Assembly: GCF_006345805.1 (NCBI RefSeq)
Contig: NC_043013.1
Coordinates: 15,128,001-15,192,000, forward strand
Direction: 5' to 3'
DNA length: 64,000 bases
Origin: Octopus sinensis
Lineage: Eukaryota
In this document: piece after piece, positions 1-64,000 of the stretch
How the letters are laid out: each line of letters starts with the position of its first letter
How positions within the stretch are numbered: position 1 is the first letter of the stretch
Position numbers and translations under genes: made by a program
Notes under the pieces: model-generated
Told to the model about the DNA's origin: nothing
The model's input: the letters and a program-made list of their open reading frames with translations, nothing else
The model's database searches: none

Positions 1-279
1 GAAGAGATCCATGGTGGAGAGGGTCAAGATCCAGATGTTGCTCCGTATCAGTATGACGACCGTTTCGAGAACGGTGAAGTCTTTGTAAACATTAATACAA
101 TACAGCAATGCAGTGAGGAGGAAGAAACTCAGACTGGCTGCACAGCAAATAAGAAACCACACAAACAATGTGTGGTTATTCTTCGCAACACACTTCAGCA
201 GAAAGAGGCAATGATGGTCCATATTTTGGAAGCATGTCACACAGAGGCGGCAATGTTTCACTCGAGGACTTCGGACAAT
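1..279 (-). CDS. DHHC gene exon 9 (catalytic cysteine-rich domain and TM3), partial
   Basis: Acceptor tttctag|ATT, phase 0. Reads [46 protein letters not shown] and stays open to base 1. DHHC codons at 208-219. Confidence 0.93.
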   Translation of the reverse strand, partial: MVRSPRVKHCRLCVTCFQNMDHHCLFLLKCVAKNNHTLFVWFLICCAASLSFFLLTALLYCINVYKDFTVLETVVILIRSNIWILTLSTMDLF

Positions 280-3200
280 CTAGAAAACGAAAGAAAATTA
301 TTAAAATTAAAATAGACAGGAATTGCATAATGAAAATTCTATATTATTATTATCATTTTTTTACTTTTAACCTGCATGTTTGTTACAGTCACTTGCTGAG
401 ATACCCCAGTGTCCTGGGGCGAATGAAGGATAAGAGATGTTACAAGTATGACTGAAAGCTTGTGGAGGGGAAGTAGCAAAATATCTTCAGGTAATACAAA
501 ACAGACATTTAAATGGATAGGGTTTTTCCAAGGATGTGGGTAGTACTTGTCAGAACAGTCTTTTGGATTTCTCTGAGACATGGTTCTCCTGGGATGTTAT
601 CTGGATGTTTCTGACATCCATTTTTATCATATCTAGGGCACCCACAATAACAAGAACAGTTCTCTTTTTAAGATACCACAAATTTTGTATTTCAATCACT
701 GGGTCCTTATATTTTTTTGATAATGTCAAATCCCTTGATAGATATATTTTTATCAATGGGAACACTTATATCTATAAGTCTACAAGTATTTTCTTCCCTG
801 TCTTTAATGATTATGCTTGATTAGCCAGGATGATTCTGTTGGTGTTGACTGCAAAATCCCAGAGGATAGTGACATTTTTACCTTCAACGACTGGCTTAGG
901 ATGATGTTCATACCAGTAAGCAGGAATGCTGATTTTGTAGTGATGCTGGGTGCTTTTCACATGCTTCCACAGTAGAAAAAATTGCCTGGACTGATGCATT
1001 GTTTCAAATGGAGAATACTTTGAAGGTGATAAAATTATAAACATGTAAATCTAAGTGAATAAAATAATACTGCAAGATTCCAGTTTTTTTTTAGTATCTC
1101 TTCATATATACGAAAGTGTGTGTGTGTGTGGGTGAAATAATTTTTACAATGTAAATAGTGGGAAAAAAAACAAAAAAAAAAAAATTTAATTAGTATAAAA
1201 ATCAAAGATATGTTTAACTTACTTCACACTCTTCACAAAATATTTCGACTTTCAATGGTGGAACACACAGATCTTTTAGTGTATAAGGGCAATTAGTGCC
1301 ATCTTTAGACAGGGAGTACCGGATTGTACCTGAAGAGTAAATAATAAAATGATGGATACCAGAGAATTTGAAAAAATAAAATTGAGAAATACCAGGACCT
1401 AGTCAGAGAGATTGTGGAACACAAAGGTGACAATAGTTCCTGTGGTAATTGGTGCATTTGGCATAAAAACTCAAACTGATACCTAAGGGAATGAAGGATA
1501 TTGGAATTGAGGCATGCACTATCAACCTGCAGAAAAGTACAACCTTGTATTCTGCAAGAATCTTAAAGATTCTTAAGATTTGAGGAGACTTGTTGTCACC
1601 AAACCACTGAACCTCAAGATAGCATCTTCCTAAAAAAATATTTACAACAACAACATCAGGGAGGCGCAATGGCCCAATGGTTAGGGCATCCCAGACCGGG
1701 CATTGTGTGTGTTTATTGAGCGAAAACACCAAAAGCTCCACGAGGCTCTGGCAGGGGGTGGTGGCGACCCCTGTTGTACTCTTTCGCCCCAACTTTCTCT
1801 CACTTTTTCTTCCTGTTTCTTATCCCCGACTTCCTACATAACTGCTGAGCCTGGATGCGCATTCATCCATCCGTCGATGCTCTCGGTGTCGCGGGTTGAC
1901 CTGCTTTCTCTTCTGCGGGTCTTACGAATAGCAAAGGACCACGTTTTGGACTTCTCCCATCTTGTGAGCTCTGGGACGAAGACCGTTCGCTCAACAGCAA
2001 CAACAACAATAATGGACTCTCCCGTCAAAGATGACATATGAGTGTTCAGCTTTTGTTGAACGACCTGTACAAATGATTTGTTTATAGTGATCAAATGCAG
2101 GTGCTGTACATTAGCTTACTCCTCCATCAAATCGACGTTGCCCGAACAGGAGCACTGTGTACCATGCATCAGGTGGTAATGTGATTGTAGAGCAATGCAA
2201 GATGAAATGTTTTGCTCAAGAACACAACATTTCACCGGTTCTAGGAATTGAAACCACGATCTTGCAATCATGAGTACAACACCCAAACCACTAGACCATG
2301 TACCTTCACAATGTACCTTCACAATAATAATAATAATAATAAGGCCTGGAATTTGTGGGGAGGGAGCTAGTCAATTACATCAACCCTGATGTATTTATTC
2401 TATCAACCCTGAAAAGATGAAAGGCAAAGTCATCCTTGGCATTTGAACTCAGAACATAGAGACAGACAATGTGGCGGTGGCAACGACGGCAACGCTGATT
2501 TCAAATTCTGACACAAGGCCAGCAATTTCGAAGGAAAGGGTAAATCAATTACATCAGCCCCAGTGCTCAACTGGTACTTATTTTATTGACTTCAAAAGGA
2601 TGAAAGGAAAAGTCAACATTAATGGTATTTGAACTCAGAACATTAAAAGACAGATGAAATATATTCTAATCGCATGTCCAAGAGTACTGGAGCTATAACC
2701 TCTCAATGTGGAGTAGTGGCTCAACCTGGAGAGACTCCCTGATCTCAGAGCTATACATTCTGTCAAGAAACCCCATTTCAGCTGCTGGCATTCACAACTG
2801 TAGTCTTTTAGTCATTACCCAACGTTTGTGACCATATGTGAGGGTAGGCATAGAATTGTCTCTATCAATATGTGATGATAACCACCTTATCACATGACCA
2901 GAATCTGGATCCTGTGATGACAACCATGAAATTATCTCTATTAATGTGTAATGCCAGTCATCACATCATCTGGCTCTGGATCCTGTAAAGACAAATTTAT
3001 AATATTTGCTTTGAATACAAAAAATATAATACACCTACCAGGATCGGTCCTCAGCATTTTCCAGTATAAATACAACAAAAGGGTCGTCAAAAATGGGGAA
3101 AGACAATGCAAAAATATATAATCTCTGGTATCTGAAAGTTGAATTAAGGAATGGTAGGATATCTAAGTCAATGTCATCACAAAACACGTATTCATGATTG

Positions 3201-3977
3201 TAAATTAAGATGGCAATAACGCTAGTATCGGTGGGCGGCATGGTTGCTGATGTTGTTTGACCTCAGGTCATACCTTGTTGAGCAGAAGTGACCATTCTGT
3301 AATTTAATGGCAGAAGAGAGTAAGCTGAAAAAAAATTTGGCTGCTTTTTCTAGCAGGTCAAGTGAGGCTTCTCCCATAAATGATACTCTATCAATGTGAT
3401 GGTGCAGGCAACAGAATAATATATGTCTTTGTTCTTCCTTTTCTGTGATTACATGGGTTAGATGAAATCTGTTGAAGCAAATTTTCTATGGCCAGATGCT
3501 CTATCAGTCACCAACCCTCACCTATTTCCAAGCAAGGTAATATTTCCCCATGGCTCAACATCTTTTACACAGAAGACTGGAAACGAACCACACTGCTTGT
3601 TTGACAGTGATGCTTGTTTACAACAATGACCTGATGTCACGACATGGGTACACACTCATAAATACGTAGATAGATAAACAGATAGACAGATAGGTAGATA
3701 GATACACACACACACACGCATACAACGGGCTCCTTTTTGTTTCCATCAAGCAAAACTACACAAAGCTTTGGTCAGTCTAAGGCTATAGAAGAGAAGTGGC
3801 CAAACTGCCATGCATTGGGATTGAACCCAAGACCACATGGTTGGAAAGCAAACTTCTTAACTACACAGCCACACAAGATTTGGTTGCTATTTGTAGCAGG
3901 TCAATCTACTCAAGTAGCAATGTGGCAATACAAACTGTGGACTCATGGAACGTTTGAGCTATAATATCAGCTATATA

Positions 3978-4043
<66 letters not shown>

Positions 4044-5092
4044 CCACACACACACACATATATACATATATAGATATATGTGTGTGTGTATATATATATA
4101 CACACACACACACATATATATATAACACACACACACATATATATATTATACACACACACGCATATGTACATCATCATCATCATCATCCTCCTTTAATGGC
4201 CATTTCCTATGCTGGCATGGGTTGGATGGTTTGACTACAGCTAGCAAGTTGGAAAGCTGCATCAACTTCTAGTCTGATTTGGCTTACATATATATATAAA
4301 TGAGTAGTATAAGGTGTGGATTCAGAAAATTGTGTGGCTATCACAGGAAGTTTTTCCTTTGGATTCGGCTAACAGTCTACATAATAATCAATTTGAAAAG
4401 AGTGTAATGTAGTGTCCATGTAATGGAAAATATCGATGTTCTGGTGATCTGATGAGCTAGCTTTCGTTATTTACATTAATTTGTGAATACACAATTGTAC
4501 TGTATAATGCTGAGCATACATCATCATCATCATCGTTTAACGTCCGCTTTCCATGCAAGCATGGTTGGACGATTTTGACTGAGGGCTGGCGAACCAGATG
4601 GCTGCACTAGGCTCCAATCTTGATCTGGCAGAGTTTCTACAGATGGATGCCCTTCCCAATGCCAACAAGCTGTCGAGACTCTGCCAGATCAAGATTATTT
4701 ATTTCAAGATTTCAAGATTTATTTCAAGATTATTTATTTTTTATTACATATTTATTTCAAATTTTTGCACAATGCCAGCAATTTTGGTGAAGCGGGTAAG
4801 TCAATTACATTGACCCCCGAAAGAATGAAAGGCAAAGCCAACCTTGGTGGTCATGCTGAGCATATAGATTAACCCAAACAAGAACGCGTAATTTCTGCCA
4901 TACTGAAATTAATAATACATGAATAGGCGCAGGAGTGGCTGTGTGGTAAGTAGCTTGCTTACGAACCATATGGTTCCGGGTTCAGTCCCACTACATGGCA
5001 CCTTGGGCAAGTGTCTTCTACTATAGCTTCGGGCCGACCAAAGTCTTGTGAGTGGATTTGTAGATGGTAACTAAAAGAAGCTCGTCGTATAA

Positions 5093-5144
<52 letters not shown>

Positions 5145-8100
5145 TATAGATATATATATATATATATATACATATATATGTAAGTGTGTGTGTGTGTGTA
5201 TATGTTTTTCCCCCACATCGCTTAACAACCAATGCTGGTGTGTTTACGTCCCCGTAACTTAGTGGTTTGGCAAAAGAGACTGATAGAATAAGTACTAGGC
5301 TTACAAAGAATAAGGCGGCGCTCCAGCATGGCCACAGTCAAATGACTGAAACAAGTAAAAGAGTAAAGAGTAAGGTTGTGAAACAACCATGATCCTATGG
5401 AAGTCAGGTGGTTAAATAAATATATATGTTCATCTCTCATTATCTCCTGACTTAATGGTTTTACACACACATGCATCAACTTTAGAGTCCTTTGGAACTG
5501 GGTTCAAATCACGATTTTGTGTTTTTAATTTTTTACTTATTTGACAAAGGAAATACTAGTGGTTGTTACTGTTTAGCTCTGATGAAGCCCTGAACTGAGA
5601 AAACATGTGATCAAACATATCCCAATCATTCCATCTTATTTCCAACATAGGGTTCTCCAGATTACATCTGCCAATATGTCTTTTTTTGTTCTTAAAACCT
5701 CAGGAGCTCTTTCAAGCCAAAGAAATGACAACTATTGCAAGAAATATCAGCCAAATCTCCATCAAATCACATCTTATCAATAAAAACGAAGGAAAAACTC
5801 TTTGGATAAATGTAGTCCTGGATATACTGTGCATAAAATAAGATGAAATTATCATGGCTAAATGACTCTGAACACAGGTCTGCTTGGTCAAGGTTGACCT
5901 GGAGTTAAACAAATACAACAGGATTTACTGTCGTTGTTTAGTCCCAATCAATTTTGATCAAGCAGATCTATGCTTTAGGCCATTCCAACTTCGACCATCC
6001 TGCTTTTAAAGGGGTATGTACTTTTCTGGGTATGTGATGTTTTAGCATCATTGATTCAACACTAACTTATTTAGACGTTTTAATGACTCTCTTGCTCTTT
6101 CCCCACCTCTCTCTCTCTGTTTATGTGTGTGAGTATATATCTCTTTATGCATATGAGGAGAAGGAAAGTGTTTATGTCAGTCCCATGCAAAATTCTGGGC
6201 ATCCAAACAGCTGTCCCATTTGACTTATTCCAACATTTTCTCAAGTGCCCATTCCTTATTTAAATTTATAGGATGAGATTTGGGGGAAATTTGGCTGCTA
6301 TTTCTAACAGATTGAGTGGCCCCTTTAAAGGCACAACTAAGAATGAAGATGAGAAACAGAGAGCAAAGCAAACATGGGAGATAATTGTGTTACCAAAAAA
6401 GGATACTTGGTAATAAAATCAAAAAGTAGGTAAATATTGAATAAAGGAGACCGGCAGAAAACATCCCAGCATAAACAGGGTTCGGCCATCTGAGAAAACA
6501 AAGGGACAAAATAATATTAACCATTTTGTTATTAATATATTTCTGTTGAAATATACTGGGTTAATTTCGATTAATTTTAAAAATAAAGTCTAATTTACTA
6601 AAACAGACGTCGTTATGTTGCTGGTGTTTTTGAACAATAAATTAACTTGAAATTTTGATGGAAAGTTATAATTTAGATAAATTTTAAAACAAGGACCAAA
6701 ACTGGTCACAGGCAGGCTAGTATCAAAAAGGTTAAAGAACAATAAAAAGAAAAAACACATTGAAATAAGTACTGACAAGGTGATAGCACACTCACACACA
6801 CGAACACATCACTGCCACCACCACCAACATGCTCCTCATCCTTTTAATGTCCACTTCCCCATGCTTCCATGGCTCAGATAGATTTTGATGAAGCAGATTT
6901 TCTATGACCAGATGCCCTTCCTGCCACACCATTTACCTGTTTCAAGCAAGGTAATATTTCCCCATGGTCAGAAATGTTTTTTTAAGAAGTTTGCAAAGGC
7001 ACAGCTCTGCTTGAATGGCAAGGGTACTCATTTACAATCAGCATATAATATCAAAACAAGGGTACAGACAAATACAGACACACACACACAATGCCCATTT
7101 CTTCCTCTTCCAGTCCTTTCAGCATGTGGTGACCATTCAATTTAGGCACACTTATTCTTTTCTCTTTATTTTTCTCTCCCCTCATCTACCCTTTCTGTAG
7201 AAGAGAACAGGCTCAAAGCATTAAAGACTTCTCCCAATTTTCTTGAGCATTAATCATAACACACCCAGTTTGTTTTGTTTTTTTTACACCTCTGCCAGTT
7301 CATTGCCTTAACCCTTTAGCATTCAAATTAAATTGCATTACAATTCTTATTTACTGACTTAGTTTTGAATTAATCAGCCATAATCTTGTACCTTTGAGAT
7401 TTTGATGATGAGATTGTATATTTTTTGAATGACATTCATTTTACCACAGGTGTGAGAAACCCAATCTAGTTGGTTTGAACAGGAAATAGGTAGAATATTT
7501 TGGCTGGTTTAAATACTAAAGGATTAAATATGAGACATAATATCGACTTACTTGCATACATGATTCATTCTGTGTGAATGTTTCCTGAGAAGAAATAGAA
7601 AGTAGAGGAGAGCAAAGATGGCAACAGCGCCTTGGTACTGGTCTCCCGTCATATGTGCAATAACAAGCATACTGGTATAGACAAGGCAGGGCTGTAGTAG
7701 TTGAAGCCACCAGATAAACAATGGACTTGGAGGTTTCTGGTTGCTGTTTTTTGAAGACATATATGACAGGAGAGACACCAGCTGTTTATGGCTGCAAATG
7801 GAGAAAGAATGGAGATAGATTCTGGTGAAATATATGTGATGATTTAAAAGAGAAAGAGAAAGAGAGAATCGACAAACATCATCATCATCATTTAATGTCT
7901 GTTTTCCATGCTGGCATGGGTTGGATGGCTTGACAGGAACTGGTAAGGCCAGGGGCTGTACCAGGTTCCATAGACTGTTTTGGCCTGGTTTCTACAGCTG
8001 GATTCCCTTCCTAATGCCAAACACTCCTCAGAATGTATTGGGTGCTTTTTACACAGCACCAAGACCAGTGCTTTATACATGGCACCAGCGCTATTGCTTT

Positions 8101-8897
8101 TTATGTGGCACCTTAGTTTTAGGATCTTAATTCAATTGACAAACATTCAGTTACATAAATGTCTACTGACTTGTGTTGCAGATGAGGAGTATTATGATGA
8201 AGTATTTGATATGGAAAGACACACAGTATAAGGTAGGGCTAGATGCATTGGCTGAAAAACTAAGACAAGATGGTCATGGATGGAATGCCTTTGATGAAAG
8301 GGGCTGCTTCATTAAAACTAAACAAGAATTTTTTTTTTTTTTTTTTTTAGTTTTAATGGATACACTTGCAGCAGAGAAACTAAGATGATATGGTCGTGGA
8401 TGGAATGCCTTTGATGAAAAAGACTGCTTTGTTAAAACTAAACAACAAAAAAGAAAAATTAAGCTTACTCGTTCTTTTTTTTTGGATTTTGAAGAACCAG
8501 GTCTAGTGGCGTCATATTCTGTTTGTTTTTCATGCGTAACAGACTACAATCCCCAACATTCAACAAAATCCAAGAAATATGGCTAAAACCTTCCTTTGCA
8601 GTTAGGTGTAGCACTGTATTTCCGTCGACATCTTTCTGGAACACATCAGAACGCTGTGGACAAACAAACAAGTCGTTAGTAATACGTCAAATACATTTAT
8701 TATAAAGATAAATATAGAATATATAACAGAGTTCAAGTGATAATATATATGTAGGCGTGGCTGAGTGGTAAGAAGCTTGCTTCCCAACCACATGGTTCTG
8801 GGTTCAGTCCCACTGCATGGCACCTTGGGCAAGTGTCCTTGGGTCGACCAAAGCCTTGTGAGTGGATATGGGGGTCAGAAACTGAAAGAAGCCCATC

Positions 8898-8944
<47 letters not shown>

Positions 8945-9127
8945 AATTATATATTATGTATGCATTGTAAACTATGTGCATACAAGATGTGTCGTGGGGT
9001 CACAGAGTGGTATAGCTCTTGATATGCTAGCAAATACACACACACACACACACACACATACACATGTGGTTTGTATATGTTAGTGTTTGTGTGTGGGTGA
9101 ATGTATATCATGCACATTTGTATGTAG

Positions 9128-9160
<33 letters not shown>

Positions 9161-12100
9161 CACACACACATTATCATCACCATTTAATGCCTGTTTTCAA
9201 TGCTAGCATGGGATGGACAGTTTCATCAGAACTAGCAAGCTGTACCAAGTTCTAGCCTGATTTGGTATGGTTTCTATGGCTAGATGCCATTTGTAATGCC
9301 AACCACTTTACAGAATGTGCTGGGTGCCACTTACATGGACCAGCATGAGTGCTTTCTGCATAGACTGGCACATGTGCTTTTAATGCACACACATGGGGTG
9401 CACGGTTGTATATTTGTCACATATTTTTATACACATGTATATATGCATGTGTACATTTTTGTACATGTTTACATGTATATATTATATACATATGTATTTA
9501 TATGTATGAGTGTATATGTCAAGTGTTTATTTGCATGTGTGTGTGTGTGTGTATACTAACAATAATGACTACACATGGTGGTGTCCAAGCTATGTATAAG
9601 CAGACTTTATCAAAAATTACTTACCAAAACAAGAGGCCCAAATAATTTTTATATCACAGGACCTTTTGGCATCAATAAAAAAAAAACACAAATGCAACAG
9701 TCTGCCTGAAGAATTTCAGGAAATTTATAACTTGCAATAATTTCAAAGGAAACACCAAAAGAACCTTGAAATGTCATAATAATAACAATAATAATAATAG
9801 TAATAATAACGATGATGATGATGATGATGAATGAATGAAATTATTGTGTATAGTGCTCAGATGCACTACAACTTATCAAAGGTGAATGTATAGTACATAG
9901 AATTATGTACAAATGCCAGGAAAGTGAACAGTGTATGAGTCATGATATATATGTGTGCATGCATAAGGAGGTGGGGATATCAGGTGTGGTGTTGGCAGAT
10001 TTCAGGAAGCATGGAGGTTTTAAAGGATGCAATGTCTCGGCAGCCATTAAATGATGCAGGTAATTTGTTCCATGCTTCAGTGTGAAAAAAATATTTCCGA
10101 AAGTCATGGGAGCCGTGCTGTTTTCATATTATACCTCCATATCATGGTATTACTCTCTTTTACTCTTTACTCTTTTACTTGTTTCAGTCATTTGACTGCG
10201 GCCATGCTGGAGCACCGTCTTTAGTCGAGAAAATCGACCCTGGGACTTCTTCTTTGTAAGCCCAGTACTTATTCTATCAGTCTCTTTTGCCGAACCGCTA
10301 AGTGACGGGGACGTAAACACACCAGCATCGGTTGTCAAGCAATGCTAGGGGGACAAACACAGACACACAAACATATACACACACACTTATATATATATAC
10401 ATATATACGACAGGCTTCTCTCAGTTTCCGTCTACCAAATCCACTCACAAGGCATTAGTTGGCCCAAGGCTATAGCAGAAGACACTTGCCCAAGATGCCA
10501 CGCAGTGGGACTGAACCCGGAACCATGTGGTTGGTTAGCAAGCTACTTACCACACAGCCACTCCTGCGCCTATTATTTTACATTTATTTCAAATAGTGGT
10601 GCATTTAGATTTCTAAATAATTGCTGCTACACAACATTTGAAGAAATCCTTGAATAAATAATATTCTATATTCTTTATCAAAGTATAACTGACATAAAGT
10701 ACTGAGTGTTCAGTTTGGTTTATCACTAAAACTCCAGCTTGCAACTGAAAAATGTGGTGTTGAGACTGCCTATCAAAGGTGACTAAAAGTGGTTTCTCCT
10801 TGATATACATATTTATATATGATGGGCTTCTTTCCATTTCCGTCTACAAAATCTACTCACAAGGCCTCAGTCTATCTGATGTTATAGTGGGGGGAAGCAC
10901 TCCGTCGGTTACGACAACGAGGGTTCTGGTTGATCCGTTCAACGGAACAGCCTGCTCGTGAAATTAACGTGGAAGTGGCTGAGTACTCCACAGACATGTG
11001 TACCCTTAACGTAATTCTCGGGGATATTCAGCGTGACACAGAGAGTGACAAGGCCGGCCCTTTGAAATACAGGTACAACAGAAACAGGAAGTAAGAGTGA
11101 GAGAAAGTTGTGGTGAAAGAGTACAGTAGGGATCACCACCATCCCTGCCGGAGCCTCGTGGAGCTTTAGGTGTTTTCGCTCAATAAACACTCACAACGCC
11201 CGGTCTGGGAATCGAAACTGCGATCCTACAACCGTGAGTCCGCTGCCCTAACACTGGGCCATTGCGCCTCCGAATGATGTTATAGTACAAGCAGTATCAA
11301 TGGTTAGGAGGTGATCTTCTTAACCACACAGTTACGCCTCCTGTGTGTTTATGTAAGTATACTGCCGTTGTTGTTGTCTTGCTCCCATGTTATGCTACAC
11401 GAATATAAACAGGCCAGTCCTCACCTAGGGCTAAATGACAACATCCAGATAAACCAGTATCTGTAGCTTTAGGCTGTGTATTTATACCTTACATCCAGAA
11501 TGGGGAGATGTAAGGTAGATAACTCTACTTACTCCAACTAAAAGTAGAAACTGTGTCCCAACACGAGCCATCGAGGAGCCACCGTGTTGTCACTCAACCT
11601 ACAAGAAATAACAGCCAAATCCATCTGAAATCACAATGTAGAGTCTTACAAGAGATACATCCAATAATGCAATTCTAGGTATATTATTGTTAAAAGAAAG
11701 AAGGGATTGTTAAAACTGTAATATCTTCGATTACAGGATTGCTTGAACAGCGCTGACCTAGAGGTAGTGGTTTTGTCTATAGCTTTCACAAGTTGTTTAA
11801 GATGTGTGAGATTGGCGTGGTTAATCTAATTAAATAGTTGAAAGTCAACAGCTGTATGGAAAGCATAAATGAGAAAGAATTCCAGACAACTTGCGTTTTG
11901 GGGAGAAAGGACAGGGTGTAGTGGGGCTAAACAACAATGGAAATAGCCATTATATATTTTTTTTGTGGTTTCTATTTTGAAAAAAAAAATCACTACAAAC
12001 AGCAGGAATTAATATAAAATATAAAATAGCAATTCCTTATATGAGAATTGCTATTTGGCCATAAATTTGGAATGATGGAGATGAGCAGACTATATCACAC

Positions 12101-15100
12101 CAGTGCTTAACAGGCACTTATTTTATCAACTGAGTAAGGACGGAAGATAAAGTTGGCCCTGCTGAGATTTTGACTCAGTATGTAAATGTAAATAAATACT
12201 GTAAAGCATTATTTTTACTGTCATTCCACAGATTCAGCAATTCTACTGCCCTTAAAATGGTAAAAAACAAACAATATGTATATATGTAAAAAAAAGCATT
12301 AGAAAAACCTGATTTTTGGTGAGATACTTCAAAGCTTCTAAGTGACCCATTTGACAGACAATATGGAGTGGAGTCTGGAGGTTGTTGTCCATTGATTGAA
12401 GACTCAAATTATGGACGCTGTTGAGGTAATGGAGAACACACCTACAAGAGAGAGAGCAAAGAAAACCCAGTAACAACAAGGTCAGCTCAATAAAGGTTAA
12501 CACAGGGCTAAACAACATTATATTTGATCTGTAAGCACCTATCCAACTGCTAAACTAAAGAAACATGTATGCATGAATATGTGGATGGATGGAATAAGAA
12601 AAATACATATATGTCCTATTGTATTGCCTGTGCCAGTGGCACATGACCTGCTGTGCTTGAGGAGACCTATTGAGTCAAGTACATCAACATCAAAATAAAT
12701 ATCAAATGGAAATTGTAGATGTGATACCTGTGCCGATGGCACTGAAAAGCACCATCTGAACGTGGCCGATGCCAGCGCTGCCTTGGCTGGCTTCTGTGCC
12801 GGTAGCACGTAAAAAGCACCAACCGATCGTTGCCGCTGCCAGCCTCCCCTGGCACCTGTGCCAGTGGCACATAAAAGGCACCCACTACACTCACGGAGTG
12901 ATTGGCGTTAGGAAGAGCATCCAGCTGTAGAAACACTGCCAGATCAGACTGGAGCCTGGTGCAGCCTTCTGGCTTCCCAGACCCCGGTCGAACCGTCCAA
13001 CCCGTGTTAGCACGGAAAATGGACATTAAATGATGATGATGATATAGCCTGCTTTTTAGAAAAGATACACTGCATACTTGAATGTAATAAGAAGATACTA
13101 GACTGTCAACAACCCAGTCTACTGAGCTGTATGTAGGTACTATACGTGACATATTTCACTAGAAGAAGTGGAAGAGTTTATGCTCCAGTATAACCAGACA
13201 GTGGTCAGAACAAGGCATGAGAGTCAAGCAATAGTGGATGATGGACATCATATACACATTAGTCACCACTGCCTGACCTTTCAGGGATAGCTTTCTCTCA
13301 GCCCATTTCTAGGTGAAAGTAGTCACCCCACTCATTACCTCATCCCAGTTTTTGTCCATCTGGAGGTCAAGACCGAGCCAGACCCTGAGCAATTTAACGG
13401 TCTGTCCGTCCAGCATCCAACAACACAGTGAGATGGCATGCACTTGCTTCTCCAGGTGCTGATCCGCAAGCCCACTGATTTTTCCTGGTTGATCGTCACT
13501 CCTGAAACCACCTCATAGTCTCTGAGAGCAGGGTCGATCATTTCTATGTGTTTATGATCTAACACCACTATGGTGACATCATCAGCACATGCCAACACGC
13601 ATCTCCCACACCTTAGGTCACATGGGATACCCCTCAATGCCTCCAGTTTGTGTAGTAGTGGCTCAAGAGTCAGTACATACAAGAGAGACGAGAGGGGGCA
13701 ACCTTATCGGACCAAGCGCATGATGTTGAACGGTTCTAAGAGGTGACTGTTCACTCTGACCACTGATGTGCATTGCAGTGATCCAGCCCTTCAATACAGG
13801 TCCAAAACTAGCTATCTTGAGGTATAAATGGTTGACCCTATCGAAAGCTTTAGACTGATCTAAATTGATCAGGGCCCCACCCATGCCAGGTTCTTTAGCC
13901 ACTTTCTCAATGATGTATTGCATGAGGTAGGGGTTATTATGGATGGATCTTTTCATGATGACGTATGTCTCTGTCTCCCCTACCAGATCCCTGATGACAA
14001 GCACCAATGTTGTAGCTAACACCTTGGCCAAAATTTTGAACCCTGCATTTAACAGTTGTCAATACAATATCCCTTGTTTGGGTCTTTCTTCAGCAACACC
14101 ACTGCTCCTTGGTTCACAAAACTGGGAATTCTCTCATTCTGTTGCTGGTTACAGTAAATGCTAAGAGGTCGCCAAAAAAATCTGGCATGTAAATGTAAAG
14201 CTCATAGGGTAGACCATCTAAACCAGGCAATTTACCCCTCAATGGTTTCAAATTTTAGCACAAGGCCAGCAATTTCAGGGAGAGAATAAGTCAATTTCAT
14301 CAACCCCAGTGTTCAACTGGTACTTATTTTATCGAACGGATGAAAGGCAAAGTTGACCTCAGTGGAATTTGAACTCAGAATAATAATAATCCTTTCTACT
14401 AAAGGCACAAGGCCTGAATTGTTGGGGGAGGGGACTAGTCGATTACATCAACACCAGTGGTTTACTGGTACTTAATTTATTGACCCCAAGAGGATGAAAG
14501 GCAAAGTTGACCTCAGAATAATAATAATAATAATAATAATAATACAGTATTATAAGTGCAATAAAAAACAAAAATTTCATACGCACACACTTCCACTTTG
14601 TGCAGCATGGTGCACAACTGAACGTCCTTGCTTGTCTGTTAGCTGGATGTCTGCATTATGTTGTAACATTAGGTGTACATTGGACGCAATTCCACGACGG
14701 CACACATAGTGCAGAGGTGTTTCATCGAAGTCATTACACATGTTTGGGTCAGCACCTGCCTCCAAAAGTAGGTAGATTATAGTCCAGTCACCTCCAAGAG
14801 ATGCCTTGTGCAATGGTGTCTGAGAATGCCAACCTGGAAACAGAACAAAAAAGTGAAAATTTTAATCATTGTTCAAAAAATAAATTATGATGAATACAAG
14901 GATATGGAAATGACAAAGACCGAGACCCCTGAGATATGCTGTGACTGTGAAGACCCAACAAATGAAGTGAGGCCTGCTGTGCTAACCTTTGATCATAGAG
15001 TGTCCCGCTGTTCTCGAGGAGACCTATTGAGTCAAATACGTCAACACCAACATCAAAATAAAAATCAAATGGAAATTGTAGTTAAGACACCCGTGCCGGT

Positions 15101-17273
15101 GACACGTAAAAAGCACCGTCCAAACGTGGCAGATGCCAGTGCTGCCTGACTGGCGTCCATGTCGGTGACACGTAAAAGCACCCACCGATTGTGGCCGTTT
15201 GCCAGCCTCCTCTGGCCCCTGTGCCGGTGGCACATAATAAACACCCACTACACTCACGGAGTGGTTGATGTTAGGAAGAGCATCCAGCTGTAGAAACTAC
15301 CAAACCAGATTGGAGCCTGGTGCAGCCTCCATGGCTTACCAGACCCTGGTCGAACCGTCCAACCCATGCTAGCATGGAAAACGGACGTTAAACGATGATG
15401 ATGATGACATGCCCATTGCTAAGGGGGTGCACTAGAAAGCACTGCTCCCTCAGTATTCAGTGGTACACCCTTAGATTTACAGTGATACGCTTATTATGAT
15501 ATTCCGCTTGAATATTACTATAAATTAGTGTTCCACCCAGAATATTTTGAAGCACCCCCAGGTACCAGAGTCTAGCAATGGGCCTAGATGAATAAAAATT
15601 TTACAATTTCAATTCTAGTTTATTCTTTCACTAGTTTCAGTAATAGTAGGACACCGCCACAAAGGGTTTAGTCAATCATATAAACCCTAATTTCAGTTTA
15701 GTAGTTATTTTGTCACTTGTTATTTTTTGAACTGCAAAGGTGCAGTACACAACGTATGTGCAGCCATAGACACACACACATTCTACAAGGGCTTAGCGCT
15801 TAGTCTCTTTCTATTTATCACAGACTCTCAGGCCATTACAGAGGAGTTTAAGACTGGTTCCCCATGGAAACAACAACATATTGATGGCTTCATTCTTATA
15901 GCTGAGTTGTTTGTTGTTGTTTGTTCCTTCTCGAGCCATGCCTGGTTCATAAGGGCCGGTTTCCCGGTTTCTTGGCGTATAGGTTCCCCACCTGGACGGG
16001 ACGCCGGTCCATCACAGGTGAGCTGCAAGATGCAGGAGGAAAGAGTGAGAGAAAGTTGTGGCGAAAGAGTCAGCAGAAGTTCGCCATTACCTTCTGCCGG
16101 AGCCGCGTGGAGTTTAGGTGGTTCGCTCATAAACACACACATCGTCTGGTCTGAGATTCGAACCCGTGATCCCTTGACCGCGAGTCTGCTGCTCTAACCA
16201 CTAGGCCATGTGCCTCCACATAGCTGAGTCTACAGGAGCTATTAGAGAAGAAATTCCAGATATAGAAGCAAAACCTCTAATCAAAGGGCCTCAATGTTAA
16301 CTTGGCAAGGGTTAAAATATTAGCAAGAAAACAGACAAGACCCTGTTACCATCAGGGAAATGGCTTTGCTCAGTATATAAAAAAAGAAGCCAGTAGAAAT
16401 TCAATATAGTGAATCCAATGCAAACTATGGACACCCAATAGGTGAAATGTAATTATATACAGGTTAAAAGAGAAAGGAGTATTTGTATGTGGGAGAGGCA
16501 CAAGAGGATGTTGACCTAATTAGCAGTGGTATATATCCTCAAAGCATGACAGATGGGGAAAGAACAGAGTGAAAAAAGTTCAGAGAGCTACAACCTCTAT
16601 AAATTAGAAAATTACTATTTGTAAATCTCACAACGAGAGATATTCAGTAACAGTACTTTAGAGTAAAGGTTTTTTGCCAACATAACATAGCAGTCCTGGT
16701 TTAGGATGAATGTTACTGTAATTTAGCCCCAGGAGACATCGTCTCCAGCTGGCTATACAACATGATTTGTGTCCTTATATATGGGAATTTGGCAGTGACA
16801 CCTCTAGCCAAACAATTATTCTGTGCTGATGAAGGGAAATAACCTGGAAATCGTGATACACAGATATTGTTTTGAGCTGAGTGGGGGTGCTAGAGTCCCT
16901 TGTTCAAAAATATAAAGGACACAAATCGTGTCGTATAGCCAGCTGGAGATGATGTCTCCTGGGACAAAATTACAGCAACATTCGTTCTAAACCAGGACTG
17001 CCATGTTATGTTGGCAAAATTCTTTGCTATAACCTCTGTTGGTAACAAAAGGCTTCTCTCTAAGTGAAAGGCAGATCGTATAACTCTTGTTTATGAACAG
17101 TAATGTTACAGGGTAGAGGAACATGGACCCTAAATGCAGAGGACGTGTGAAGACTAGAAAGACAAAGCAAGAAGGCTTCATTGGATGTAAAATTGTCAGT
17201 GTGCATATCTCTCTCATCAGGGCCAGATTAAAGCCCATAGAAGCCTTAAGCACATAAAAGATTTTGGTGCCCC

Positions 17274-17314
<41 letters not shown>

Positions 17315-19040
17315 CTACAATATGTTAAAAGTCAGCTTGAATCTTGCTTGCTTGCAATGTTACCCAGCCAAACTGGTACATAGTGCAGAAAATACTATGA
17401 ATTAAGTTACCTCTGAAATGTAAATACGAACGGAATAAAACAAATTTCACATAAATCAAACAAGTGGCTGTGGAGATAGGGGTTTTCGGGGTATAAATAC
17501 CCAAAATGGTGCATAATGGGAAAATATTCCCAAATTAAACTTAACAAAAAAATACAAATTGTTTCTTACAGTAAATGTTTCTATTTTCACTTTTGTTAAA
17601 CACAATATTTTAATCAATCATTTAGAAATATTTCTAGGAGTCGCTGTGTGGTAAGTAGCTTGCTAACCAACCACATGGTTCCAGGTTCAGTCCCACTGTG
17701 TGGCATCTTGGGCAAGTGTCTTCTGCTATAGCCCCGGGCCGACCAATGCCTTGTGAGTGGATTTGGTAGACGGAAACTGAAAGAAGCCTGTCGTATATAT
17801 GTATATATGTATGTGTGTGTGTGTGTGTTTGTCCCCCTAGCATTGCTTGACAACCGATGCTGGTGTGTTTACATCCCCGTCACTTAGCAGTTCGGCAAAA
17901 GAGACCGATAGAATAAATACTGGGCTTACAAAGAATAAGTCCCGGGGTCGATTTGCTCGACTAAAGGCGGTGCTCCAGCATGGCCGCAGTCAAATGACTG
18001 AAACAAGTAAAAGAGTAAGTGAATGTGATTTCAACTATGTAAGTTCTTTGTACAGTAAGTATTCATATTTTAGCTTTCTTTAAACAGACAATATTTTAAT
18101 ATTTTTTAAAAATCATTTTCAAGCGAATACCATTACAAAAATTTTTTGGCATATTTAAAAAATATTTTTATGTGAAAACGACTTTAAAAATACGGTAAAT
18201 ATTTCGTAAAAGACCTATTCATAACCTTGTTGTGAAATATTTTTTTTTCCAGAGGTTTTCGTCAAGTGCATTCAACATATCCCACTGCCAAAGATTCGGC
18301 TGCTATTTCTAGTACGCCCTGCTACCATGTAACAGCTATTTGTGATAAAGGACTCAAAATATCTGTTACATAGTAGCAGGAGGTGCAAGAAATAACAGCC
18401 AAATCTTTCAAAGGAGCCGTCTATGCGTGATTTCGATGTCACATTCTTTGAAAGCATGTGAAATAACCTGGAAAATGAAAAAAACCCCACGAAACAAAAC
18501 TCCATAGCTGGGAAACTTTTTCGGTGACCCAACAGGTCACAGGTAGTCAAGTATATATATATATATACTTGGAAATGGATGCGTGACGTTCATCAAGTAA
18601 TAATATAAATAATATATATATACATGCACATGCGTATATGGGTACAGGACATCACCAACAGTAAACAACGTGAAATACGAGAGCAAATGAGTTCAATGCA
18701 CAAACAACAAAAGAAACAAATGGAAAACAAGACAAGTAACACAAAGAATGGCCCTTCATCAGTTGTCAGCTGTCTATCTACTCCTCATTTCGAGCATTGA
18801 ACGAAAATATGAATCTTCAAAGACAGTTGCTCCCGTAAGTACTAAAATAAAATTTGAGATTTATGGAGGGTCAAATTTGGGAACAAAAACAGGACAGTGG
18901 AAACCGAATGCAAACAAATTGAACTCATTTGCTTTTGTATTTCATGTTGTTTACTGTTGGCGACATCCTGTACCCATATATGCATATGTGTGTATATATA
19001 TATACGTGTGTGTGTGTGTATGTGTGTGAGTGTTATTTAT

Positions 19041-19090
<50 letters not shown>

Positions 19091-22000
19091 CACAAAGGGC
19101 AGTTATTAAACTGTCATCTAAATTATGAAAATAACAGACATCTCATTTTAACAGATCAGATATAGTTAGCAAAATTACATAAAAATATCTTGAAATCTTG
19201 AAATACTAAAGAGTAAATTTATTCAATAAAATTGCCATTGGCTTCAACAACCGCCTCCGGACAATTTCAGAATCTTCTGCAACTCTTCTGGATGGTCTCC
19301 TTGTTTAAGCTGGTGAATGCTGCCATAATCCTTGCTTTCAGTTCATCATTTGGTGTTACAAGGAGTTTTGTTGATCTCTCACTCAACTGCACTCCATACA
19401 TAATAATCAAGGGAGTTGCAGTCAGGAGAGTTAAGTGGCCAGATGTTAGGGGTGATGTGGTCGCAGAAATTATCTGACAAACATGACTGGATTCTCCTGC
19501 TTGTGTGGCATGGTGCATAGTCCTGTTGCCAGACGTAGGGTCTTCCAGCAGCCCTCCTTTTGACCCAGGACAGCACGACCTCCTCCAGGCCCTTGATGGA
19601 GGCCTCCATGTTGAGTGTGAGGCCATGTGAGAAGATGAATGTAGGCATAACATAGCCATCACTATCATTATTGGTACATATCCTCCTCATCATTATGAAA
19701 ATTTAACATCATCACCTCCACTCCTTCCTCTCCAATTATTATTAACATTATCACTGTCATCTACACCACAACCTCCTCTTCATCATCACTATCAACATTA
19801 TCATTCTTATCACACACGTCTTCGTCTTCATCATTACAAACATTACAAACTATCACTCTCACCCCACTACCACCTCTTCTTCATCATCATTATCAACATT
19901 ATTACTGACAGCCCCATGCTAAAACCTCTTCCACTCCTTATCAACATTATCGCTGTCATCACCAATGCCCTTTCCTCCTCTTCATTACTATTGTAATCAA
20001 GCAGACATTAATAAAATGATGAAGAGGCATAATGGTATATATGTGTAATATTCCAATATCCTTTGAGTAAAATCCAAAAGTCCAACAGAGTTTAATATGA
20101 GTCCATCCAAATGTAAAGTTTATAAGCAATGTAAGATTCTACTGGGAATGACCAACTTTAAGAGAATCTTACATTATTATAAGCTTTACATTCGGATGGA
20201 TTCATATTAAACTCTGTTGGACTTTTGGATTTTACTCAAAGGATATTGGAATAATACACATAAAATGATGAAGACAAAAATGGTTTGGTTCAATCCCTCT
20301 TTTATCAAGAATGTGCTACGAGAAGAGTTTAAGTGTACTCCTACTAAATCAACCACCAGTGGAGGAGTACAAGTGTTGTCAGTTTAATTTAACCACCAGC
20401 ATGGACATGCAGATGCGGTCATCCCTAGTAGGAGTGTACGAGTGTGGTTACCTTAAGCTGACTATTTGCAGGAGAGTTCAAGAGCAACAAGTGAGTTGAC
20501 CCCTAGCAGAACAGTAGAAGAGTGACCACTTGTGAGAGAGTACAAGCATAACCACTCTAAGTTACTACTAGTGCGAGAGTGCAAGAGTGACCACTCTAAG
20601 TTGCCTCTAGTGGGAGAGTGCAAGAGTGACCACTCTAAGTTGCCTCTAGTGGGAGAGTACAAGAGTGCCCATTCTAAGTTGCCTCTAGTGGGAGAGTACA
20701 AGAGTGACCACTTTAAGTTGCTACATGTGGGAGAATGAAAGAGTGCCCGTTCTAAGTTGCTACTAATGGGAGAGTGCAAGAGTGACCACTCTAAGTTGCC
20801 TCTAGTGGGAGAGCACCAGATTGACCACTCTAAGTTTCCGGGGGTGGGAGAGTGAAAGAGTGCCCACTCTAAGTTGCCACTAGTGGGAGAGTACAAGAGT
20901 AGCCACTCTAAGTTGCCTCTGGTGAGAGTACAAGAGTGGCCACTCCAAGTTGACTACTTGCAGGAGAGTACATAAGTGGTCATCCCAAGATGATCACTAC
21001 CAAGATAGTAGAAGAGTGGGCATTCCAGTTAACCAGGAGAATGCAATGGTGCACCCCTCCCAGCTACCAAGCTTACCAGTAGCAGGAAAGTAGGATGTTT
21101 TAATAGAACCATAACCATGGTGATCAGATAATGCAGTTGGTTACATCTGTAAACTCATCAAACTCAGTTAATGAGTAGAAGTTGCTTACTTCCTCCAGCT
21201 TTCCCTTTGCTCTGGTTCATGTCATACGAACCATCCAAAGAAAAATAAATAAATAAATTCCACTGCTAAACAATAGCAGTCTGTCCACTTTAGTGTCCAT
21301 TCTTCCATCTATTCCGGAAATTAATCAATAATTTCATTATCTCGGGGGAAATCAAGGAAAAGATCATAAAGTATTTATATGACCTTTTAATATTTGGACA
21401 ACATGCGAAAGTTTCTTTGTATTAGTTTACAACTTTCACTTACTGGACTCTGGCCATGCTGGAGCATCCACCTTGTATTTATGTTGGCATTACCTTAGAC
21501 GAGCTGAACCAGCTCCAACTCGTGAATCTAAAGTATCGCAAACAAAAGCAAAAGCTGATAGTGTTTGGCAATCACAGACGTCCGATATGGAGATCATCAA
21601 CCAGTTGTGACTTCTTATGGTAGATACCATATTACCATATAAATTAAAGACCAGATATTGATTTAAGGTCCCACTTGATCGTCTAAGGCAGCATTTTCCT
21701 GCCTTTGTATTCTTGGGGAACCCTTGAAATTCATTCCATGTCTAAGGGATCCTCCACTCAAAAATTACTATATGTCATTATTAATCTTTTTATTTACCTT
21801 TCATAAAAGTAAATTTCATAAGAGATTGATACTTTTGATATACTAACCCACATGAGACTACCAATGGATCTACAGTATAAATTAGTCAAATTATCATTAT
21901 TTCTGAGGGAACCCATAGTGACAACTTATAGAAAGTGGGTATTCCAGGGAAGGGACACTGATCTCAAGTCTAGTTGATTCCATTACATAAACTCCAGTAA

Positions 22001-23883
22001 TTTTGTTATAGCTGATTAGTTTCAGTTCGGTCTTTTCATTAAGCAGACCTATCATCATTATTTTAATTTATATTCCAAACACCAGCTTCATGGCCACAAA
22101 GATATTTTAATAAATTTCCCATTATTTTGAAAATTAACTGAAGCAACGCAATGTATTTCAATAGCATTATGATAACAAAACGTTTAAACAAACCATAATA
22201 CTGTCTTTATCAATGATTGGCAGTGCTAAATTCATTTAGACCTTAAAAAAAGAGGTCATTTCTCGTGTAGTGCGTCCTCATTACAAGTAGACAACTGGCT
22301 GATAATATATTAACTCGCACACACGCGCGCACATATGTATTATAAGCCAGGCTTCTTTCAGTTTCTATCTATGAAACCCACTTGAGAAGCTTTGGTTAAC
22401 CTGGGCTATAGTAGAAGACACTTGCCTAAAATGCCATGTAGTGGGACTGAGCCCCAAATCATGCAGCTGAGACGCTATTTTCGGCAAGTCAACGATGGTG
22501 TGTTTAGTGGGGAACCTTTATGGGCCAGGGACAAAATACTTGTATGGAGAAAAACAAAAGAATCTTTAATTTTACAAATTCATTGGTATACAAATTTGTA
22601 TAGAATTACTGCTTTCGCCTTGAAGCTGAAATCATTTAAAATTTTATTTTATTTTTATGGGCTAAAGGTACTTCACTCGCGGGCAGGTTAAAATTAAATA
22701 ATAATAATGTGAGCGAAAATGTTCCCCATGTTCGTAGTTGAGACTCCTACATCGACTTCTGTTATTATCTCTGGTGGTCACATTGTGAATCGAACCAGCT
22801 GTGGCAGATACGTTTTATTTTTAGTGAGCCTTTGACTTGGTCACTCGATCTGCTTGATATAGAAGCCAGAGATCGTGACGAGAGCCTGTGTATGTTTATG
22901 AGCGTACATGTATGCGCGCGCGCGAGTGTATATATATATGTTTATTTGTATATTTAATTATTCAAATGTAGATGTGTAGCGCCAAGCGCTAAAACTCCCT
23001 TATTATTTTTTTTTTTAAGGCCTCGGGACCTGGTCTGAATGTTTGCATTAACTATGTGCTCTCTACTCACGGAAAAATTATACGTTAATGTAGTTCGGGA
23101 TAACCCAAGAGAAGATGAAATATGTAAAACTGGAAAGACCTTTGGCCATCGGTCTGCTTGCACAGAGATGGCCTGGGACCAAACAACAGCAGCAACAATA
23201 ATAATCTGATGGGTTGTTGGGCAACAGAAGGGATGGGACATCAGAGTAACTTTCAAAGTCCTTTACTTCGGAGACTGTTCTGAATTCAGGAACCCAGAGG
23301 AGTTAACTTCACATTTTATTCCTCTTGGGTACGATAATAGATTTCCCTTAAAGAGTTCTGATACTGACATTAAGAAATCGGTAAAGCACTGAACTAAATT
23401 CTTTGTAAAATTTAGTTACCTTCTTCATTTTGAGTTCAAATCACTCCGCGGTCGATATTAATACGAGCAAGTCAAGTACAAGTATTGTGTTCGATTTAAT
23501 CGATTACGTTCCCACCCCAGAATGAGTATTGAGCCTAAATTATAAATCACTAACATTGGCAATGTAGTGTTACAGGAAATTTGGTCTTTAGATTCGAATG
23601 AACAACATTCCAGGCACGGATAGCATCACGTATTTTCTTTTCGGGTTTTGATCTATCTGTTGTTTGTTATGCTTCCTAGTGATAAATCAATAGATAAATA
23701 AAAAGTGGTGGGGAGAAAAAAAAAAGTGAGACACTTGTGTGTGTGTGAGAGAGAGAGAAGGAGAGACGGGAAAAAGAAAGAGAATAATTAAAAAGAGAGA
23801 CCGACAAAGAGAAAGGAAGAAAGTGAGACGGATGTGCTAAGCAACTATACAGAAAAAGAGGCAAAAAACTAATAAAGATCGAT

Positions 23884-23921
<38 letters not shown>

Positions 23922-24855
23922 AGATTGATAAAGAAGATTGAAATGAAGAGAAAGAGACATTTATGTGGGAAAGGAGAGAAAGAGAGAAGCATGGAGGGCG
24001 ACTACGAAAGTAAGAAAGTAAAACAGAGAAAGCTAAATGAGGAAAAACAAAAAGAAAAGAAAAAGTAATTAATTAACTAAGAGAAAGACAAGAGAGAGAG
24101 AGTGATAGAATGTGTGTGCGATAGACTAATTAACTAATGGGAAACAAAATGAGAAAGTGAAAATGATGTTAAATGAAAACAAAGAAACAAGGAAGTTATT
24201 GTCTTTCTTTATGTCTGTTGAGAAAGCGAGAGTAAGGGAAAAGAGAGCGAAGAGAAAGAGAAGGAGAAAAATAAGAGATAACAAGAAAAAGAAAGAGAGT
24301 AAAATAGGAGGAAGAGAAAAGTGGGCGAAGAAAATGAGAAGAGAGAAGGATTAATGAGTGAGAGAGAAGAGGGCCGGAAAAAGAGAGAAAAAGACAATAA
24401 GAGGGTGAAGAAAGAGAGAGACAGAGAGAGAGAGAGAGGCAGAGGAAAAAAAACTGAGAAAAAGAGGGTGAAGAAAGAGAGAGAGAAAAGGGAAATCTAG
24501 AAAATGAAGAGATGAAAGACAGAAAAGGAGAAGGAAGAGTAAGTGAGAGAAAGAGTAAGACAAAGAGAAAAACAAAATAAAGATGAAAAGAGAATGAGAG
24601 AAAAAGAGAAAAGTGGATACAATGGTGGGGACGTCCAAATTTTTCTAAAAGTATTAGAAAATGAAATGGATAAGACAACTGACCTTTCTGATGGACTAAT
24701 TGAGGGTTCTGTCGAACTATTTGATGTACAAGAGGGGCAGCACAAGTGTTGATTCCATGCATCAACATGGAATATTCTGCTGATGTATTGCCAACAGCAT
24801 CCTTTGCATTGACTAATTCCTCGTGACGATCCATTCGACTGGAAACTGTTGCCAT
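1..24855 (-). CDS. Ankyrin-repeat DHHC palmitoyltransferase (Akr1/ZDHHC13/17-like architecture), spliced; 3' end runs off the window start
   Basis: Exons 24684-24855, 14587-14833, 12309-12441, 8469-8653, 7552-7791, 6407-6489, 3039-3131, 1223-1329 and 1-279 join with GT-AG boundaries and matching phases into 513 open codons. The product has 5-6 ankyrin repeats (TPLHKA, TPLHYV, VVHHA, TPLHIV, TVLHL), TM helices ending in DPG, then [41 protein letters not shown] and a further TM. Confidence 0.92.
509..960 (-). mobile_element. 3' fragment of a non-LTR retrotransposon with restriction-like endonuclease (R4/Dong/NeSL-type), decayed
   Basis: Frames give [21 protein letters not shown]...KKYKD..IEIQNLW..VIVGAL...[20 protein letters not shown]. 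Confidence 0.7.
1223..1329 (-). CDS. DHHC gene exon 8
   Basis: ctcttcag|GT ... TGT GAA|gtaagt. Reads [36 protein letters not shown] and supplies the first CxxC. Confidence 0.9.
1350..1575 (+). mobile_element. Second RLE-type LINE 3' fragment, opposite orientation
   Basis: [26 protein letters not shown]...[15 protein letters not shown], with frameshifts. Confidence 0.65.
1660..2012 (+). mobile_element. tRNA-derived SINE, family B (head GGAGGCGCAATGGCCC)
   Basis: Shares head and core with 10889-11274, 15908-16219 and 43075-43452. (CAA)n tail. Confidence 0.8.
2670..2870 (-). mobile_element. Decayed LINE RT C-terminal fragment (RTE-like)
   Basis: [15 protein letters not shown]...AAEMGFL...[15 protein letters not shown]. 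Confidence 0.55.
3039..3131 (-). CDS. DHHC gene exon 7 (TM2, DPG motif)
   Basis: Acceptor TTCCTTAATTCAACTTTCAG|AT, donor G|gtaggt. Reads [32 protein letters not shown]. Confidence 0.88.
4925..5372 (+). mobile_element. tRNA-derived SINE, family A (head GGCGCAGGAGTGGCTGTGTGG, internal (TA)n)
   Basis: tRNA-like A/B boxes (TGGTAAG...GGTTCAGTCC) and AAGAGT tail. Near-identical copies elsewhere in the window. Confidence 0.85.
6407..6489 (-). CDS. DHHC gene exon 6 (TM1)
   Basis: ttttctcag|A TGG ... CCA A|gtatcctttt. Reads [28 protein letters not shown]. Confidence 0.88.
7552..7791 (-). CDS. DHHC gene exon 5 (hydrophobic segments)
   Basis: tttgcag|C CAT ... TGC AA|gtaagt. Matches ORF-track frame 7548..7778. 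Confidence 0.88.
8469..8653 (-). CDS. DHHC gene exon 4 (ankyrin repeats)
   Basis: ccacag|CGT ... AAC GA|gtaagc. Reads [22 protein letters not shown]...MTPLDLV. Confidence 0.92.
9830..10150 (-). mobile_element. CR1-type LINE 3' end
   Basis: Reverse strand resembles FF...[27 protein letters not shown], followed by a UTR and microsatellite tail. Confidence 0.5.
10153..10571 (-). mobile_element. SINE family A
   Basis: Full-length reverse copy of 4925-5372. Confidence 0.85.
10889..11274 (-). mobile_element. SINE family B with 12-bp TSD
   Basis: TSD tgatgttatagt at 10877-10888 and 11275-11286. Confidence 0.88.
12309..12441 (-). CDS. DHHC gene exon 3 (ankyrin repeat)
   Basis: cttgtag|G TGT ... 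AAT CAG|gttttt; the donor is weak but phase-consistent. Reads [23 protein letters not shown]. Confidence 0.9.
12660..13045 (+). mobile_element. RTE LINE 3' UTR fragment with (GAT)n tail
   Basis: Reverse complement of the 3' end of the RTE at 26558-28210. Similar copies at about 15010-15405, 32720-33170, 37600-37960, 38915-39360 and 50060-50755. Confidence 0.75.
13240..14160 (-). mobile_element. Decayed Tx1/L1-clade LINE reverse transcriptase
   Basis: [17 protein letters not shown]...[13 protein letters not shown]...[10 protein letters not shown]...[14 protein letters not shown], with frameshifts. Confidence 0.82.
14587..14833 (-). CDS. DHHC gene exon 2 (ankyrin repeats)
   Basis: tttccag|GT TGG ... 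AGT GT|gtgcgt. Reads [14 protein letters not shown]...[11 protein letters not shown]...[14 protein letters not shown]. Confidence 0.93.
15820..16510 (+). mobile_element. Decayed RTE RT fragment interrupted by a SINE
   Basis: [13 protein letters not shown]...LIAE, then the SINE, then [13 protein letters not shown]. Homologous to 27700-28200. Confidence 0.65.
15908..16219 (-). mobile_element. SINE family B with 10-bp TSD
   Basis: TSD atagctgagt at 15898-15907 and 16220-16229. Confidence 0.88.
16672..17019. mobile_element. Fold-back element with arms of about 120 bp
   Basis: ttttgccaacataacatagcagtcctggttt...tttgtgtcctt is inverted against aaggacacaaat...aaaccaggactgccatgttatgttggcaaaa. Confidence 0.8.
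17636..18017 (+). mobile_element. SINE family A
   Basis: Full-length copy. Confidence 0.85.
18640..18976. mobile_element. TIR-bounded element (TIRs of about 60 bp)
   Basis: gggtacaggacatcaccaacagtaaacaac...gagttcaat is inverted against attgaactc...gttgtttactgttggcgacatcctgtaccc. Confidence 0.75.
19225..19695 (-). mobile_element. Decayed Tc1/mariner DD37D (maT-type) transposase, C-terminal half
   Basis: [14 protein letters not shown]...[16 protein letters not shown] with 37 residues between the two Asp; a frameshift leads to [10 protein letters not shown]...VEANGNFIE*. Confidence 0.85.
20040..20262. repeat. Near-perfect fold-back (MITE-like), 100-bp arms and 22-nt loop
   Basis: 20041-20140 is the reverse complement of 20163-20261, with few mismatches. 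Confidence 0.9.
20535..20975. repeat. 39-bp minisatellite, about 11 copies
   Basis: Unit gcaagagtgaccactctaagttgcctctagtgggagagt; period 39 verified at 20581/20620. Confidence 0.92.
23680..24620. repeat. Polypurine (GA-rich) low-complexity tract
   Basis: About 0.9 kb dominated by A/G on the plus strand, including (GA)n runs. Confidence 0.85.
24684..24855 (-). CDS. DHHC gene exon 1 (start codon)
   Basis: ATG at 24855; [13 protein letters not shown]...[10 protein letters not shown]|gtcagt. Phase 1 matches exon 2. Confidence 0.82.
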
Positions 24856-25750
24856 TTCACCAGATTTCCTTCAGTTAACACTTGACTTTACAACTTCACG
24901 TAGCAATAAGCACCATTCTAGCTAGCTAACGTTGACATTTACGAAACATCTTGACATATATAGATATATCTTTATATGTTTCTCTTTTTCTCCTTCTTGA
25001 AATAAGGAAACTTCTGAGAGACGTGTGTGTATCTGCGTGTACGTATATTTATGTGTATGTGTGTATAAATATATATAAATATGTTTATGTATATATATGG
25101 CTTTGTCTGTAGCCTACTCGCTCTTTTCGTCACGTTCTGTCTCGTCTCCTTATCTCTGTGTCTCTCTATTTAGATCTACCACTCTGTTCTTCTATCATAA
25201 GATCAGCAGCTTTTAGCGCTGCGGCCTTTCACGAGTCGGGATTGAACCACTGCTTCCAGCACGCTGCTCCGTCACATTACTAGGAGAAAAACGTCATAAT
25301 TGTTTACAACGATTCAGCGCATTGGTCAGAATTAACCAATCGCAAGCCACGTTACAAAGCGAGTCTCTCCCAGTCCGTCTTGCAACACACAACAGTCGTT
25401 AGAGAAACTTCCTCCCGTTAACATTAATGGATGATCGTCTTCTTATATCTCGCACACCTAGCTACATCTACCCGTTTATATACGCACACATACATTAACC
25501 CTTTTCTAAATTACCCGTAAGGGTAACTTAGAACACCGTTACAATCACTGCAACGTCTAAATAGTCGTTTAGTTGCAGAGCTACGTTGAAGCCGGACCAG
25601 TATTTATTATCTGTCAAGCCACGCTGTTTTCAAACTTAATGGTAAACTGTTTGTCTTTTACTGCTGGAAACTTTCCCAACACATCACAGAGGCTGAATCA
25701 GGAGTGGATCTGCTATGTCTGACTTGTTCGATTGTATGGTTGAGTGTCTC
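24856..25750. promoter_or_regulatory. Probable shared (bidirectional) promoter region of the DHHC gene and LARP7
   Basis: Divergent start codons (24855 minus, 29901 plus). This interval is SINE-free and visibly richer in CpG than the flanks. TSSs were not determined. Confidence 0.45.
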
Positions 25751-25821
25751 TTAACTCTTTACTCTGTCACCGAGTGAAATGATGTATATATTACTAAGGA
25801 GAATGTGTGTGTGATGTTTTA

Positions 25822-26079
25822 CTTGAGAACAGTGGTCCCGGTGCGCGCACTCGCGCATCCGCGCTAGCTAGTCGTGACTAGTCGATCCTTACTTTGTGTT
25901 TTTGTGTGTTATTTACTTTGTGTTTTTGTGTTTTATTTACTTTGTTTAAAAATAATTATTTACTTGTGTAAAAAAATTATTTATTTTGTGTTATATTTAC
26001 TTTGCTAGGTAGTTGTTGTAGGATCGACTAGTCACAACTGGCTGGCGCGAGTGCGCGCACCGGGACCACTGTTCTCAAG
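25822..26079. mobile_element. MITE with GC-rich TIRs flanked by TA
   Basis: TA|cttgagaacagtggtcccggtgcgcgcactcgcgc ... gcgcgagtgcgcgcaccgggaccactgttctcaag|TA. Confidence 0.8.
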
Positions 26080-26557
26080 TAGTACCTTTCGTTGGTCTTT
26101 GGACTGCAGGAATTCGAGCGAAACCGCTAGACAAGCAATGTAATTTAGAGAGCTGTGTGTGCATCTATCTATCTATCTGTCTGCATACACGCACACAGAG
26201 GCAAACACACAAAAAAAAAAACACATACATTAATAGTATTTGTAAGTCCATCTCACCGCTAGATAAGCAGATCTGTGAATCTATATTTGTTGATTTTTTA
26301 ACTGTATGAAAAGAGCATATATATTTATGACCCTTAAGGGTTAGCCACATTTAGGTGGCAAATGATTTAGGTGCAGCTACTGAGATTTATCATTGCTTAT
26401 ATATATGATTTAAACGTTCATACATGTATATATCTTCATTTATTCATACACTTGTTCAATTAAAAGATCGTTCAAGTATCACATATCATGCATATGCATA
26501 ATAATATGCATATATATATATATGCATTATTATGCATAAGTATGTATATATATATGT

Positions 26558-28210
26558 ATATCATCATCATCATGTAACGTCCGCTTTCCATGCTAGCATG
26601 GGTTGGACGATTTTGACTGAAGGCTGCACAGACTCCAATCTTGATTTGGCAGAGTTTCTACAGCTGGATGCCCTTCCTAACGCCAACCACTCCGAGAGTG
26701 TAGTGGGTGCTTTTACGTGCCACCAGCACGGGGCCAGTCAGGCGATGCTGGTAACGATCACGCTCGAATAGTGTCTTTTACATGCCACCGGCACGGAGGC
26801 CAGATAGCCGCTTTGGCAACGATCACGCTCAGATGGTGCTCTTAATACCCTACTAGCACGGGGCTCGGGTGCCAGTAAGCGACGCTGGTAACGATTACGC
26901 TCGAATGGTACCTTTTAAGTGCCACTGGCACGGAAGCCGGTTAGCCGCTCTGTCAATGATCACACTCATATGGTGCTATTTGCACCCTGCTAGCACGGAC
27001 GCCAGTCATCAAATTTGATTTTGATTTCACTTGCCTCAACAGGTCTTCGCAAGCAGAGTTTTAGTGTCCAAAGAAGGAAAAGATATGCATAAGTGGACTG
27101 GTTATGCCCCTGGCATAAGCCATGAGATTATGGTCTCATTTGGCATATTTCCAAAAGTCTCAGTCGCTAGTCATTTCCTTGGTGAGGCCTAAAGTTCGAA
27201 GGTCGTGCTTCACTATTTCATCCCTGGTCTTCCTGGGTCTACCTCTTCCACAGGTTCCCTCAACCGCTAGGGTGTGACACTTTTTCACACGGCTATTCTC
27301 ATCCATTCACGCCACATGACCATACCAGTGCAGTCGTCTCTCTTGCACACCAATCCAATGCTTCTTAGATCCAACATTTCTCTCAAGGTATTTACACTCT
27401 GTTGAGTATTCACACTGACATTACACATCCATCGGATCATACTGACTTCATTCTTTGCGAGCTTATGCATGTCCTCAGCAGTCATGGCCCATGTTTCACT
27501 GCTATGTAGCATGGCTGTTCGTACACATGCATCATACAGTCTGCCTTTTACTCTGAGCGACAGGCCCTTTGTCACCTGCAGAGGTAAGAGCTCTCTGAAC
27601 TTTGCCCAAGCTATTCTTATTCTAGCAGCTACACTTTCAGTGCACCCTCCTCCGCTACTAACTTGGTCTGCTAGGTAACGGAAGCTATCAACTACTTCTA
27701 GTTTTCCTCCCTGGAATGTGGCGGAAGTTGCTCTCTGCGCATTTTCAGAGTTTATTGCTCCCGAGCATCTGCCACATACAAAAACTATCTTCCCAGTTAG
27801 CCTTCCTTTGATATTGCTGCACCTCTTATGTGTCCATATCTTACACTGGGTACATCTTATAGAGTTTCTACCTATGCCTCTACTACAGATCGAGCAGGGC
27901 CATCAACCTGAAGGGATTTGTGGCTTGCCTGCCTTCCTACTTATTAGGACTTTGGTTTTAGCTAGGTTGACTCTAAGGCCCTTCAATTCTAATCCTTGTC
28001 TCCACACTTGAAACTTCTCCTCTAGTTCTGATAGGGACTCAGCAATTAGAGCAAGGTCATCAGCATAGAGGAGTTCCCAAGGGCATCCTGTCTTGTATTC
28101 CTCCGTTATTGCCTGGAGGACTATGATAAATAGGAGGGGGCTGAGGACTGAACCCTGGTGGACCCCTACCTCTACCCTGAATTCTTTAGTGTACTCATTG
28201 CCATCTCGTC
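26558..28210 (-). mobile_element. 5'-truncated RTE-clade LINE (RT core, Cys-rich insert, 3' UTR, (GAT)n tail), decayed
   Basis: GVHQGSVLSPLLFIIV...WELLYADDLALIAES...GLRVNLAKTK, then an in-frame TGA, then LRVKGRLYDACVRTAMLHSSETW. Confidence 0.9.
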
Positions 28211-28659
28211 AGTTATCCGGCCATCGGAAAAATATATATGCATGTATGCATATATATGTATGTATATATATATATGTATACTCTTATACTTGTTTCAGTC
28301 ATTTGACTGTGGCCATGCTGGAGCACCGCCTTTAGTCGAGCAAATCGACCTCAGGACTTATTCTTTGGAAGCCTAATACTTCTATTGATCTCTTTTGCCG
28401 AACCGCTACGGGGACGTAAACACACCAGCATCGGTTGTCAAGCGATGTTGTGGGGACAAACATAGGCACACAAACATGTACACACACATGCATATATATA
28501 AATACATATATACAACGGGCTTCTTTTAGTTTTCGTCTACCAAATCCACTCATAAGGCTTTGGTCGACCAGAGGATATGGTAGAAGACACTTGCCCAAGG
28601 TGCCACGTAGTGGCACTCCTACGACTATATATGTGTATATGTATGGATATATGTATAGT

Positions 28660-28978
28660 GAAGGCACATGGCTCAGTGATTAGGGCGTTAAGCTTACGAT
28701 CGTGAGGTTGTGAGTTCAATTCCCGAACCGGACTGCGTGTTGTGTTCTTGAGCAAGACACTTTATTTCACGTTGCTTCAGTTCACTTAGCTGTAGAAAGG
28801 AGTTGCAATGTCACAGGTGCCAAGCTGTATCAGCTTTTGCCTTTCCCTTGGATAACACTGGTGGCATGGAGAGGGAGGCTGGTATGCATGGGTGACTGCT
28901 GGTCTTCCATAAGCAGCCTTGCCCGGACTTGTTGGAGGGTAACTTTATAGGTGCAATACCATGGTCATTCATGACCGC
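28660..28978 (+). mobile_element. tRNA-derived SINE, third family
   Basis: tRNA-like head (TGGCTCAGTG...GAGTTCAATTCC). Reverse copies at about 45150-45470 and 53270-53500. Confidence 0.75.
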
Positions 28979-29129
28979 AGGCAGATAAGGCAATTAGAAC
29001 TATTTCATTAATACTGTCTGAGAAAAATTGGGGGGATAAACTGGAAAATGGCCATTGGTAATGTGGAGGTGCTTGAGAGGAGTGGCAGTAGAAGTATAGA
29101 GTCAATGATTTTGCAAAGACGTTTGAGGG

Positions 29130-29390
29130 GGGGGGACATTTGGTAAGGATGAGTGATGAGCGACTGCCCAAGCAGCCATTGTATGATGAGCTGGAAGATG
29201 GCAGGAGACCAGCACATATGCCTAAACTAAGGTTTAAGGATTGCCTTAAAAATGCTCTAATACAGATAGGAATTGCAGCTGGTAATTGGAAGAGGGAGGC
29301 ACAAGACCGTGATGGTTGGAGGAAGATAGTGTATGATGGTTGTTCAAGGTTTGAGAGGGAGAGAGTGAAATATGAGAGAATGTATATATA
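29130..29390 (+). mobile_element. RTE LINE C-terminal fragment
   Basis: VRMSDERLPKQPLYDELEDGRRPAHMPKLRFKDCLK...WKREAQDRDGWR. Confidence 0.78.
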
Positions 29391-29900
29391 TATACACATA
29401 CATACATACGTACACACACACACATGCATGCACATACACACACACAGTGGACTTCCACATAGATTATCTCATTCACAAGACTTTGATAACCCTGGGGCTA
29501 TAATAGAAGACACGTATCTTAGACGTCGTGCAGTAGGATTAAACGCAAGCCTACATGTCATGCCTGTACATTGATATATTGAAAAACTCAATGATTGTGA
29601 GGTTAAGATACAAGACTACTAACCACTCTCTACAGTTTGTATGAATGTGACAAGCTAAAATCTCATCCTGGGTCCTGAATTTCAATTGAATGCAAATTCA
29701 CTTCTGAATGAAATAAAGAAGGCACCTGCCCTAGATGATGCAGTGGAACTGAACCTGAAACCATGCAGTTGGGAAGCAAGCTTCTTACCCACATACCCAT
29801 GTCTGTACTTATAATTGTGTTAAAGTTAAATGACAAAATCTGTTGATTTCTTAGAGGTTTGTTGGTTAATCAATTTGTTGTCTGTTTCTTTTCTGTAGAC

Positions 29901-29978
29901 ATGGAATCGGTCCAGAGTGAAGAGAAAAAACCAGCCAAGAAACGTGTGAAGGCTCTTTGTGTTAAAATAAAAGAACAG
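29901..29978 (+). CDS. LARP7: LARP7 first identified coding exon
   Basis: ctgtag|AC ATG ... GAA CAG|gtaata. Reads MESVQSEEKKPAKKRVKALCVKIKEQ. Confidence 0.85.
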
Positions 29979-32900
29979 GTAATACGTGTGGAACCTCTCC
30001 TAAATTACAAATTGCTACTGTGTAACTGGGTCAATGCCTGCTTTGGGCTGCTATCGTAGTTTAACCACAGGTCGGTCTAGATCCTGCAGAGGTATGGTCA
30101 TAAATGACACCAGCCTGTTTTCTTATTCAAACACAGTGTGTCTAGGACTACACTATATGATGTATCCTTCCTACCATTAGTTGTTCATCCTCAGGGCAAA
30201 CCAATTATGAAAGATGTTCCAACTATGAGAATCCTGTCTTTCATTCAAACACAGTATGTCTAGAACTACATTATCTAGTTTATCCTTCCTTTCTTTATAA
30301 CAATGTGATATGATTTATAGAAATTTAGCTGCTATTTCCAACAGATTTAGTGATGTGTCTTGTTTATGGTTTAACACCTAAGTAATCATAATAACTAATG
30401 ATGTTTGATATGTTTATATGTATATGTGTGTGTGTGTATTCAGGGTGAGCCAAAAGTCACTGAGGGGTTTTAATTTTTAATAACTCTCTTATTTTTACAA
30501 ACAGGCGTATGAAATTTTAATTCAATATAGAGGAGATAATGGAGAGTGATCTCTGTATATATAAACAGCAAAATGTCTGTCTGTGTGTGTGTGTATCCTT
30601 TATACAAATCCACAATTTTTCAGTTAGAGGGCTTTCATTTTCTATGGTCATTCAAAACCGTCCAAGGGTGGTCGTGCACATCTTTACATTTCCCCAGTCA
30701 CCCCTCAAAGCCATTAAAAAATCAATAGCAGTGACTTTTTTGTGAATTTTCTATCCAAAACCCAATCAAAATGCCCGAAACTTGATACGCCAATTGAATG
30801 CCAGCTAGCTGTATGTGATTGGTCGGAAACTTGGACAGTACTTGCGTGTATGTGTGCACACTCGCAGCTGTATATGCATGCACTAGCACTATGACCCGGC
30901 ATTGCCGGGTCATAGTGCTAGTCTGTATTAATCCTTTTTCATCATAACTCTGCATTATATATGAAAAGTATCTTTTAAATGATGTCCATTTTCAGCTCCA
31001 CACATCTGTGCCCTTTCCAAAATATGTTCCTTGATAGTTGTGTGTTTTTTCAAGGTCCATTTCCCTGATTTCTCTAGTGATATTCTCCTTCAAATTACTC
31101 CAGGGTTTCTGGTTTGTTGACATAAACCTTCCCCTTTGGGTACCCCAACAAGAAGAAGGTAGGGCTGGTTAAGTCTGGGGAATGCGATGACAGCAAGAAA
31201 TGATTCTTTCTCCAAAGCATAGCCTCAGCAACTGCCCTCTCTTGTGGTATGAGCAGTTGCCTCATTTTGCTGGAACCACACATCAGGCCTGTTTTGAATG
31301 GGATCAGTAAAATAAGTACCAGTTAAACACTGGGGTCTAAATAATTGACTTACCTACTCCCATGAATTTTCTAGTCTTGTGCCAAAATTTATGTTTGCAA
31401 AACTGTGGGTGTGTGTGTATACGGGGAGAGGGGTGAGAATGGTGTGGACTTGTCTATGATTTAATGCATCAGCATTCATAATACTAATAGATTGTTTTTG
31501 TATTTTTGTTGTTCTTTTTAACTTCAGATGGAGTTTTACTTCAGTAATTCAAATTTACACAAAGATCGTTTTTTCAAAAAGCAAATTGATAAAGACAAAG
31601 ATGGATGTAAGTTGAATTTTGTTTTTCTATTTGAATTTTTCTGCTTTTTACTCTCTCTTTGTTTCATTTTCATTTTAAACATTATAAGCCTTACAGAGGA
31701 GATGACATTTTCTCTCTCTCTCTCTCTCCTTCCCCTCCCCTCCCTCTCTCTCTATCTATCTATCTATACTTGCATAGCCATATAACTCTTCTGCTTCAAG
31801 ACATTTGTTTCTGCCCCTCTGTCATACTCTAATTTCTCATCGGCTGGCACAAAGCTACCTTCCCCCTCAGTTGGGGTGGTTTTTCTCTTGCAAGTTATTT
31901 GGTTACCTCACTGGTGCTGGTGCCATGTTAAAAGCACCCAGTACACTCTTTTAAATGGCAGGCATTAGGATGGGTATCCAGCCATAGAAACCATTTCCAA
32001 AGCAGACAGCTGAACTTGGTGCAGTCTTCAAACTTGCCTGCTCCTGTCAAACCGTCCAAACTATTCCCGCATGGAAAACAAGTGTAAAATGGTGATCGTG
32101 ATTCATTCAAATATCCGCTTTTCCATGCTTGCATGGTTCGAATGGAATTTGTTGAGGCAGATTTTCTACAGCCAGATGCTCTTGCTGTCCTCAACCCTTA
32201 CCTTCTTAGGAAGGTAATATTTCCCCATGGCCAGACATGTTTTGCAGAATATTGGAAATGAATGTCACTGCTTGTATCACAAGCATGTTTTCCAGGGAAG
32301 ACTGGAAACAAACAACCTCACTTATATCATGACAATACTCATTTACAATTATCATGGGATGTCTAGACAAAAGTACACACACACACACACACACACAATG
32401 GACTTCTTTTAGTTTCCGTCTACCAAATCCACTCACAAGATTTTGGTCAACCTTAGGCTGTAGTAGAAGGCACTTGCCCAAACTGCCATACAGTGAGATC
32501 GAACCCACGATCACATAGTTGGGAAGCAAGTTTCTTAACCATGCAATCACACCTGCACCTATGCTCCAAACAGCTAATTAGCAACAGAACAGTTATTTTG
32601 CTAAATCATTTAAAATTTTTAATTATTCTCCAAATTAATTGAAACATATAGACAGTCTATATCTTTAGAAATACATTTATAAAAAGGGTTAATAATCATT
32701 TGTAAATTAGACTAATTAATCATCATCATCGTTTAACGTCCGCTTTCCATGCTAGCATGGGTTGGACGATTTTGACTGAGGGCTAGCGAACCAGATGGCT
32801 GCACCAGGCTCCAATCTTGATTTGGCAGAGTTTCTACAGCTGGATGCCCTTCCTAATGCCAACCACTCCGAGAGTGTAGTGGGTGCTTTTTACGTGCCAG

Positions 32901-35900
32901 TCAGGCGGTACTGGCAACAACCTCGCTCAAATCTTTTTACACATGCCACCAGCACAGGTGACAGTAAGGCGACTTTAGTAACGATCACGCTTGAATGGTG
33001 CCCTTTTACATGCCACTGTCACGGAAGCCATTTGGCTGCTCTGGCAACAATCATGCTCAGATGGTCATCTTGGCACCCTACTAGCACGGGCACAAGTGCC
33101 AGTAAGGCGGCGCTGGTAACGATCACGCTCGAATGGTGCCTTTTAAGTGCCACTAGCATAGAAGCCGGTTAATACCTTTGTGATTAGAATTTTCCAGGTG
33201 ACATCAGTCTAAGGAATTAACTCATGCTTTTATTTTTTTTTCTTTGTTTTTCAGATATTGATTTGTCGTTATTTTTAACATTTAATCGTATCAAGTCCCA
33301 CACTGAAGACCTGACTGTCATACGTAAAGCATTGTCAACGTCTTCCATGCTGCAGGTGAGACTTTTCTTCAGGTTTGTCACTTTATCCATTTTTTACAAT
33401 ATATATTTGTATGTGTACAGGAAGGACCAAAATTCATCCACAAAATAAGTTCAGTGTGCTCTGGAATTGTCAAAGACATGCTTCAGTTTTTCTGAAATTG
33501 CTTGAAATAAATAAAATATTGATGAATACACAAGTACTTGTACACGATGAGCAAAATAAATAATAATAATTTTGACACAAGGCCAGCAATTTCAAGAAGG
33601 GGATAACTTGATTATATTGACCCCCAGTGCTCAACTGGTACTTATTTTATCGACCCCCAAAAGGATGATAAGCAAAGTTGACCTCAGCAGAATTTGAATT
33701 CAGAATAATCATCATCATCATCATTGTTTAACGTCCGTTTTCCATGCTAGCATGGGTTGGACGGTTCGACCGGGGTCTGGGAAGCCCGGAGGCTGCACCA
33801 GGCTCCAGTCTGATCTGGCAGTGTTTCTATGGCTGGACGCCCTTCCTGACGCCAAACACTCTGTGAGTGTAGTGGGTGCTTTTTATGTGCCACCGGCACA
33901 GGTGCCAAGGGAGGCTGAATCATAATACAGTATTATAAGTGCAATAAAAAACAAAAATGATGTCATATGCACTTGCTTCTACTTTGTACAGCATGGTGCA
34001 CAACTAAACGTCCTTGCTTATCTGTCAGCTGGATGTCTGCATTATGTTGTAACATTAGGTGTACATTGGACACAATTCCACGATGGCACACATAGTACAG
34101 AGGTGTTTCATCGAAGTCATTGCACATGTTTGGGTCAGCACCTGCCTCCAAAAGTAGGTAGATTATAGTCCAGTCACCTCCAAGAGATGCCTTGTATAAC
34201 GGCATCTGAGAATGCCAACCTGAAAACAGAACATTGTTTAAATAAATAAATTTAAATTGTTTAAATAAATAAATTATAATGAACTAGCACTATGACCCAG
34301 CGTTGCAGGGTCATAGTGCTAGTGCATGCATATACAGCTGTGTATGTGCGCACATACACGCAAGTACTGTCCAAGTTTCCGACCAATCACATACAGCTAG
34401 CTGGCATTCAACTGGCGTATCAAGTTTCGGGCATTTTGATTGGGTTTTGGATAGAAAATTCACAAAAAAGTCACTGCTATTGATTTTTTAATGGCTTTGA
34501 GGGGTGACTGGGGAAATGTAAAGATGTGCACGACCACCCTTGGACGGTTTTGAATGACCATAGAAAATGAAAGCCCTCTAACTGAAAAATTGTGGATTTG
34601 TATAAAGGATACACACACACACAGACAGACATTTTGCTGTTTATATATACAGAGATCACTCTCCATTATCTCCTCTATATTGAATTAAAATTTCATACGC
34701 CTGTTTGTAAAAATAAGAGAGTTATTAAAAATTAAAACCCCTCAGTGACTTTTGGCTCACCCTGAATACACACACACACACACATATACATATAAACATA
34801 TCATGGATTTGTATAAAGGACACACACACACAGACATTTTGCCGTTTATATATATAGAGATGAATGCATGCATGTGAAAATGAGTTGACAAAGGAATAAA
34901 CAATTATCTTATGAAGTCCATTAGCTTACATCTATTTCTGCTATGAGATGCAATGGACTCATAGTTAGGTGCCTGAGTAACACCTTACAGCTTCACACAC
35001 GCACTCATGTATTCATCAACCTCATCCTTTTTTTCTATTCTCTGACTATTTGTCTCCAGTTAAGTGAAGACCAGAACAGCGTACGTCGTGTCACTCCATA
35101 CACAGAGCCTAAAGATGTGGATGAGAGGACAGTTTATGTGGTGAGGCACAACATTCCCCTCTTATTCTTTCTTTTCTTTTTTCCTCTGTAATTATCTTTT
35201 TGCTGCCATTTTTCAATAATCTCGGCTTCTCATATAATGAACCCTATCGTTGTTTTGCAGAATATTGGAAATGAATGTCGCTGCTTGTATCGCAATGGCA
35301 TTTGTTTACAATTATCGCATGATGTCAAAATAAGGAGACAAAAGCTTACAGGCACACATACACACGATGGGCTTCCACACAGTTTCCATTTACCAATTCT
35401 ACACGCAATATTTTGTTTGAACTGGGTCTATAGTAGAAGACACTCGCCCAAGGTGCATGTAGTGGGATTGAATTTGAAACTCTGGTTCTTAATTACACAC
35501 CATGCACGTGCCTATGAAAAATGTCAATTAAATCAACTCTGGTACTTTGTTTATCAAACCAAGTGGAAGGAAAAATAAAGTTGACCTCAACCAAATTTGA
35601 ACTCAGAATGTAAAGAACCAGAAGAATTGTCACAAGGCATTTTGTCTGATGCTCAAAGGATTTGATAAGCTTGTTACCTTGCCAGTTTTCTGATTTTGTG
35701 AACTTAAGGTTTCTAAATATATCACAAGAGCACAAAGAAAATGTGGAACTATGCAATTCCAAAGCTAACGCCTTGCCTTCGTTCATAGCCGGGCACACCG
35801 TCACCCATCTTCTTCCATGTGATATATATATATATGGGAGAGAGTGATAAGTAGGTAGGTTATTGAGTAGTGGTGATGGCAGAGCAAACACAGGCACAAA

Positions 35901-38900
35901 GACACACACACACATACATATGATGGGCATCGACACAATTTCCGTCTACCAAATTCATCACAAGGCATTGGTCAACCCAAGAGTACACTTGCCCAAGGTG
36001 CGATATATTGGGGGCTGAACCTGAAACCATCTGGTTGCAATGTGAGTTCCTTAATGATCCCAAGTTTAGTTGAAGTTTGTAAAATAAGTCATAGTGACTC
36101 ATCTGGGAGCACTACTATATTTGAGAAACATCTAGAGAAACACTTAAAAAAAAAGAGTAATTTTAATATTTTTACCTTTTGCTCAATTTACCTGGATTTA
36201 CCTGTAATTAAAGTCACTATGAGACAAAAGTTATGCAATAGAATTGATTAAGAACCCTTTCTTTAATTATGTTCCAAATATCACTTTAATATGTTGATAA
36301 GTAAAAAAAGTTACAGTTATTTAATGAAACAAGCCTAAATTCATGATTATTTTAGAATTTAATTGAAACTCATGAGGGGTGTATTTTGGTCAGAAATATA
36401 GTAGTGAAAGGGTTAATCACACAGCTCTACCTCCATAAATGGTAAAAAGAAGAAGGAAATTGTTCTATCAACTCTATTGTTTCTTTGTAAAATATAACAA
36501 TACCATAATTGTTAAATGTTGATTCCAATATTTTCAGGAATTGCTGCCAGCCAACGCTGACCATGACTGGCTGAAGAAAGTGTTTTCCTCCTGTGGGATG
36601 GTCACTTATGTTAGTCTTCCACGCTATAAGTCCACTGGAGATCTCAAACAGTTTGCATTTGTTGAATTTGAAACCATTAAAGGTGCACAAAGAGCTTGTA
36701 AAGTGAGTCTATCTTTCTTTTATCTTTCTTTGCTTCATTTTTTTTTTCTTGTGTTCTTCATTGCTTTCTAAAAACCTTCCATCATCTTTAAGTCAGTGAA
36801 AAATAAGAACCAAGTAACCCTTTCATCACCAACCCGGCTGAAACATTTGAGTACAAATGTCTTGTTTTCATAAACTTTGAATTAAAATCTTCCACCAAAC
36901 TTTAGTCACAATTTATGTTCCTAACACTAGCTGAATGATAACTAAGTTATTTTACTAAATTCTTTGTTATTATTAAAGTAATTGAAAGAAACACAGAGCA
37001 TCTCAAAATGAATACAGTAACAAAGGGGTTAAATATTGGAGGAGGGTTCAACTTAGGAAAATTTATTTACCTTGTGCAAAACTAAGAAATCCTACTTCGA
37101 TAAAGTAGTGGTTCTCAACTATTTTTTTACCTATGGATCCTTTTGATTCCTGTTTCACTTGGGTGGACCCGCATAGCCATTTGAGGTTTATAAAATCCTG
37201 TTATGTCTTTATTACTAAATATTACTAAGAATTCTTTTTCTTTATTCTTTTATTCTGTTACTTGTTTCAGTCATTTGACTGCGGCCATGCTGGAGCACCG
37301 CCTTTAGTCGAGCAAATCGACCCATGGCGTATGTGTTCCCCAGCTGGATGGGATGCCAGTCCATCACAGTGTTACTCATTTTTGCCAGCTGAGTGGACTG
37401 GAGCAACGTGAAATGAAGTGTTTTGCTCAAGAACACAACACATTGCCCGGTCCAGGAATCGAAACCACAATCTTACGATCATGGTGCTGACACCCTGACC
37501 ACTAAGCCACGCGACTCCACAACGATGATGATACTCAACATAACATATTTGGCACTGCTTACTTTCAGGTGGTTAATCAGATATTCAGCTTGTTAATCAT
37601 CATCATCATCATCGTTTAATGTCCGCTTTCCATGCTAGCATGGGTTGGACGATTTGACTGAGGTCTGGTGAACCAGATGGCTGCACCAGGCTCCAATCTT
37701 GATTTGGCAGTTTCTACAACTTGATGGCCTTCCTAACGCCAACCACTCCGAGAGTGTAGTGGGTGCTTTTACGTACCACCTGCACAGGAGTCAGTCCATC
37801 AGCACTGGCAACGACCTCACTCGAATGTTTTTTCATATGCCACCAGCACAAGTGCCAGTAAGGTGACGCTGGTAATGATCACGCTTGAATGGTGCTTTTT
37901 ACGTTCCGCCGGCATGGAAGCCACTCCAGCGGCACTGGCAACAATCCGCTGAGATGGTACTCTTTGTATATATGTATCTGCATTTATATGTGTGTGTGTG
38001 TGTGTGTGAGTGTTATTTGTTTTGTTAATACAGAAAAATGGATATAAAATACGGAATATGAAGTTGCTTTTGTTGTCAATTTGTTGCAGGAATTAAATCA
38101 ACCCCCCATTGAAACTACCAGTAAACCTGGAAAATTCCCCAAGAATAACAAAGCTTTCAACCAGCTGAAGAAGAAAGTTCAGACAGAAGGTAAGCAGATG
38201 GTTTTGATTTGGCTCTCTGTATAGTATCATTGGCATCGTCAGTATCATACTCTCTTTTACTTGTTTCAGTCATTTGACTGTGGCCATGCTGGAGCACCAC
38301 CTTTAGTCGAGCAAATCGACCCCAGGACTTATTCTATCGGTCTCTTTTGCCAAACTGCTTAGTTACAGAGACGTAAACACGCCAGCATCGGTTGTCAAAC
38401 GATGTTGGGGGGACAAACACAGACACACAAACATATATACACACATACATATATATGACGGGCTTCTTTCAGTTTCCGTCTACCAAATCCACTCACAAGG
38501 CTTTGGTCAACCCGAGGCTATAGTAGAAGACACTTGCCCAAGGTGCCATGCAGTGGGACTGAACCCGGAACCATGTGGTTGGTAAGCAAGCTACTTACCA
38601 CACAGCCACTCCTATGCCTTTTCATCATTGTTATCATTGTCATCATCTTAATCGCAATCATTATTCTCATCATCATCAGTAGCAGCAGCATTCTCACCCT
38701 TCTCATCCTCATCGCCATCCCCTTCCTCCTCCTCAGTTTGACACTCACTTTTTGTCCTTCATTGTATGGATCAGACAGAATTCAATGAAACAAATTTTCA
38801 AATATCCCTCAAATCACAACCTGATATCTTAAACACGAGAAAAGGGAAGACTCTTTGTTTACTGTAGTCCTAGATACACTTGTTTTTTTCTGAAAACAGG

Positions 38901-41900
38901 ATGGGTTGGTCTTATCATCATCATCGTTTAACGTCTGATTTCCATGCTAGCACGGGTTGGACGATTTTGACTGAGGGCTGGCAAACCAGATGGCTGCACC
39001 AGGCTCTAATCTTGATCTGGCAGAGTTTCTACAGCTGGATGTCCTTCCTAACTCCAAGATTGTAGTGGGTGCTTTTTACATGCCACCGGAACGGGGTCCA
39101 GTCGGGTGGTACTGGCAATGACCTTGCTCGAATCTTTTTACACGTGCCATCAGCACAGGTGCCAGTGAAGCGACGTTGGTAACGATCACGCTCGAATAGT
39201 GCCCTTTTACATGCCACGGGTACGGAAGCCAGTTGGCTGCTCTGGCAACGATCACGCTCGGATGGTGCTCTTGGCACCCTACTAGCACAGGCATAAGTGC
39301 CAGTAAGGCAACGCTGGTAACGATCATACTCGAATAGCTGCTCTGTCAACGATCAGCGGCTCTGGTTTGGAATACTCTTAACCAAACATAGGCCTTCTCA
39401 AAATCGGCAAATCATCATCTGGAACTAAATTAAATTACAAAAATTCAGTTGGCTGGTGTGTTGGGCAGTCGTAAGCCACAATTAATATATTTCTTTAATT
39501 TGTTTCAGTTTTTGGACTATACCATCCTGGGGTACTTCTTTCATTTCTTTCTCTTTATCTCTCTCTCTCTCTCTCTCTCTCTGTAAACCTTCATTTTTAG
39601 TGCATGGTTCTTTCTACAACTCTCACTCTCTCTCACCCCACCCGCCACCCCCAACAAGCCAACCTCTATGTGTGCTCTCACCTTGCAAGAAATAGCAGCC
39701 AAATCTTCTTGAAATCATAGCCTGTTTTAAGAGAAGATGAACGCTTTAGTTAATGTAACCCTGAATATATACACCACGTGTGTAATGTTTGAATAATGAT
39801 AATAAAAAAAAATAGGATGGTCACAGCTGGAAGTGTCTTTGATCCTAAGTCTCTCTTCCTGCTCTATCTGGGCTCACTTGGGGGTTAAACAGCAGCAACA
39901 ACTCTACAGTCTCTGCAAAATGAAACTGTGGAACAGATTGCTAAGACTGTTTGATTTGGAGCAACATTGAAAAATGACGTATAATAATCTATGATGAGGA
40001 AGAGTAGGAGAAGGGATGATGATGAGGAGAAGTGGTGGTGATGATGCTGGGTGATGGGTGGTGCTATATATCAGGTATGCATGTAGTGGAGAGCTGGCAG
40101 AAACGTTAGCACGCCAGGCGAAATGCTTAGCGGTATTTCGTCTGCCGTTGCGTTCTGAGTTCAAATTCCGTCGAGGTCAACTTTGCCTTTCATCCTTTCG
40201 GGGTTGATTAAATAAGTAACAGTTACGCACTGGGGTCAATATCATCATCATCGTTTAGCGTCCGTTTTCCATGCTAGCATGGGTTGGATATAATCGACTT
40301 AATCTGTTTGTTTGTCCTCTCTGTGTTTAGCCCCTTGTGGGTAGTAAAGAAATAGGCATGCATGTAGTGGGAGCTACTCTACTGGACTTTGTCATGTGTT
40401 CCTTTTCTTTGTTTTCTGTAGATGGAATGGATTTGAGTGAGGAGAAACCAGAATGTGATCTCATTAGCAACGACAGTCCGAAGAACAAAGGCTGCAAACA
40501 GAAACGAAAACGCAACAGCAGCTCCGAAGCCAAGGAACCGAGCCGACCAATTAAACAGCGGAAGTTGGAACCGTTGTGTGGGGAAAACACCGATGAAGCA
40601 AACATCAAGTTCGAAGGTCAAGCAGAAGAAGGTGCCAAGTCAGAAGACGAAGATCGAGGTTCTGGTAGTTGGAAGAAGAAGAAAAAGAAGAAACGACATC
40701 GGTCGGATAGTTTCAGCAAACTTTCCAATGATGTTTTTCCTGAGAAGTGTAAGCTCCAACGTCGGTCTAGCAGCAACTCAAAACTAAGTGATATCGAACC
40801 GGCTGATAGACTGGCTCAAAAATCAGAGACTGATTTAAAATCATCGAACGAACAGGAATCAGGTGAGACCGCGACACAGGAAAAAAAGACTCCTCATGAA
40901 ACTGAATCACGGTTAGAAAACTTATCTGCAGACGAAGGAATCGATTCTGCTGCTAAAGATGCTAAAAGGTCTAAAAGGAAACGGAAAAAAGACAGCGTGG
41001 ATAGTACAACTAGTAGTGATCTGGAGAATGTGCCAAAACGTATAAAATATGACATAACTGAAGAAAACAATATGCAACGGGATCATTCTCAAGATTGTAA
41101 TAAGAAACGGCGCCATAAGAATCGTAAGCGATCCAAACCACTTCCACACTTGCGGGTCATCTCCAAGTGAGTTGTAGTTCTTTGTTTTTATTTCTTTCTT
41201 TTTTGTATCATGCATCTTCCTGATAGACATTGGTGCAATTATGTTTTTTTTTTTCTCTATACCTCTAATACTGATCATCTCTGAATCTTATCAACTGAGC
41301 TGAAAAACTTTTTGTAGAGGAGATCTGAATAAGACAGAAACATGTCTTATTTTCATCAGTTTGCTTTACTGACCAGATCTACTTTTGATTGCAATGTGGC
41401 TATTTGCCCAGAATTTTGGATTAGATCAGTAGTACTCAACCATTTTTTATCTGTGGACCCCTTTGATTATTGTTCTACTCTTGTGGATCCCTACAGCCAT
41501 TCGATGTTTAAAAACTAGTTTTATAGATACTTCTTTCAAAATTCCTGTTTTGTTTATCACATATTCATTTGTGTTGATAGAACTATTTAAAATGTCAGAA
41601 AAAGAAACCTAGCTTTTATTTGCAATAAATACATCTAAAACAAGATTTTTTCATGGATCCATAAAATACTATTGTGAACCCAATTTAATATTTTTCTTGT
41701 GTGGACCCATGAAAATCTTATATGGATCACAAGGGATCATATGGACCCCAGTGAGAACCACTAAATTAGCTGATTATAGTTTGTTTTATAAAGTCATTTC
41801 ACCTTGTTTTGAGATTTCAGATTTCAAATTGTCTTCTAATTGTAAGAATAATCTCACTTATTTGAAGCTTTTCAACTCCCTCTATTACATATGTGAAATT

Positions 41901-44900
41901 CTACTTCAAACATGCATACATATATATCTATATAGAGAGAATTGTTGTATAACCTTTAAAAGCTATATCCACATAAATTTAAAGCTTAGTTAATAACAGG
42001 TCATTAAATTCCAATACGTTATTACAATGCACCAAATCTAGATGGAACCAGCTTGTGTGTATGAGAGGACACTGAAAAGTTCCTGCACTTATTGGTAGTT
42101 GTGTTAAGGTAACTTTGTTGACTCAGTTGATGTTTTTGTTGTTCCATCTCAGGAAGGAATGGTTAGAGTACAAAAGTGAATACCTTGCCAGACAGCGGTC
42201 CAATATGTCCAGGATGAAGCAGAAGCTCATTGAGATGAACAAGAGTCAAGGTATGTTACAACCATAATGAAACACTATTCTATTCAGTCATATTATATAT
42301 GTCTATATTATCCCTTTATACATAACACACACACACTGGACTTCTGCCTTCTATGTTATCCAATGTCCATTTTCTCAAGACATTGACATGAAAAGAGCAT
42401 CCAGTTCATGCTGTAAAGTGGTTGTCATTCAGATAGGAATCCAGTCATAGAAACCAGACCACCAAACTGTCAACTGCCTAGTCTGCCTTGTAAGCAGGCA
42501 CCACAGTGTGATGTCCATGACCAAGACACCAAACCGTCAAAAATCCAGTCTACTTAATTGTAAGCAGGTACCACAGTGTGATGTAGTTCACTGTACTGTG
42601 TCCATGACCAAGACACCAAACCGTCAACAATCCAGTCTACTTAACTGTAAGTAGATACCACAGTGTGGTGTATTCACTGTACTGTGTCCATGGCCAAGAC
42701 ACTGAAGACCTTGAACTGTCAACAATCCAGTTTCTCTGGCTGTAGATTGGATTGTTAACTTAGTATTGTAAAACATGCATTAAAATGACGATAACGATAT
42801 CTTAGAAATATATCTTCAAACCAGACTACTGAATTTTAGCACTATTGAAGTTTTCTATATTTTTTCTATTTCTTTCTTTTCTTTTTTTTTTTTCTTTCAT
42901 ATATATTTCCAGAATGTAAAATTCCTGAAAATTCTTCTGAAGACAAATACAAGTTTATTCCAAATGTGATTGTAAACATTAAGTCCGAGACAGTATTAAA
43001 CGTGAAGGAATTAAAAGTATGTTTTTGGCAATTACCATGTTTATTTGGTGGTGATACTTGTTCTTGTTGCTGGTGTTTGTTTGTTTGTTTGTTGAGCGAA
43101 GCGGTCTTCATCCCATTAGTGGGAGAAGTCCGTAAGGTGGTCCTTTGCTATTTGTAAGACCCGCAGAAGAGAAAGCAGGTCAACCCCCGACATCGAGAGC
43201 ATCGACGGATGGATGAATGCGCATCTAGGCTCAGCGGTTGCGTAGGAAGTCAGGGACAAGAAACAGGAAGAAAAAGTGAGAGAAAGTTGGAGCGAAAGAG
43301 TACAACAGGGGTCGCCACCACCCCCTGCCAGAGCCTCGTGGAGCTTTAGGTGTTTTCGCTCAATAAACACGCACAATGCCCGGTCTGAGAATCGAAACTG
43401 CGATCCTCCGACCACGAGTCCACTGCCCTAACCATTGGGCCATTGCGCCTCCACTATTGCTGGTGTTGCTACAACAGCAGAAGCAACATATTTTGTCTTA
43501 GCATGCAGCTGACAGTGGCTACTTGCTACTGAAGAAGCGCAACAAGACAAATGCACATCTAGCATTCTTACTGTTACTGCTGGAAGATTTTCATTTCTTA
43601 CAAATATATTTTTGTGTTTTTAAACATAAGAGATATTGTCTCTGCACAAATTTCCACTGTTAAATTGGTTTTTCACAATGTATCTACAATATGTATGATA
43701 CATAGATATCAGTTTTAATCTAATATTGCTTCCATTACACAAAGCAAACTTTCATTCAGCTGAGCTGCTATTTACAACATCATGGATTTTTAAATCACTC
43801 AGAATTGCTGAAGCATCGAATAAACTACCCACTACATCCTTGAAAACTTCCATGCTTCCGGAAATTCACCAACACTACACATTAGAGTGGAGTGAAAATT
43901 AAAAAAATTGTGGAAGTTGAAAATGACCAAGGGCTAAAATGTTGCTATATTTGATTACTAGAAAAATGCTAAATTTTTGCTGAGATCAGTCAAGAGCATT
44001 TATTCCTTCAAGCCCCTTAAATTCAGAAAATGATGGATTTTTGTAAATTTTTTACAATAGTGGAGTTTGGGAGTTTGAGGATTAAAGTCAAACAACTGAC
44101 AAGCAAATTTGTGGTATCAAGCAGAATATTTGCTGTAGCCCATATTATTATTATTATCATTCAGTAGTGATGGATTTTGACTTAGCTCGTGCCTGACAGT
44201 GGGTACATGTTATTGACAAAACCCAACAAGGAACAGATGTACATTTAGCATTCTCACCATTGCAGCTGGTCAATTCTACTATTGATATATTTTTTGTGTC
44301 TTTAACCCTTTCGTTACCAACCCGGCCAAAACCGGCTCTGGCTCTGTAGTACAAATGTCTTGTTTTCATGAGCTTTGAATTAAAATCTTCCACCAAACCT
44401 TAGTCACAATTTATGTTCCTAACACTAGCTTAACGATAACCAAGTTATTTTACTGAATTCTTTGTTATATTTAAAATAATTGAAGGAAACACACAGCATC
44501 TCAAAATAAATACAGTAACGAAAGGGTTAAACATTAGAGATATTATCTCTACAAATATCACAGTTAATTTGCTTTTTCAGAATGTGTCTGCAATATGTAT
44601 GATACTCAGATGGCTATTTTAATCTAATACAGCTTCTTTCTACGTAACAAATTTATAACTCTGTTTGTGTGTGTGTGTTGACTGTATGACAAAGGCGAGT
44701 GTATTTAAAGCGATGTAACCTACAGTCAGTAAAACTGTTGTTGTTTTAACAGGGAAAATTCACACCACTTGGTGACATTGCATACATAGATCTGAAAGAA
44801 GTTGATACGCAGGCCTTTGTGCGTTGTAAAAATGAAGCAAGTGCACAGAAAATATGCAATACCAAATTTGAGACATTAAGTGTTTCACTTCTTGAAGGTA

Positions 44901-47900
44901 AACAGAAAAATAATTTATTTGTTGTGAATTCAAAACGGTTTTATTTTAAATTCTTAAACTGGTTCCACTGTTGTTTAGCCCCTGGTCTGTCCTGGCCAAA
45001 GGGGGCCACACCGTGATCATCCTATCTTTTTTTATCTTAATATTGTCTATCTAGGAGTATGTTTTTTAATGCATCCTTCTTCAGTATTGATTAGTCCCAA
45101 GTTAGCCCTAATCTTGCTGACCACTGTCCAAAGAAGTCCCCCTGTGAATGTGCATGGTGCAGTGAGAATGTCAGGCTCACAATCATGAGGTAGTGAGTTC
45201 AATTCCTGGACAGGGTTGTGTGTTGTGTTCTTGAGCAAGACACTTTATTTTCACGTTTGCTCCAGTTCACTCAGCTGTAGAAATGAATTGTGATGCCAAG
45301 CTGTATCGGCCCCTTTGCCTTTCCCTTGGATAAAGTCAGTGGTGTGGAGAGGGGAGACTGGTATGCATGGGTCACTGCTGGTCTTCCACAAACAACCTTG
45401 CCCGGACTTGTACCTTGGAAGGTAACTCTCTAGGTGCAGACCCATGGTCATTCATGACCAAAGGGGGCCTTTACTCTTTACTCTAGCCCTAATCTTGCAG
45501 ACCAGTGTTCAAAGATGTCCCTGTTTTGAACATTGTATATCTAGGACTATGTCACTTAATGCATCCTTTAGTTTTGATTAGGTCCAGGTTTGCTCAGATC
45601 TTGCGGACCAATGTTCAAAGAGTCACTATTGGGAACATCCTGTCTTTTAGTTAGATGTACATGTAAGAAGACTACAATACTTAAATATGTGCTTTAGTGT
45701 TGATTTGCTTCAAGTCAGCCCTGATCTTGCAGATCTTTATTCAAAGATGTCTCTAATGTAAACATCCTACTTTTTGTTCACATATAAGCACGGATTTACA
45801 TATATTCTATTCTAGTACTGATTCTGTTGCATATAATAGAATTATATTCAGTCAATTGGCTCTCTACGACAGTCGTGATTGTTCCTTCATTGTTTTCCAA
45901 TACAGGTGACAGATTTTGTCTTAGCATGTGGTTGGCTACAAGTACATGCTACTGACAATAAATGCATCTAGTGTTCCCACTACTGCTGCCAAACAATTTT
46001 TATTTGCCTCCAAAGAACAAAGAAAGTCCATAAGAGAGATTATCTCCAGAAGAATGCTCCCATAAATTTGATAAGCAGATGACTAATTTTATCTAATCTG
46101 AAACTGCTTCTGTTGCATATAACAGATATATATATATATATATATATATCATATCATTGTTTAACATCCATCTTCCATGCATGCATGGGTAGGATGTATA
46201 TATGTATATATAAATATATGTAAACAATGTGGTATTCAACTGACATCGCAGTGAATTGGATGTTTTACACACCTCTTTGAAGAGATTTCTTTCCTTTGTT
46301 TATTACATTGATATATATATATATATATTGCTGTAACTATGATTGGATGCGCTCACCGTGCAGGTTTCAGCTCTAACATTAAACGTTAAACTCTCGCCAT
46401 TGGTTGTACACACAAGTTGTCCATATGTGAAGGTGGGCTTTGACATAATATAAGGAGCACATCAATAATAAGAATGAAGAACATGGGCATAACTTGCATC
46501 TGTAGTGTGATGTCATGTGTTGCCAAATACTGAAACATATGTAACAGTTGGAGTAAAGAAGTACCAAGTTATCCCCATATTCTTTTCTCATATATATACA
46601 TATATATACATGTGTACATACAGATAGATATATTATACACATATACGTACATACAAACACACACATACACATATATACATATATGAATATATATACACAC
46701 ATGCATACATATACCCTTGCACATCTATATATATACACACACACGCATATACAGAGTGATCAAAGACCACATCGAACATGCTGCAGACTCTCTCTGTCTT
46801 TTCTCTTGTCTCTGCTACAATAAACTCATCTCCTATTCATCTTTATTGTTCAGGTGAAGATGAGAAGTGCTACTGGGACAAACTCAAGGCAGACAGAGAG
46901 AGTAAGATCAACTCGAAACATCGTGTGAAGAAAAGAGGAACACTCAAGGTTTGTTTAAAATCTAGGGACAGTTTTATTTTCACCATTTTTTAAAAAACTT
47001 ATTTAGATGGAACCTTGATATTTCTACATTGAAGTAAGTATATTCATTTTTAGAAGATGCAAAATAAAATTGTGTTGCTATTTCTGTAAGAAAGAAATAT
47101 CTGAATTTTGAATAGATATGACAATATGTGCATCATCATCATCTTAATATCCTCTTTTACCATGCTTGTATAGGATGGATGAAGTTTATTGAGGGAAATT
47201 TTCTGTGGTTAGATATCCTACCTCTTGCCAACACTTATCTGTTCTTGAGCAGAATAGTGTAGATGAGTGTCAATATTTCCCACTGTGGAACTGACAGAAT
47301 TGTTACCATGTGAAGCAAAATGCTTAGCAGTATTTCGTCTCTCTCCATGTTCTGAGTTCAAATTCTGCCAATGTCGACTTTGTCTTTCATCCTTTCAAGG
47401 TTGATAAAATAAATACCATTTGAGCACTGGGGTCATTGAATCATCTTTTCCTTGATCTTGCTGTCCTTGTAATAAAATTGGAAACAATATTACCTTGTTT
47501 GGAAATAGGTTTGGAAACAGGAAGTGCTTCCAGCCATCGAAAATCTGCCTTAATAATCTCCATCTGATCTATGTAAGCTTGGGAAAGTGGACATTAAAGC
47601 AGTGAGGATGAGGATGTTGATGATATATATATACTTGAAGAGGCCACCCATGACTTCTCTTTTGAAAAACAGCAGTTAGGTGATAAATTAACTCATTGCT
47701 GTTATAACAGATTAAGGTAATGAATCTTTGAGAGAGATCTGGTTGTTACATCCAGCCAATATTCCTGAACTAGAAGGCACATTATGTCCTTGAGTAAGGT
47801 ATGTCATTTCATGTTTGGTCCAATCTAAACAAATGTGATGAGTACGTGTGATGTTCTGCAAGTTCAAGGATAGGAAGGGCCACGAGCATGTCCATGTCCA

Positions 47901-49720
47901 TTTGCAACTACACAGCAACCTAAAACAAGTACTGAAAGCATGGCACATGATGCCTAGTTGTACTTACTTGCAAGTGACAGCTATTATATATGGTGGTAAT
48001 TTTCATTGATCAGTTAGTGTCATCTGTTCTCAGTAGGTTGGATATCTAGGATCTCCATCTAAGATCCATAATTTACTACAAGTGCAATTATGTACATTAT
48101 GGGATCCCAATCCCTTTCACGGATGCTGGCTACAAGTCTGCATTTTGTCAAAAGAATGTTCTAGATATGCCACATGTCTGAGTCGTGCCTTCTGAGCAAT
48201 TGACTATATTGGGTTCTGCCTCATCTACCATTTCAGTCTCTCTGCACTTAAGGGGTCATTGTTGATACCCACTACAGACTGAGATTGTTTAGATGCTTGA
48301 GTGGAGGCATGTCGGTGTATGCTGCATCCAAGAGGTAAGGTGGAAAGGAGCTTCAGCCAGGTTCTTCACAGCTAAAACACATAGGTATAAAATCTTCTGG
48401 GAAGGTAACAGTGGCAGGGTAGGTGGTGTGGGCATACTTCTTTCTGAGAAATGGGTGGATAAGCTGAAGCAAGGTACTGTAGTGTGGCCATCAGTGTACA
48501 CTACAAATTTATGGAAGGCATAAATGAGAGCTGAGTTCGTGTCTGAAAATGTACAGCTCACAAGTTTACAAAAGTATTACTCTTTACACAATACACCAAA
48601 CATCACAGGAATTCTAAGTACCAGTTATATATTGAGGTTCATTCAGCTGAAAGTAGCTCCTTGTCTATTAAACATGACTATGTCTATTATCCATTTAGCA
48701 CAGTGGTTCTCAACTGGAGTCCATATAAGATTTTTGGAGATCCATGCAACAAAATAGTGATTTGGAGATCCATAATAGCACTATGAGAGCCCCTGAAAAA
48801 ATATTGCTTTAGGTGTATGTATTGGTATATATGGCAAGAAACAGCTAGGTTTCTTTCTCTAACATTTTACATAGAACAGGGTGGTCCGAAAGTCTTGTCA
48901 CCCCCTACTGAAAATTAATAAGAAGAATAGAGGAACAATATAATAGTATCAAACACATGTACTGGTTTTAGTATATCCACATTCATTAACACTGACTCTG
49001 TCACACATCGAGGTCTGTATAAACACCATCATTTTTGTAAAATATCACACGGGACATGGCACCGTATCATTTTGTGCCACGAAAATGATGGTGTTCATAC
49101 AGACCTTCTCGATGTGTGACAGTGTCAGTGTCAATGAAAGTCAATATACTAAAACCAGTATGTGTTTGATATTATTATATTGTTCTTATTACATTTCAGT
49201 GGGGGGTGACAAAACTTTCGGACCATCCTGTATAATGTACATAAGTTAATGTGCAAAAAAAAAAAAAGCAATTTTGAAAGACGTTTTTATAAAACTAGTT
49301 TTTAAACATTGGATAGCTATGGGGGTCCACCAAAATAAAATAGTAATCAAAGGGGTCCATAGATAAAAAAGGATTGAGAACCCCTGCTATAGCATTTAAA
49401 CCAGACATATCCAGCCCAAATATTTAACTTGTTTTATGTTCAAACTGGCCAAATTCAGCCTCTCACACCTTCCTGACAATGTCATTCTAAAAATAATCGC
49501 ATCATTGAAATTTCAGAACTACAAGATAATGCATGATTAATTCAAAACAATATTATTAAATAAGCATTACTTTTGACAGTCTGAATGCTAAAGGGTTAAA
49601 TATGACTGCTAGACACAGAGGAAATTTGTAATTTTATGTAATGTCTTCTCTTTGTTTCAGCTACTTGACAAGATGGAGAAAATCAACACCCAAAACACCA
49701 AAACATATTTTGATGATTGA
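29901..49720 (+). CDS. LARP7: La-related protein 7 (7SK snRNP / U6 chaperone), spliced, 616 aa from this ATG
   Basis: Exons 29901-29978, 31528-31606, 33255-33355, 35060-35140, 36538-36702, 38090-38189, 40422-41166, 42153-42250, 42913-43016, 44753-44897, 46854-46948 and 49661-49720 sum to 1851 nt with consistent phases. Contains a La motif (EQMEFYFSNSNLHKDRF), RRM1 (ERTVYVE...FAFVEF), LRVISKKEW, a C-terminal xRRM (YIDL...YWDKL...KKRG) and a TGA stop. Confidence 0.95.
30441..31290 (-). mobile_element. Decayed Tc1/mariner relic (TIR-like end CAGGGTGAGCC) interrupted by a Helitron-like element
   Basis: SHSPDLTSPTFFLLGYPKGKVYVNKPETLE at 31095-31283 resembles the transposase motif RSPDL.P.DFFLWG.LK.KVY. 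Confidence 0.65.
30546..30922 (-). mobile_element. Non-autonomous Helitron/Helentron-like element
   Basis: Starts ACTAGC with a 41-nt palindrome (30882-30922) and ends (CA)n...TTTATATATACAGAGAT. No TSD seen. Class assignment is by resemblance only. Confidence 0.55.
31528..31606 (+). CDS. LARP7: LARP7 exon (La motif)
   Basis: ttcag|ATG GAG TTT TAC TTC ... GGA T|gtaagt. Confidence 0.95.
33255..33355 (+). CDS. LARP7: LARP7 exon (La motif)
   Basis: tttcag|AT ATT ... CTG CAG|gtgaga. Reads YIDLSLFLTFNRIK. Confidence 0.93.
33973..34219 (-). pseudogene. Displaced copy of DHHC-gene exon 2 inside LARP7 intron
   Basis: Collinear with 14587-14833 with no indels and 17 substitutions in 247 nt. Flanking intron sequence (about 33922-33958 and 34220-34227) is also copied. 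Confidence 0.9.
34283..34861 (+). mobile_element. Second copy of the Helitron-like element plus captured flank plus duplicated terminus
   Basis: 34283-34803 is an inverted near-identical copy of 30406-30922; 34804-34861 repeats the terminal module. Confidence 0.75.
35060..35140 (+). CDS. LARP7: LARP7 exon
   Basis: ctccag|TTA ... TAT GTG|gtgagg. Reads LSEDQNSVRRVTP...DERTVYV. Confidence 0.93.
36538..36702 (+). CDS. LARP7: LARP7 exon (RRM1)
   Basis: ttttcag|GAA ... TGT AAA|gtgagt. Reads YVSLPRYKSTGDLKQFAFVEF. Confidence 0.95.
38090..38189 (+). CDS. LARP7: LARP7 exon
   Basis: ttgcag|GAA ... GAA G|gtaagc. Reads LNQPPIETTSKPGKFPK. Confidence 0.92.
38252..38600 (-). mobile_element. SINE family A
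   Basis: Full-length reverse copy. Confidence 0.85.
40422..41166 (+). CDS. LARP7: LARP7 large linker exon (K/R/S/E-rich)
   Basis: ttctgtag|AT GGA ... TCC AA|gtgagt. Ends with PLPHLRVISK. Confidence 0.92.
41430..41763 (+). mobile_element. hAT-type MITE
   Basis: Ends cagtagtactcaacc ... gtgagaaccact. Inverted homologue of 48701-49386; partial copy near 37105. Confidence 0.6.
42153..42250 (+). CDS. LARP7: LARP7 exon
   Basis: tctcag|G AAG GAA TGG ... CAA G|gtatgt. Reads KEWLEYKSEYLARQR. Confidence 0.93.
42470..42735. repeat. Three degenerate tandem copies of a unit of about 70-87 bp
   Basis: Recurring gtaagcagg.accacagtgtg...gtccatgaccaagacacc...gtcaacaatccagt. Confidence 0.75.
42913..43016 (+). 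CDS. LARP7: LARP7 exon (xRRM start)
   Basis: ttccag|AA TGT ... TTA AAA|gtatgt. Reads FIPNVIVNI. Confidence 0.88.
43075..43452 (-). mobile_element. SINE family B
   Basis: Same tail as 1660-2012. Confidence 0.85.
44306..44526. mobile_element. piggyBac-type MITE
   Basis: TTAA|CCCTTTCGTTAC ... GTAACGAAAGGG|TTAA. Related copies at 36818-37028, about 54420-54640 and about 6520-6735. Confidence 0.85.
44753..44897 (+). CDS. LARP7: LARP7 exon (xRRM)
   Basis: ttaacag|GGA ... GAA G|gtaaac. Reads GDIAYIDLKEVDTQAFVRC. Confidence 0.9.
46854..46948 (+). CDS. LARP7: LARP7 exon (xRRM helix 3)
   Basis: gttcag|GT GAA ... CTC AAG|gtttgt. Reads EDEKCYWDKLKADRESK...KKRGTLK. Confidence 0.92.
48290..48475 (+). 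mobile_element. RTE AP-endonuclease fragment
   Basis: VGVCCIQEVRWKGASAR...YKIFWEGNSGRVGGVGILLSEKWVDK. Confidence 0.75.
48701..49386 (-). mobile_element. hAT-type MITE with a nested mariner-type fold-back MITE (48877-49230)
   Basis: Outer ends CAGTGGTTCTCAAC / TTGAGAACCCCTG with imperfect 8-bp TSD atttagca/ctatagca. Inner ends CAGGGTGGTCCGAAAGT...ACTTTCGGACCATCCTG. Confidence 0.75.
49661..49720 (+). CDS. LARP7: LARP7 terminal coding exon
   Basis: ttgtttcag|CTA ... GAT GAT TGA. Reads LLDKMEKINTQNTKTYFDD*. An AATAAA follows at 49774-49779. Confidence 0.88.
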   Translation, partial: LLDKMEKINTQNTKTYFDD

Positions 49721-51354
49721 GTAGAATTTCTACAACTTTCTCTCCTGAAAAATCAATACAAATTCATTTTTGAAATAAATATTTAAAAAATTTAAGTACT
49801 TTTTTTTTCTTTTTTTTTTTCCATCTTTTCATTTTTCTGTTTAACTAACCTGATACAAAATTTTAATTGGAAAATACAAATATGAAGGCACAAATGTGGC
49901 TTGGTGGTTAAAAAGTTCACTATTCAATCATATGGTCTCAGGTTCAGTCCTATTGCATGTCACCATGGGCAAGTGTCTTCTATTATAACACTGGGTGACC
50001 CAAAACTTTACAAGTGAACTTTATAAATGGAAACTGAAAGAAGCCTATCGTTTATGTATCATCGTCATTTAACGTCCGCTTTCCATGCTAGCATGGGTTG
50101 GACGGTTTGACTGGGTTGGCGAACCAGGGTCCAGTCTTGATCTGGCAGTTTCTACAGCTGGATGCCCTTCCTAACGCCAACCACTCCAAGAGTGTAGTGG
50201 GTGCTTTTATGTGCCACCGGCACAGGGTCCAGTCAGGCGGTGCTGGCAACGACCTCGCTCGAATTTTTTTACACATGATATATGTATGTATAAATCAAAT
50301 TTGATGAAATTGAAATCAAATTCAATGACTGGCATCTGTGCTAGTGGAACACTAAGAGCACCATCCGAGCATGATCGTTACCAGAGCAGCTAACTGGCCT
50401 CCATGCCAGTGGCTCGTAAAAGGCACCATTGAAGCATGATCATTATCAGTGTTACCTTACTGGCACGTGAAAAAAACATTCAAGTGAGGTTGTTGCCAGT
50501 ACTGCTGGACTGGCTCCTATGCAGGTGGCACGTAAAAAACACCATTCAAGCGAGGTCATTGCCAGTACTGTCTGAGTGGCACGTAAAAGCACCCACTACA
50601 CTCTCGGAGTGGTTGGTATTAGGAAGGGCATCCAGCTGTAGAAACTACCAGGTGAGGATTGGAGCCTGGTGCAGCCATCTGGTTTGCCAGTCCTCAGTCA
50701 AATCGTCCAACCCATGCCAGCATGAAAAGTGGATGTTAAATGATGATGATGATGATATATATATATCTTTTGGGTGTATATTACTATCTTCTTAGGTTGA
50801 ATAACAACTAGTTTTGGTATAAGCACATCACAGCTTACTCTAGTTTATTGATGAAGACAATATCCATTTTAATTTCCTTTACATTATTAAATATGAAATC
50901 AAATTGGAGAAATAGACTTAATGTCATATGACATGCATGTAACTCTGTCAGTAACTAAATACACAGATTCTGTTTTGATTCAGAAAAACAGGTGGGAAAA
51001 TCTCATTAGATTAGTAAGAACAAGTTTTATAGTATATTTCTACTGTTTCTAGTGCCAACCACTTTACAGAGTGTACTGGATGCTTTTAAGCAGCACCAGC
51101 ATGGGTGCTTTTTATGTGGCACTAGCACTTATGAGTCTGCAAAATTAGGGATATTCAGCTGGAGAGGATTACCAGGGATGAGCCTGTATGCAAGGGTAAC
51201 CATGCTTTTACTCAGCTTGACGTGTTTTTCAAGCACAGGAAACTGCCAGGAGTGTTGGTCCCCTCTCTGTATCCCAACATTTGTAGATCCTTTCTCATCA
51301 CTTCGTTCGAGTATATATGAGTGTGCTTGTGTCTAAGGACATCATATGATTCTT

Positions 51355-51757
51355 TCTTTTACTTGTTTCAGTCATTTGACTGTGGCCATGCTTTAGCAAC
51401 GCCTTTAGTTGAGCAACTCGACCCCGAGACTTATTCTTTTGTAAGCCCAGTACGTATTCAATCGGTCTCTTTTTGTCGAACCGCTAAGTGATGGGGACGT
51501 AAACACACCAGCATCGGTTATCAAGCAATGCTAGGGGGACAAACACACAAACATATACACACACATATATATGTATATATATATACATACATATATACGA
51601 CAGGCTTCTTTCAGTTTCCGTCTACCAAATCCATTCACAAGGCATTGGTCGGCCCGAGGCTATAGCAGAAGACACTTGCCCAAGATGACATGCAGTGGGA
51701 CTGAACCTGGAACCATGTGGTTGGTAAGCAAGCTACTTTCCACACAGCCACTCCTGT
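51355..51757 (-). mobile_element. SINE family A
   Basis: Full-length reverse copy. Confidence 0.85.
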
Positions 51758-54700
51758 TGTAAATAAATGCTACTCATTTCTAATATTCTGTGAAAACATG
51801 CCCAGATTATGAGGAAATATTACCCTGGTTGGAAACAGATAAAGGGTGGTGACAGGCAGGTATCCAACCATGGAAATCTGTCTTAATGAAATTCAGCCCA
51901 ACCTGTGCAAGCATGGAAACCTGGGCATGAAAATGATATTCTACAGTGCTTTTCTTGTCTTTAACCTTTGTCTTTTAAAAGGAAGACACTTGTTTATTCA
52001 TCACTGAAAACACAGAATTAGGATGATTATAAGCAGGGAATGTCAACATGTCACTGTTTTTGCTGTTTCATCATCATCATCGTTTAACATCTGCTTTCCA
52101 TGCTAGCATGGGTTAGACGATTTTGACTGAGGGCTGGTGAACCAGATGGCTGCACCAGGCTCCAGTCTTGATCTGGAAGAGTTTCTACAGCTGGATGCCC
52201 TTCCTAACGCCAATCACTCCATGAGTGTAGTGAGTGCTTTTTACATGCCACTGGCACGGGAGCCAATCAGGCAGTACTGGCAATGACGCAAAAGAAAACA
52301 GAATGTAAGTATTCAGGTATACACACTTCGAGTTTTCATAGTTTCTGTGTACCAATTCCAGACTACAAGATGAAGACACTTGCCAAAGGTGACACACAGT
52401 GAAATAGCCAAGTGGTTACAAAGCAATGCAGCTCTGTCTATGCCTTATGTATAATGTGTGTGTGTGTGCATAGACAAGAAGTTTTCAACTGCTGTGTCAG
52501 CAAATTTTAAAGGTGGGTTTAAAATATCAGAATATATATATATTTTTAAAAAATACTGTGTTCCCTCTTACCAATACACCAAACTAATACAGGTGCATTC
52601 ATTTGCAGCAAAGTGCAATATGTACATTCAACCAGTGGCAGACTGGGTCTAAAAATATTGGTTGCCAGGAGACTAAGGGGGCACACCTGCAACTACAATG
52701 CTATCATTTTTTGTTAAAAGTATTCTTTTCAATTGTCTACAAATACAGTCAGGCTGAAATAATGCATAGGAGTGAATAAAAAATTCTCAAACTTGAGGGG
52801 ATGGGCTCCCATATATGAATTCTAATGGCACAGGAGTCCACTTGCCATTGGGCAAGCTGGCCAGACCACCACTGCATTCAACTATTTTTAAAAGAATCTT
52901 TTAACATTTGTATTTTAATACAATAAGCAGGATGTTTGATAACACTTTTAGTACTTTATTCTTGGAAGAAATCTAATAAGTGCAGGAATCATCATCGTTT
53001 AATGTCCGTTTTCCATGCTAGCATGGGTTGGATGGTTCAACTGGGGTCTGGGAAGCCAGTAGGCTGATCTGGCAGTGTTTCTACAGCTGAATGCCAACCA
53101 CTCCGAGAGTGTAGTAAGTGCTTTTTACATGCCACCGGTATAGGTGCCAGGGGAGGATGGCAACGGCCACAATCGGCTGGTTTTTACGTGCCACCTACAT
53201 GTAAGCCAGTCAAGGCGGCACTGGCATCGACCACAATCAGCTGGTGCCTTTTTACGTGCCACCCCTTTTGGTCATGAAAGACCATGGGATTGCAGCTAGA
53301 AATTTACCCTGCAAGGCAAGGTTGTTTATGGAAGACCAGCAATTGCCCATGCATTCCAACCTTGTCTCTCCATGCCACTGCTGTAATCCAAGGGAAAGGC
53401 AAAGGCCGATACAGTTTGGCAACAGTGACATCACAACTAATTTCTACAACAGTGAACTGGAGATACAATAGAGTGTCTTGCTTAAAAACACAACACAGTG
53501 AATATCAGTACCTCCAAGTGCAGGTATTGACAAAAATTAAGACAATATTCTCTGTGCCTGTTTCCTATTTTTAATTATCTGTCACACTATTCTCACCCTT
53601 TTCCTCTATCCTATTTTGTCTTACCAAAAGAGCAAGCCGTTTATTCTCATCCTCAGCAAGACACCTACTCTTGCTCCCCTTACTCAGTTGAGTGGGGCTT
53701 GTCTTGCAGGTACTTACTGACCTCACCAGTGATGGTGCTACAAAAAAAAAAAAAAAAGCACCCTATCCACTGTGAAATGGTTTGTGTCAGGAAGGGCATC
53801 CAGCTGTAGAAACCATGTCAAAGTAGACATTGGAGCTTATCACAGCCCTCTAGTTCATCTGTGCATAGAAAAATAAAAGGGATGTTAAAATTGTATGACA
53901 AATATTCCCTAAGCTGGTACTATGTGCAGGATTTAGTCTTAATCCTCAACACATGAGCAGACTCTCTAATAGCAACATATTTTAGGTGGTGTAAGGTAAA
54001 ACTACCATTATGGAGAAAAGAAACTGCAACAAATTACTTGGATAAAATAATGTTTAACCATTTCACATTCAGATTATTATAAAATGTGAAGTTTTTTTCT
54101 TTTTTAATTCATTGCTGTGAATTAATCATGCATTACCCTGAGGTTTAGATGATGTGATTATCTTTAGAATGACATTGTGGAGGTGTAAGAGACCAGATCT
54201 GGCCAGTTTAAATGCTGGAAAGGGCTGAATGGAACACATCTAGATCTTTCAATTTTGCCCTTTTCTTTCAAAGAAAACTTCTTGTTATTCTATTCTTGGC
54301 TTTTGTTTGTTTTGAACATAAAAAGAATTTAGTAAAATAACTTTGTTGTTAACAAGTTGATATTTGGAACAAAAGTTAACAGGAAATTTTATTGGAAGGT
54401 TCAATTTAGACCACTTTAACCCTTTTGTTACCATATTTGTGGAAATACAATGCCTACGCTTCAATTAAGTTTGAAAATAATGAAAGAATTTAGTATAATA
54501 ACTTCATCACTATGAAGCTGATGTTTGGAATGTATTTTTAAAATTTTGATGGAAGATTTTAATTCAAATCACTTTAAAATGGAGATTTTTGCATCAGAGA
54601 ACAAGGGGTGGTCTCAAGTGGGTTGGTATCAAAAGAGTTAAAAACAGAATTATTAAGAGGTAGTGAGTAGCAGCAGTACAAGATAGCAATATAAGAAAGC

Positions 54701-55639
54701 AAGTGACTTTTCGATTTATTTTTCTTTATTGATGATTGAAGAAATACATGTAAGTGTGGCTTCCTCATTCCTGGTCTCTGGTGACAGGCTTCAGTGATAG
54801 ATAAGAAATAGAAGGAAGAACAGTTGAGAGTTCTTAAGACAATCACAGTTGGAATCCAAAGTCACTGTAGTGGAAATATTTAGCTTTATGGAGATGGGGG
54901 GTAGGGTGAGAAGAAAAAAATAAATAACAGACTCACCCCTGTTACTATAGAAACAGACAAAATCCAACAGGTTTACAACAAAAATAAAGAAAAAAGTATT
55001 TGGTGAAAAAATACCCACTCAGCCCAGATGACTAACCGTTTAAATACATTTGATCAATATGAACAAAGATAATCTTCCAGTTTATGTTTGTCATTGTCCA
55101 CTAGTTAGCAGTAGCATTACTAGGGGGAGGGGTCATAGCCTAAAAATAAATGCTGCTACTCCATGTTGTAAGTTAGACTGTGCAAAGTTAGCAAGAGACC
55201 AAAAGGCACAGGAAAAAAAATATATATAAAAGGAAACTAACGAAATATACAAAACTAATTACTACAACGACACCAGCATACCATTTATCTGAGCAGCTGA
55301 AAGAAACCATTTTCAAAGGCAGACAGAGGTCGAGGTGACCAAGTGATGAAGACTTCTCAGAATGTAACACCTCCCAAGTCAATCACTTGTGACTTTCTGC
55401 ATCATCCGAAAGAGGTGGGGGTAAAAAAATAAAAGGGCATACCTACTCCTACATCACAAACAGCTGCCAGTAATTAAATTAAATACATTGTTGATAGTCA
55501 TGTCTTGTACATCAGTGATCACTGATACAGGAATTTAGACAGCTGGTGAGAATATCAATAAGGACAGAGCTGACGACATATCATATGAAAGATTGGACAG
55601 GACAGCAAGTGTTGGGAAGTGAAATAAGAGGATGGATAT

Positions 55640-56700
55640 CTCATTTCTGGTGGTGACCATTGCAATTAAAACGAGGCACCAAAGTTAGAAACATGGTTAA
55701 ACAGCATTGTAATTGTCGGAAGGTCAATGAAACGAAGAAAGGGACAGCTCAGTTGATAGTTGCAATGGAAGGAGAAAAGATGGTCGGAGATATCGTGAGA
55801 AAATGTAGAAGAGAGACACGATTGATCTGGTTGAGTTTTCTTTCAAGATACCCTGGGTAGATGTCATACAGTATTTTCCTGAATTCTATTCCAAAAGACA
55901 GAATTGAGCTACTTCTATGATACAATGATTGCAAAGAAACTGCAGTCGTGAAAAATTCTCCAAACCCTCTAGGATCATTATTATGCTGTGGAGATGGAGG
56001 AGAAGGAGAAAAATAAATATACATCCAATCACGACAAAGTGGACATAATCTAATCACTTATAACTTTGGTGGGGAGAGAGAAAAAGAGAGAGAGCATACC
56101 ACTGTTTTCTATGACTTCTGCAGGATCAAATAATCCACAATTGAAAATAGTTGGCGGGAATTATTGATTGAAATGAAAAAGATTGAGGACATTCCTGACA
56201 GCGTTTCAAGCAAAGAGTTTGAATCTAGCCGCAGCAGTGTAATTGTGGGGAGGTGAAAGAAACAAGAAAAACGATATCTCAACTATAGTAACCATTGCAA
56301 CAGGAAGGAGAAATAAGGCCAGAAAGATGGTGAGAGACAAAGCAGCAAGAAAGGAGGATCTGTTTTGTTGCGATTACAAAACTGCACGAAATAGACAAGA
56401 TGAAGAGTGGTGCTAATGACACCACACACACACACACACGAGATGCAAAAATGCAGTTACATCTGGATACGTTTTCTTCAAGATATTCTTGGTGATGTGG
56501 CAATGTAATGAATGCTTTCCTGAACCTTATTCCAAACGAGACAGAGATGATGTACCAACCACAACCGACACAACTGTACTACACTTACTGAGCAAATGTT
56601 TGCAAAGAAAATCTGCAGACAAGAGAAATACCCAAACCTTCCGGAAACACTGGTTAAACAATGACCTGAGATGATACACGCACAGGAGAAGTAACACTTA
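55640..56700 (-). mobile_element. Heavily decayed CR1/L2-like LINE 3' fragments
   Basis: Weak resemblance of the reverse-strand frames to the RT thumb and C-terminal region; many stops and shifts. Confidence 0.35.
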
Positions 56701-59700
56701 TCTTGGTGCCAATGATGTTCCGCCTATTCTCAGAAATGAGTTGCATCTTGGGAAGATCAGAAATAACCTAGTGTTAACTAAATCATATTTTAAAATGTAT
56801 CATCAGATTATTGTGTTATTTTTTTTTTGTTTCTTTTATATTCAGATGCATGTAAAGATTTATAAATTTCCTTATTAGTATTTTTATTTTTCTGTTTGCG
56901 TAGATGTAAATATTAAAACGTTTTCCATCTCTAAAAGACGAGGTTAATAGTTTGAAAAATTATAGTCATAAAATATATATATATATATATTTTGCATAGG
57001 ACGTGCATTACAGTGTGTTAATAATCAACGTGATAGATAAGAGAAGCGTAGTGTTCTAATGATACCAGAGCAAGACCCAAAATGTTAAATGCTCGTTAGC
57101 GTTAGTTCGTTTAGAACCTATCCTTCTGAATGACTGATATTGAAACAATATATTCTTCAAAAAATCTTTCATAAATGCCTACTAATGAGTCATAGTTGAT
57201 GTAAGGGATGAAAAAAAAAACTCTTAAAAAATTCACTTTCAATAATGACTAATGGTTGACTAGAAATGACACCATGATTGAAATGTTTGATGAATAAAAT
57301 TTATATTTAATCCAAAAGATGTTATTTTCAATTAAAAACAAAAATGGGAATTTTTTTGTTTGTTGTTTGCTAAATATCAAGTGTATGAATTAAGTTGGTG
57401 TAATACTAAGGTGATTATAAAACATTAGCTATTATTGCAAGTTTTAGCATTGACGTTTAGGACACATGAAACAGTTTCCTTGTTGTAGACATTCCAAAGA
57501 GATTTATAAAAAAAAAAAAAACAACAAAAAACAAAAACACCATGAAGTCTAAATGCTGAGAAGATAACTTCAGGTGTCTTTAATAAGTGATTGTCTTACC
57601 ACTGGGAGAGAAGTGGGGAGAAAGAATATATAAATTAATAATAAATGTAGCCCAAGAAAATGATCTGTAAACCACAAGCTGGTGTCATCAGATAAGTGCT
57701 TGATTATAAATGGGCACAATTGTTGTTGAATAGTCCTGCTCTCAGCCATGATGCATGAAGGAGGTTAAAACATGTCCCTAGTTCATTCTTGCTTTCCTTT
57801 TTAATATTTTCAGTTCTCATTATATATATAAAACTGACTTCTTTAAATTTGTATATCAGGAAATGTGAAAGGTAAGAGAAACAAAATAAAATATACATTG
57901 ACATAACTGTCATTCCAATTGATGGTAACAGAAGCCTAAATATGGTGCAGCAGTTCAAAAAGAAAAAAAAAAAATGGTTGAACCACAAATGGTCGATTTG
58001 AAGCATTGTAAATGTTGTTACCATAGCAATATTGTGTGGTCCCAGTCAATAGAAGAGATCCCTAGAAGTTGGTACCAACTGCAGGTTATACGAGATTACA
58101 CGAGTAGTTCCAAAGACTTCTCATTCCAAACCCAGTCAGCTCCATCTTTTGGAATAATTCTATTTCATCATCCCAAATGGATGCAAAAAACAAAAAAAAT
58201 GTCGGCAAATTTCATCTTATTTTGTTTCTTTTTTTTTTTTATGTTTCCCCACTTCTAAATATATCTTTTATAAGTTGTATTAATAAAAGCTGAACAAGTG
58301 TGTAAAAGTGTAAAATTATAGTTAAAAAAAAAACAAAAAAAAAACTTTTCCATTTTTCAGTTAAAATTTTCTAGTGTTCATTAAATACTAATTGATTAAT
58401 TAATTTAAAAAAATTAAAATCTTGCTTGTTATTATTATTATCATTATTATTATAAGAGTTCACAGACTGGCAGTCTAAATGAATTGAGTTGTATAAAGTA
58501 TCTCTGAGCATCATACATGATCATACAGCATCATACACAACAGATAATTATAATAATAAAAATAATAATATTGGTTTTCCTCCCCGGGCAGTGTGTAGCT
58601 TAAAGAGAATTGTCTTGAGAGAGAGAGAGAGAGAAAGAGAAAAAAAAAGGGTATATTTTCTTTTCTTTCTTTTTTTGTTTTTTTTTATAATCAGCACAGC
58701 AATGGCACCAACACCATTCCATATTTCAATATTCAACTCCTCCAGCTGTAGGTAGGAATGATAGGCAAGACATTCGGAAAGATCTACTGCAAAGTTACAT
58801 GGATAAATACAATTAGCAGATTGATAGCATATACAGGTGAGGTAACATAAAAAAAATTTTTCAATAAGAAATATGTCAAGTTTAAAAAATACAATAGTCT
58901 TAAGAGGAATTGAGTTCAGGAACTTTCAGAAGTATTAAAACAACATAGCCCTCAAGTAAATAATAATAATAATAGTATCTTAATAAATGATAATTGTCAT
59001 AAAGTTATGATAATAATGAATGTAAAATGCCCTATTGTCTAAAATGAAATATCACCAATGTCCTTAACACAAGCGAAGCCTTAGTCATGAATACATTCAA
59101 TTAATTTCATGTACCTTATTGTATATATTTGTTTGTTTGTGTGTGTGTGTGTACACGCACATATATATACATTATAGAATGTGACATGCAGAACTATCTC
59201 ACTGTGCATGTTTGCACGTGTGTATGTATGTATGTATGTATGAGTATGTGTGTGTGCATATGTGTGAGTGAAAGCATATATATGTTAGTTTTATATTCGG
59301 GAAGAAGGTCCTTTATCCAGTAGTACATGCTTTTGGTAGTAGTGGTATATAGTAGTGGTAGTAGTAGAAGTAGTAGTAGCAGTAGTAGCTAGCTGGGTGG
59401 TGGAGCTACATCTGAAATCATAGTCATGCATACACAGTAACAACCAAAGTAGTTGTAGTTCAGAATAAAAAAAAAAAAAAGGAACTACCAAAAATAAATG
59501 AAAAAAAAAAATAAAAGAGGAGGATTTTGGGAGATCTTTTTATCAACTTGAAGCTGAAATAACCAAGAAAGTGGGAATAAGGATAAAAGTTTGTTTATGG
59601 TTTTGTCTTCTTTTTTTTCTTCTTTCTTTTTTTAATTATTATTATTATCGTTATTATGATTCATACTGAATAAAAAACTGATATCTATGAAGTAGAACTA

Positions 59701-59713
59701 GTTTTGATTCCAA

Positions 59714-59850
59714 TCATTTGTTGCTTTCCTCACTATCAGCCGTTCCCTCTGAAGTAGCCTCAGTGCTGTCCTTCACACCGTTCCACTGCTCAGCTTGCAA
59801 GGCATTATTTGGAGACACAGTTGTCTCTTTCTCTGTCGCTGCCTCTGATT
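59714..59850 (-). CDS. Terminal coding exon of the same unidentified gene
   Basis: ttctctttcag|AA TCA ... AAC AAA TGA. The phase-1 acceptor matches the 62853 donor. Reads ESEAATEKETTVSPNNALQAEQWNGVKDSTEATSEGTADSEESNK*. GC-richer island in AT-rich surroundings. Confidence 0.78.
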
Positions 59851-60333
59851 CTGAAAGAGAAGATAACAGCAATACAAGTTGAAAGTAAATTTCATTGGTC
59901 GACTCCCTAATGAAAAACGCTAACTCAGGAGAGAAAACTAGTAGCTTTCTTTCTTTTTTTTTTTTGTTTTTTTTTTAAGGTTGGGAAGAGGGAGGGAGGA
60001 GGTGGCAGGGGAGGGAAACGAGTTAAACAACTATGTTGTTAGTTTATTATTATTATTATATATATATACACATATATATAATGTTAATAGAAAAAAATCT
60101 GAGTGAAGATATATCAATTTGCCTAATAGTAGTAATGTTAAACTATAATAATGATAATAATAATAATAAATATTAATAGTGGGCTATGTACAGTTAACAT
60201 TCAGAGAGTTCCTGTCCTCAACACCTTACAACAAAAACTGTTTGTTTTTTGTAGTTTTGTTTGTTTGTTTGTTAGTTGGTCGTTTTTTTGTTTGTTTCCA
60301 AAATAAAAAAAAAAATGAAAAGAAAAAAAGTAA

Positions 60334-61439
60334 TCAGGTTTTTTCAAAATAATCCCCCTCACAATCTATACAAGTTTTCATTCTTTTAAACCAATTTGAA
60401 AAACACTGAGTCCATTCAAAATTGGACAGTTGAGACATTTGGTTAACCAGTGCCTGGACAGCTTCTTCAGGGCTCTCAAATCGAATGCCCCTCAGCTTTT
60501 CTTTCACTTTGGAGAACAAAAAATAATCACAAGGTGACAGATCAGGGCTAGAGCCAGGGTGAGAGATTATCTGCACGTGGTTTTCAGCTAGCAAGTCGAG
60601 TGTTGCTGCAGCAGTATTGATACGAGTGTCATCATGGTGGAGGAGAATGCCCCGGAGACCAGAGTCTGGGCGCTTCAATTTGATTGCTTCAAACAACTGG
60701 GGTAAACACTTGGTCACGTACCACTGTGCACTGACTATTTCCCTGTCTGTCAAAGACGTGGTCACTAAATAACCACTTCTTTGGAAATAAGTTGCCATCA
60801 TTGTTTTCCCAACACTTCGAGGCCTTTTCAGTTTTAAAGGCGGGTCTTCATCTGGAAAGACCCATACAGAAGCCTGCCGTTTTGTTTCAGGTTCATATTG
60901 ATAAAGCCAAATCTGGTCTTCTACAACAATATCCCAGACCTTAGGAGAACCTCCATTTTCAAATTTTTTCAGCATATAATGACACCATTCCACTCGAGCC
61001 TGCTTTTGCATTTCATTAAGAGTTTGTGGAATCCAACAGCAACTATGCTGTTTTAAATGCATATGATTCTGTAGAATCCATTTGACATTTCCTGATCCAA
61101 TGCTTAAGGTACCTTCTATTTCTTTAGGTGTCAATCTTTTATCACTATTCAACATTGCCTCTATAACTTCAATATTTTCAGCGAGTATTGAAGTGTTTGG
61201 GCGGCTAGTTCTTTGGTCATCTTCCAGATCTTCTTTACCACGTCTAAATTCTCCAAACCAGAATTTAACTGTACTGTAAGAGGGACTTAAATCCTGAAAT
61301 AATCGATACAAAATTTCATGACTGTCAGCTGCACTTTTCCCTTTCGAGTAATGCAGGAACATCATGGCTCGAAAATTTCTTCTCTGCAGTTTCATGGTGA
61401 ATACTGAAAGATTAGTCTGCTGCTTAACTTTGTCAAGCT
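60334..61439 (-). CDS. Intact mariner-family (DD34D) transposase ORF, probably an alternative terminal exon of the host gene
   Basis: 353-aa ORF 60334-61395 with HTH region, WIPQTL linker, VVEDQIW.YEPETKRQ, LLHHD and SPDLSPCDYFLF; 34 residues lie between the 2nd and 3rd Asp. Preceded by ttctcatttcag|AG at 61439 and 14 further open codons in frame. Confidence 0.85.
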
Positions 61440-62777
61440 CTGAAATGAGAATGAAGAATGAGAGAAGGCTGAAAGCTCAGCTTGTCTTATAGACAATAAC
61501 GACAATTTAGGAACAGTAAAGATTTGACAAGGTGTTGAATTGAGGAACTGTCTGATGGTGATTTCTTGAAGCATTCTTCCTTTTCTTTTTTTTTTTTATT
61601 TTCTGGGGGGAAGGGGGAATTATAGAAGAGAGATAGAGAGAGAGAGAAAGAGAGAGACAGAAAGAAAGAGAGAGAAAAAACAAAGAAATCAATATAAAGT
61701 GAAGTACTTTGTCATTGTTATCTGAAAGCAGCAAAACAAAAAGAACAAAACCAAAAAAAGGTGCATGACATGACAAATGTACAAGAAACCAAAACCAAAA
61801 ACAACATCAGCTCCTTAAAACTAATAAAACATTATAGAAATAATGACTTCAATAGGTTGGCTTTTATTTATTGTTCTGTTTGGCTGAAGAAGAAAGGGCA
61901 GCACCCATAATCTTCACAGACTCTTACAGACTGGAGAGAGAGAAATGCTGTTGATGATCAGTAAGAACTTGTATAAGGTGGATATTTGTTAAAAACAAAT
62001 CTGGAGAGAAAATACTGGGTTTACTACAGTGTTTGCAAGTGAGAGAGAGAGACAGTGATAGCAGGGAAGGAGGAGCAGAAGAGAGGTAGAGAGGTGGTGC
62101 ACTAGTGGTACACAGCCTGCTAATTTAAAGAGAGAGCGAGAGAGAGAGAGAGCAAGTGTATTTGAATGTGTGGCCCTAGTGATCATGCAGTGTTGAACCT
62201 AGTTGTATAAAAACAACATAGGTATGTATTAGTTAAGAACTGATGATGAAATAGTATTTAGTTCAAGGAAGGAAGTTAGTTGAGTAAACAGTAAACTTGC
62301 AATGTTAATTAAAATGGGAAAAAACTTGAGTTACACCTGGAGACAAGGTATTTCATCATAAATTAAAACAACAAAAAACACAAAATGTTTTATTTTGAAA
62401 CAATTAAGATATTTTCAATTGCATGATTTCTGTAAGGAGAGAGAGAGAGAGAAAGAGAGAGAGAATCAACTATTTGGTTGTGTCAGAGTTCAACCATGGT
62501 TGAATAACAACAACAAAATAATAAGTAGTAGGTTTGATTGTTATACTACCTTAAAATGGAGAGCCACACTTAGCACTGACAAACATTTTGCCCACAGTCA
62601 AATCATCTCAAATCTAACCTTGTATCAGACATATAAGGTAAGGTGATCATGCATTTTAGAGAGAAAATACAGTTTTAATGGATAGGGTGTCTTTTTAAAA
62701 ATCAGAATGGAACACAGAAATGAATGAGAAAAAGAGGCCCTTCTTCCCCAGCAGGGTCCGTGTGACTAACAACCTAC

Positions 62778-62786
62778 CTGTAGTGG
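62778..62786 (-). CDS. Candidate 9-nt microexon
   Basis: ctctttttctctttctttctctcaatccag|CCACTACAG|gtaggttgttag. Symmetric phase 1, frame-preserving. Confidence 0.45.
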
Positions 62787-62852
62787 CTGGATTGAGAGAA
62801 AGAAAGAGAAAAAGAGACTCTCAATAGTTTGGGTGTGTAACTAACAACCTAC

Positions 62853-63498
62853 CTGAAGTGGCTGGATTATCAGGTTTGGTTTCTGGAGCTTCAGAAGCAG
62901 CAGAAACAGGAGGAGCAGTGGTAGGGGTGTCTGTAGTGGTGGTGGTGGTGGTGGTGGCAGCGGCGGTAGTGGTAGTGGTGGCGGTAGTGATGGCAGTGGT
63001 AGAAGTGACAGCAGTGGTGGCAGTGGTTGGGGTAGTGGTGGTGATGGCAGCAGTAGCAGCAGCAGTAGTAGTAGGAGTAGTAGTAGTAGTAGGAGTAGTA
63101 GTAGGAGTAGTAGTATCAACAGTAGTAGAAGTGGTTGTAGTAGTAGTAGTGGTGGAGGAAGCTGAAAGGGCAGGAGCTGGCGATGATGAAGGAGGGGGTG
63201 GAGTAGGTGTCTTCTCACTGGTGGCTGTCGTCTCCTCACTGTCCCCACTGACAGTAGTAGCTTCAGGGGCAATATTCTCTAACAGAGCAGGGGCGGGAGC
63301 AGAGGCAGGAGCGGGAGTAGCAACACTAGAAGGACTGCTATCAGGAGGTACTTCTGTTGTCTGAGGTGGCTTTTCTTCACTGACAGCTTCTTTTTCAGGA
63401 ACTGTAGTCTCTGTGGCAACTGGTTCTGCTGGTGGGGCTACTGCTGCTGCTGGTGGGGCTATTGCTGCTGCTGCTGCTGGGGCTACTGCTGCTTTCTC
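62853..63498 (-). CDS. Internal exon of an unidentified gene (Pro/Ala/Thr/Glu-rich low-complexity region); upstream exons lie outside the window
   Basis: tttgatttacag|GAG AAA ... ACT TCA G|gtaggt. 646 nt (215 codons + 1), open; phase-1 donor. Confidence 0.8.
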
Positions 63499-64000
63499 CT
63501 GTAAATCAAACACATCAGAAATAACAGAACAATTACAAATAAAAAAAAAAAAAAAAAAAAAAAAGAAATGGAAAAATACAATTAAAATGAGAAAGCCAGA
63601 AAATTCAAGTTAGAAATAAAAGAGTGAAAATACTGTTACCTCAATATTTTGGCCAATATAGCCTTCATCATGAACAGAAAGTGGAACATTGTTGTGATCT
63701 ATGGAGATTGGTAGTAACCAAAATGCTTATTTCTTTTCTTAATATAACACTACAATATCTTTGTATGTCACAGCATTCCCACAACTCCATCTATGCAGGT
63801 CAAAATGACATTTCATTTTCCTTCTGATCATGATTTGGGCCTTGCAAGGCCAAAACATTGAAATTTATAAAATAAAAGAGCAAAGCATTGTTTGTTTTCA
63901 TTCCTTTATTTTTGACGTGTATAGTTGTGCTTTCCTAAATTTTAATGACCACTGCATTAACATATTTTAACACCTGTTTTTAATGCAGACGACATCTCAG

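Follow-up and report, generated by a model that had tools for sequence, protein, structure and literature searches.

A selectively maintained mariner transposase in the last intron of octopod SMARCE1/BAF57, a likely alternative terminal exon

The last intron of the octopod SMARCE1/BAF57 gene contains a mariner element whose transposase ORF has been under strong purifying selection since before the split of Octopus and Argonauta. The locus is probably best explained as a captured transposase acting as an alternative terminal exon of the host gene. The data below establish orthology and selection, show that splice signals and reading frames are conserved, and include a deposited gene model that is chimeric. 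What the protein does is inferred by analogy only.

The DNA analysed (the window) is a stretch of 64,000 nucleotides from Octopus sinensis. Its host gene is the SMARCE1/BAF57 orthologue, with best matches named SMARCE1/BAP111 and an HMG_box present. The sequence-only reading that preceded this analysis had left the host unidentified; the identity was taken from the syntenic genes of Argonauta and O. bimaculoides, whose corresponding exons lie beyond position 64000, outside the window. SMARCE1/BAF57 is an HMG-box subunit of the BAF/SWI-SNF chromatin remodeller. The host exons are as follows (slashes mark exon boundaries):

62853..63498, minus strand: penultimate coding exon of the host, Thr/Pro/Ala-rich and of low complexity, with phase-0 acceptor cag/GAGAAAGCA and phase-1 donor TCAG/gtaggt
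59714..59850, minus strand: ordinary host-only terminal exon, with phase-1 acceptor and tail ESEAATEK...SEESNK before the stop

The host donor reads ACT TCA G/gtaggt, with 62853 as the last exon base, in phase 1. The Argonauta counterpart of the penultimate exon is L002:41059-41803 of model P0043. Joined to the ordinary terminal exon, the host-only splice product reads ...ATS-ESEAATEK...SEESNK and stop. The same terminal exon is kept in Argonauta with an in-frame 12-nt indel and an unchanged stop position. The host-only isoform has thus probably been retained, a view resting on exon conservation only.

The insertion comprises the following features:

60334..61395, minus strand: transposase ORF, with HTH_48, a second HTH and a DD34D catalytic domain, 353 codons plus stop
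61529..61555, minus strand: 5' terminal inverted repeat, TCAGACAGTTCCTCAATTCAACACCTT
60201..60227, minus strand: 3' terminal inverted repeat, plus-strand reading TCAGAGAGTTCCTGTCCTCAACACCTT

The ORF (61395-60334, 353 aa plus stop) is the longest of the 64-kb window in the ORF list and encodes a mariner transposase that is complete and has kept its DD34D triad. The match to Mos1 covered the full length (E=1.5e-32), the alignment starting at residue 9. The triad, placed by alignment with Mos1 (3HOS), consists of D residues at EDQIW, HHDD and CDYFLF, the last two being separated by 34 residues, and the same residues occur in the Argonauta protein. Pfam detected HTH_48 at residues 5-54 (E=9.6e-10) and Transposase_1 at 1.1e-4, whose 22.5 bits fall just below its 24-bit cut-off. 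HTH_48 and the second HTH make up a paired N-terminal HTH region. The catalytic domain matched SETMAR structures (E=1.4e-21), and the N-terminal HTH region matched a separate SETMAR structure, 7S03 (E=1.6e-09). The ORF and the host exon lack a SET domain, and so does the Argonauta chimera described below, which contains HMG_box and HTH_48 only. The remaining long ORFs of the window had no Pfam match.

The element as a whole spans 60201-61555 (1355 bp) and is bounded by 27-nt terminal inverted repeats of the pattern TCAGASAGTTCCT...CAACACCTT. An inverted-repeat search of the window showed the two arms (61555-61529 and 60227-60201) to be complementary at 22 of 27 positions. Like Mos1, the octopus element is about 1.3 kb long, has imperfect repeats of about 28 nt starting with TCAG, and encodes two HTH motifs, the WVPHEL-like CWIPQTL, a DD34D triad and the YSPDL-like SSPDLSPCDY. 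Unlike Mos1, it is single-copy, fixed, syntenic across genera, under purifying selection and without a TA target-site duplication. The dinucleotides flanking the element are CA and AT in Octopus and Argonauta, and the TA duplication has presumably decayed. An autonomous relative, L008, has the same layout of terminal repeats plus ORF; its repeats are unrelated in sequence to those of the octopus element, so that only the layout is corroborated.

Argonauta hians, O. bimaculoides and a third Octopus species all carry the insertion at the equivalent syntenic position. The window is collinear with O. bimaculoides chromosome CM046617.1. In A. hians the upstream neighbour of the insertion is again the HMG-box gene, and the La/RRM gene again follows downstream. 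The ORF is 353 codons long in all four species, with zero indels. Between the window and Argonauta, dS was 0.76 and dN 0.045, giving an omega (dN/dS) of 0.06 (binomial p ~1e-42). Omega was alike in the HTH and catalytic parts, being 0.055 in the catalytic domain, and ranged from 0.06 to 0.13 across all species pairs. A conserved block of about 2.5 kb runs from just before a micro-exon (see below) to the host 3' UTR, and the intron upstream of it could not be aligned between the window and Argonauta.

Neither blastn nor tblastn found a second copy of the element in the window, and no further repeat copies were present in the window, L001 or the Argonauta locus L002 with up to 5 mismatches allowed. 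These copy-number searches covered the window plus 77 kb of related loci, not the whole genome. In a library of 5.8 billion proteins no close paralogue was found, the next protein being about 50% identical; the listing seems limited to matches of at least ~55% of the query length, so that short partial peptides would be invisible. Among 1.8 billion cluster representatives, the best other relative was 41% identical. Within the loci and protein libraries searched, then, the element is single-copy. Maintained by selection at a single locus, it very likely acts as a host gene and not as a mobile element.

These data bear on a first alternative, namely that a recent or neutral mariner insertion has an ORF left open by luck and a fortuitous acceptor. 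In its favour, the locus looks like a complete transposon, with terminal repeats, 5' UTR, an ORF with intact triad and 3' UTR. Against it, the insertion is orthologous in four octopod genomes, has a dS of 0.76, an omega of 0.06 and no indels, has no other ORF or repeat copy in the window or the 77 kb of related loci, has no close paralogue in either protein library, and has lost its TA duplication. This reading was rejected, as the insertion is orthologous and under selection; we regard it as all but excluded.

The captured-exon reading depends on a splice acceptor in front of the transposase ORF, which lies in the sense orientation of the host. The features of this region are:

61440..61483, minus strand: acceptor region within the transposon 5' UTR, comprising branch point, polypyrimidine tract and AG; window and Argonauta agree at 44/44 positions
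61396..61439, minus strand: leader of 44 nt, formerly 5' UTR, (G)AG CTT GAC ... ACC, translated ELDKVKQQTNLSVFT, in frame from donor to ATG

The acceptor reads ...ccttctctcattcttcattctcatttcag/AG, and the first exon base (61439) is 44 nt before the ATG. It sits within the 5' UTR of the element and was supplied by the transposon itself; its use in splicing is inferred. Joining the host donor to this acceptor is predicted to give ...PDNPATS-ELDKVKQQTNLSVFT-MKLQRR..., whose only stop is the terminal one. The predicted junction peptide is ...PDNPATSELDKVK in Octopus and ...DKNDKKLYKVR in Argonauta. The acceptor is in frame with the host donor in both the window and Argonauta, the phase 1 donor and the 44-nt leader length being common to Octopus and Argonauta.

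By itself the acceptor is weak evidence. The 3-kb intron contains 10 pyrimidine-rich YAG sites comparable to it, and the in-frame open stretch upstream of the ATG is only 81 nt, so that a phase-compatible site would arise by chance in roughly 1 in 10 cases. The acceptor gains its significance from its 44/44 identity in Argonauta, where the upstream intron cannot be aligned. The leader is identical at 41 of 44 positions in Argonauta, and all three changes are non-synonymous, which indicates a linker without amino-acid constraint. Synonymous constraint was observed over codons 1-60 of the transposase ORF. A search for RNA structure in the constrained leader and the first 180 nt gave no signal (z-score -1.27).

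A chimeric gene model has been deposited for Argonauta hians. GAB1609329.1 (P0043, 1243 aa) joins host and transposase via a 15-nt micro-exon and reads SMARCE1-...PPTT-DKNDK-K-LYKVRQQTNLSVFS-MKLQRR.... Its last three exons on L002 are the Thr/Pro/Ala-rich exon (ending at 41803), 44192-44206 and 44437-45542. Because the frame would hold without the 15-nt micro-exon, the model suggests transcript evidence rather than ab initio prediction; the A. hians annotation pipeline used RNA-seq (PMC12682272). It is nevertheless an automatic-pipeline model, and a merger of neighbouring genes is possible.

Two possible micro-exons were recognised in the window:

61708..61721, minus strand: candidate micro-exon, cag/ATAACAATGACAAA/gtactt, 14 nt, homologue of the 15-nt exon of the Argonauta fusion model
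62778..62786, minus strand: CCACTACAG, possible in-frame micro-exon of 9 nt, in which an acceptor-like site precedes a duplicate of the host donor (cag/gtaggttgttag), of putative exon status

The homologue of the Argonauta micro-exon is 14 nt in all three Octopus sequences and 15 nt, in frame, in Argonauta. If included in Octopus, it would shift the frame to a stop at a TGA overlapping the transposase ATG; the exon path annotated in Argonauta is therefore out of frame in Octopus. The 9-nt candidate is also present in O. bimaculoides, and Argonauta has only the second donor-like copy.

Other sources gave no spliced evidence. In RefSeq, the O. bimaculoides ORF is annotated as a protein by itself (XP_014783185.1, 353 aa), and the RefSeq SMARCE1 model in that species ends by read-through further upstream. 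The RefSeq name 'SETMAR-like' reflects the mariner half only. Logan contigs with the ORF of the third species (L003-L005) are collinear with genomic DNA and hence unspliced. A protein search with the junction peptide returned no candidate, under the same listing limit, by which long proteins are perhaps invisible. Scans of metagenome contigs were empty both with the spliced junction and with the unspliced acceptor region as a control; the locus is altogether absent from this collection, which is therefore uninformative. The Argonauta chimera used as a protein query recovered SMARCE1 orthologues and P0045, a cephalopod-like transcript of 711 aa that is host-only and ends in a different tail, and that search found no additional chimera. 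That a chimeric mRNA and protein are made in Octopus is a likely inference, made without a spliced read, a transcript contig or a junction peptide.

A second alternative fits part of this evidence. The transposase may be a nested stand-alone gene of 353 aa, translated from its own ATG and transcribed from a separate promoter within or close to the conserved 5' repeat and UTR, the acceptor and frame being incidental and the Argonauta chimera an annotation merger. In support of it, the RefSeq O. bimaculoides model is stand-alone, and the ATG with its A(-3), Kozak-like context (ACC/AGC ATG A) is conserved, which is also compatible with independent translation. The absence of amino-acid constraint in the leader also favours it, and a role as promoter or 5' UTR could account for the conservation of the 5' UTR and the synonymous constraint over the first 60 codons. 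Acceptor-like sites are moreover common in this CT-rich intron, and the Argonauta exon path fails in Octopus, where the micro-exon is 14 nt. Against it, conservation within the UTR is most perfect in the 44 nt that close with the polypyrimidine tract and AG, both lineages have kept a compatible donor phase and leader length, the 15-nt micro-exon of the Argonauta model would be superfluous in a merger, and the conserved block starts at the micro-exon acceptor and not at the transposon end. The nested gene and the fusion are also not mutually exclusive; CSB-PGBD3 is reportedly expressed both fused and alone. We consider the purely nested gene improbable.

The claims of the sequence-only reading can now be judged. 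Its coordinates for the ORF, the acceptor (61439), the donor (62853), the exon at 59714-59850 and the AATAAA all held, as did the in-frame join of 62853 to 61439 without an internal stop, read from the minus strand. It had proposed two mutually exclusive phase-1 last exons; the architecture held and is conserved in Argonauta, and its use in splicing is inferred. The insertion is shared with O. bimaculoides, the third Octopus species and Argonauta hians, and acceptor, donor phase and leader length are conserved in Argonauta. Its inference of a fusion protein is supported by the comparative evidence and the deposited Argonauta chimera, without spliced reads. The transposase HTH domains that it placed in the chimera held and were extended, the full catalytic domain and both repeats also being conserved. 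A recent multi-copy insertion with a fortuitous acceptor, which it had named as a refuting outcome, is ruled out by orthology, single copy and omega. One claim held only in part, that of a polyadenylation signal between the two last exons:

60043..60048, minus strand: AATAAA, possible poly(A) signal for a transcript ending with the transposase exon

The hexamer is present, but it is species-specific. O. bimaculoides has AATATA and Argonauta TATAAA/AATATA, and in the other species the equivalent position has an A/T-rich variant followed by the conserved AACTAACWACATAGTTKTTT.

The terminal repeats are 27/27 identical between the window and Argonauta, the 5' repeat also in both other Octopus sequences, against about 68-80% identity for the sequence neighbouring the repeats (window versus Argonauta). 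This raises a third alternative, in which the locus is a DNA- or RNA-level switch instead of, or besides, a protein module. In the RNA version, base-pairing between the invariant repeats of the pre-mRNA would loop the transposase exon out and so set the choice of terminal exon; in the DNA version, a catalytically intact transposase would still cut its own repeats. Points in favour are the invariance of the repeats despite a dS of 0.76, the intact triad with the low omega of the catalytic domain, and a predicted RNA duplex between the arms of -35.8 kcal/mol, versus -14 +/- 3 for shuffles. Against it, any inverted repeat would give a stable duplex, the invariance of the repeats leaves no compensatory changes to test, and the repeats may equally be binding sites of the HTH domains. 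No data here bear on excision. A switch of either kind seems very unlikely.

Like SETMAR (Metnase; a primate SET gene plus Hsmar1), the octopod locus has a mariner transposase downstream of host exons that would be spliced in, with the entire transposase under purifying selection, and binding of mariner terminal repeats is the role expected by analogy. It differs in that the host is SMARCE1/BAF57 and not a SET methyltransferase, the triad is DDD (that of SETMAR is DDN), both repeats are kept and invariant, a host-only terminal exon lies downstream of the transposon, and the lineage is octopods. CSB-PGBD3 arose from a piggyBac insertion in intron 5 of ERCC6. It likewise has a sense intronic transposon, an acceptor upstream of the ORF, an alternative 3' terminal exon and both host and chimera products, and its host also belongs to the SWI/SNF chromatin-remodelling world. 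The octopod transposon is mariner instead of piggyBac, its host is an HMG-box accessory subunit instead of an ATPase, and its position in the last intron would give a chimera with essentially the whole host protein, where CSB-PGBD3 contains the N-terminal part only. KRABINER and the tetrapod host-transposase fusions catalogued by Cosby et al. (bioRxiv 10.1101/2020.05.07.082677) similarly show DNA transposons giving exons and splice sites, with transposase domains spliced into chromatin and transcription regulators; that catalogue is limited to vertebrates. The octopod BAF57-mariner locus likely joins the SETMAR/CSB-PGBD3 type of fusion, its chimeric product being inferred. In the literature searched we found no host-transposase fusion in cephalopods, in keeping with the sequence-only reading, and none involving SMARCE1. 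To our knowledge, no intact core BAF subunit has served as a fusion partner, the known examples being KRAB, SET and SCAN-type domains or an ATPase fragment.

In the captured-exon reading, a mariner (DD34D) element would have entered the last intron of octopod SMARCE1/BAF57, in the sense direction, before the Argonauta/Octopus split, and would thereafter have been kept as a single-copy part of the host gene. Splicing from donor 62853 to acceptor 61439 in the transposon 5' UTR would turn the former UTR into a translated linker of 15 residues, and the whole 353-residue transposase would take the place of the acidic tail of 45 residues that normally ends the protein. Where the acceptor further downstream, at 59850, is chosen instead, the host-only protein would result. 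By analogy with SETMAR, KRABINER and CSB-PGBD3, the chimera may provide a BAF subunit with a sequence-specific DNA-binding module recognising mariner terminal repeats, including the invariant pair of its own locus.

A bolder reading, which we think doubtful, is that a complete mariner unit (catalytically intact transposase and both repeats) has been kept unchanged at one locus and tethered to BAF via SMARCE1, with the repeats as working parts. On this view the repeats could be an RNA stem setting the isoform ratio, self-binding sites for feedback, or substrates of regulated DNA cleavage. If it were true, the chimera would recruit BAF to mariner-repeat relics genome-wide.

In vertebrates, new regulators are known to arise through host-transposase fusions, and genome reorganisation and regulatory novelty in cephalopods are under active study. 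Why a domesticated transposase retains its catalytic triad and both terminal repeats is a question for which this locus is a clean natural test case. If real across octopods, the BAF57-mariner chimera would be a lineage-specific means of aiming a chromatin remodeller at defined DNA sequences.

The 353-codon ORF in the last intron of the host gene is the longest of any in the 64-kb window (ORF list). HTH_48 was found in it with Pfam (9.6e-10), and Transposase_1 scored 22.5 bits, slightly below the 24-bit cut-off. The Mos1 transposase structure was matched across residues 9-351 (E=1.5e-32), and the alignment places the catalytic aspartates at EDQIW, HHDD and CDYFLF, the last two 34 residues apart. 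Given the Mos1 alignment and the D/D/34/D spacing, the ORF therefore encodes a full-length DD34D mariner transposase with its triad intact.

Features of the Octopus sinensis locus (a slash marks an exon boundary)
63498-62853, minus strand: Thr/Pro/Ala-rich upstream host exon, ending ACT TCA G/gtaggt, phase 1
61721-61708, minus strand: homologue of the Argonauta micro-exon, 14 nt in 3/3 Octopus sequences, splice sites conserved
61555-61529 and 60227-60201: pair of terminal inverted repeats, 27 nt, imperfect, 22/27 complementary
61395-60334, minus strand: transposase ORF, 353 codons
59850-59714, minus strand: host-only terminal exon, conserved in Argonauta

The terminal repeats bound a 1355-bp unit whose ATG is 160 nt from the element end; no TA duplication is left at the element ends. 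L008, a related autonomous mariner (51% amino-acid identity), has 32-nt repeats, its ATG at 187 nt and a total of 1314 bp, and has the same layout of repeats, 5' UTR and ORF. The bounds and the layout together place the acceptor within the 5' UTR of the transposon itself, making the 15-codon leader one-time transposon UTR.

The acceptor (...ccttctctcattcttcattctcatttcag/AG) is 44 nt 5' of the ATG, and the exon begins at 61439 on the minus strand. Splice products were checked by joining exons with a script. The 62853 to 61439 join reads ...PDNPATS-ELDKVKQQTNLSVFT-MKLQRR..., with one stop, at its end, and the 62853 to 59850 join reads ...ATS-ESEAATEK...SEESNK and a stop. In Argonauta the host-only exon keeps the phase-1 acceptor and the stop, and differs by an in-frame indel of 12 nt. 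Conservation of 59850-59714 marks it as genuinely coding, which gives the gene two alternative last exons. The sequence-only reading had claimed the 353-codon ORF, the acceptor at 61439, the phase-1 donor at 62853 and their stop-free in-frame join, all of which held on the sequence and joined products; its two alternative last exons held on the conservation just described. The AATAAA that it had placed between them held in position (60048-60043, minus strand, 3' of the transposase ORF). This canonical hexamer occurs only in the window's species, the homologue being AATATA in O. bimaculoides (L001 11356) and TATAAA/AATATA in Argonauta (L002 45808-45818). In all three, conserved AACTAACWACATAGTTKTTT comes after the hexamer.

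The host exon end and donor (aatccagccacttcag/gtaggttgttag) are repeated about 75 nt downstream (window 62760-62868, minus strand). The second donor copy has an acceptor-like site before it, so that the two could delimit an in-frame micro-exon of 9 nt, CCACTACAG (62786-62778). The arrangement is also found in O. bimaculoides; Argonauta carries another donor-like copy, 322 nt downstream, with no clear acceptor. In the intron immediately 5' of the Thr/Pro/Ala-rich exon there is a tract of about 32 T (63537-63569, minus strand). That exon consists mostly of ACT/ACC/GCT triplet arrays (62915-63150), whose lengths are not the same in the two Octopus species (42 of 400 columns are gapped).

The Argonauta protein starts with an HMG box, and the best matches to that region are named SMARCE1 or BAP111. 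The host gene is SMARCE1, which encodes BAF57, part of the SWI/SNF remodeller; its HMG-box exons would be beyond position 64000 and so outside the window. The Argonauta gene model reads ...DNPPTT-DKNDK-K-LYKVRQQTNLSVFS-MKLQRR...

Last exons of the Argonauta hians model (locus L002)
41059-41803: third from last, phase-1 donor
44192-44206: micro-exon, 15 nt, in frame, cag/ATAAGAATGACAAAA/gtaatt
44437-45542: last exon

A direct splice skipping the micro-exon is also in frame in Argonauta. Since a predictor merging two genes could have dispensed with the micro-exon, transcript support is likely. The GINGER pipeline for the A. hians annotation used four RNA-seq libraries (PMC12682272), and the chimera is probably backed by transcripts, the reads themselves being unseen. 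The SMARCE1 model of O. bimaculoides (552 aa) ends by donor read-through (...QVTE/gtatgt... to a stop; L001 5436-5576) and is missing both terminal exons as well as the last Thr/Pro/Ala-rich one; it is therefore probably 3'-truncated.

The nearest database protein to the ORF is XP_014783185.1 of O. bimaculoides (99% identical, chromosome CM046617.1), whose locus is collinear with the window, with non-coding DNA about 93-95% identical, which puts the window in another Octopus species. GAB1609329.1 of A. hians falls in the same 90% cluster, and the Argonauta element has the same neighbours, the HMG-box gene on one side and the La/RRM gene downstream. The ORF of a third Octopus-like species is present, unspliced, on Logan contigs. 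Outside this cluster, no protein above about 50% identity was found among 5.8 billion searched; the next match among 1.8 billion cluster representatives is 41% identical. A recent multi-copy insertion had been named as a refutation of the fusion; no further copy of the ORF or repeats was found in the window or 77 kb of related loci, and the insertion is orthologous. The mariner insertion is old, orthologous and single-copy, copies having been sought in the window, related loci and protein sets. Its capture predates the Argonauta/Octopus split, for which about 29 Ma is used as fossil minimum in the A. hians genome paper (PMC12682272); the vampire squid/octopod split is at least 162 Ma (PMC12682272). 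The element was not found in annotated proteins outside octopods, where annotation coverage is thin.

Short interspersed repeats (about 140-220 bp, 72-78% identity) are common to the window and several sites of the O. bimaculoides locus, and are likely SINE-like families not related to mariner. Window examples are 51542-51890, 38417-38621, 32103-32280, 28468-28602, 17645-17828, 6868-7084 and 3452-3650.

The ORFs of all four species have 353 codons, zero indels and zero internal stops. By Nei-Gojobori estimates, window versus Argonauta gave dS 0.76, dN 0.045 and omega 0.06 (binomial p ~1e-42 for constraint), and omega among Octopus species was 0.09-0.13. By region, omega against Argonauta was 0.03 in the first HTH, 0.07 in the second and 0.055 in the catalytic domain. 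With constraint even over the HTHs and catalytic domain, the transposase has been kept entire, beyond the DNA-binding domain alone, and is very probably domesticated.

Conservation is not confined to coding sequence. The first ~1 kb of the intron (62852-61807) could not be aligned between window and Argonauta. A 2.5-kb block (61806-59332) aligns at 80% identity, from about 85 nt 5' of the micro-exon through the transposon and host terminal exon into the host 3' UTR.

Identity to Argonauta
Terminal repeats, both arms: 27/27 each
44 nt up to and including the acceptor AG: 44/44
Leader: 41/44
Adjoining segments: ~68-81%

Codons 1-60 (61216-61395) have a third-position identity of 0.90 against ~0.65 in the remaining ORF, and a dS of 0.24 against ~0.9-1.06 (Argonauta comparison). 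They are continuous with the highly conserved leader, which together indicates nucleotide-level constraint over about 340 nt, from the 5' repeat into the ORF. Predicted RNA folding in the constrained leader and ORF start was unremarkable (z = -1.27). The 5 mismatches between the repeat arms are themselves conserved between Octopus and Argonauta, and the arms are predicted to form an RNA duplex of -35.8 kcal/mol. Immediately flanking the repeats are further conserved blocks, GGAAGAATGCTTCAAGAA 5' of the 5' arm and ATGTTAAYTGTACATAGCCCA past the 3' arm.

Inclusion of the 14-nt Octopus micro-exon shifts the frame to a stop at a TGA overlapping the transposase ATG (CACCATGA), with a predicted tail of DNNDKSLTKLSSRLIFQYSP. 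Since this length breaks the frame, an Octopus fusion needs the direct 62853 to 61439 join. The micro-exon may switch splicing away from fusion, for which there are no reads. Octopus species differ inside the micro-exon (GAC to GCT) and not in its flanks.

A nested, independently expressed transposase gene inside the SMARCE1 intron is unlikely and still viable. In its favour, the O. bimaculoides ORF is annotated in RefSeq as a gene of its own, and SMARCE1 there ends upstream, by reading through a donor; the context of the transposase ATG is conserved; the leader changes against Argonauta are all (3/3) non-synonymous; pyrimidine-rich YAG sites are frequent in the intron (10 in 3 kb), with an open frame of 81 nt before the ATG; and the AATAAA is species-specific. 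We favour fusion through an alternative terminal exon as the likely reading, no spliced read or peptide having been seen. Fused and independent expression could also coexist.

A SMARCE1/BAF57-transposase fusion or domesticated cephalopod mariner has no description in the full-text literature searched; the sequence-only reading likewise knew of no cephalopod case of such a fusion. Like CSB-PGBD3, the proposed fusion has an intronic sense transposon whose acceptor makes an alternative 3' exon, and with SETMAR and KRABINER it shares the transposase family. It is not SETMAR, because the SET domain is absent; the label 'SETMAR-like' given by RefSeq misleads. Compared with known fusions, its host is an intact core BAF subunit, its lineage is the octopods, and its element keeps the DDD triad and two invariant terminal repeats.

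Follow-up and report, generated by a model that had tools for sequence, protein, structure and literature searches.

The longest ORF by far in the 64-kb stretch of Octopus DNA analyzed here (the window) encodes a transposase of the mariner type, which raises the question of whether it belongs to a mobile element or to a gene kept by its host and, if the latter, in what form the host uses it. The ORF (60334..61395, − strand) runs uninterrupted over 1062 nt and 353 amino acids, as the preliminary description had claimed, and the T/A-rich sequence reported directly after the stop was found again as T-rich sequence 3′ of the stop codon. The predicted protein carries two HTH motifs (HTH1/HTH2, approximately codons 1–115), a linker motif reading WIPQTL and an RNase-H-like domain (approximately 120–353) with the residues D160, D255 and D290. 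In a sequence search against solved structures, the Mos1 transposase matched residues 9–351 (E = 1.5e-32) and the SETMAR DNA-binding domain (7s03) aligned with residues 1–103 (E = 1.6e-9). Pfam HTH_48 was recognized at residues 5–54 (38.9 bits, cut-off 24.1), while the score for Transposase_1 (22.5) fell slightly below its cut-off of 24. The AF2 model of the protein (mean pLDDT 83.9) placed six helices within residues 5–111, and Foldseek searches with this model recovered full-length Mos1 (E = 9e-23), with the catalytic domain superimposing on those of Mos1 and SETMAR at TM 0.90–0.91 (rmsd 2.2–2.9 Å for Mos1). The fold predicted by the model is complete and Mos1-like. Paired HTH motifs, an RNase-H-like domain homologous to that of Mos1 and the D-D-34-D arrangement together identify the protein as a mariner (DD34D) transposase; sequence and structure comparisons place it at about the same distance from Mos1 as from Hsmar1/SETMAR. 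A Pfam scan of seven other long ORFs in the window returned no match.

Intact orthologous ORFs were found at the syntenic locus in three further octopod taxa, O. bimaculoides, a third Octopus species and Argonauta hians. Together with the ORF of the window, all four are exactly 1062 nt long, with no indel and no stop. The sequence of the third Octopus species was taken from Logan contigs, which were unspliced, bounded by microsatellites and genomic in appearance. Wherever flanks were available the gene order was the same, with SMARCE1 upstream of the transposase and a La/RRM gene downstream. Chromosome CM046617.1 of O. bimaculoides is collinear with the window; its flanks are ~93% identical and contain indels, and its ORF is 98.96% identical with zero indels. 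Between Octopus and Argonauta the alignable sequence here, repeats aside, comprises a 2.4-kb block at the ORF, a short adjoining piece and part of a low-complexity exon (see below), and the intron DNA around the ORF is otherwise largely unalignable. The dN/dS ratio was far below 1 in every comparison, at 0.09–0.18 within Octopus and 0.06 for Octopus vs. Argonauta (dN 0.044, dS 0.70–0.76), and in the latter comparison the HTH and catalytic parts were constrained alike (0.059 and 0.057, respectively).

To assess what an element of this type would look like in mobile form, the locus was compared with 25 members of the closest family, apparently still mobile elements of ~1.31 kb with 32-nt TIRs. 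The family TIRs, which start TACGAGGGTCA and contain AAAAGTTTTG, are kept by two relatives (a metagenomic element, L006, and one from Oopsacas minuta, L008), and no trace of them was found adjoining the octopod ORF, elsewhere in the window or at the orthologous octopod loci. No homology was found between the octopod 5′ and 3′ flanks and the family UTRs or TIRs, and the family 5′UTRs did not align with the octopod sequence upstream of the ORF. The octopod element has lost its TIRs; their absence, noted earlier from the window itself, holds even when the nearest relatives of multi-copy type supply the TIRs for comparison. A single inverted repeat encloses the ORF (60300-60328 / 61574-61602; 29 nt, 90%, spanning 1303 bp), and it was rejected as a pair of relic TIRs, being poly-A/poly-T, without TA flanks and unlike the family TIRs. 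Dozens of similar inverted pairs lie between unrelated A/T tracts in the same window.

Among annotated and predicted proteins, O. bimaculoides has one annotated copy, on one contig, and no paralog at 53%–90% identity was found; the 64-kb window holds no second copy of the same mariner family. In a representative search the octopod protein stood alone as a 50%-identity cluster in a very large superfamily, and it is 47–59% diverged from every other known family member. Occupying the same syntenic locus in several species, with an intact ORF under purifying selection, this incirrate octopod gene for a mariner DD34D transposase is very probably domesticated (immobilized and host-selected). The earlier reading of the ORF as an old immobilized element under selection is supported by the syntenic orthologs, the low dN/dS and the missing TIRs. 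In the history that we propose, a mariner of the ~1.31-kb family with 32-nt TIRs would have entered the last SMARCE1/BAF57 intron in sense orientation before the split of Octopus and Argonauta; its TIRs would have been lost after insertion, and the whole 353-aa protein would since have been under strong purifying selection.

The transposase ORF sits in sense orientation in the last intron of SMARCE1/BAF57. The identity of the upstream exons follows from gene model P0043 of Argonauta, which at its N-terminus matches human SMARCE1 (6lth_Q) at E = 1e-88. One of these, a Thr/Ala/Pro-rich low-complexity coding exon (62853..63498, −), ends at base 62853 with a phase-1 donor (CAG/GTAGGT). This exon is open in the window and in Argonauta, where it is part of model P0043, and in O. 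bimaculoides, where an assembly gap interrupts it, it is open on both sides of the gap and begins (EK) and ends in the same way. The SMARCE1 model of O. bimaculoides is cut off by a run of N within it. Downstream of the transposase lies what is probably the canonical terminal SMARCE1 coding exon (59714..59850, −; E-SEAATEK...SEESNK), with a phase-1 acceptor (ttctctttcag) and a TGA stop at 59716-59714. Its acceptor, frame and stop are kept in Argonauta, the sole indel being an in-frame deletion of 12 nt, and the flanking intron and 3′UTR are 92–100% conserved. A search for an annotated protein containing this exon found none, and only an unspliced genomic ORF was recovered from Logan. The preliminary description overlooked the last-intron context and the possible fusion exon.

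Immediately ahead of the transposase is a candidate 3′ splice site with conserved upstream intron (61440..61500, −), in which the polypyrimidine tract ccttctctcattcttcattctcatttcag and the AG at 61441-61440 are identical between Octopus and Argonauta; the acceptor is the one used by model P0043. The 44 nt from the acceptor to the ATG (61396..61439, −) contain no stop in the frame of the transposase (E-LDKVKQQTNLSVFT-M). The donor at 62853, the acceptor at 61440/61439 and the terminal-exon acceptor at 59850 share phase 1, all three are conserved in Argonauta, and isoforms computed from them, including a SMARCE1-transposase fusion, stay in frame. The locus thus has the layout of KRABINER and SETMAR, with a same-strand transposase exon in a host gene and an acceptor in frame with the host exons, although a phase match is expected by chance in 1 of 3 cases and 14 open codons with a probability of ~0.5, each being weak support singly. 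In Argonauta, model P0043 (1243 aa), a single automated gene model, joins SMARCE1 to the transposase. This model also contains a micro-exon of 15 nt (DKNDK), for which the Octopus candidate (ATAACAATGACAAA; 61708..61721, −; acceptor gctgctttcag, donor GTAC) is 14 nt long, so that its inclusion in Octopus would shift the frame.

These genomic features suggest that the transposase exon could quite possibly provide SMARCE1 with an alternative 3′ terminal exon, spliced from the donor at 62853 to the acceptor at 61440/61439. Such a SMARCE1-transposase fusion, plausible but unproven, would tether the DNA-binding domain of the transposase to the BAF chromatin remodeler. Failing that, translation would start at the ATG of the ORF itself, which is well placed, and the transposase would be an intron-nested gene. 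That a stand-alone nested gene uses its own promoter in the SMARCE1 intron and its ancestral ATG, is never joined to SMARCE1 and appears fused in Argonauta through a merge of predictions has a substantial chance of being correct. In O. bimaculoides the RefSeq protein is a stand-alone 353-aa product, named SETMAR-like, and each of the four taxa retains the ATG at the ancestral site, A occupying position −3 (CACCATGA / CAGCATGA, the former being the context in Octopus). Approximately 250 nt upstream of this ATG are strongly conserved and could represent a promoter or 5′UTR. Nor does the 44-nt linker show any sign of constraint on a peptide: it is identical in the three Octopus species and differs in Argonauta at 3 positions, all non-synonymous and none at a third codon position, which points to constraint at the nucleotide rather than the peptide level. 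Against a nested gene stands a textbook polypyrimidine-AG acceptor 44 nt before the ATG, identical in Octopus and Argonauta and matched in phase to the upstream donor, as does a 5′ leader that in Octopus contains an upstream ATG and a 60-codon uORF. The 15-nt micro-exon of the Argonauta model would likewise be unusual for a purely ab initio prediction, and the pipeline that produced the Argonauta hians annotation combined ab initio prediction, homology and RNA-seq from four libraries (PMC12682272).

The biochemical role of the protein depends on what remains of its active site. Alignment with Mos1 assigned the catalytic Asp residues to D160 (codon 60916-60918), D255 (60631-60633) and D290 (60526-60528), and the 35 positions from D255 to D290 (290 − 255) correspond to the D34D spacing, in agreement with the three Asp residues at exact spacing of 34 described previously. 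The motifs around them were altered. Where the 25 relatives have TGDE(T/S)W, HHDNAxxH and HPPYSPDLAPCDFFLF, the octopod protein reads IVVEDQIW, HHDDTRIN and HPGSSPDLSPCDYFLF. Five residues beside the catalytic Asp that are invariant among the relatives (E161, N256, A257, H260 and Y282) were replaced (E161Q, N256D, A257T, H260N and Y282S/F), so that TGDE has become VEDQ, HDNAxxH has become HDDTRIN and YSPDL has become S/FSPDL; the WVPHxL motif is altered as well. Across the 25 relatives, the residues at these altered motifs are either invariant or conserved to at least 92%. The departure from mariner consensus motifs that had been noticed near the Asp residues is therefore real, and sharper when measured against the closest family. 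Over the whole protein, 10 of 49 family-invariant residues and 18 of 96 conserved family columns were changed, and the changes were concentrated near the active site, with 7 of 17 conserved columns changed within 5 residues of a catalytic Asp vs. 11 of 76 elsewhere (Fisher p = 0.019, range p = 0.008–0.03).

In mariners such as Mos1 and Hsmar1, cleavage involves coupling of the two subunits by the WVPHEL and YSPDL motifs. Since motifs of both types were replaced, the octopod protein appears no longer to carry out ordinary cut-and-paste transposition. Most likely, the protein works as a sequence-specific DNA-binding module via its paired HTH motifs. As it is just as constrained as the HTH part, the dimeric RNase-H-like domain that has been retained would still be needed, perhaps for dimerization, DNA-end binding or a modified nuclease activity.

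A role in DNA-end processing or repair has been proposed for SETMAR/Metnase, and the octopod protein might similarly be a catalytically active DNA-cleaving enzyme in a host DNA transaction, acting in end processing or repair or in programmed cleavage at relic TIR-like sites. This would be consistent with the retention of all three catalytic Asp at exact spacing, with a catalytic domain constrained like the HTH (omega 0.057 vs. 0.059), with a complete and confidently predicted fold and with replacements beside the Asp residues that are themselves fixed and common to Octopus and Argonauta, suggesting a reshaped rather than a decayed pocket. However, keeping the three Asp is uninformative alone, because ~77–80% of conserved family positions were kept anyway and 3/3 would be retained by chance about half the time. 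Considering also the five replaced residues beside the Asp that are invariant in 25 relatives and the altered WVPHxL motif, we regard an active nuclease, as judged from the residues, as less likely than not.

Sequence conservation at the locus also includes synonymous and non-coding sites. A stretch of ~300 nt (61201..61500, −) that takes in the acceptor, the start codon and codons 1–65 is 92–95% identical between Octopus and Argonauta, compared with 85% in the remaining CDS, and shows constraint at synonymous sites, with third-position differences in 7 of the first 65 codons vs. 97 of the remaining 288 (p = 1.4e-4). Folding of the RNA in this stretch was not significant (z = −1.5), and the four very similar sequences have no power for covariation. 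The 60-codon uORF (61392-61574) was considered as a conserved coding element here and rejected because indels in Argonauta (+3, −5 and +1) break its frame. On the other side of the ORF, a region 3′ of the transposase stop (59401..60333, −) is partly conserved; it includes the terminal exon 59714..59850, and an AATAAA lies 286 nt past the stop. We tentatively suggest that octopods make a BAF57(SMARCE1)-mariner fusion by regulated alternative exon use, with the conserved ~300 nt acting as a splicing switch. BAF would thereby gain a built-in sequence-specific DNA-binding, possibly DNA-cleaving, module for dispersed transposon-derived sites.

The strong conservation of non-coding sequence around the ORF, together with the synonymous-site constraint in its first 65 codons, could also be read as a sign that the whole block is kept as regulatory intronic or 3′UTR RNA or DNA of SMARCE1, with the open frame incidental. 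We consider this very improbable. Over the ORF as a whole dS is ~0.7, and 104 third-position differences between Octopus and Argonauta are accompanied by just 32 amino acid differences and zero indels in 1062 nt, against indel-rich flanks. Diverged synonymous sites, few amino acid changes and no indels point to selection on the encoded protein. Least credible of all is an ordinary mariner, recently immobilized or still mobile and intact through youth, since the full-length ORF and DDD triad that such an element would share are here found without TIRs, at a locus shared by lineages that are dS ~0.7 apart and at 47–59% divergence from all other known family members.

Compared with the family mariners (Oopsacas minuta L008 and the metagenomic L006, with Mos1 as structural reference), the octopod protein shares a length of 353 aa, two HTH motifs, a WVPHxL-type linker, DD34D and the overall fold. 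The family elements are ~1.31 kb long with 32-nt TIRs and carry TGDETW, HHDNAxxH and HPPYSPDLAPCDFFLF, whereas the octopod gene lacks TIRs, is found at a single syntenic locus and departs from the family at 10 of the 49 invariant residues. SETMAR/Metnase, a fusion of a SET domain and the Hsmar1 transposase in anthropoid primates, resembles the octopod gene in kind. It is likewise immobile and domesticated, a full-length mariner transposase in which purifying selection maintains both the HTH and the catalytic domain, the latter being of similar structure (TM 0.91). The triad of SETMAR is DDN, in contrast to DDD in octopods, where the changes instead flank the Asp residues and affect the WVPHEL- and YSPDL-type motifs. 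The RefSeq name notwithstanding, orthology to SETMAR was rejected; the locus lacks a SET domain, SMARCE1 lies upstream, and the SETMAR transposase domain shares only ~22–24% identity with the octopod protein.

The arrangement at the octopod locus resembles that of KRABINER (ZNF112-Mlmar1) of vespertilionid bats, which arose from a mariner in the last ZNF112 intron by use of an acceptor lying shortly before the transposase ORF (10.1101/2020.05.07.082677). In both cases a host regulatory gene carries the mariner in sense orientation within its last intron and still has the parental terminal exon. The host partner differs, being the HMG-box BAF subunit SMARCE1 in octopods and a KRAB zinc-finger gene in bats, and the octopod event is much older (dS ~0.7 between carriers). 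The octopod locus also needs no frame-restoring deletion, because the acceptor is already in frame; the octopod fusion is a candidate drawn from genomic sequence and a gene model.

To our knowledge, few domesticated mariner transposases retain both domains intact, the studied cases being SETMAR and KRABINER. The domesticated octopod mariner, which resembles these two in kind, is apparently undescribed: we found no description in the literature of a cephalopod domesticated mariner transposase with both domains, and the octopod gene is also absent from the one survey of transposon-derived transcription factors in which Octopus was represented. The octopod case is old, being common to Octopus and Argonauta at dS ~0.7. 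With its Asp residues intact, their invariant neighbors replaced and both domains equally constrained, it provides a natural experiment on the use of a transposase fold after transposition. Cephalopods are noted for genome reorganization and transposon activity, and the location of the gene, which could allow splicing onto a core BAF subunit, leads to a testable hypothesis of lineage-specific remodeling targets in this group. A BAF57-transposase fusion, if true, would represent an octopod-specific wiring of a chromatin remodeler to the genome.

The octopod protein is encoded by an uninterrupted open reading frame (ORF) of 353 aa at window 60334-61395 (-), the longest of all ORFs in the 64-kb window. 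A sequence search of solved structures returned the Mos1 transposase as top match (E=1.5e-32, residues 9-351), followed by the SETMAR transposase and DNA-binding domains, and a Pfam search placed HTH_48 above and Transposase_1 slightly under the cut-off. The AlphaFold2 model, built from an alignment of 29 sequences (mean pLDDT 83.9), matched full-length Mos1 in Foldseek with E=9e-23, and its catalytic domain matched those of Mos1 and SETMAR with TM 0.90-0.91 and rmsd 2.2-2.9 A. Alignment to Mos1 assigned the catalytic aspartates to D160, D255 and D290 with D34D spacing. Both the intact ORF and the DD34D triad of the preliminary description are thus borne out, and fold and catalytic signature together place the octopod protein among the mariner DD34D transposases.

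A protein database search recovered some 40 relatives with 40-53% identity; many have a length of exactly 353 aa and come from contigs of 1.2-1.9 kb, and the sponge Oopsacas minuta is the source of one. The contigs of two relatives hold complete elements of ~1.31 kb, each with 32-nt terminal inverted repeats (TIRs) that start TACGAGGGTCA, include AAAAGTTTTG and lie ~185 nt ahead of the ATG and ~65 nt past the stop. The near-catalytic motifs of 25 relatives are TGDE(T/S)W, HHDNAxxH and HPPYSPDLAPCDFFLF; the octopod counterparts are VEDQIW, HHDDTRIN and HP(G/D)(S/F)SPDLSPCDYFLF, and the WVPHxL linker motif has become WIPQTL. Among 96 columns at least 92% conserved in this family, the octopod protein retains 74, and 18 show a replacement in each of the four octopod sequences (Octopus sinensis, Octopus bimaculoides, a third Octopus species and Argonauta hians), and replacements affect 10 of the 49 invariant columns (G64S, H109Q, E161Q, S175A, F203Y, N256D, A257T, H260N, Y282S/F, P295S). 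Changes were enriched within 5 residues of a catalytic Asp (7/17 conserved columns vs 11/76 elsewhere; Fisher p=0.019, with p 0.008-0.03 at other radii), and only 2 of 13 conserved columns were changed in the helix-turn-helix (HTH) region. Retention of all three Asp is no evidence of retained catalysis, since 77-80% of conserved positions are kept overall and this outcome would be expected about half the time.

On neither side of the ORF did the flanking sequence align with the UTRs or TIRs of the family, and the family TIR core did not occur in the window or the orthologous loci. The octopod element falls short of a mobile mariner in both TIRs and motifs, as the preliminary description had claimed in reporting missing TIRs and altered motifs. 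One inverted pair (60300-60328 and 61574-61602; 29 nt, 90% complementary) spans 1303 bp around the ORF with mariner-like spacing; it is poly-A/poly-T, like most other pairs listed, and was rejected as a TIR. Both tracts differ in length among species, and the pair was judged a low-complexity coincidence.

The best database match is an O. bimaculoides protein (99% identical) with the RefSeq name SETMAR-like, but the octopod protein is without orthology to SETMAR. This match shares its 90% cluster with a protein of 353 aa, found in sequencing runs of the third Octopus species, and with one of 1243 aa from Argonauta hians. The octopod protein forms a separate 50% cluster, and no paralogue of intermediate identity was present among predicted proteins. 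Chromosome CM046617.1 of O. bimaculoides is collinear with the window; the flanks are ~93% identical with many indels, and the ORF is 98.96% identical with zero indels (8 synonymous and 3 non-synonymous differences). Collinear sequence from the third Octopus species, 1.9 kb long, is ~92% identical. Argonauta shares the gene order round the ORF: upstream lies an HMG-box gene, and downstream, on the opposite strand, a La/RRM gene. Dispersed repeats aside, nucleotide alignment of this interval between Octopus and Argonauta is limited to three pieces: a 2.4-kb block at window 61778-59401 round the ORF, a short piece just past it and part of a low-complexity exon. The ORF is exactly 1062 nt in all four taxa. 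dN/dS was 0.09-0.18 within Octopus and 0.06 between Octopus and Argonauta (dN 0.044, dS 0.70-0.76), with equal constraint on the HTH (0.059) and catalytic (0.057) regions. Orthologues at a shared locus, low omega, unbroken frames and absent TIRs all support the domestication proposed from the first reading. Judged from sequence, the ORF would qualify as a domesticated transposase by the usual criteria other than expression and genome-wide copy count. These comparisons show that selection maintains, in incirrate octopods, a full-length mariner transposase protein that is immobile and encoded at a single locus.

In Mos1 and Hsmar1, the WVPHEL and YSPDL motifs couple both subunits during cleavage. 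Ordinary transposition has probably been lost in the octopod protein, given the absence of TIRs, the replaced invariant residues beside the catalytic Asp and the altered WVPHEL-type and YSPDL-type motifs. The paired HTH has most likely kept sequence-specific DNA binding, as suggested by its few changed columns and an omega of ~0.06. Because the catalytic domain is constrained equally to the HTH, it would be needed for something, possibly dimerisation, DNA-end binding or a modified nuclease activity. The octopod gene is a new instance of a domesticated mariner transposase and may be a host-transposase fusion, of relevance to transposon domestication and cephalopod genome research; no earlier description of it was found in the literature available for search.

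The fusion is suggested by the Argonauta gene model, whose N-terminal 366 residues match human SMARCE1/BAF57 (E=1e-88) and which runs on past this core through Thr/Ala/Pro-rich exons. In this model, octopod SMARCE1 carries a very long low-complexity C-terminal extension of several hundred residues. The final Thr/Ala/Pro-rich exon (window 63498-62853 (-)) stays open both in the window and in Argonauta, although its length varies among species, and ends in a strong phase-1 donor, CAG/GTAGGT, kept in Argonauta. The O. bimaculoides counterpart is open on both sides of an internal run of N (~7900-8170 of locus L001 on CM046617.1), and this assembly gap probably explains why its SMARCE1 model is truncated at 552 aa with the last exons missed. 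Downstream of the transposase, a conserved piece at window 59850-59714 (-) has a phase-1 polypyrimidine-AG acceptor, 44 acidic/Ser/Thr-rich codons (E-SEAATEK...SEESNK) and a conserved TGA. Its Argonauta copy has an in-frame 12-nt deletion, its intron and 3'UTR flanks (59640-59960) are nearly identical in Octopus and Argonauta, and joining donor 62853 to its acceptor gives a continuous frame. No annotated protein containing it was found in the database. This piece is probably the canonical terminal exon of SMARCE1, which would place the transposase ORF inside the last SMARCE1 intron, in sense.

A textbook phase-1 acceptor, ccttctctcattcttcattctcatttcag/AG, lies 44 nt upstream of the transposase ATG, without any difference among the three Octopus species and Argonauta, and the 14 codons between are open. 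A computed direct splice from 62853 yields an in-frame SMARCE1-transposase protein (...PDNPATS-E-LDKVKQQTNLSVFT-MKLQRR...). The Argonauta model, which may have transcript support, uses this acceptor through a 15-nt micro-exon (DKNDK) with good splice sites (L005 44192-44206; counterpart at window 61708-61721 (-)), whose acceptor gctgctttcag is conserved. We give use of the fusion slightly less than an even chance; if spliced to SMARCE1, the exon would build a DNA-binding module into a BAF subunit. Against it, the phase match and short open linker carry little weight, each of the three linker differences between Octopus and Argonauta is non-synonymous (none falls at a third position), and the micro-exon is 14 nt before GT in the three Octopus species, where its inclusion would shift the frame so that it ends in the TGA of ATGA, which overlaps the transposase ATG. 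A stand-alone nested gene, favoured by the RefSeq model of a separate protein and by an ATG that has A at -3, a good context, in every taxon, appears as likely as the fusion, and the two are not mutually exclusive.

A highly conserved stretch of ~300 nt (window 61201-61500 (-)) starts 105 nt ahead of the ATG and reaches to codon 65, with 92-95% identity between Octopus and Argonauta vs 85% in the remaining CDS. Third-position differences number 7 in these 65 codons vs 97 in 288 elsewhere (p=1.4e-4), that is, synonymous sites in codons 1-65 are constrained. No significant RNA fold was found in the stretch. An upstream ORF of 60 codons (window 61392-61574 (-)), whose TGA overlaps the transposase ATG, is intact in Octopus and probably encodes no conserved peptide, because indels break its frame in Argonauta. 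Exon-proximal sequence is typically strongly conserved at regulated alternative exons, and the stretch would fit a splicing switch.

Elsewhere in the window, short ORF fragments at 13335-14031 (-) and 19267-19668 (-) resemble, by eye, remnants of broken retroelements or transposases (e.g. ...SKAFDRVNH...), with no Pfam match at E<=0.01. A Lys/Ser/Glu-rich ORF of 277 aa at window 40337-41170 (+), likewise without a Pfam match, has the same orientation as the neighbouring La/RRM gene (LARP7- or La-like), of which it may be a large exon.
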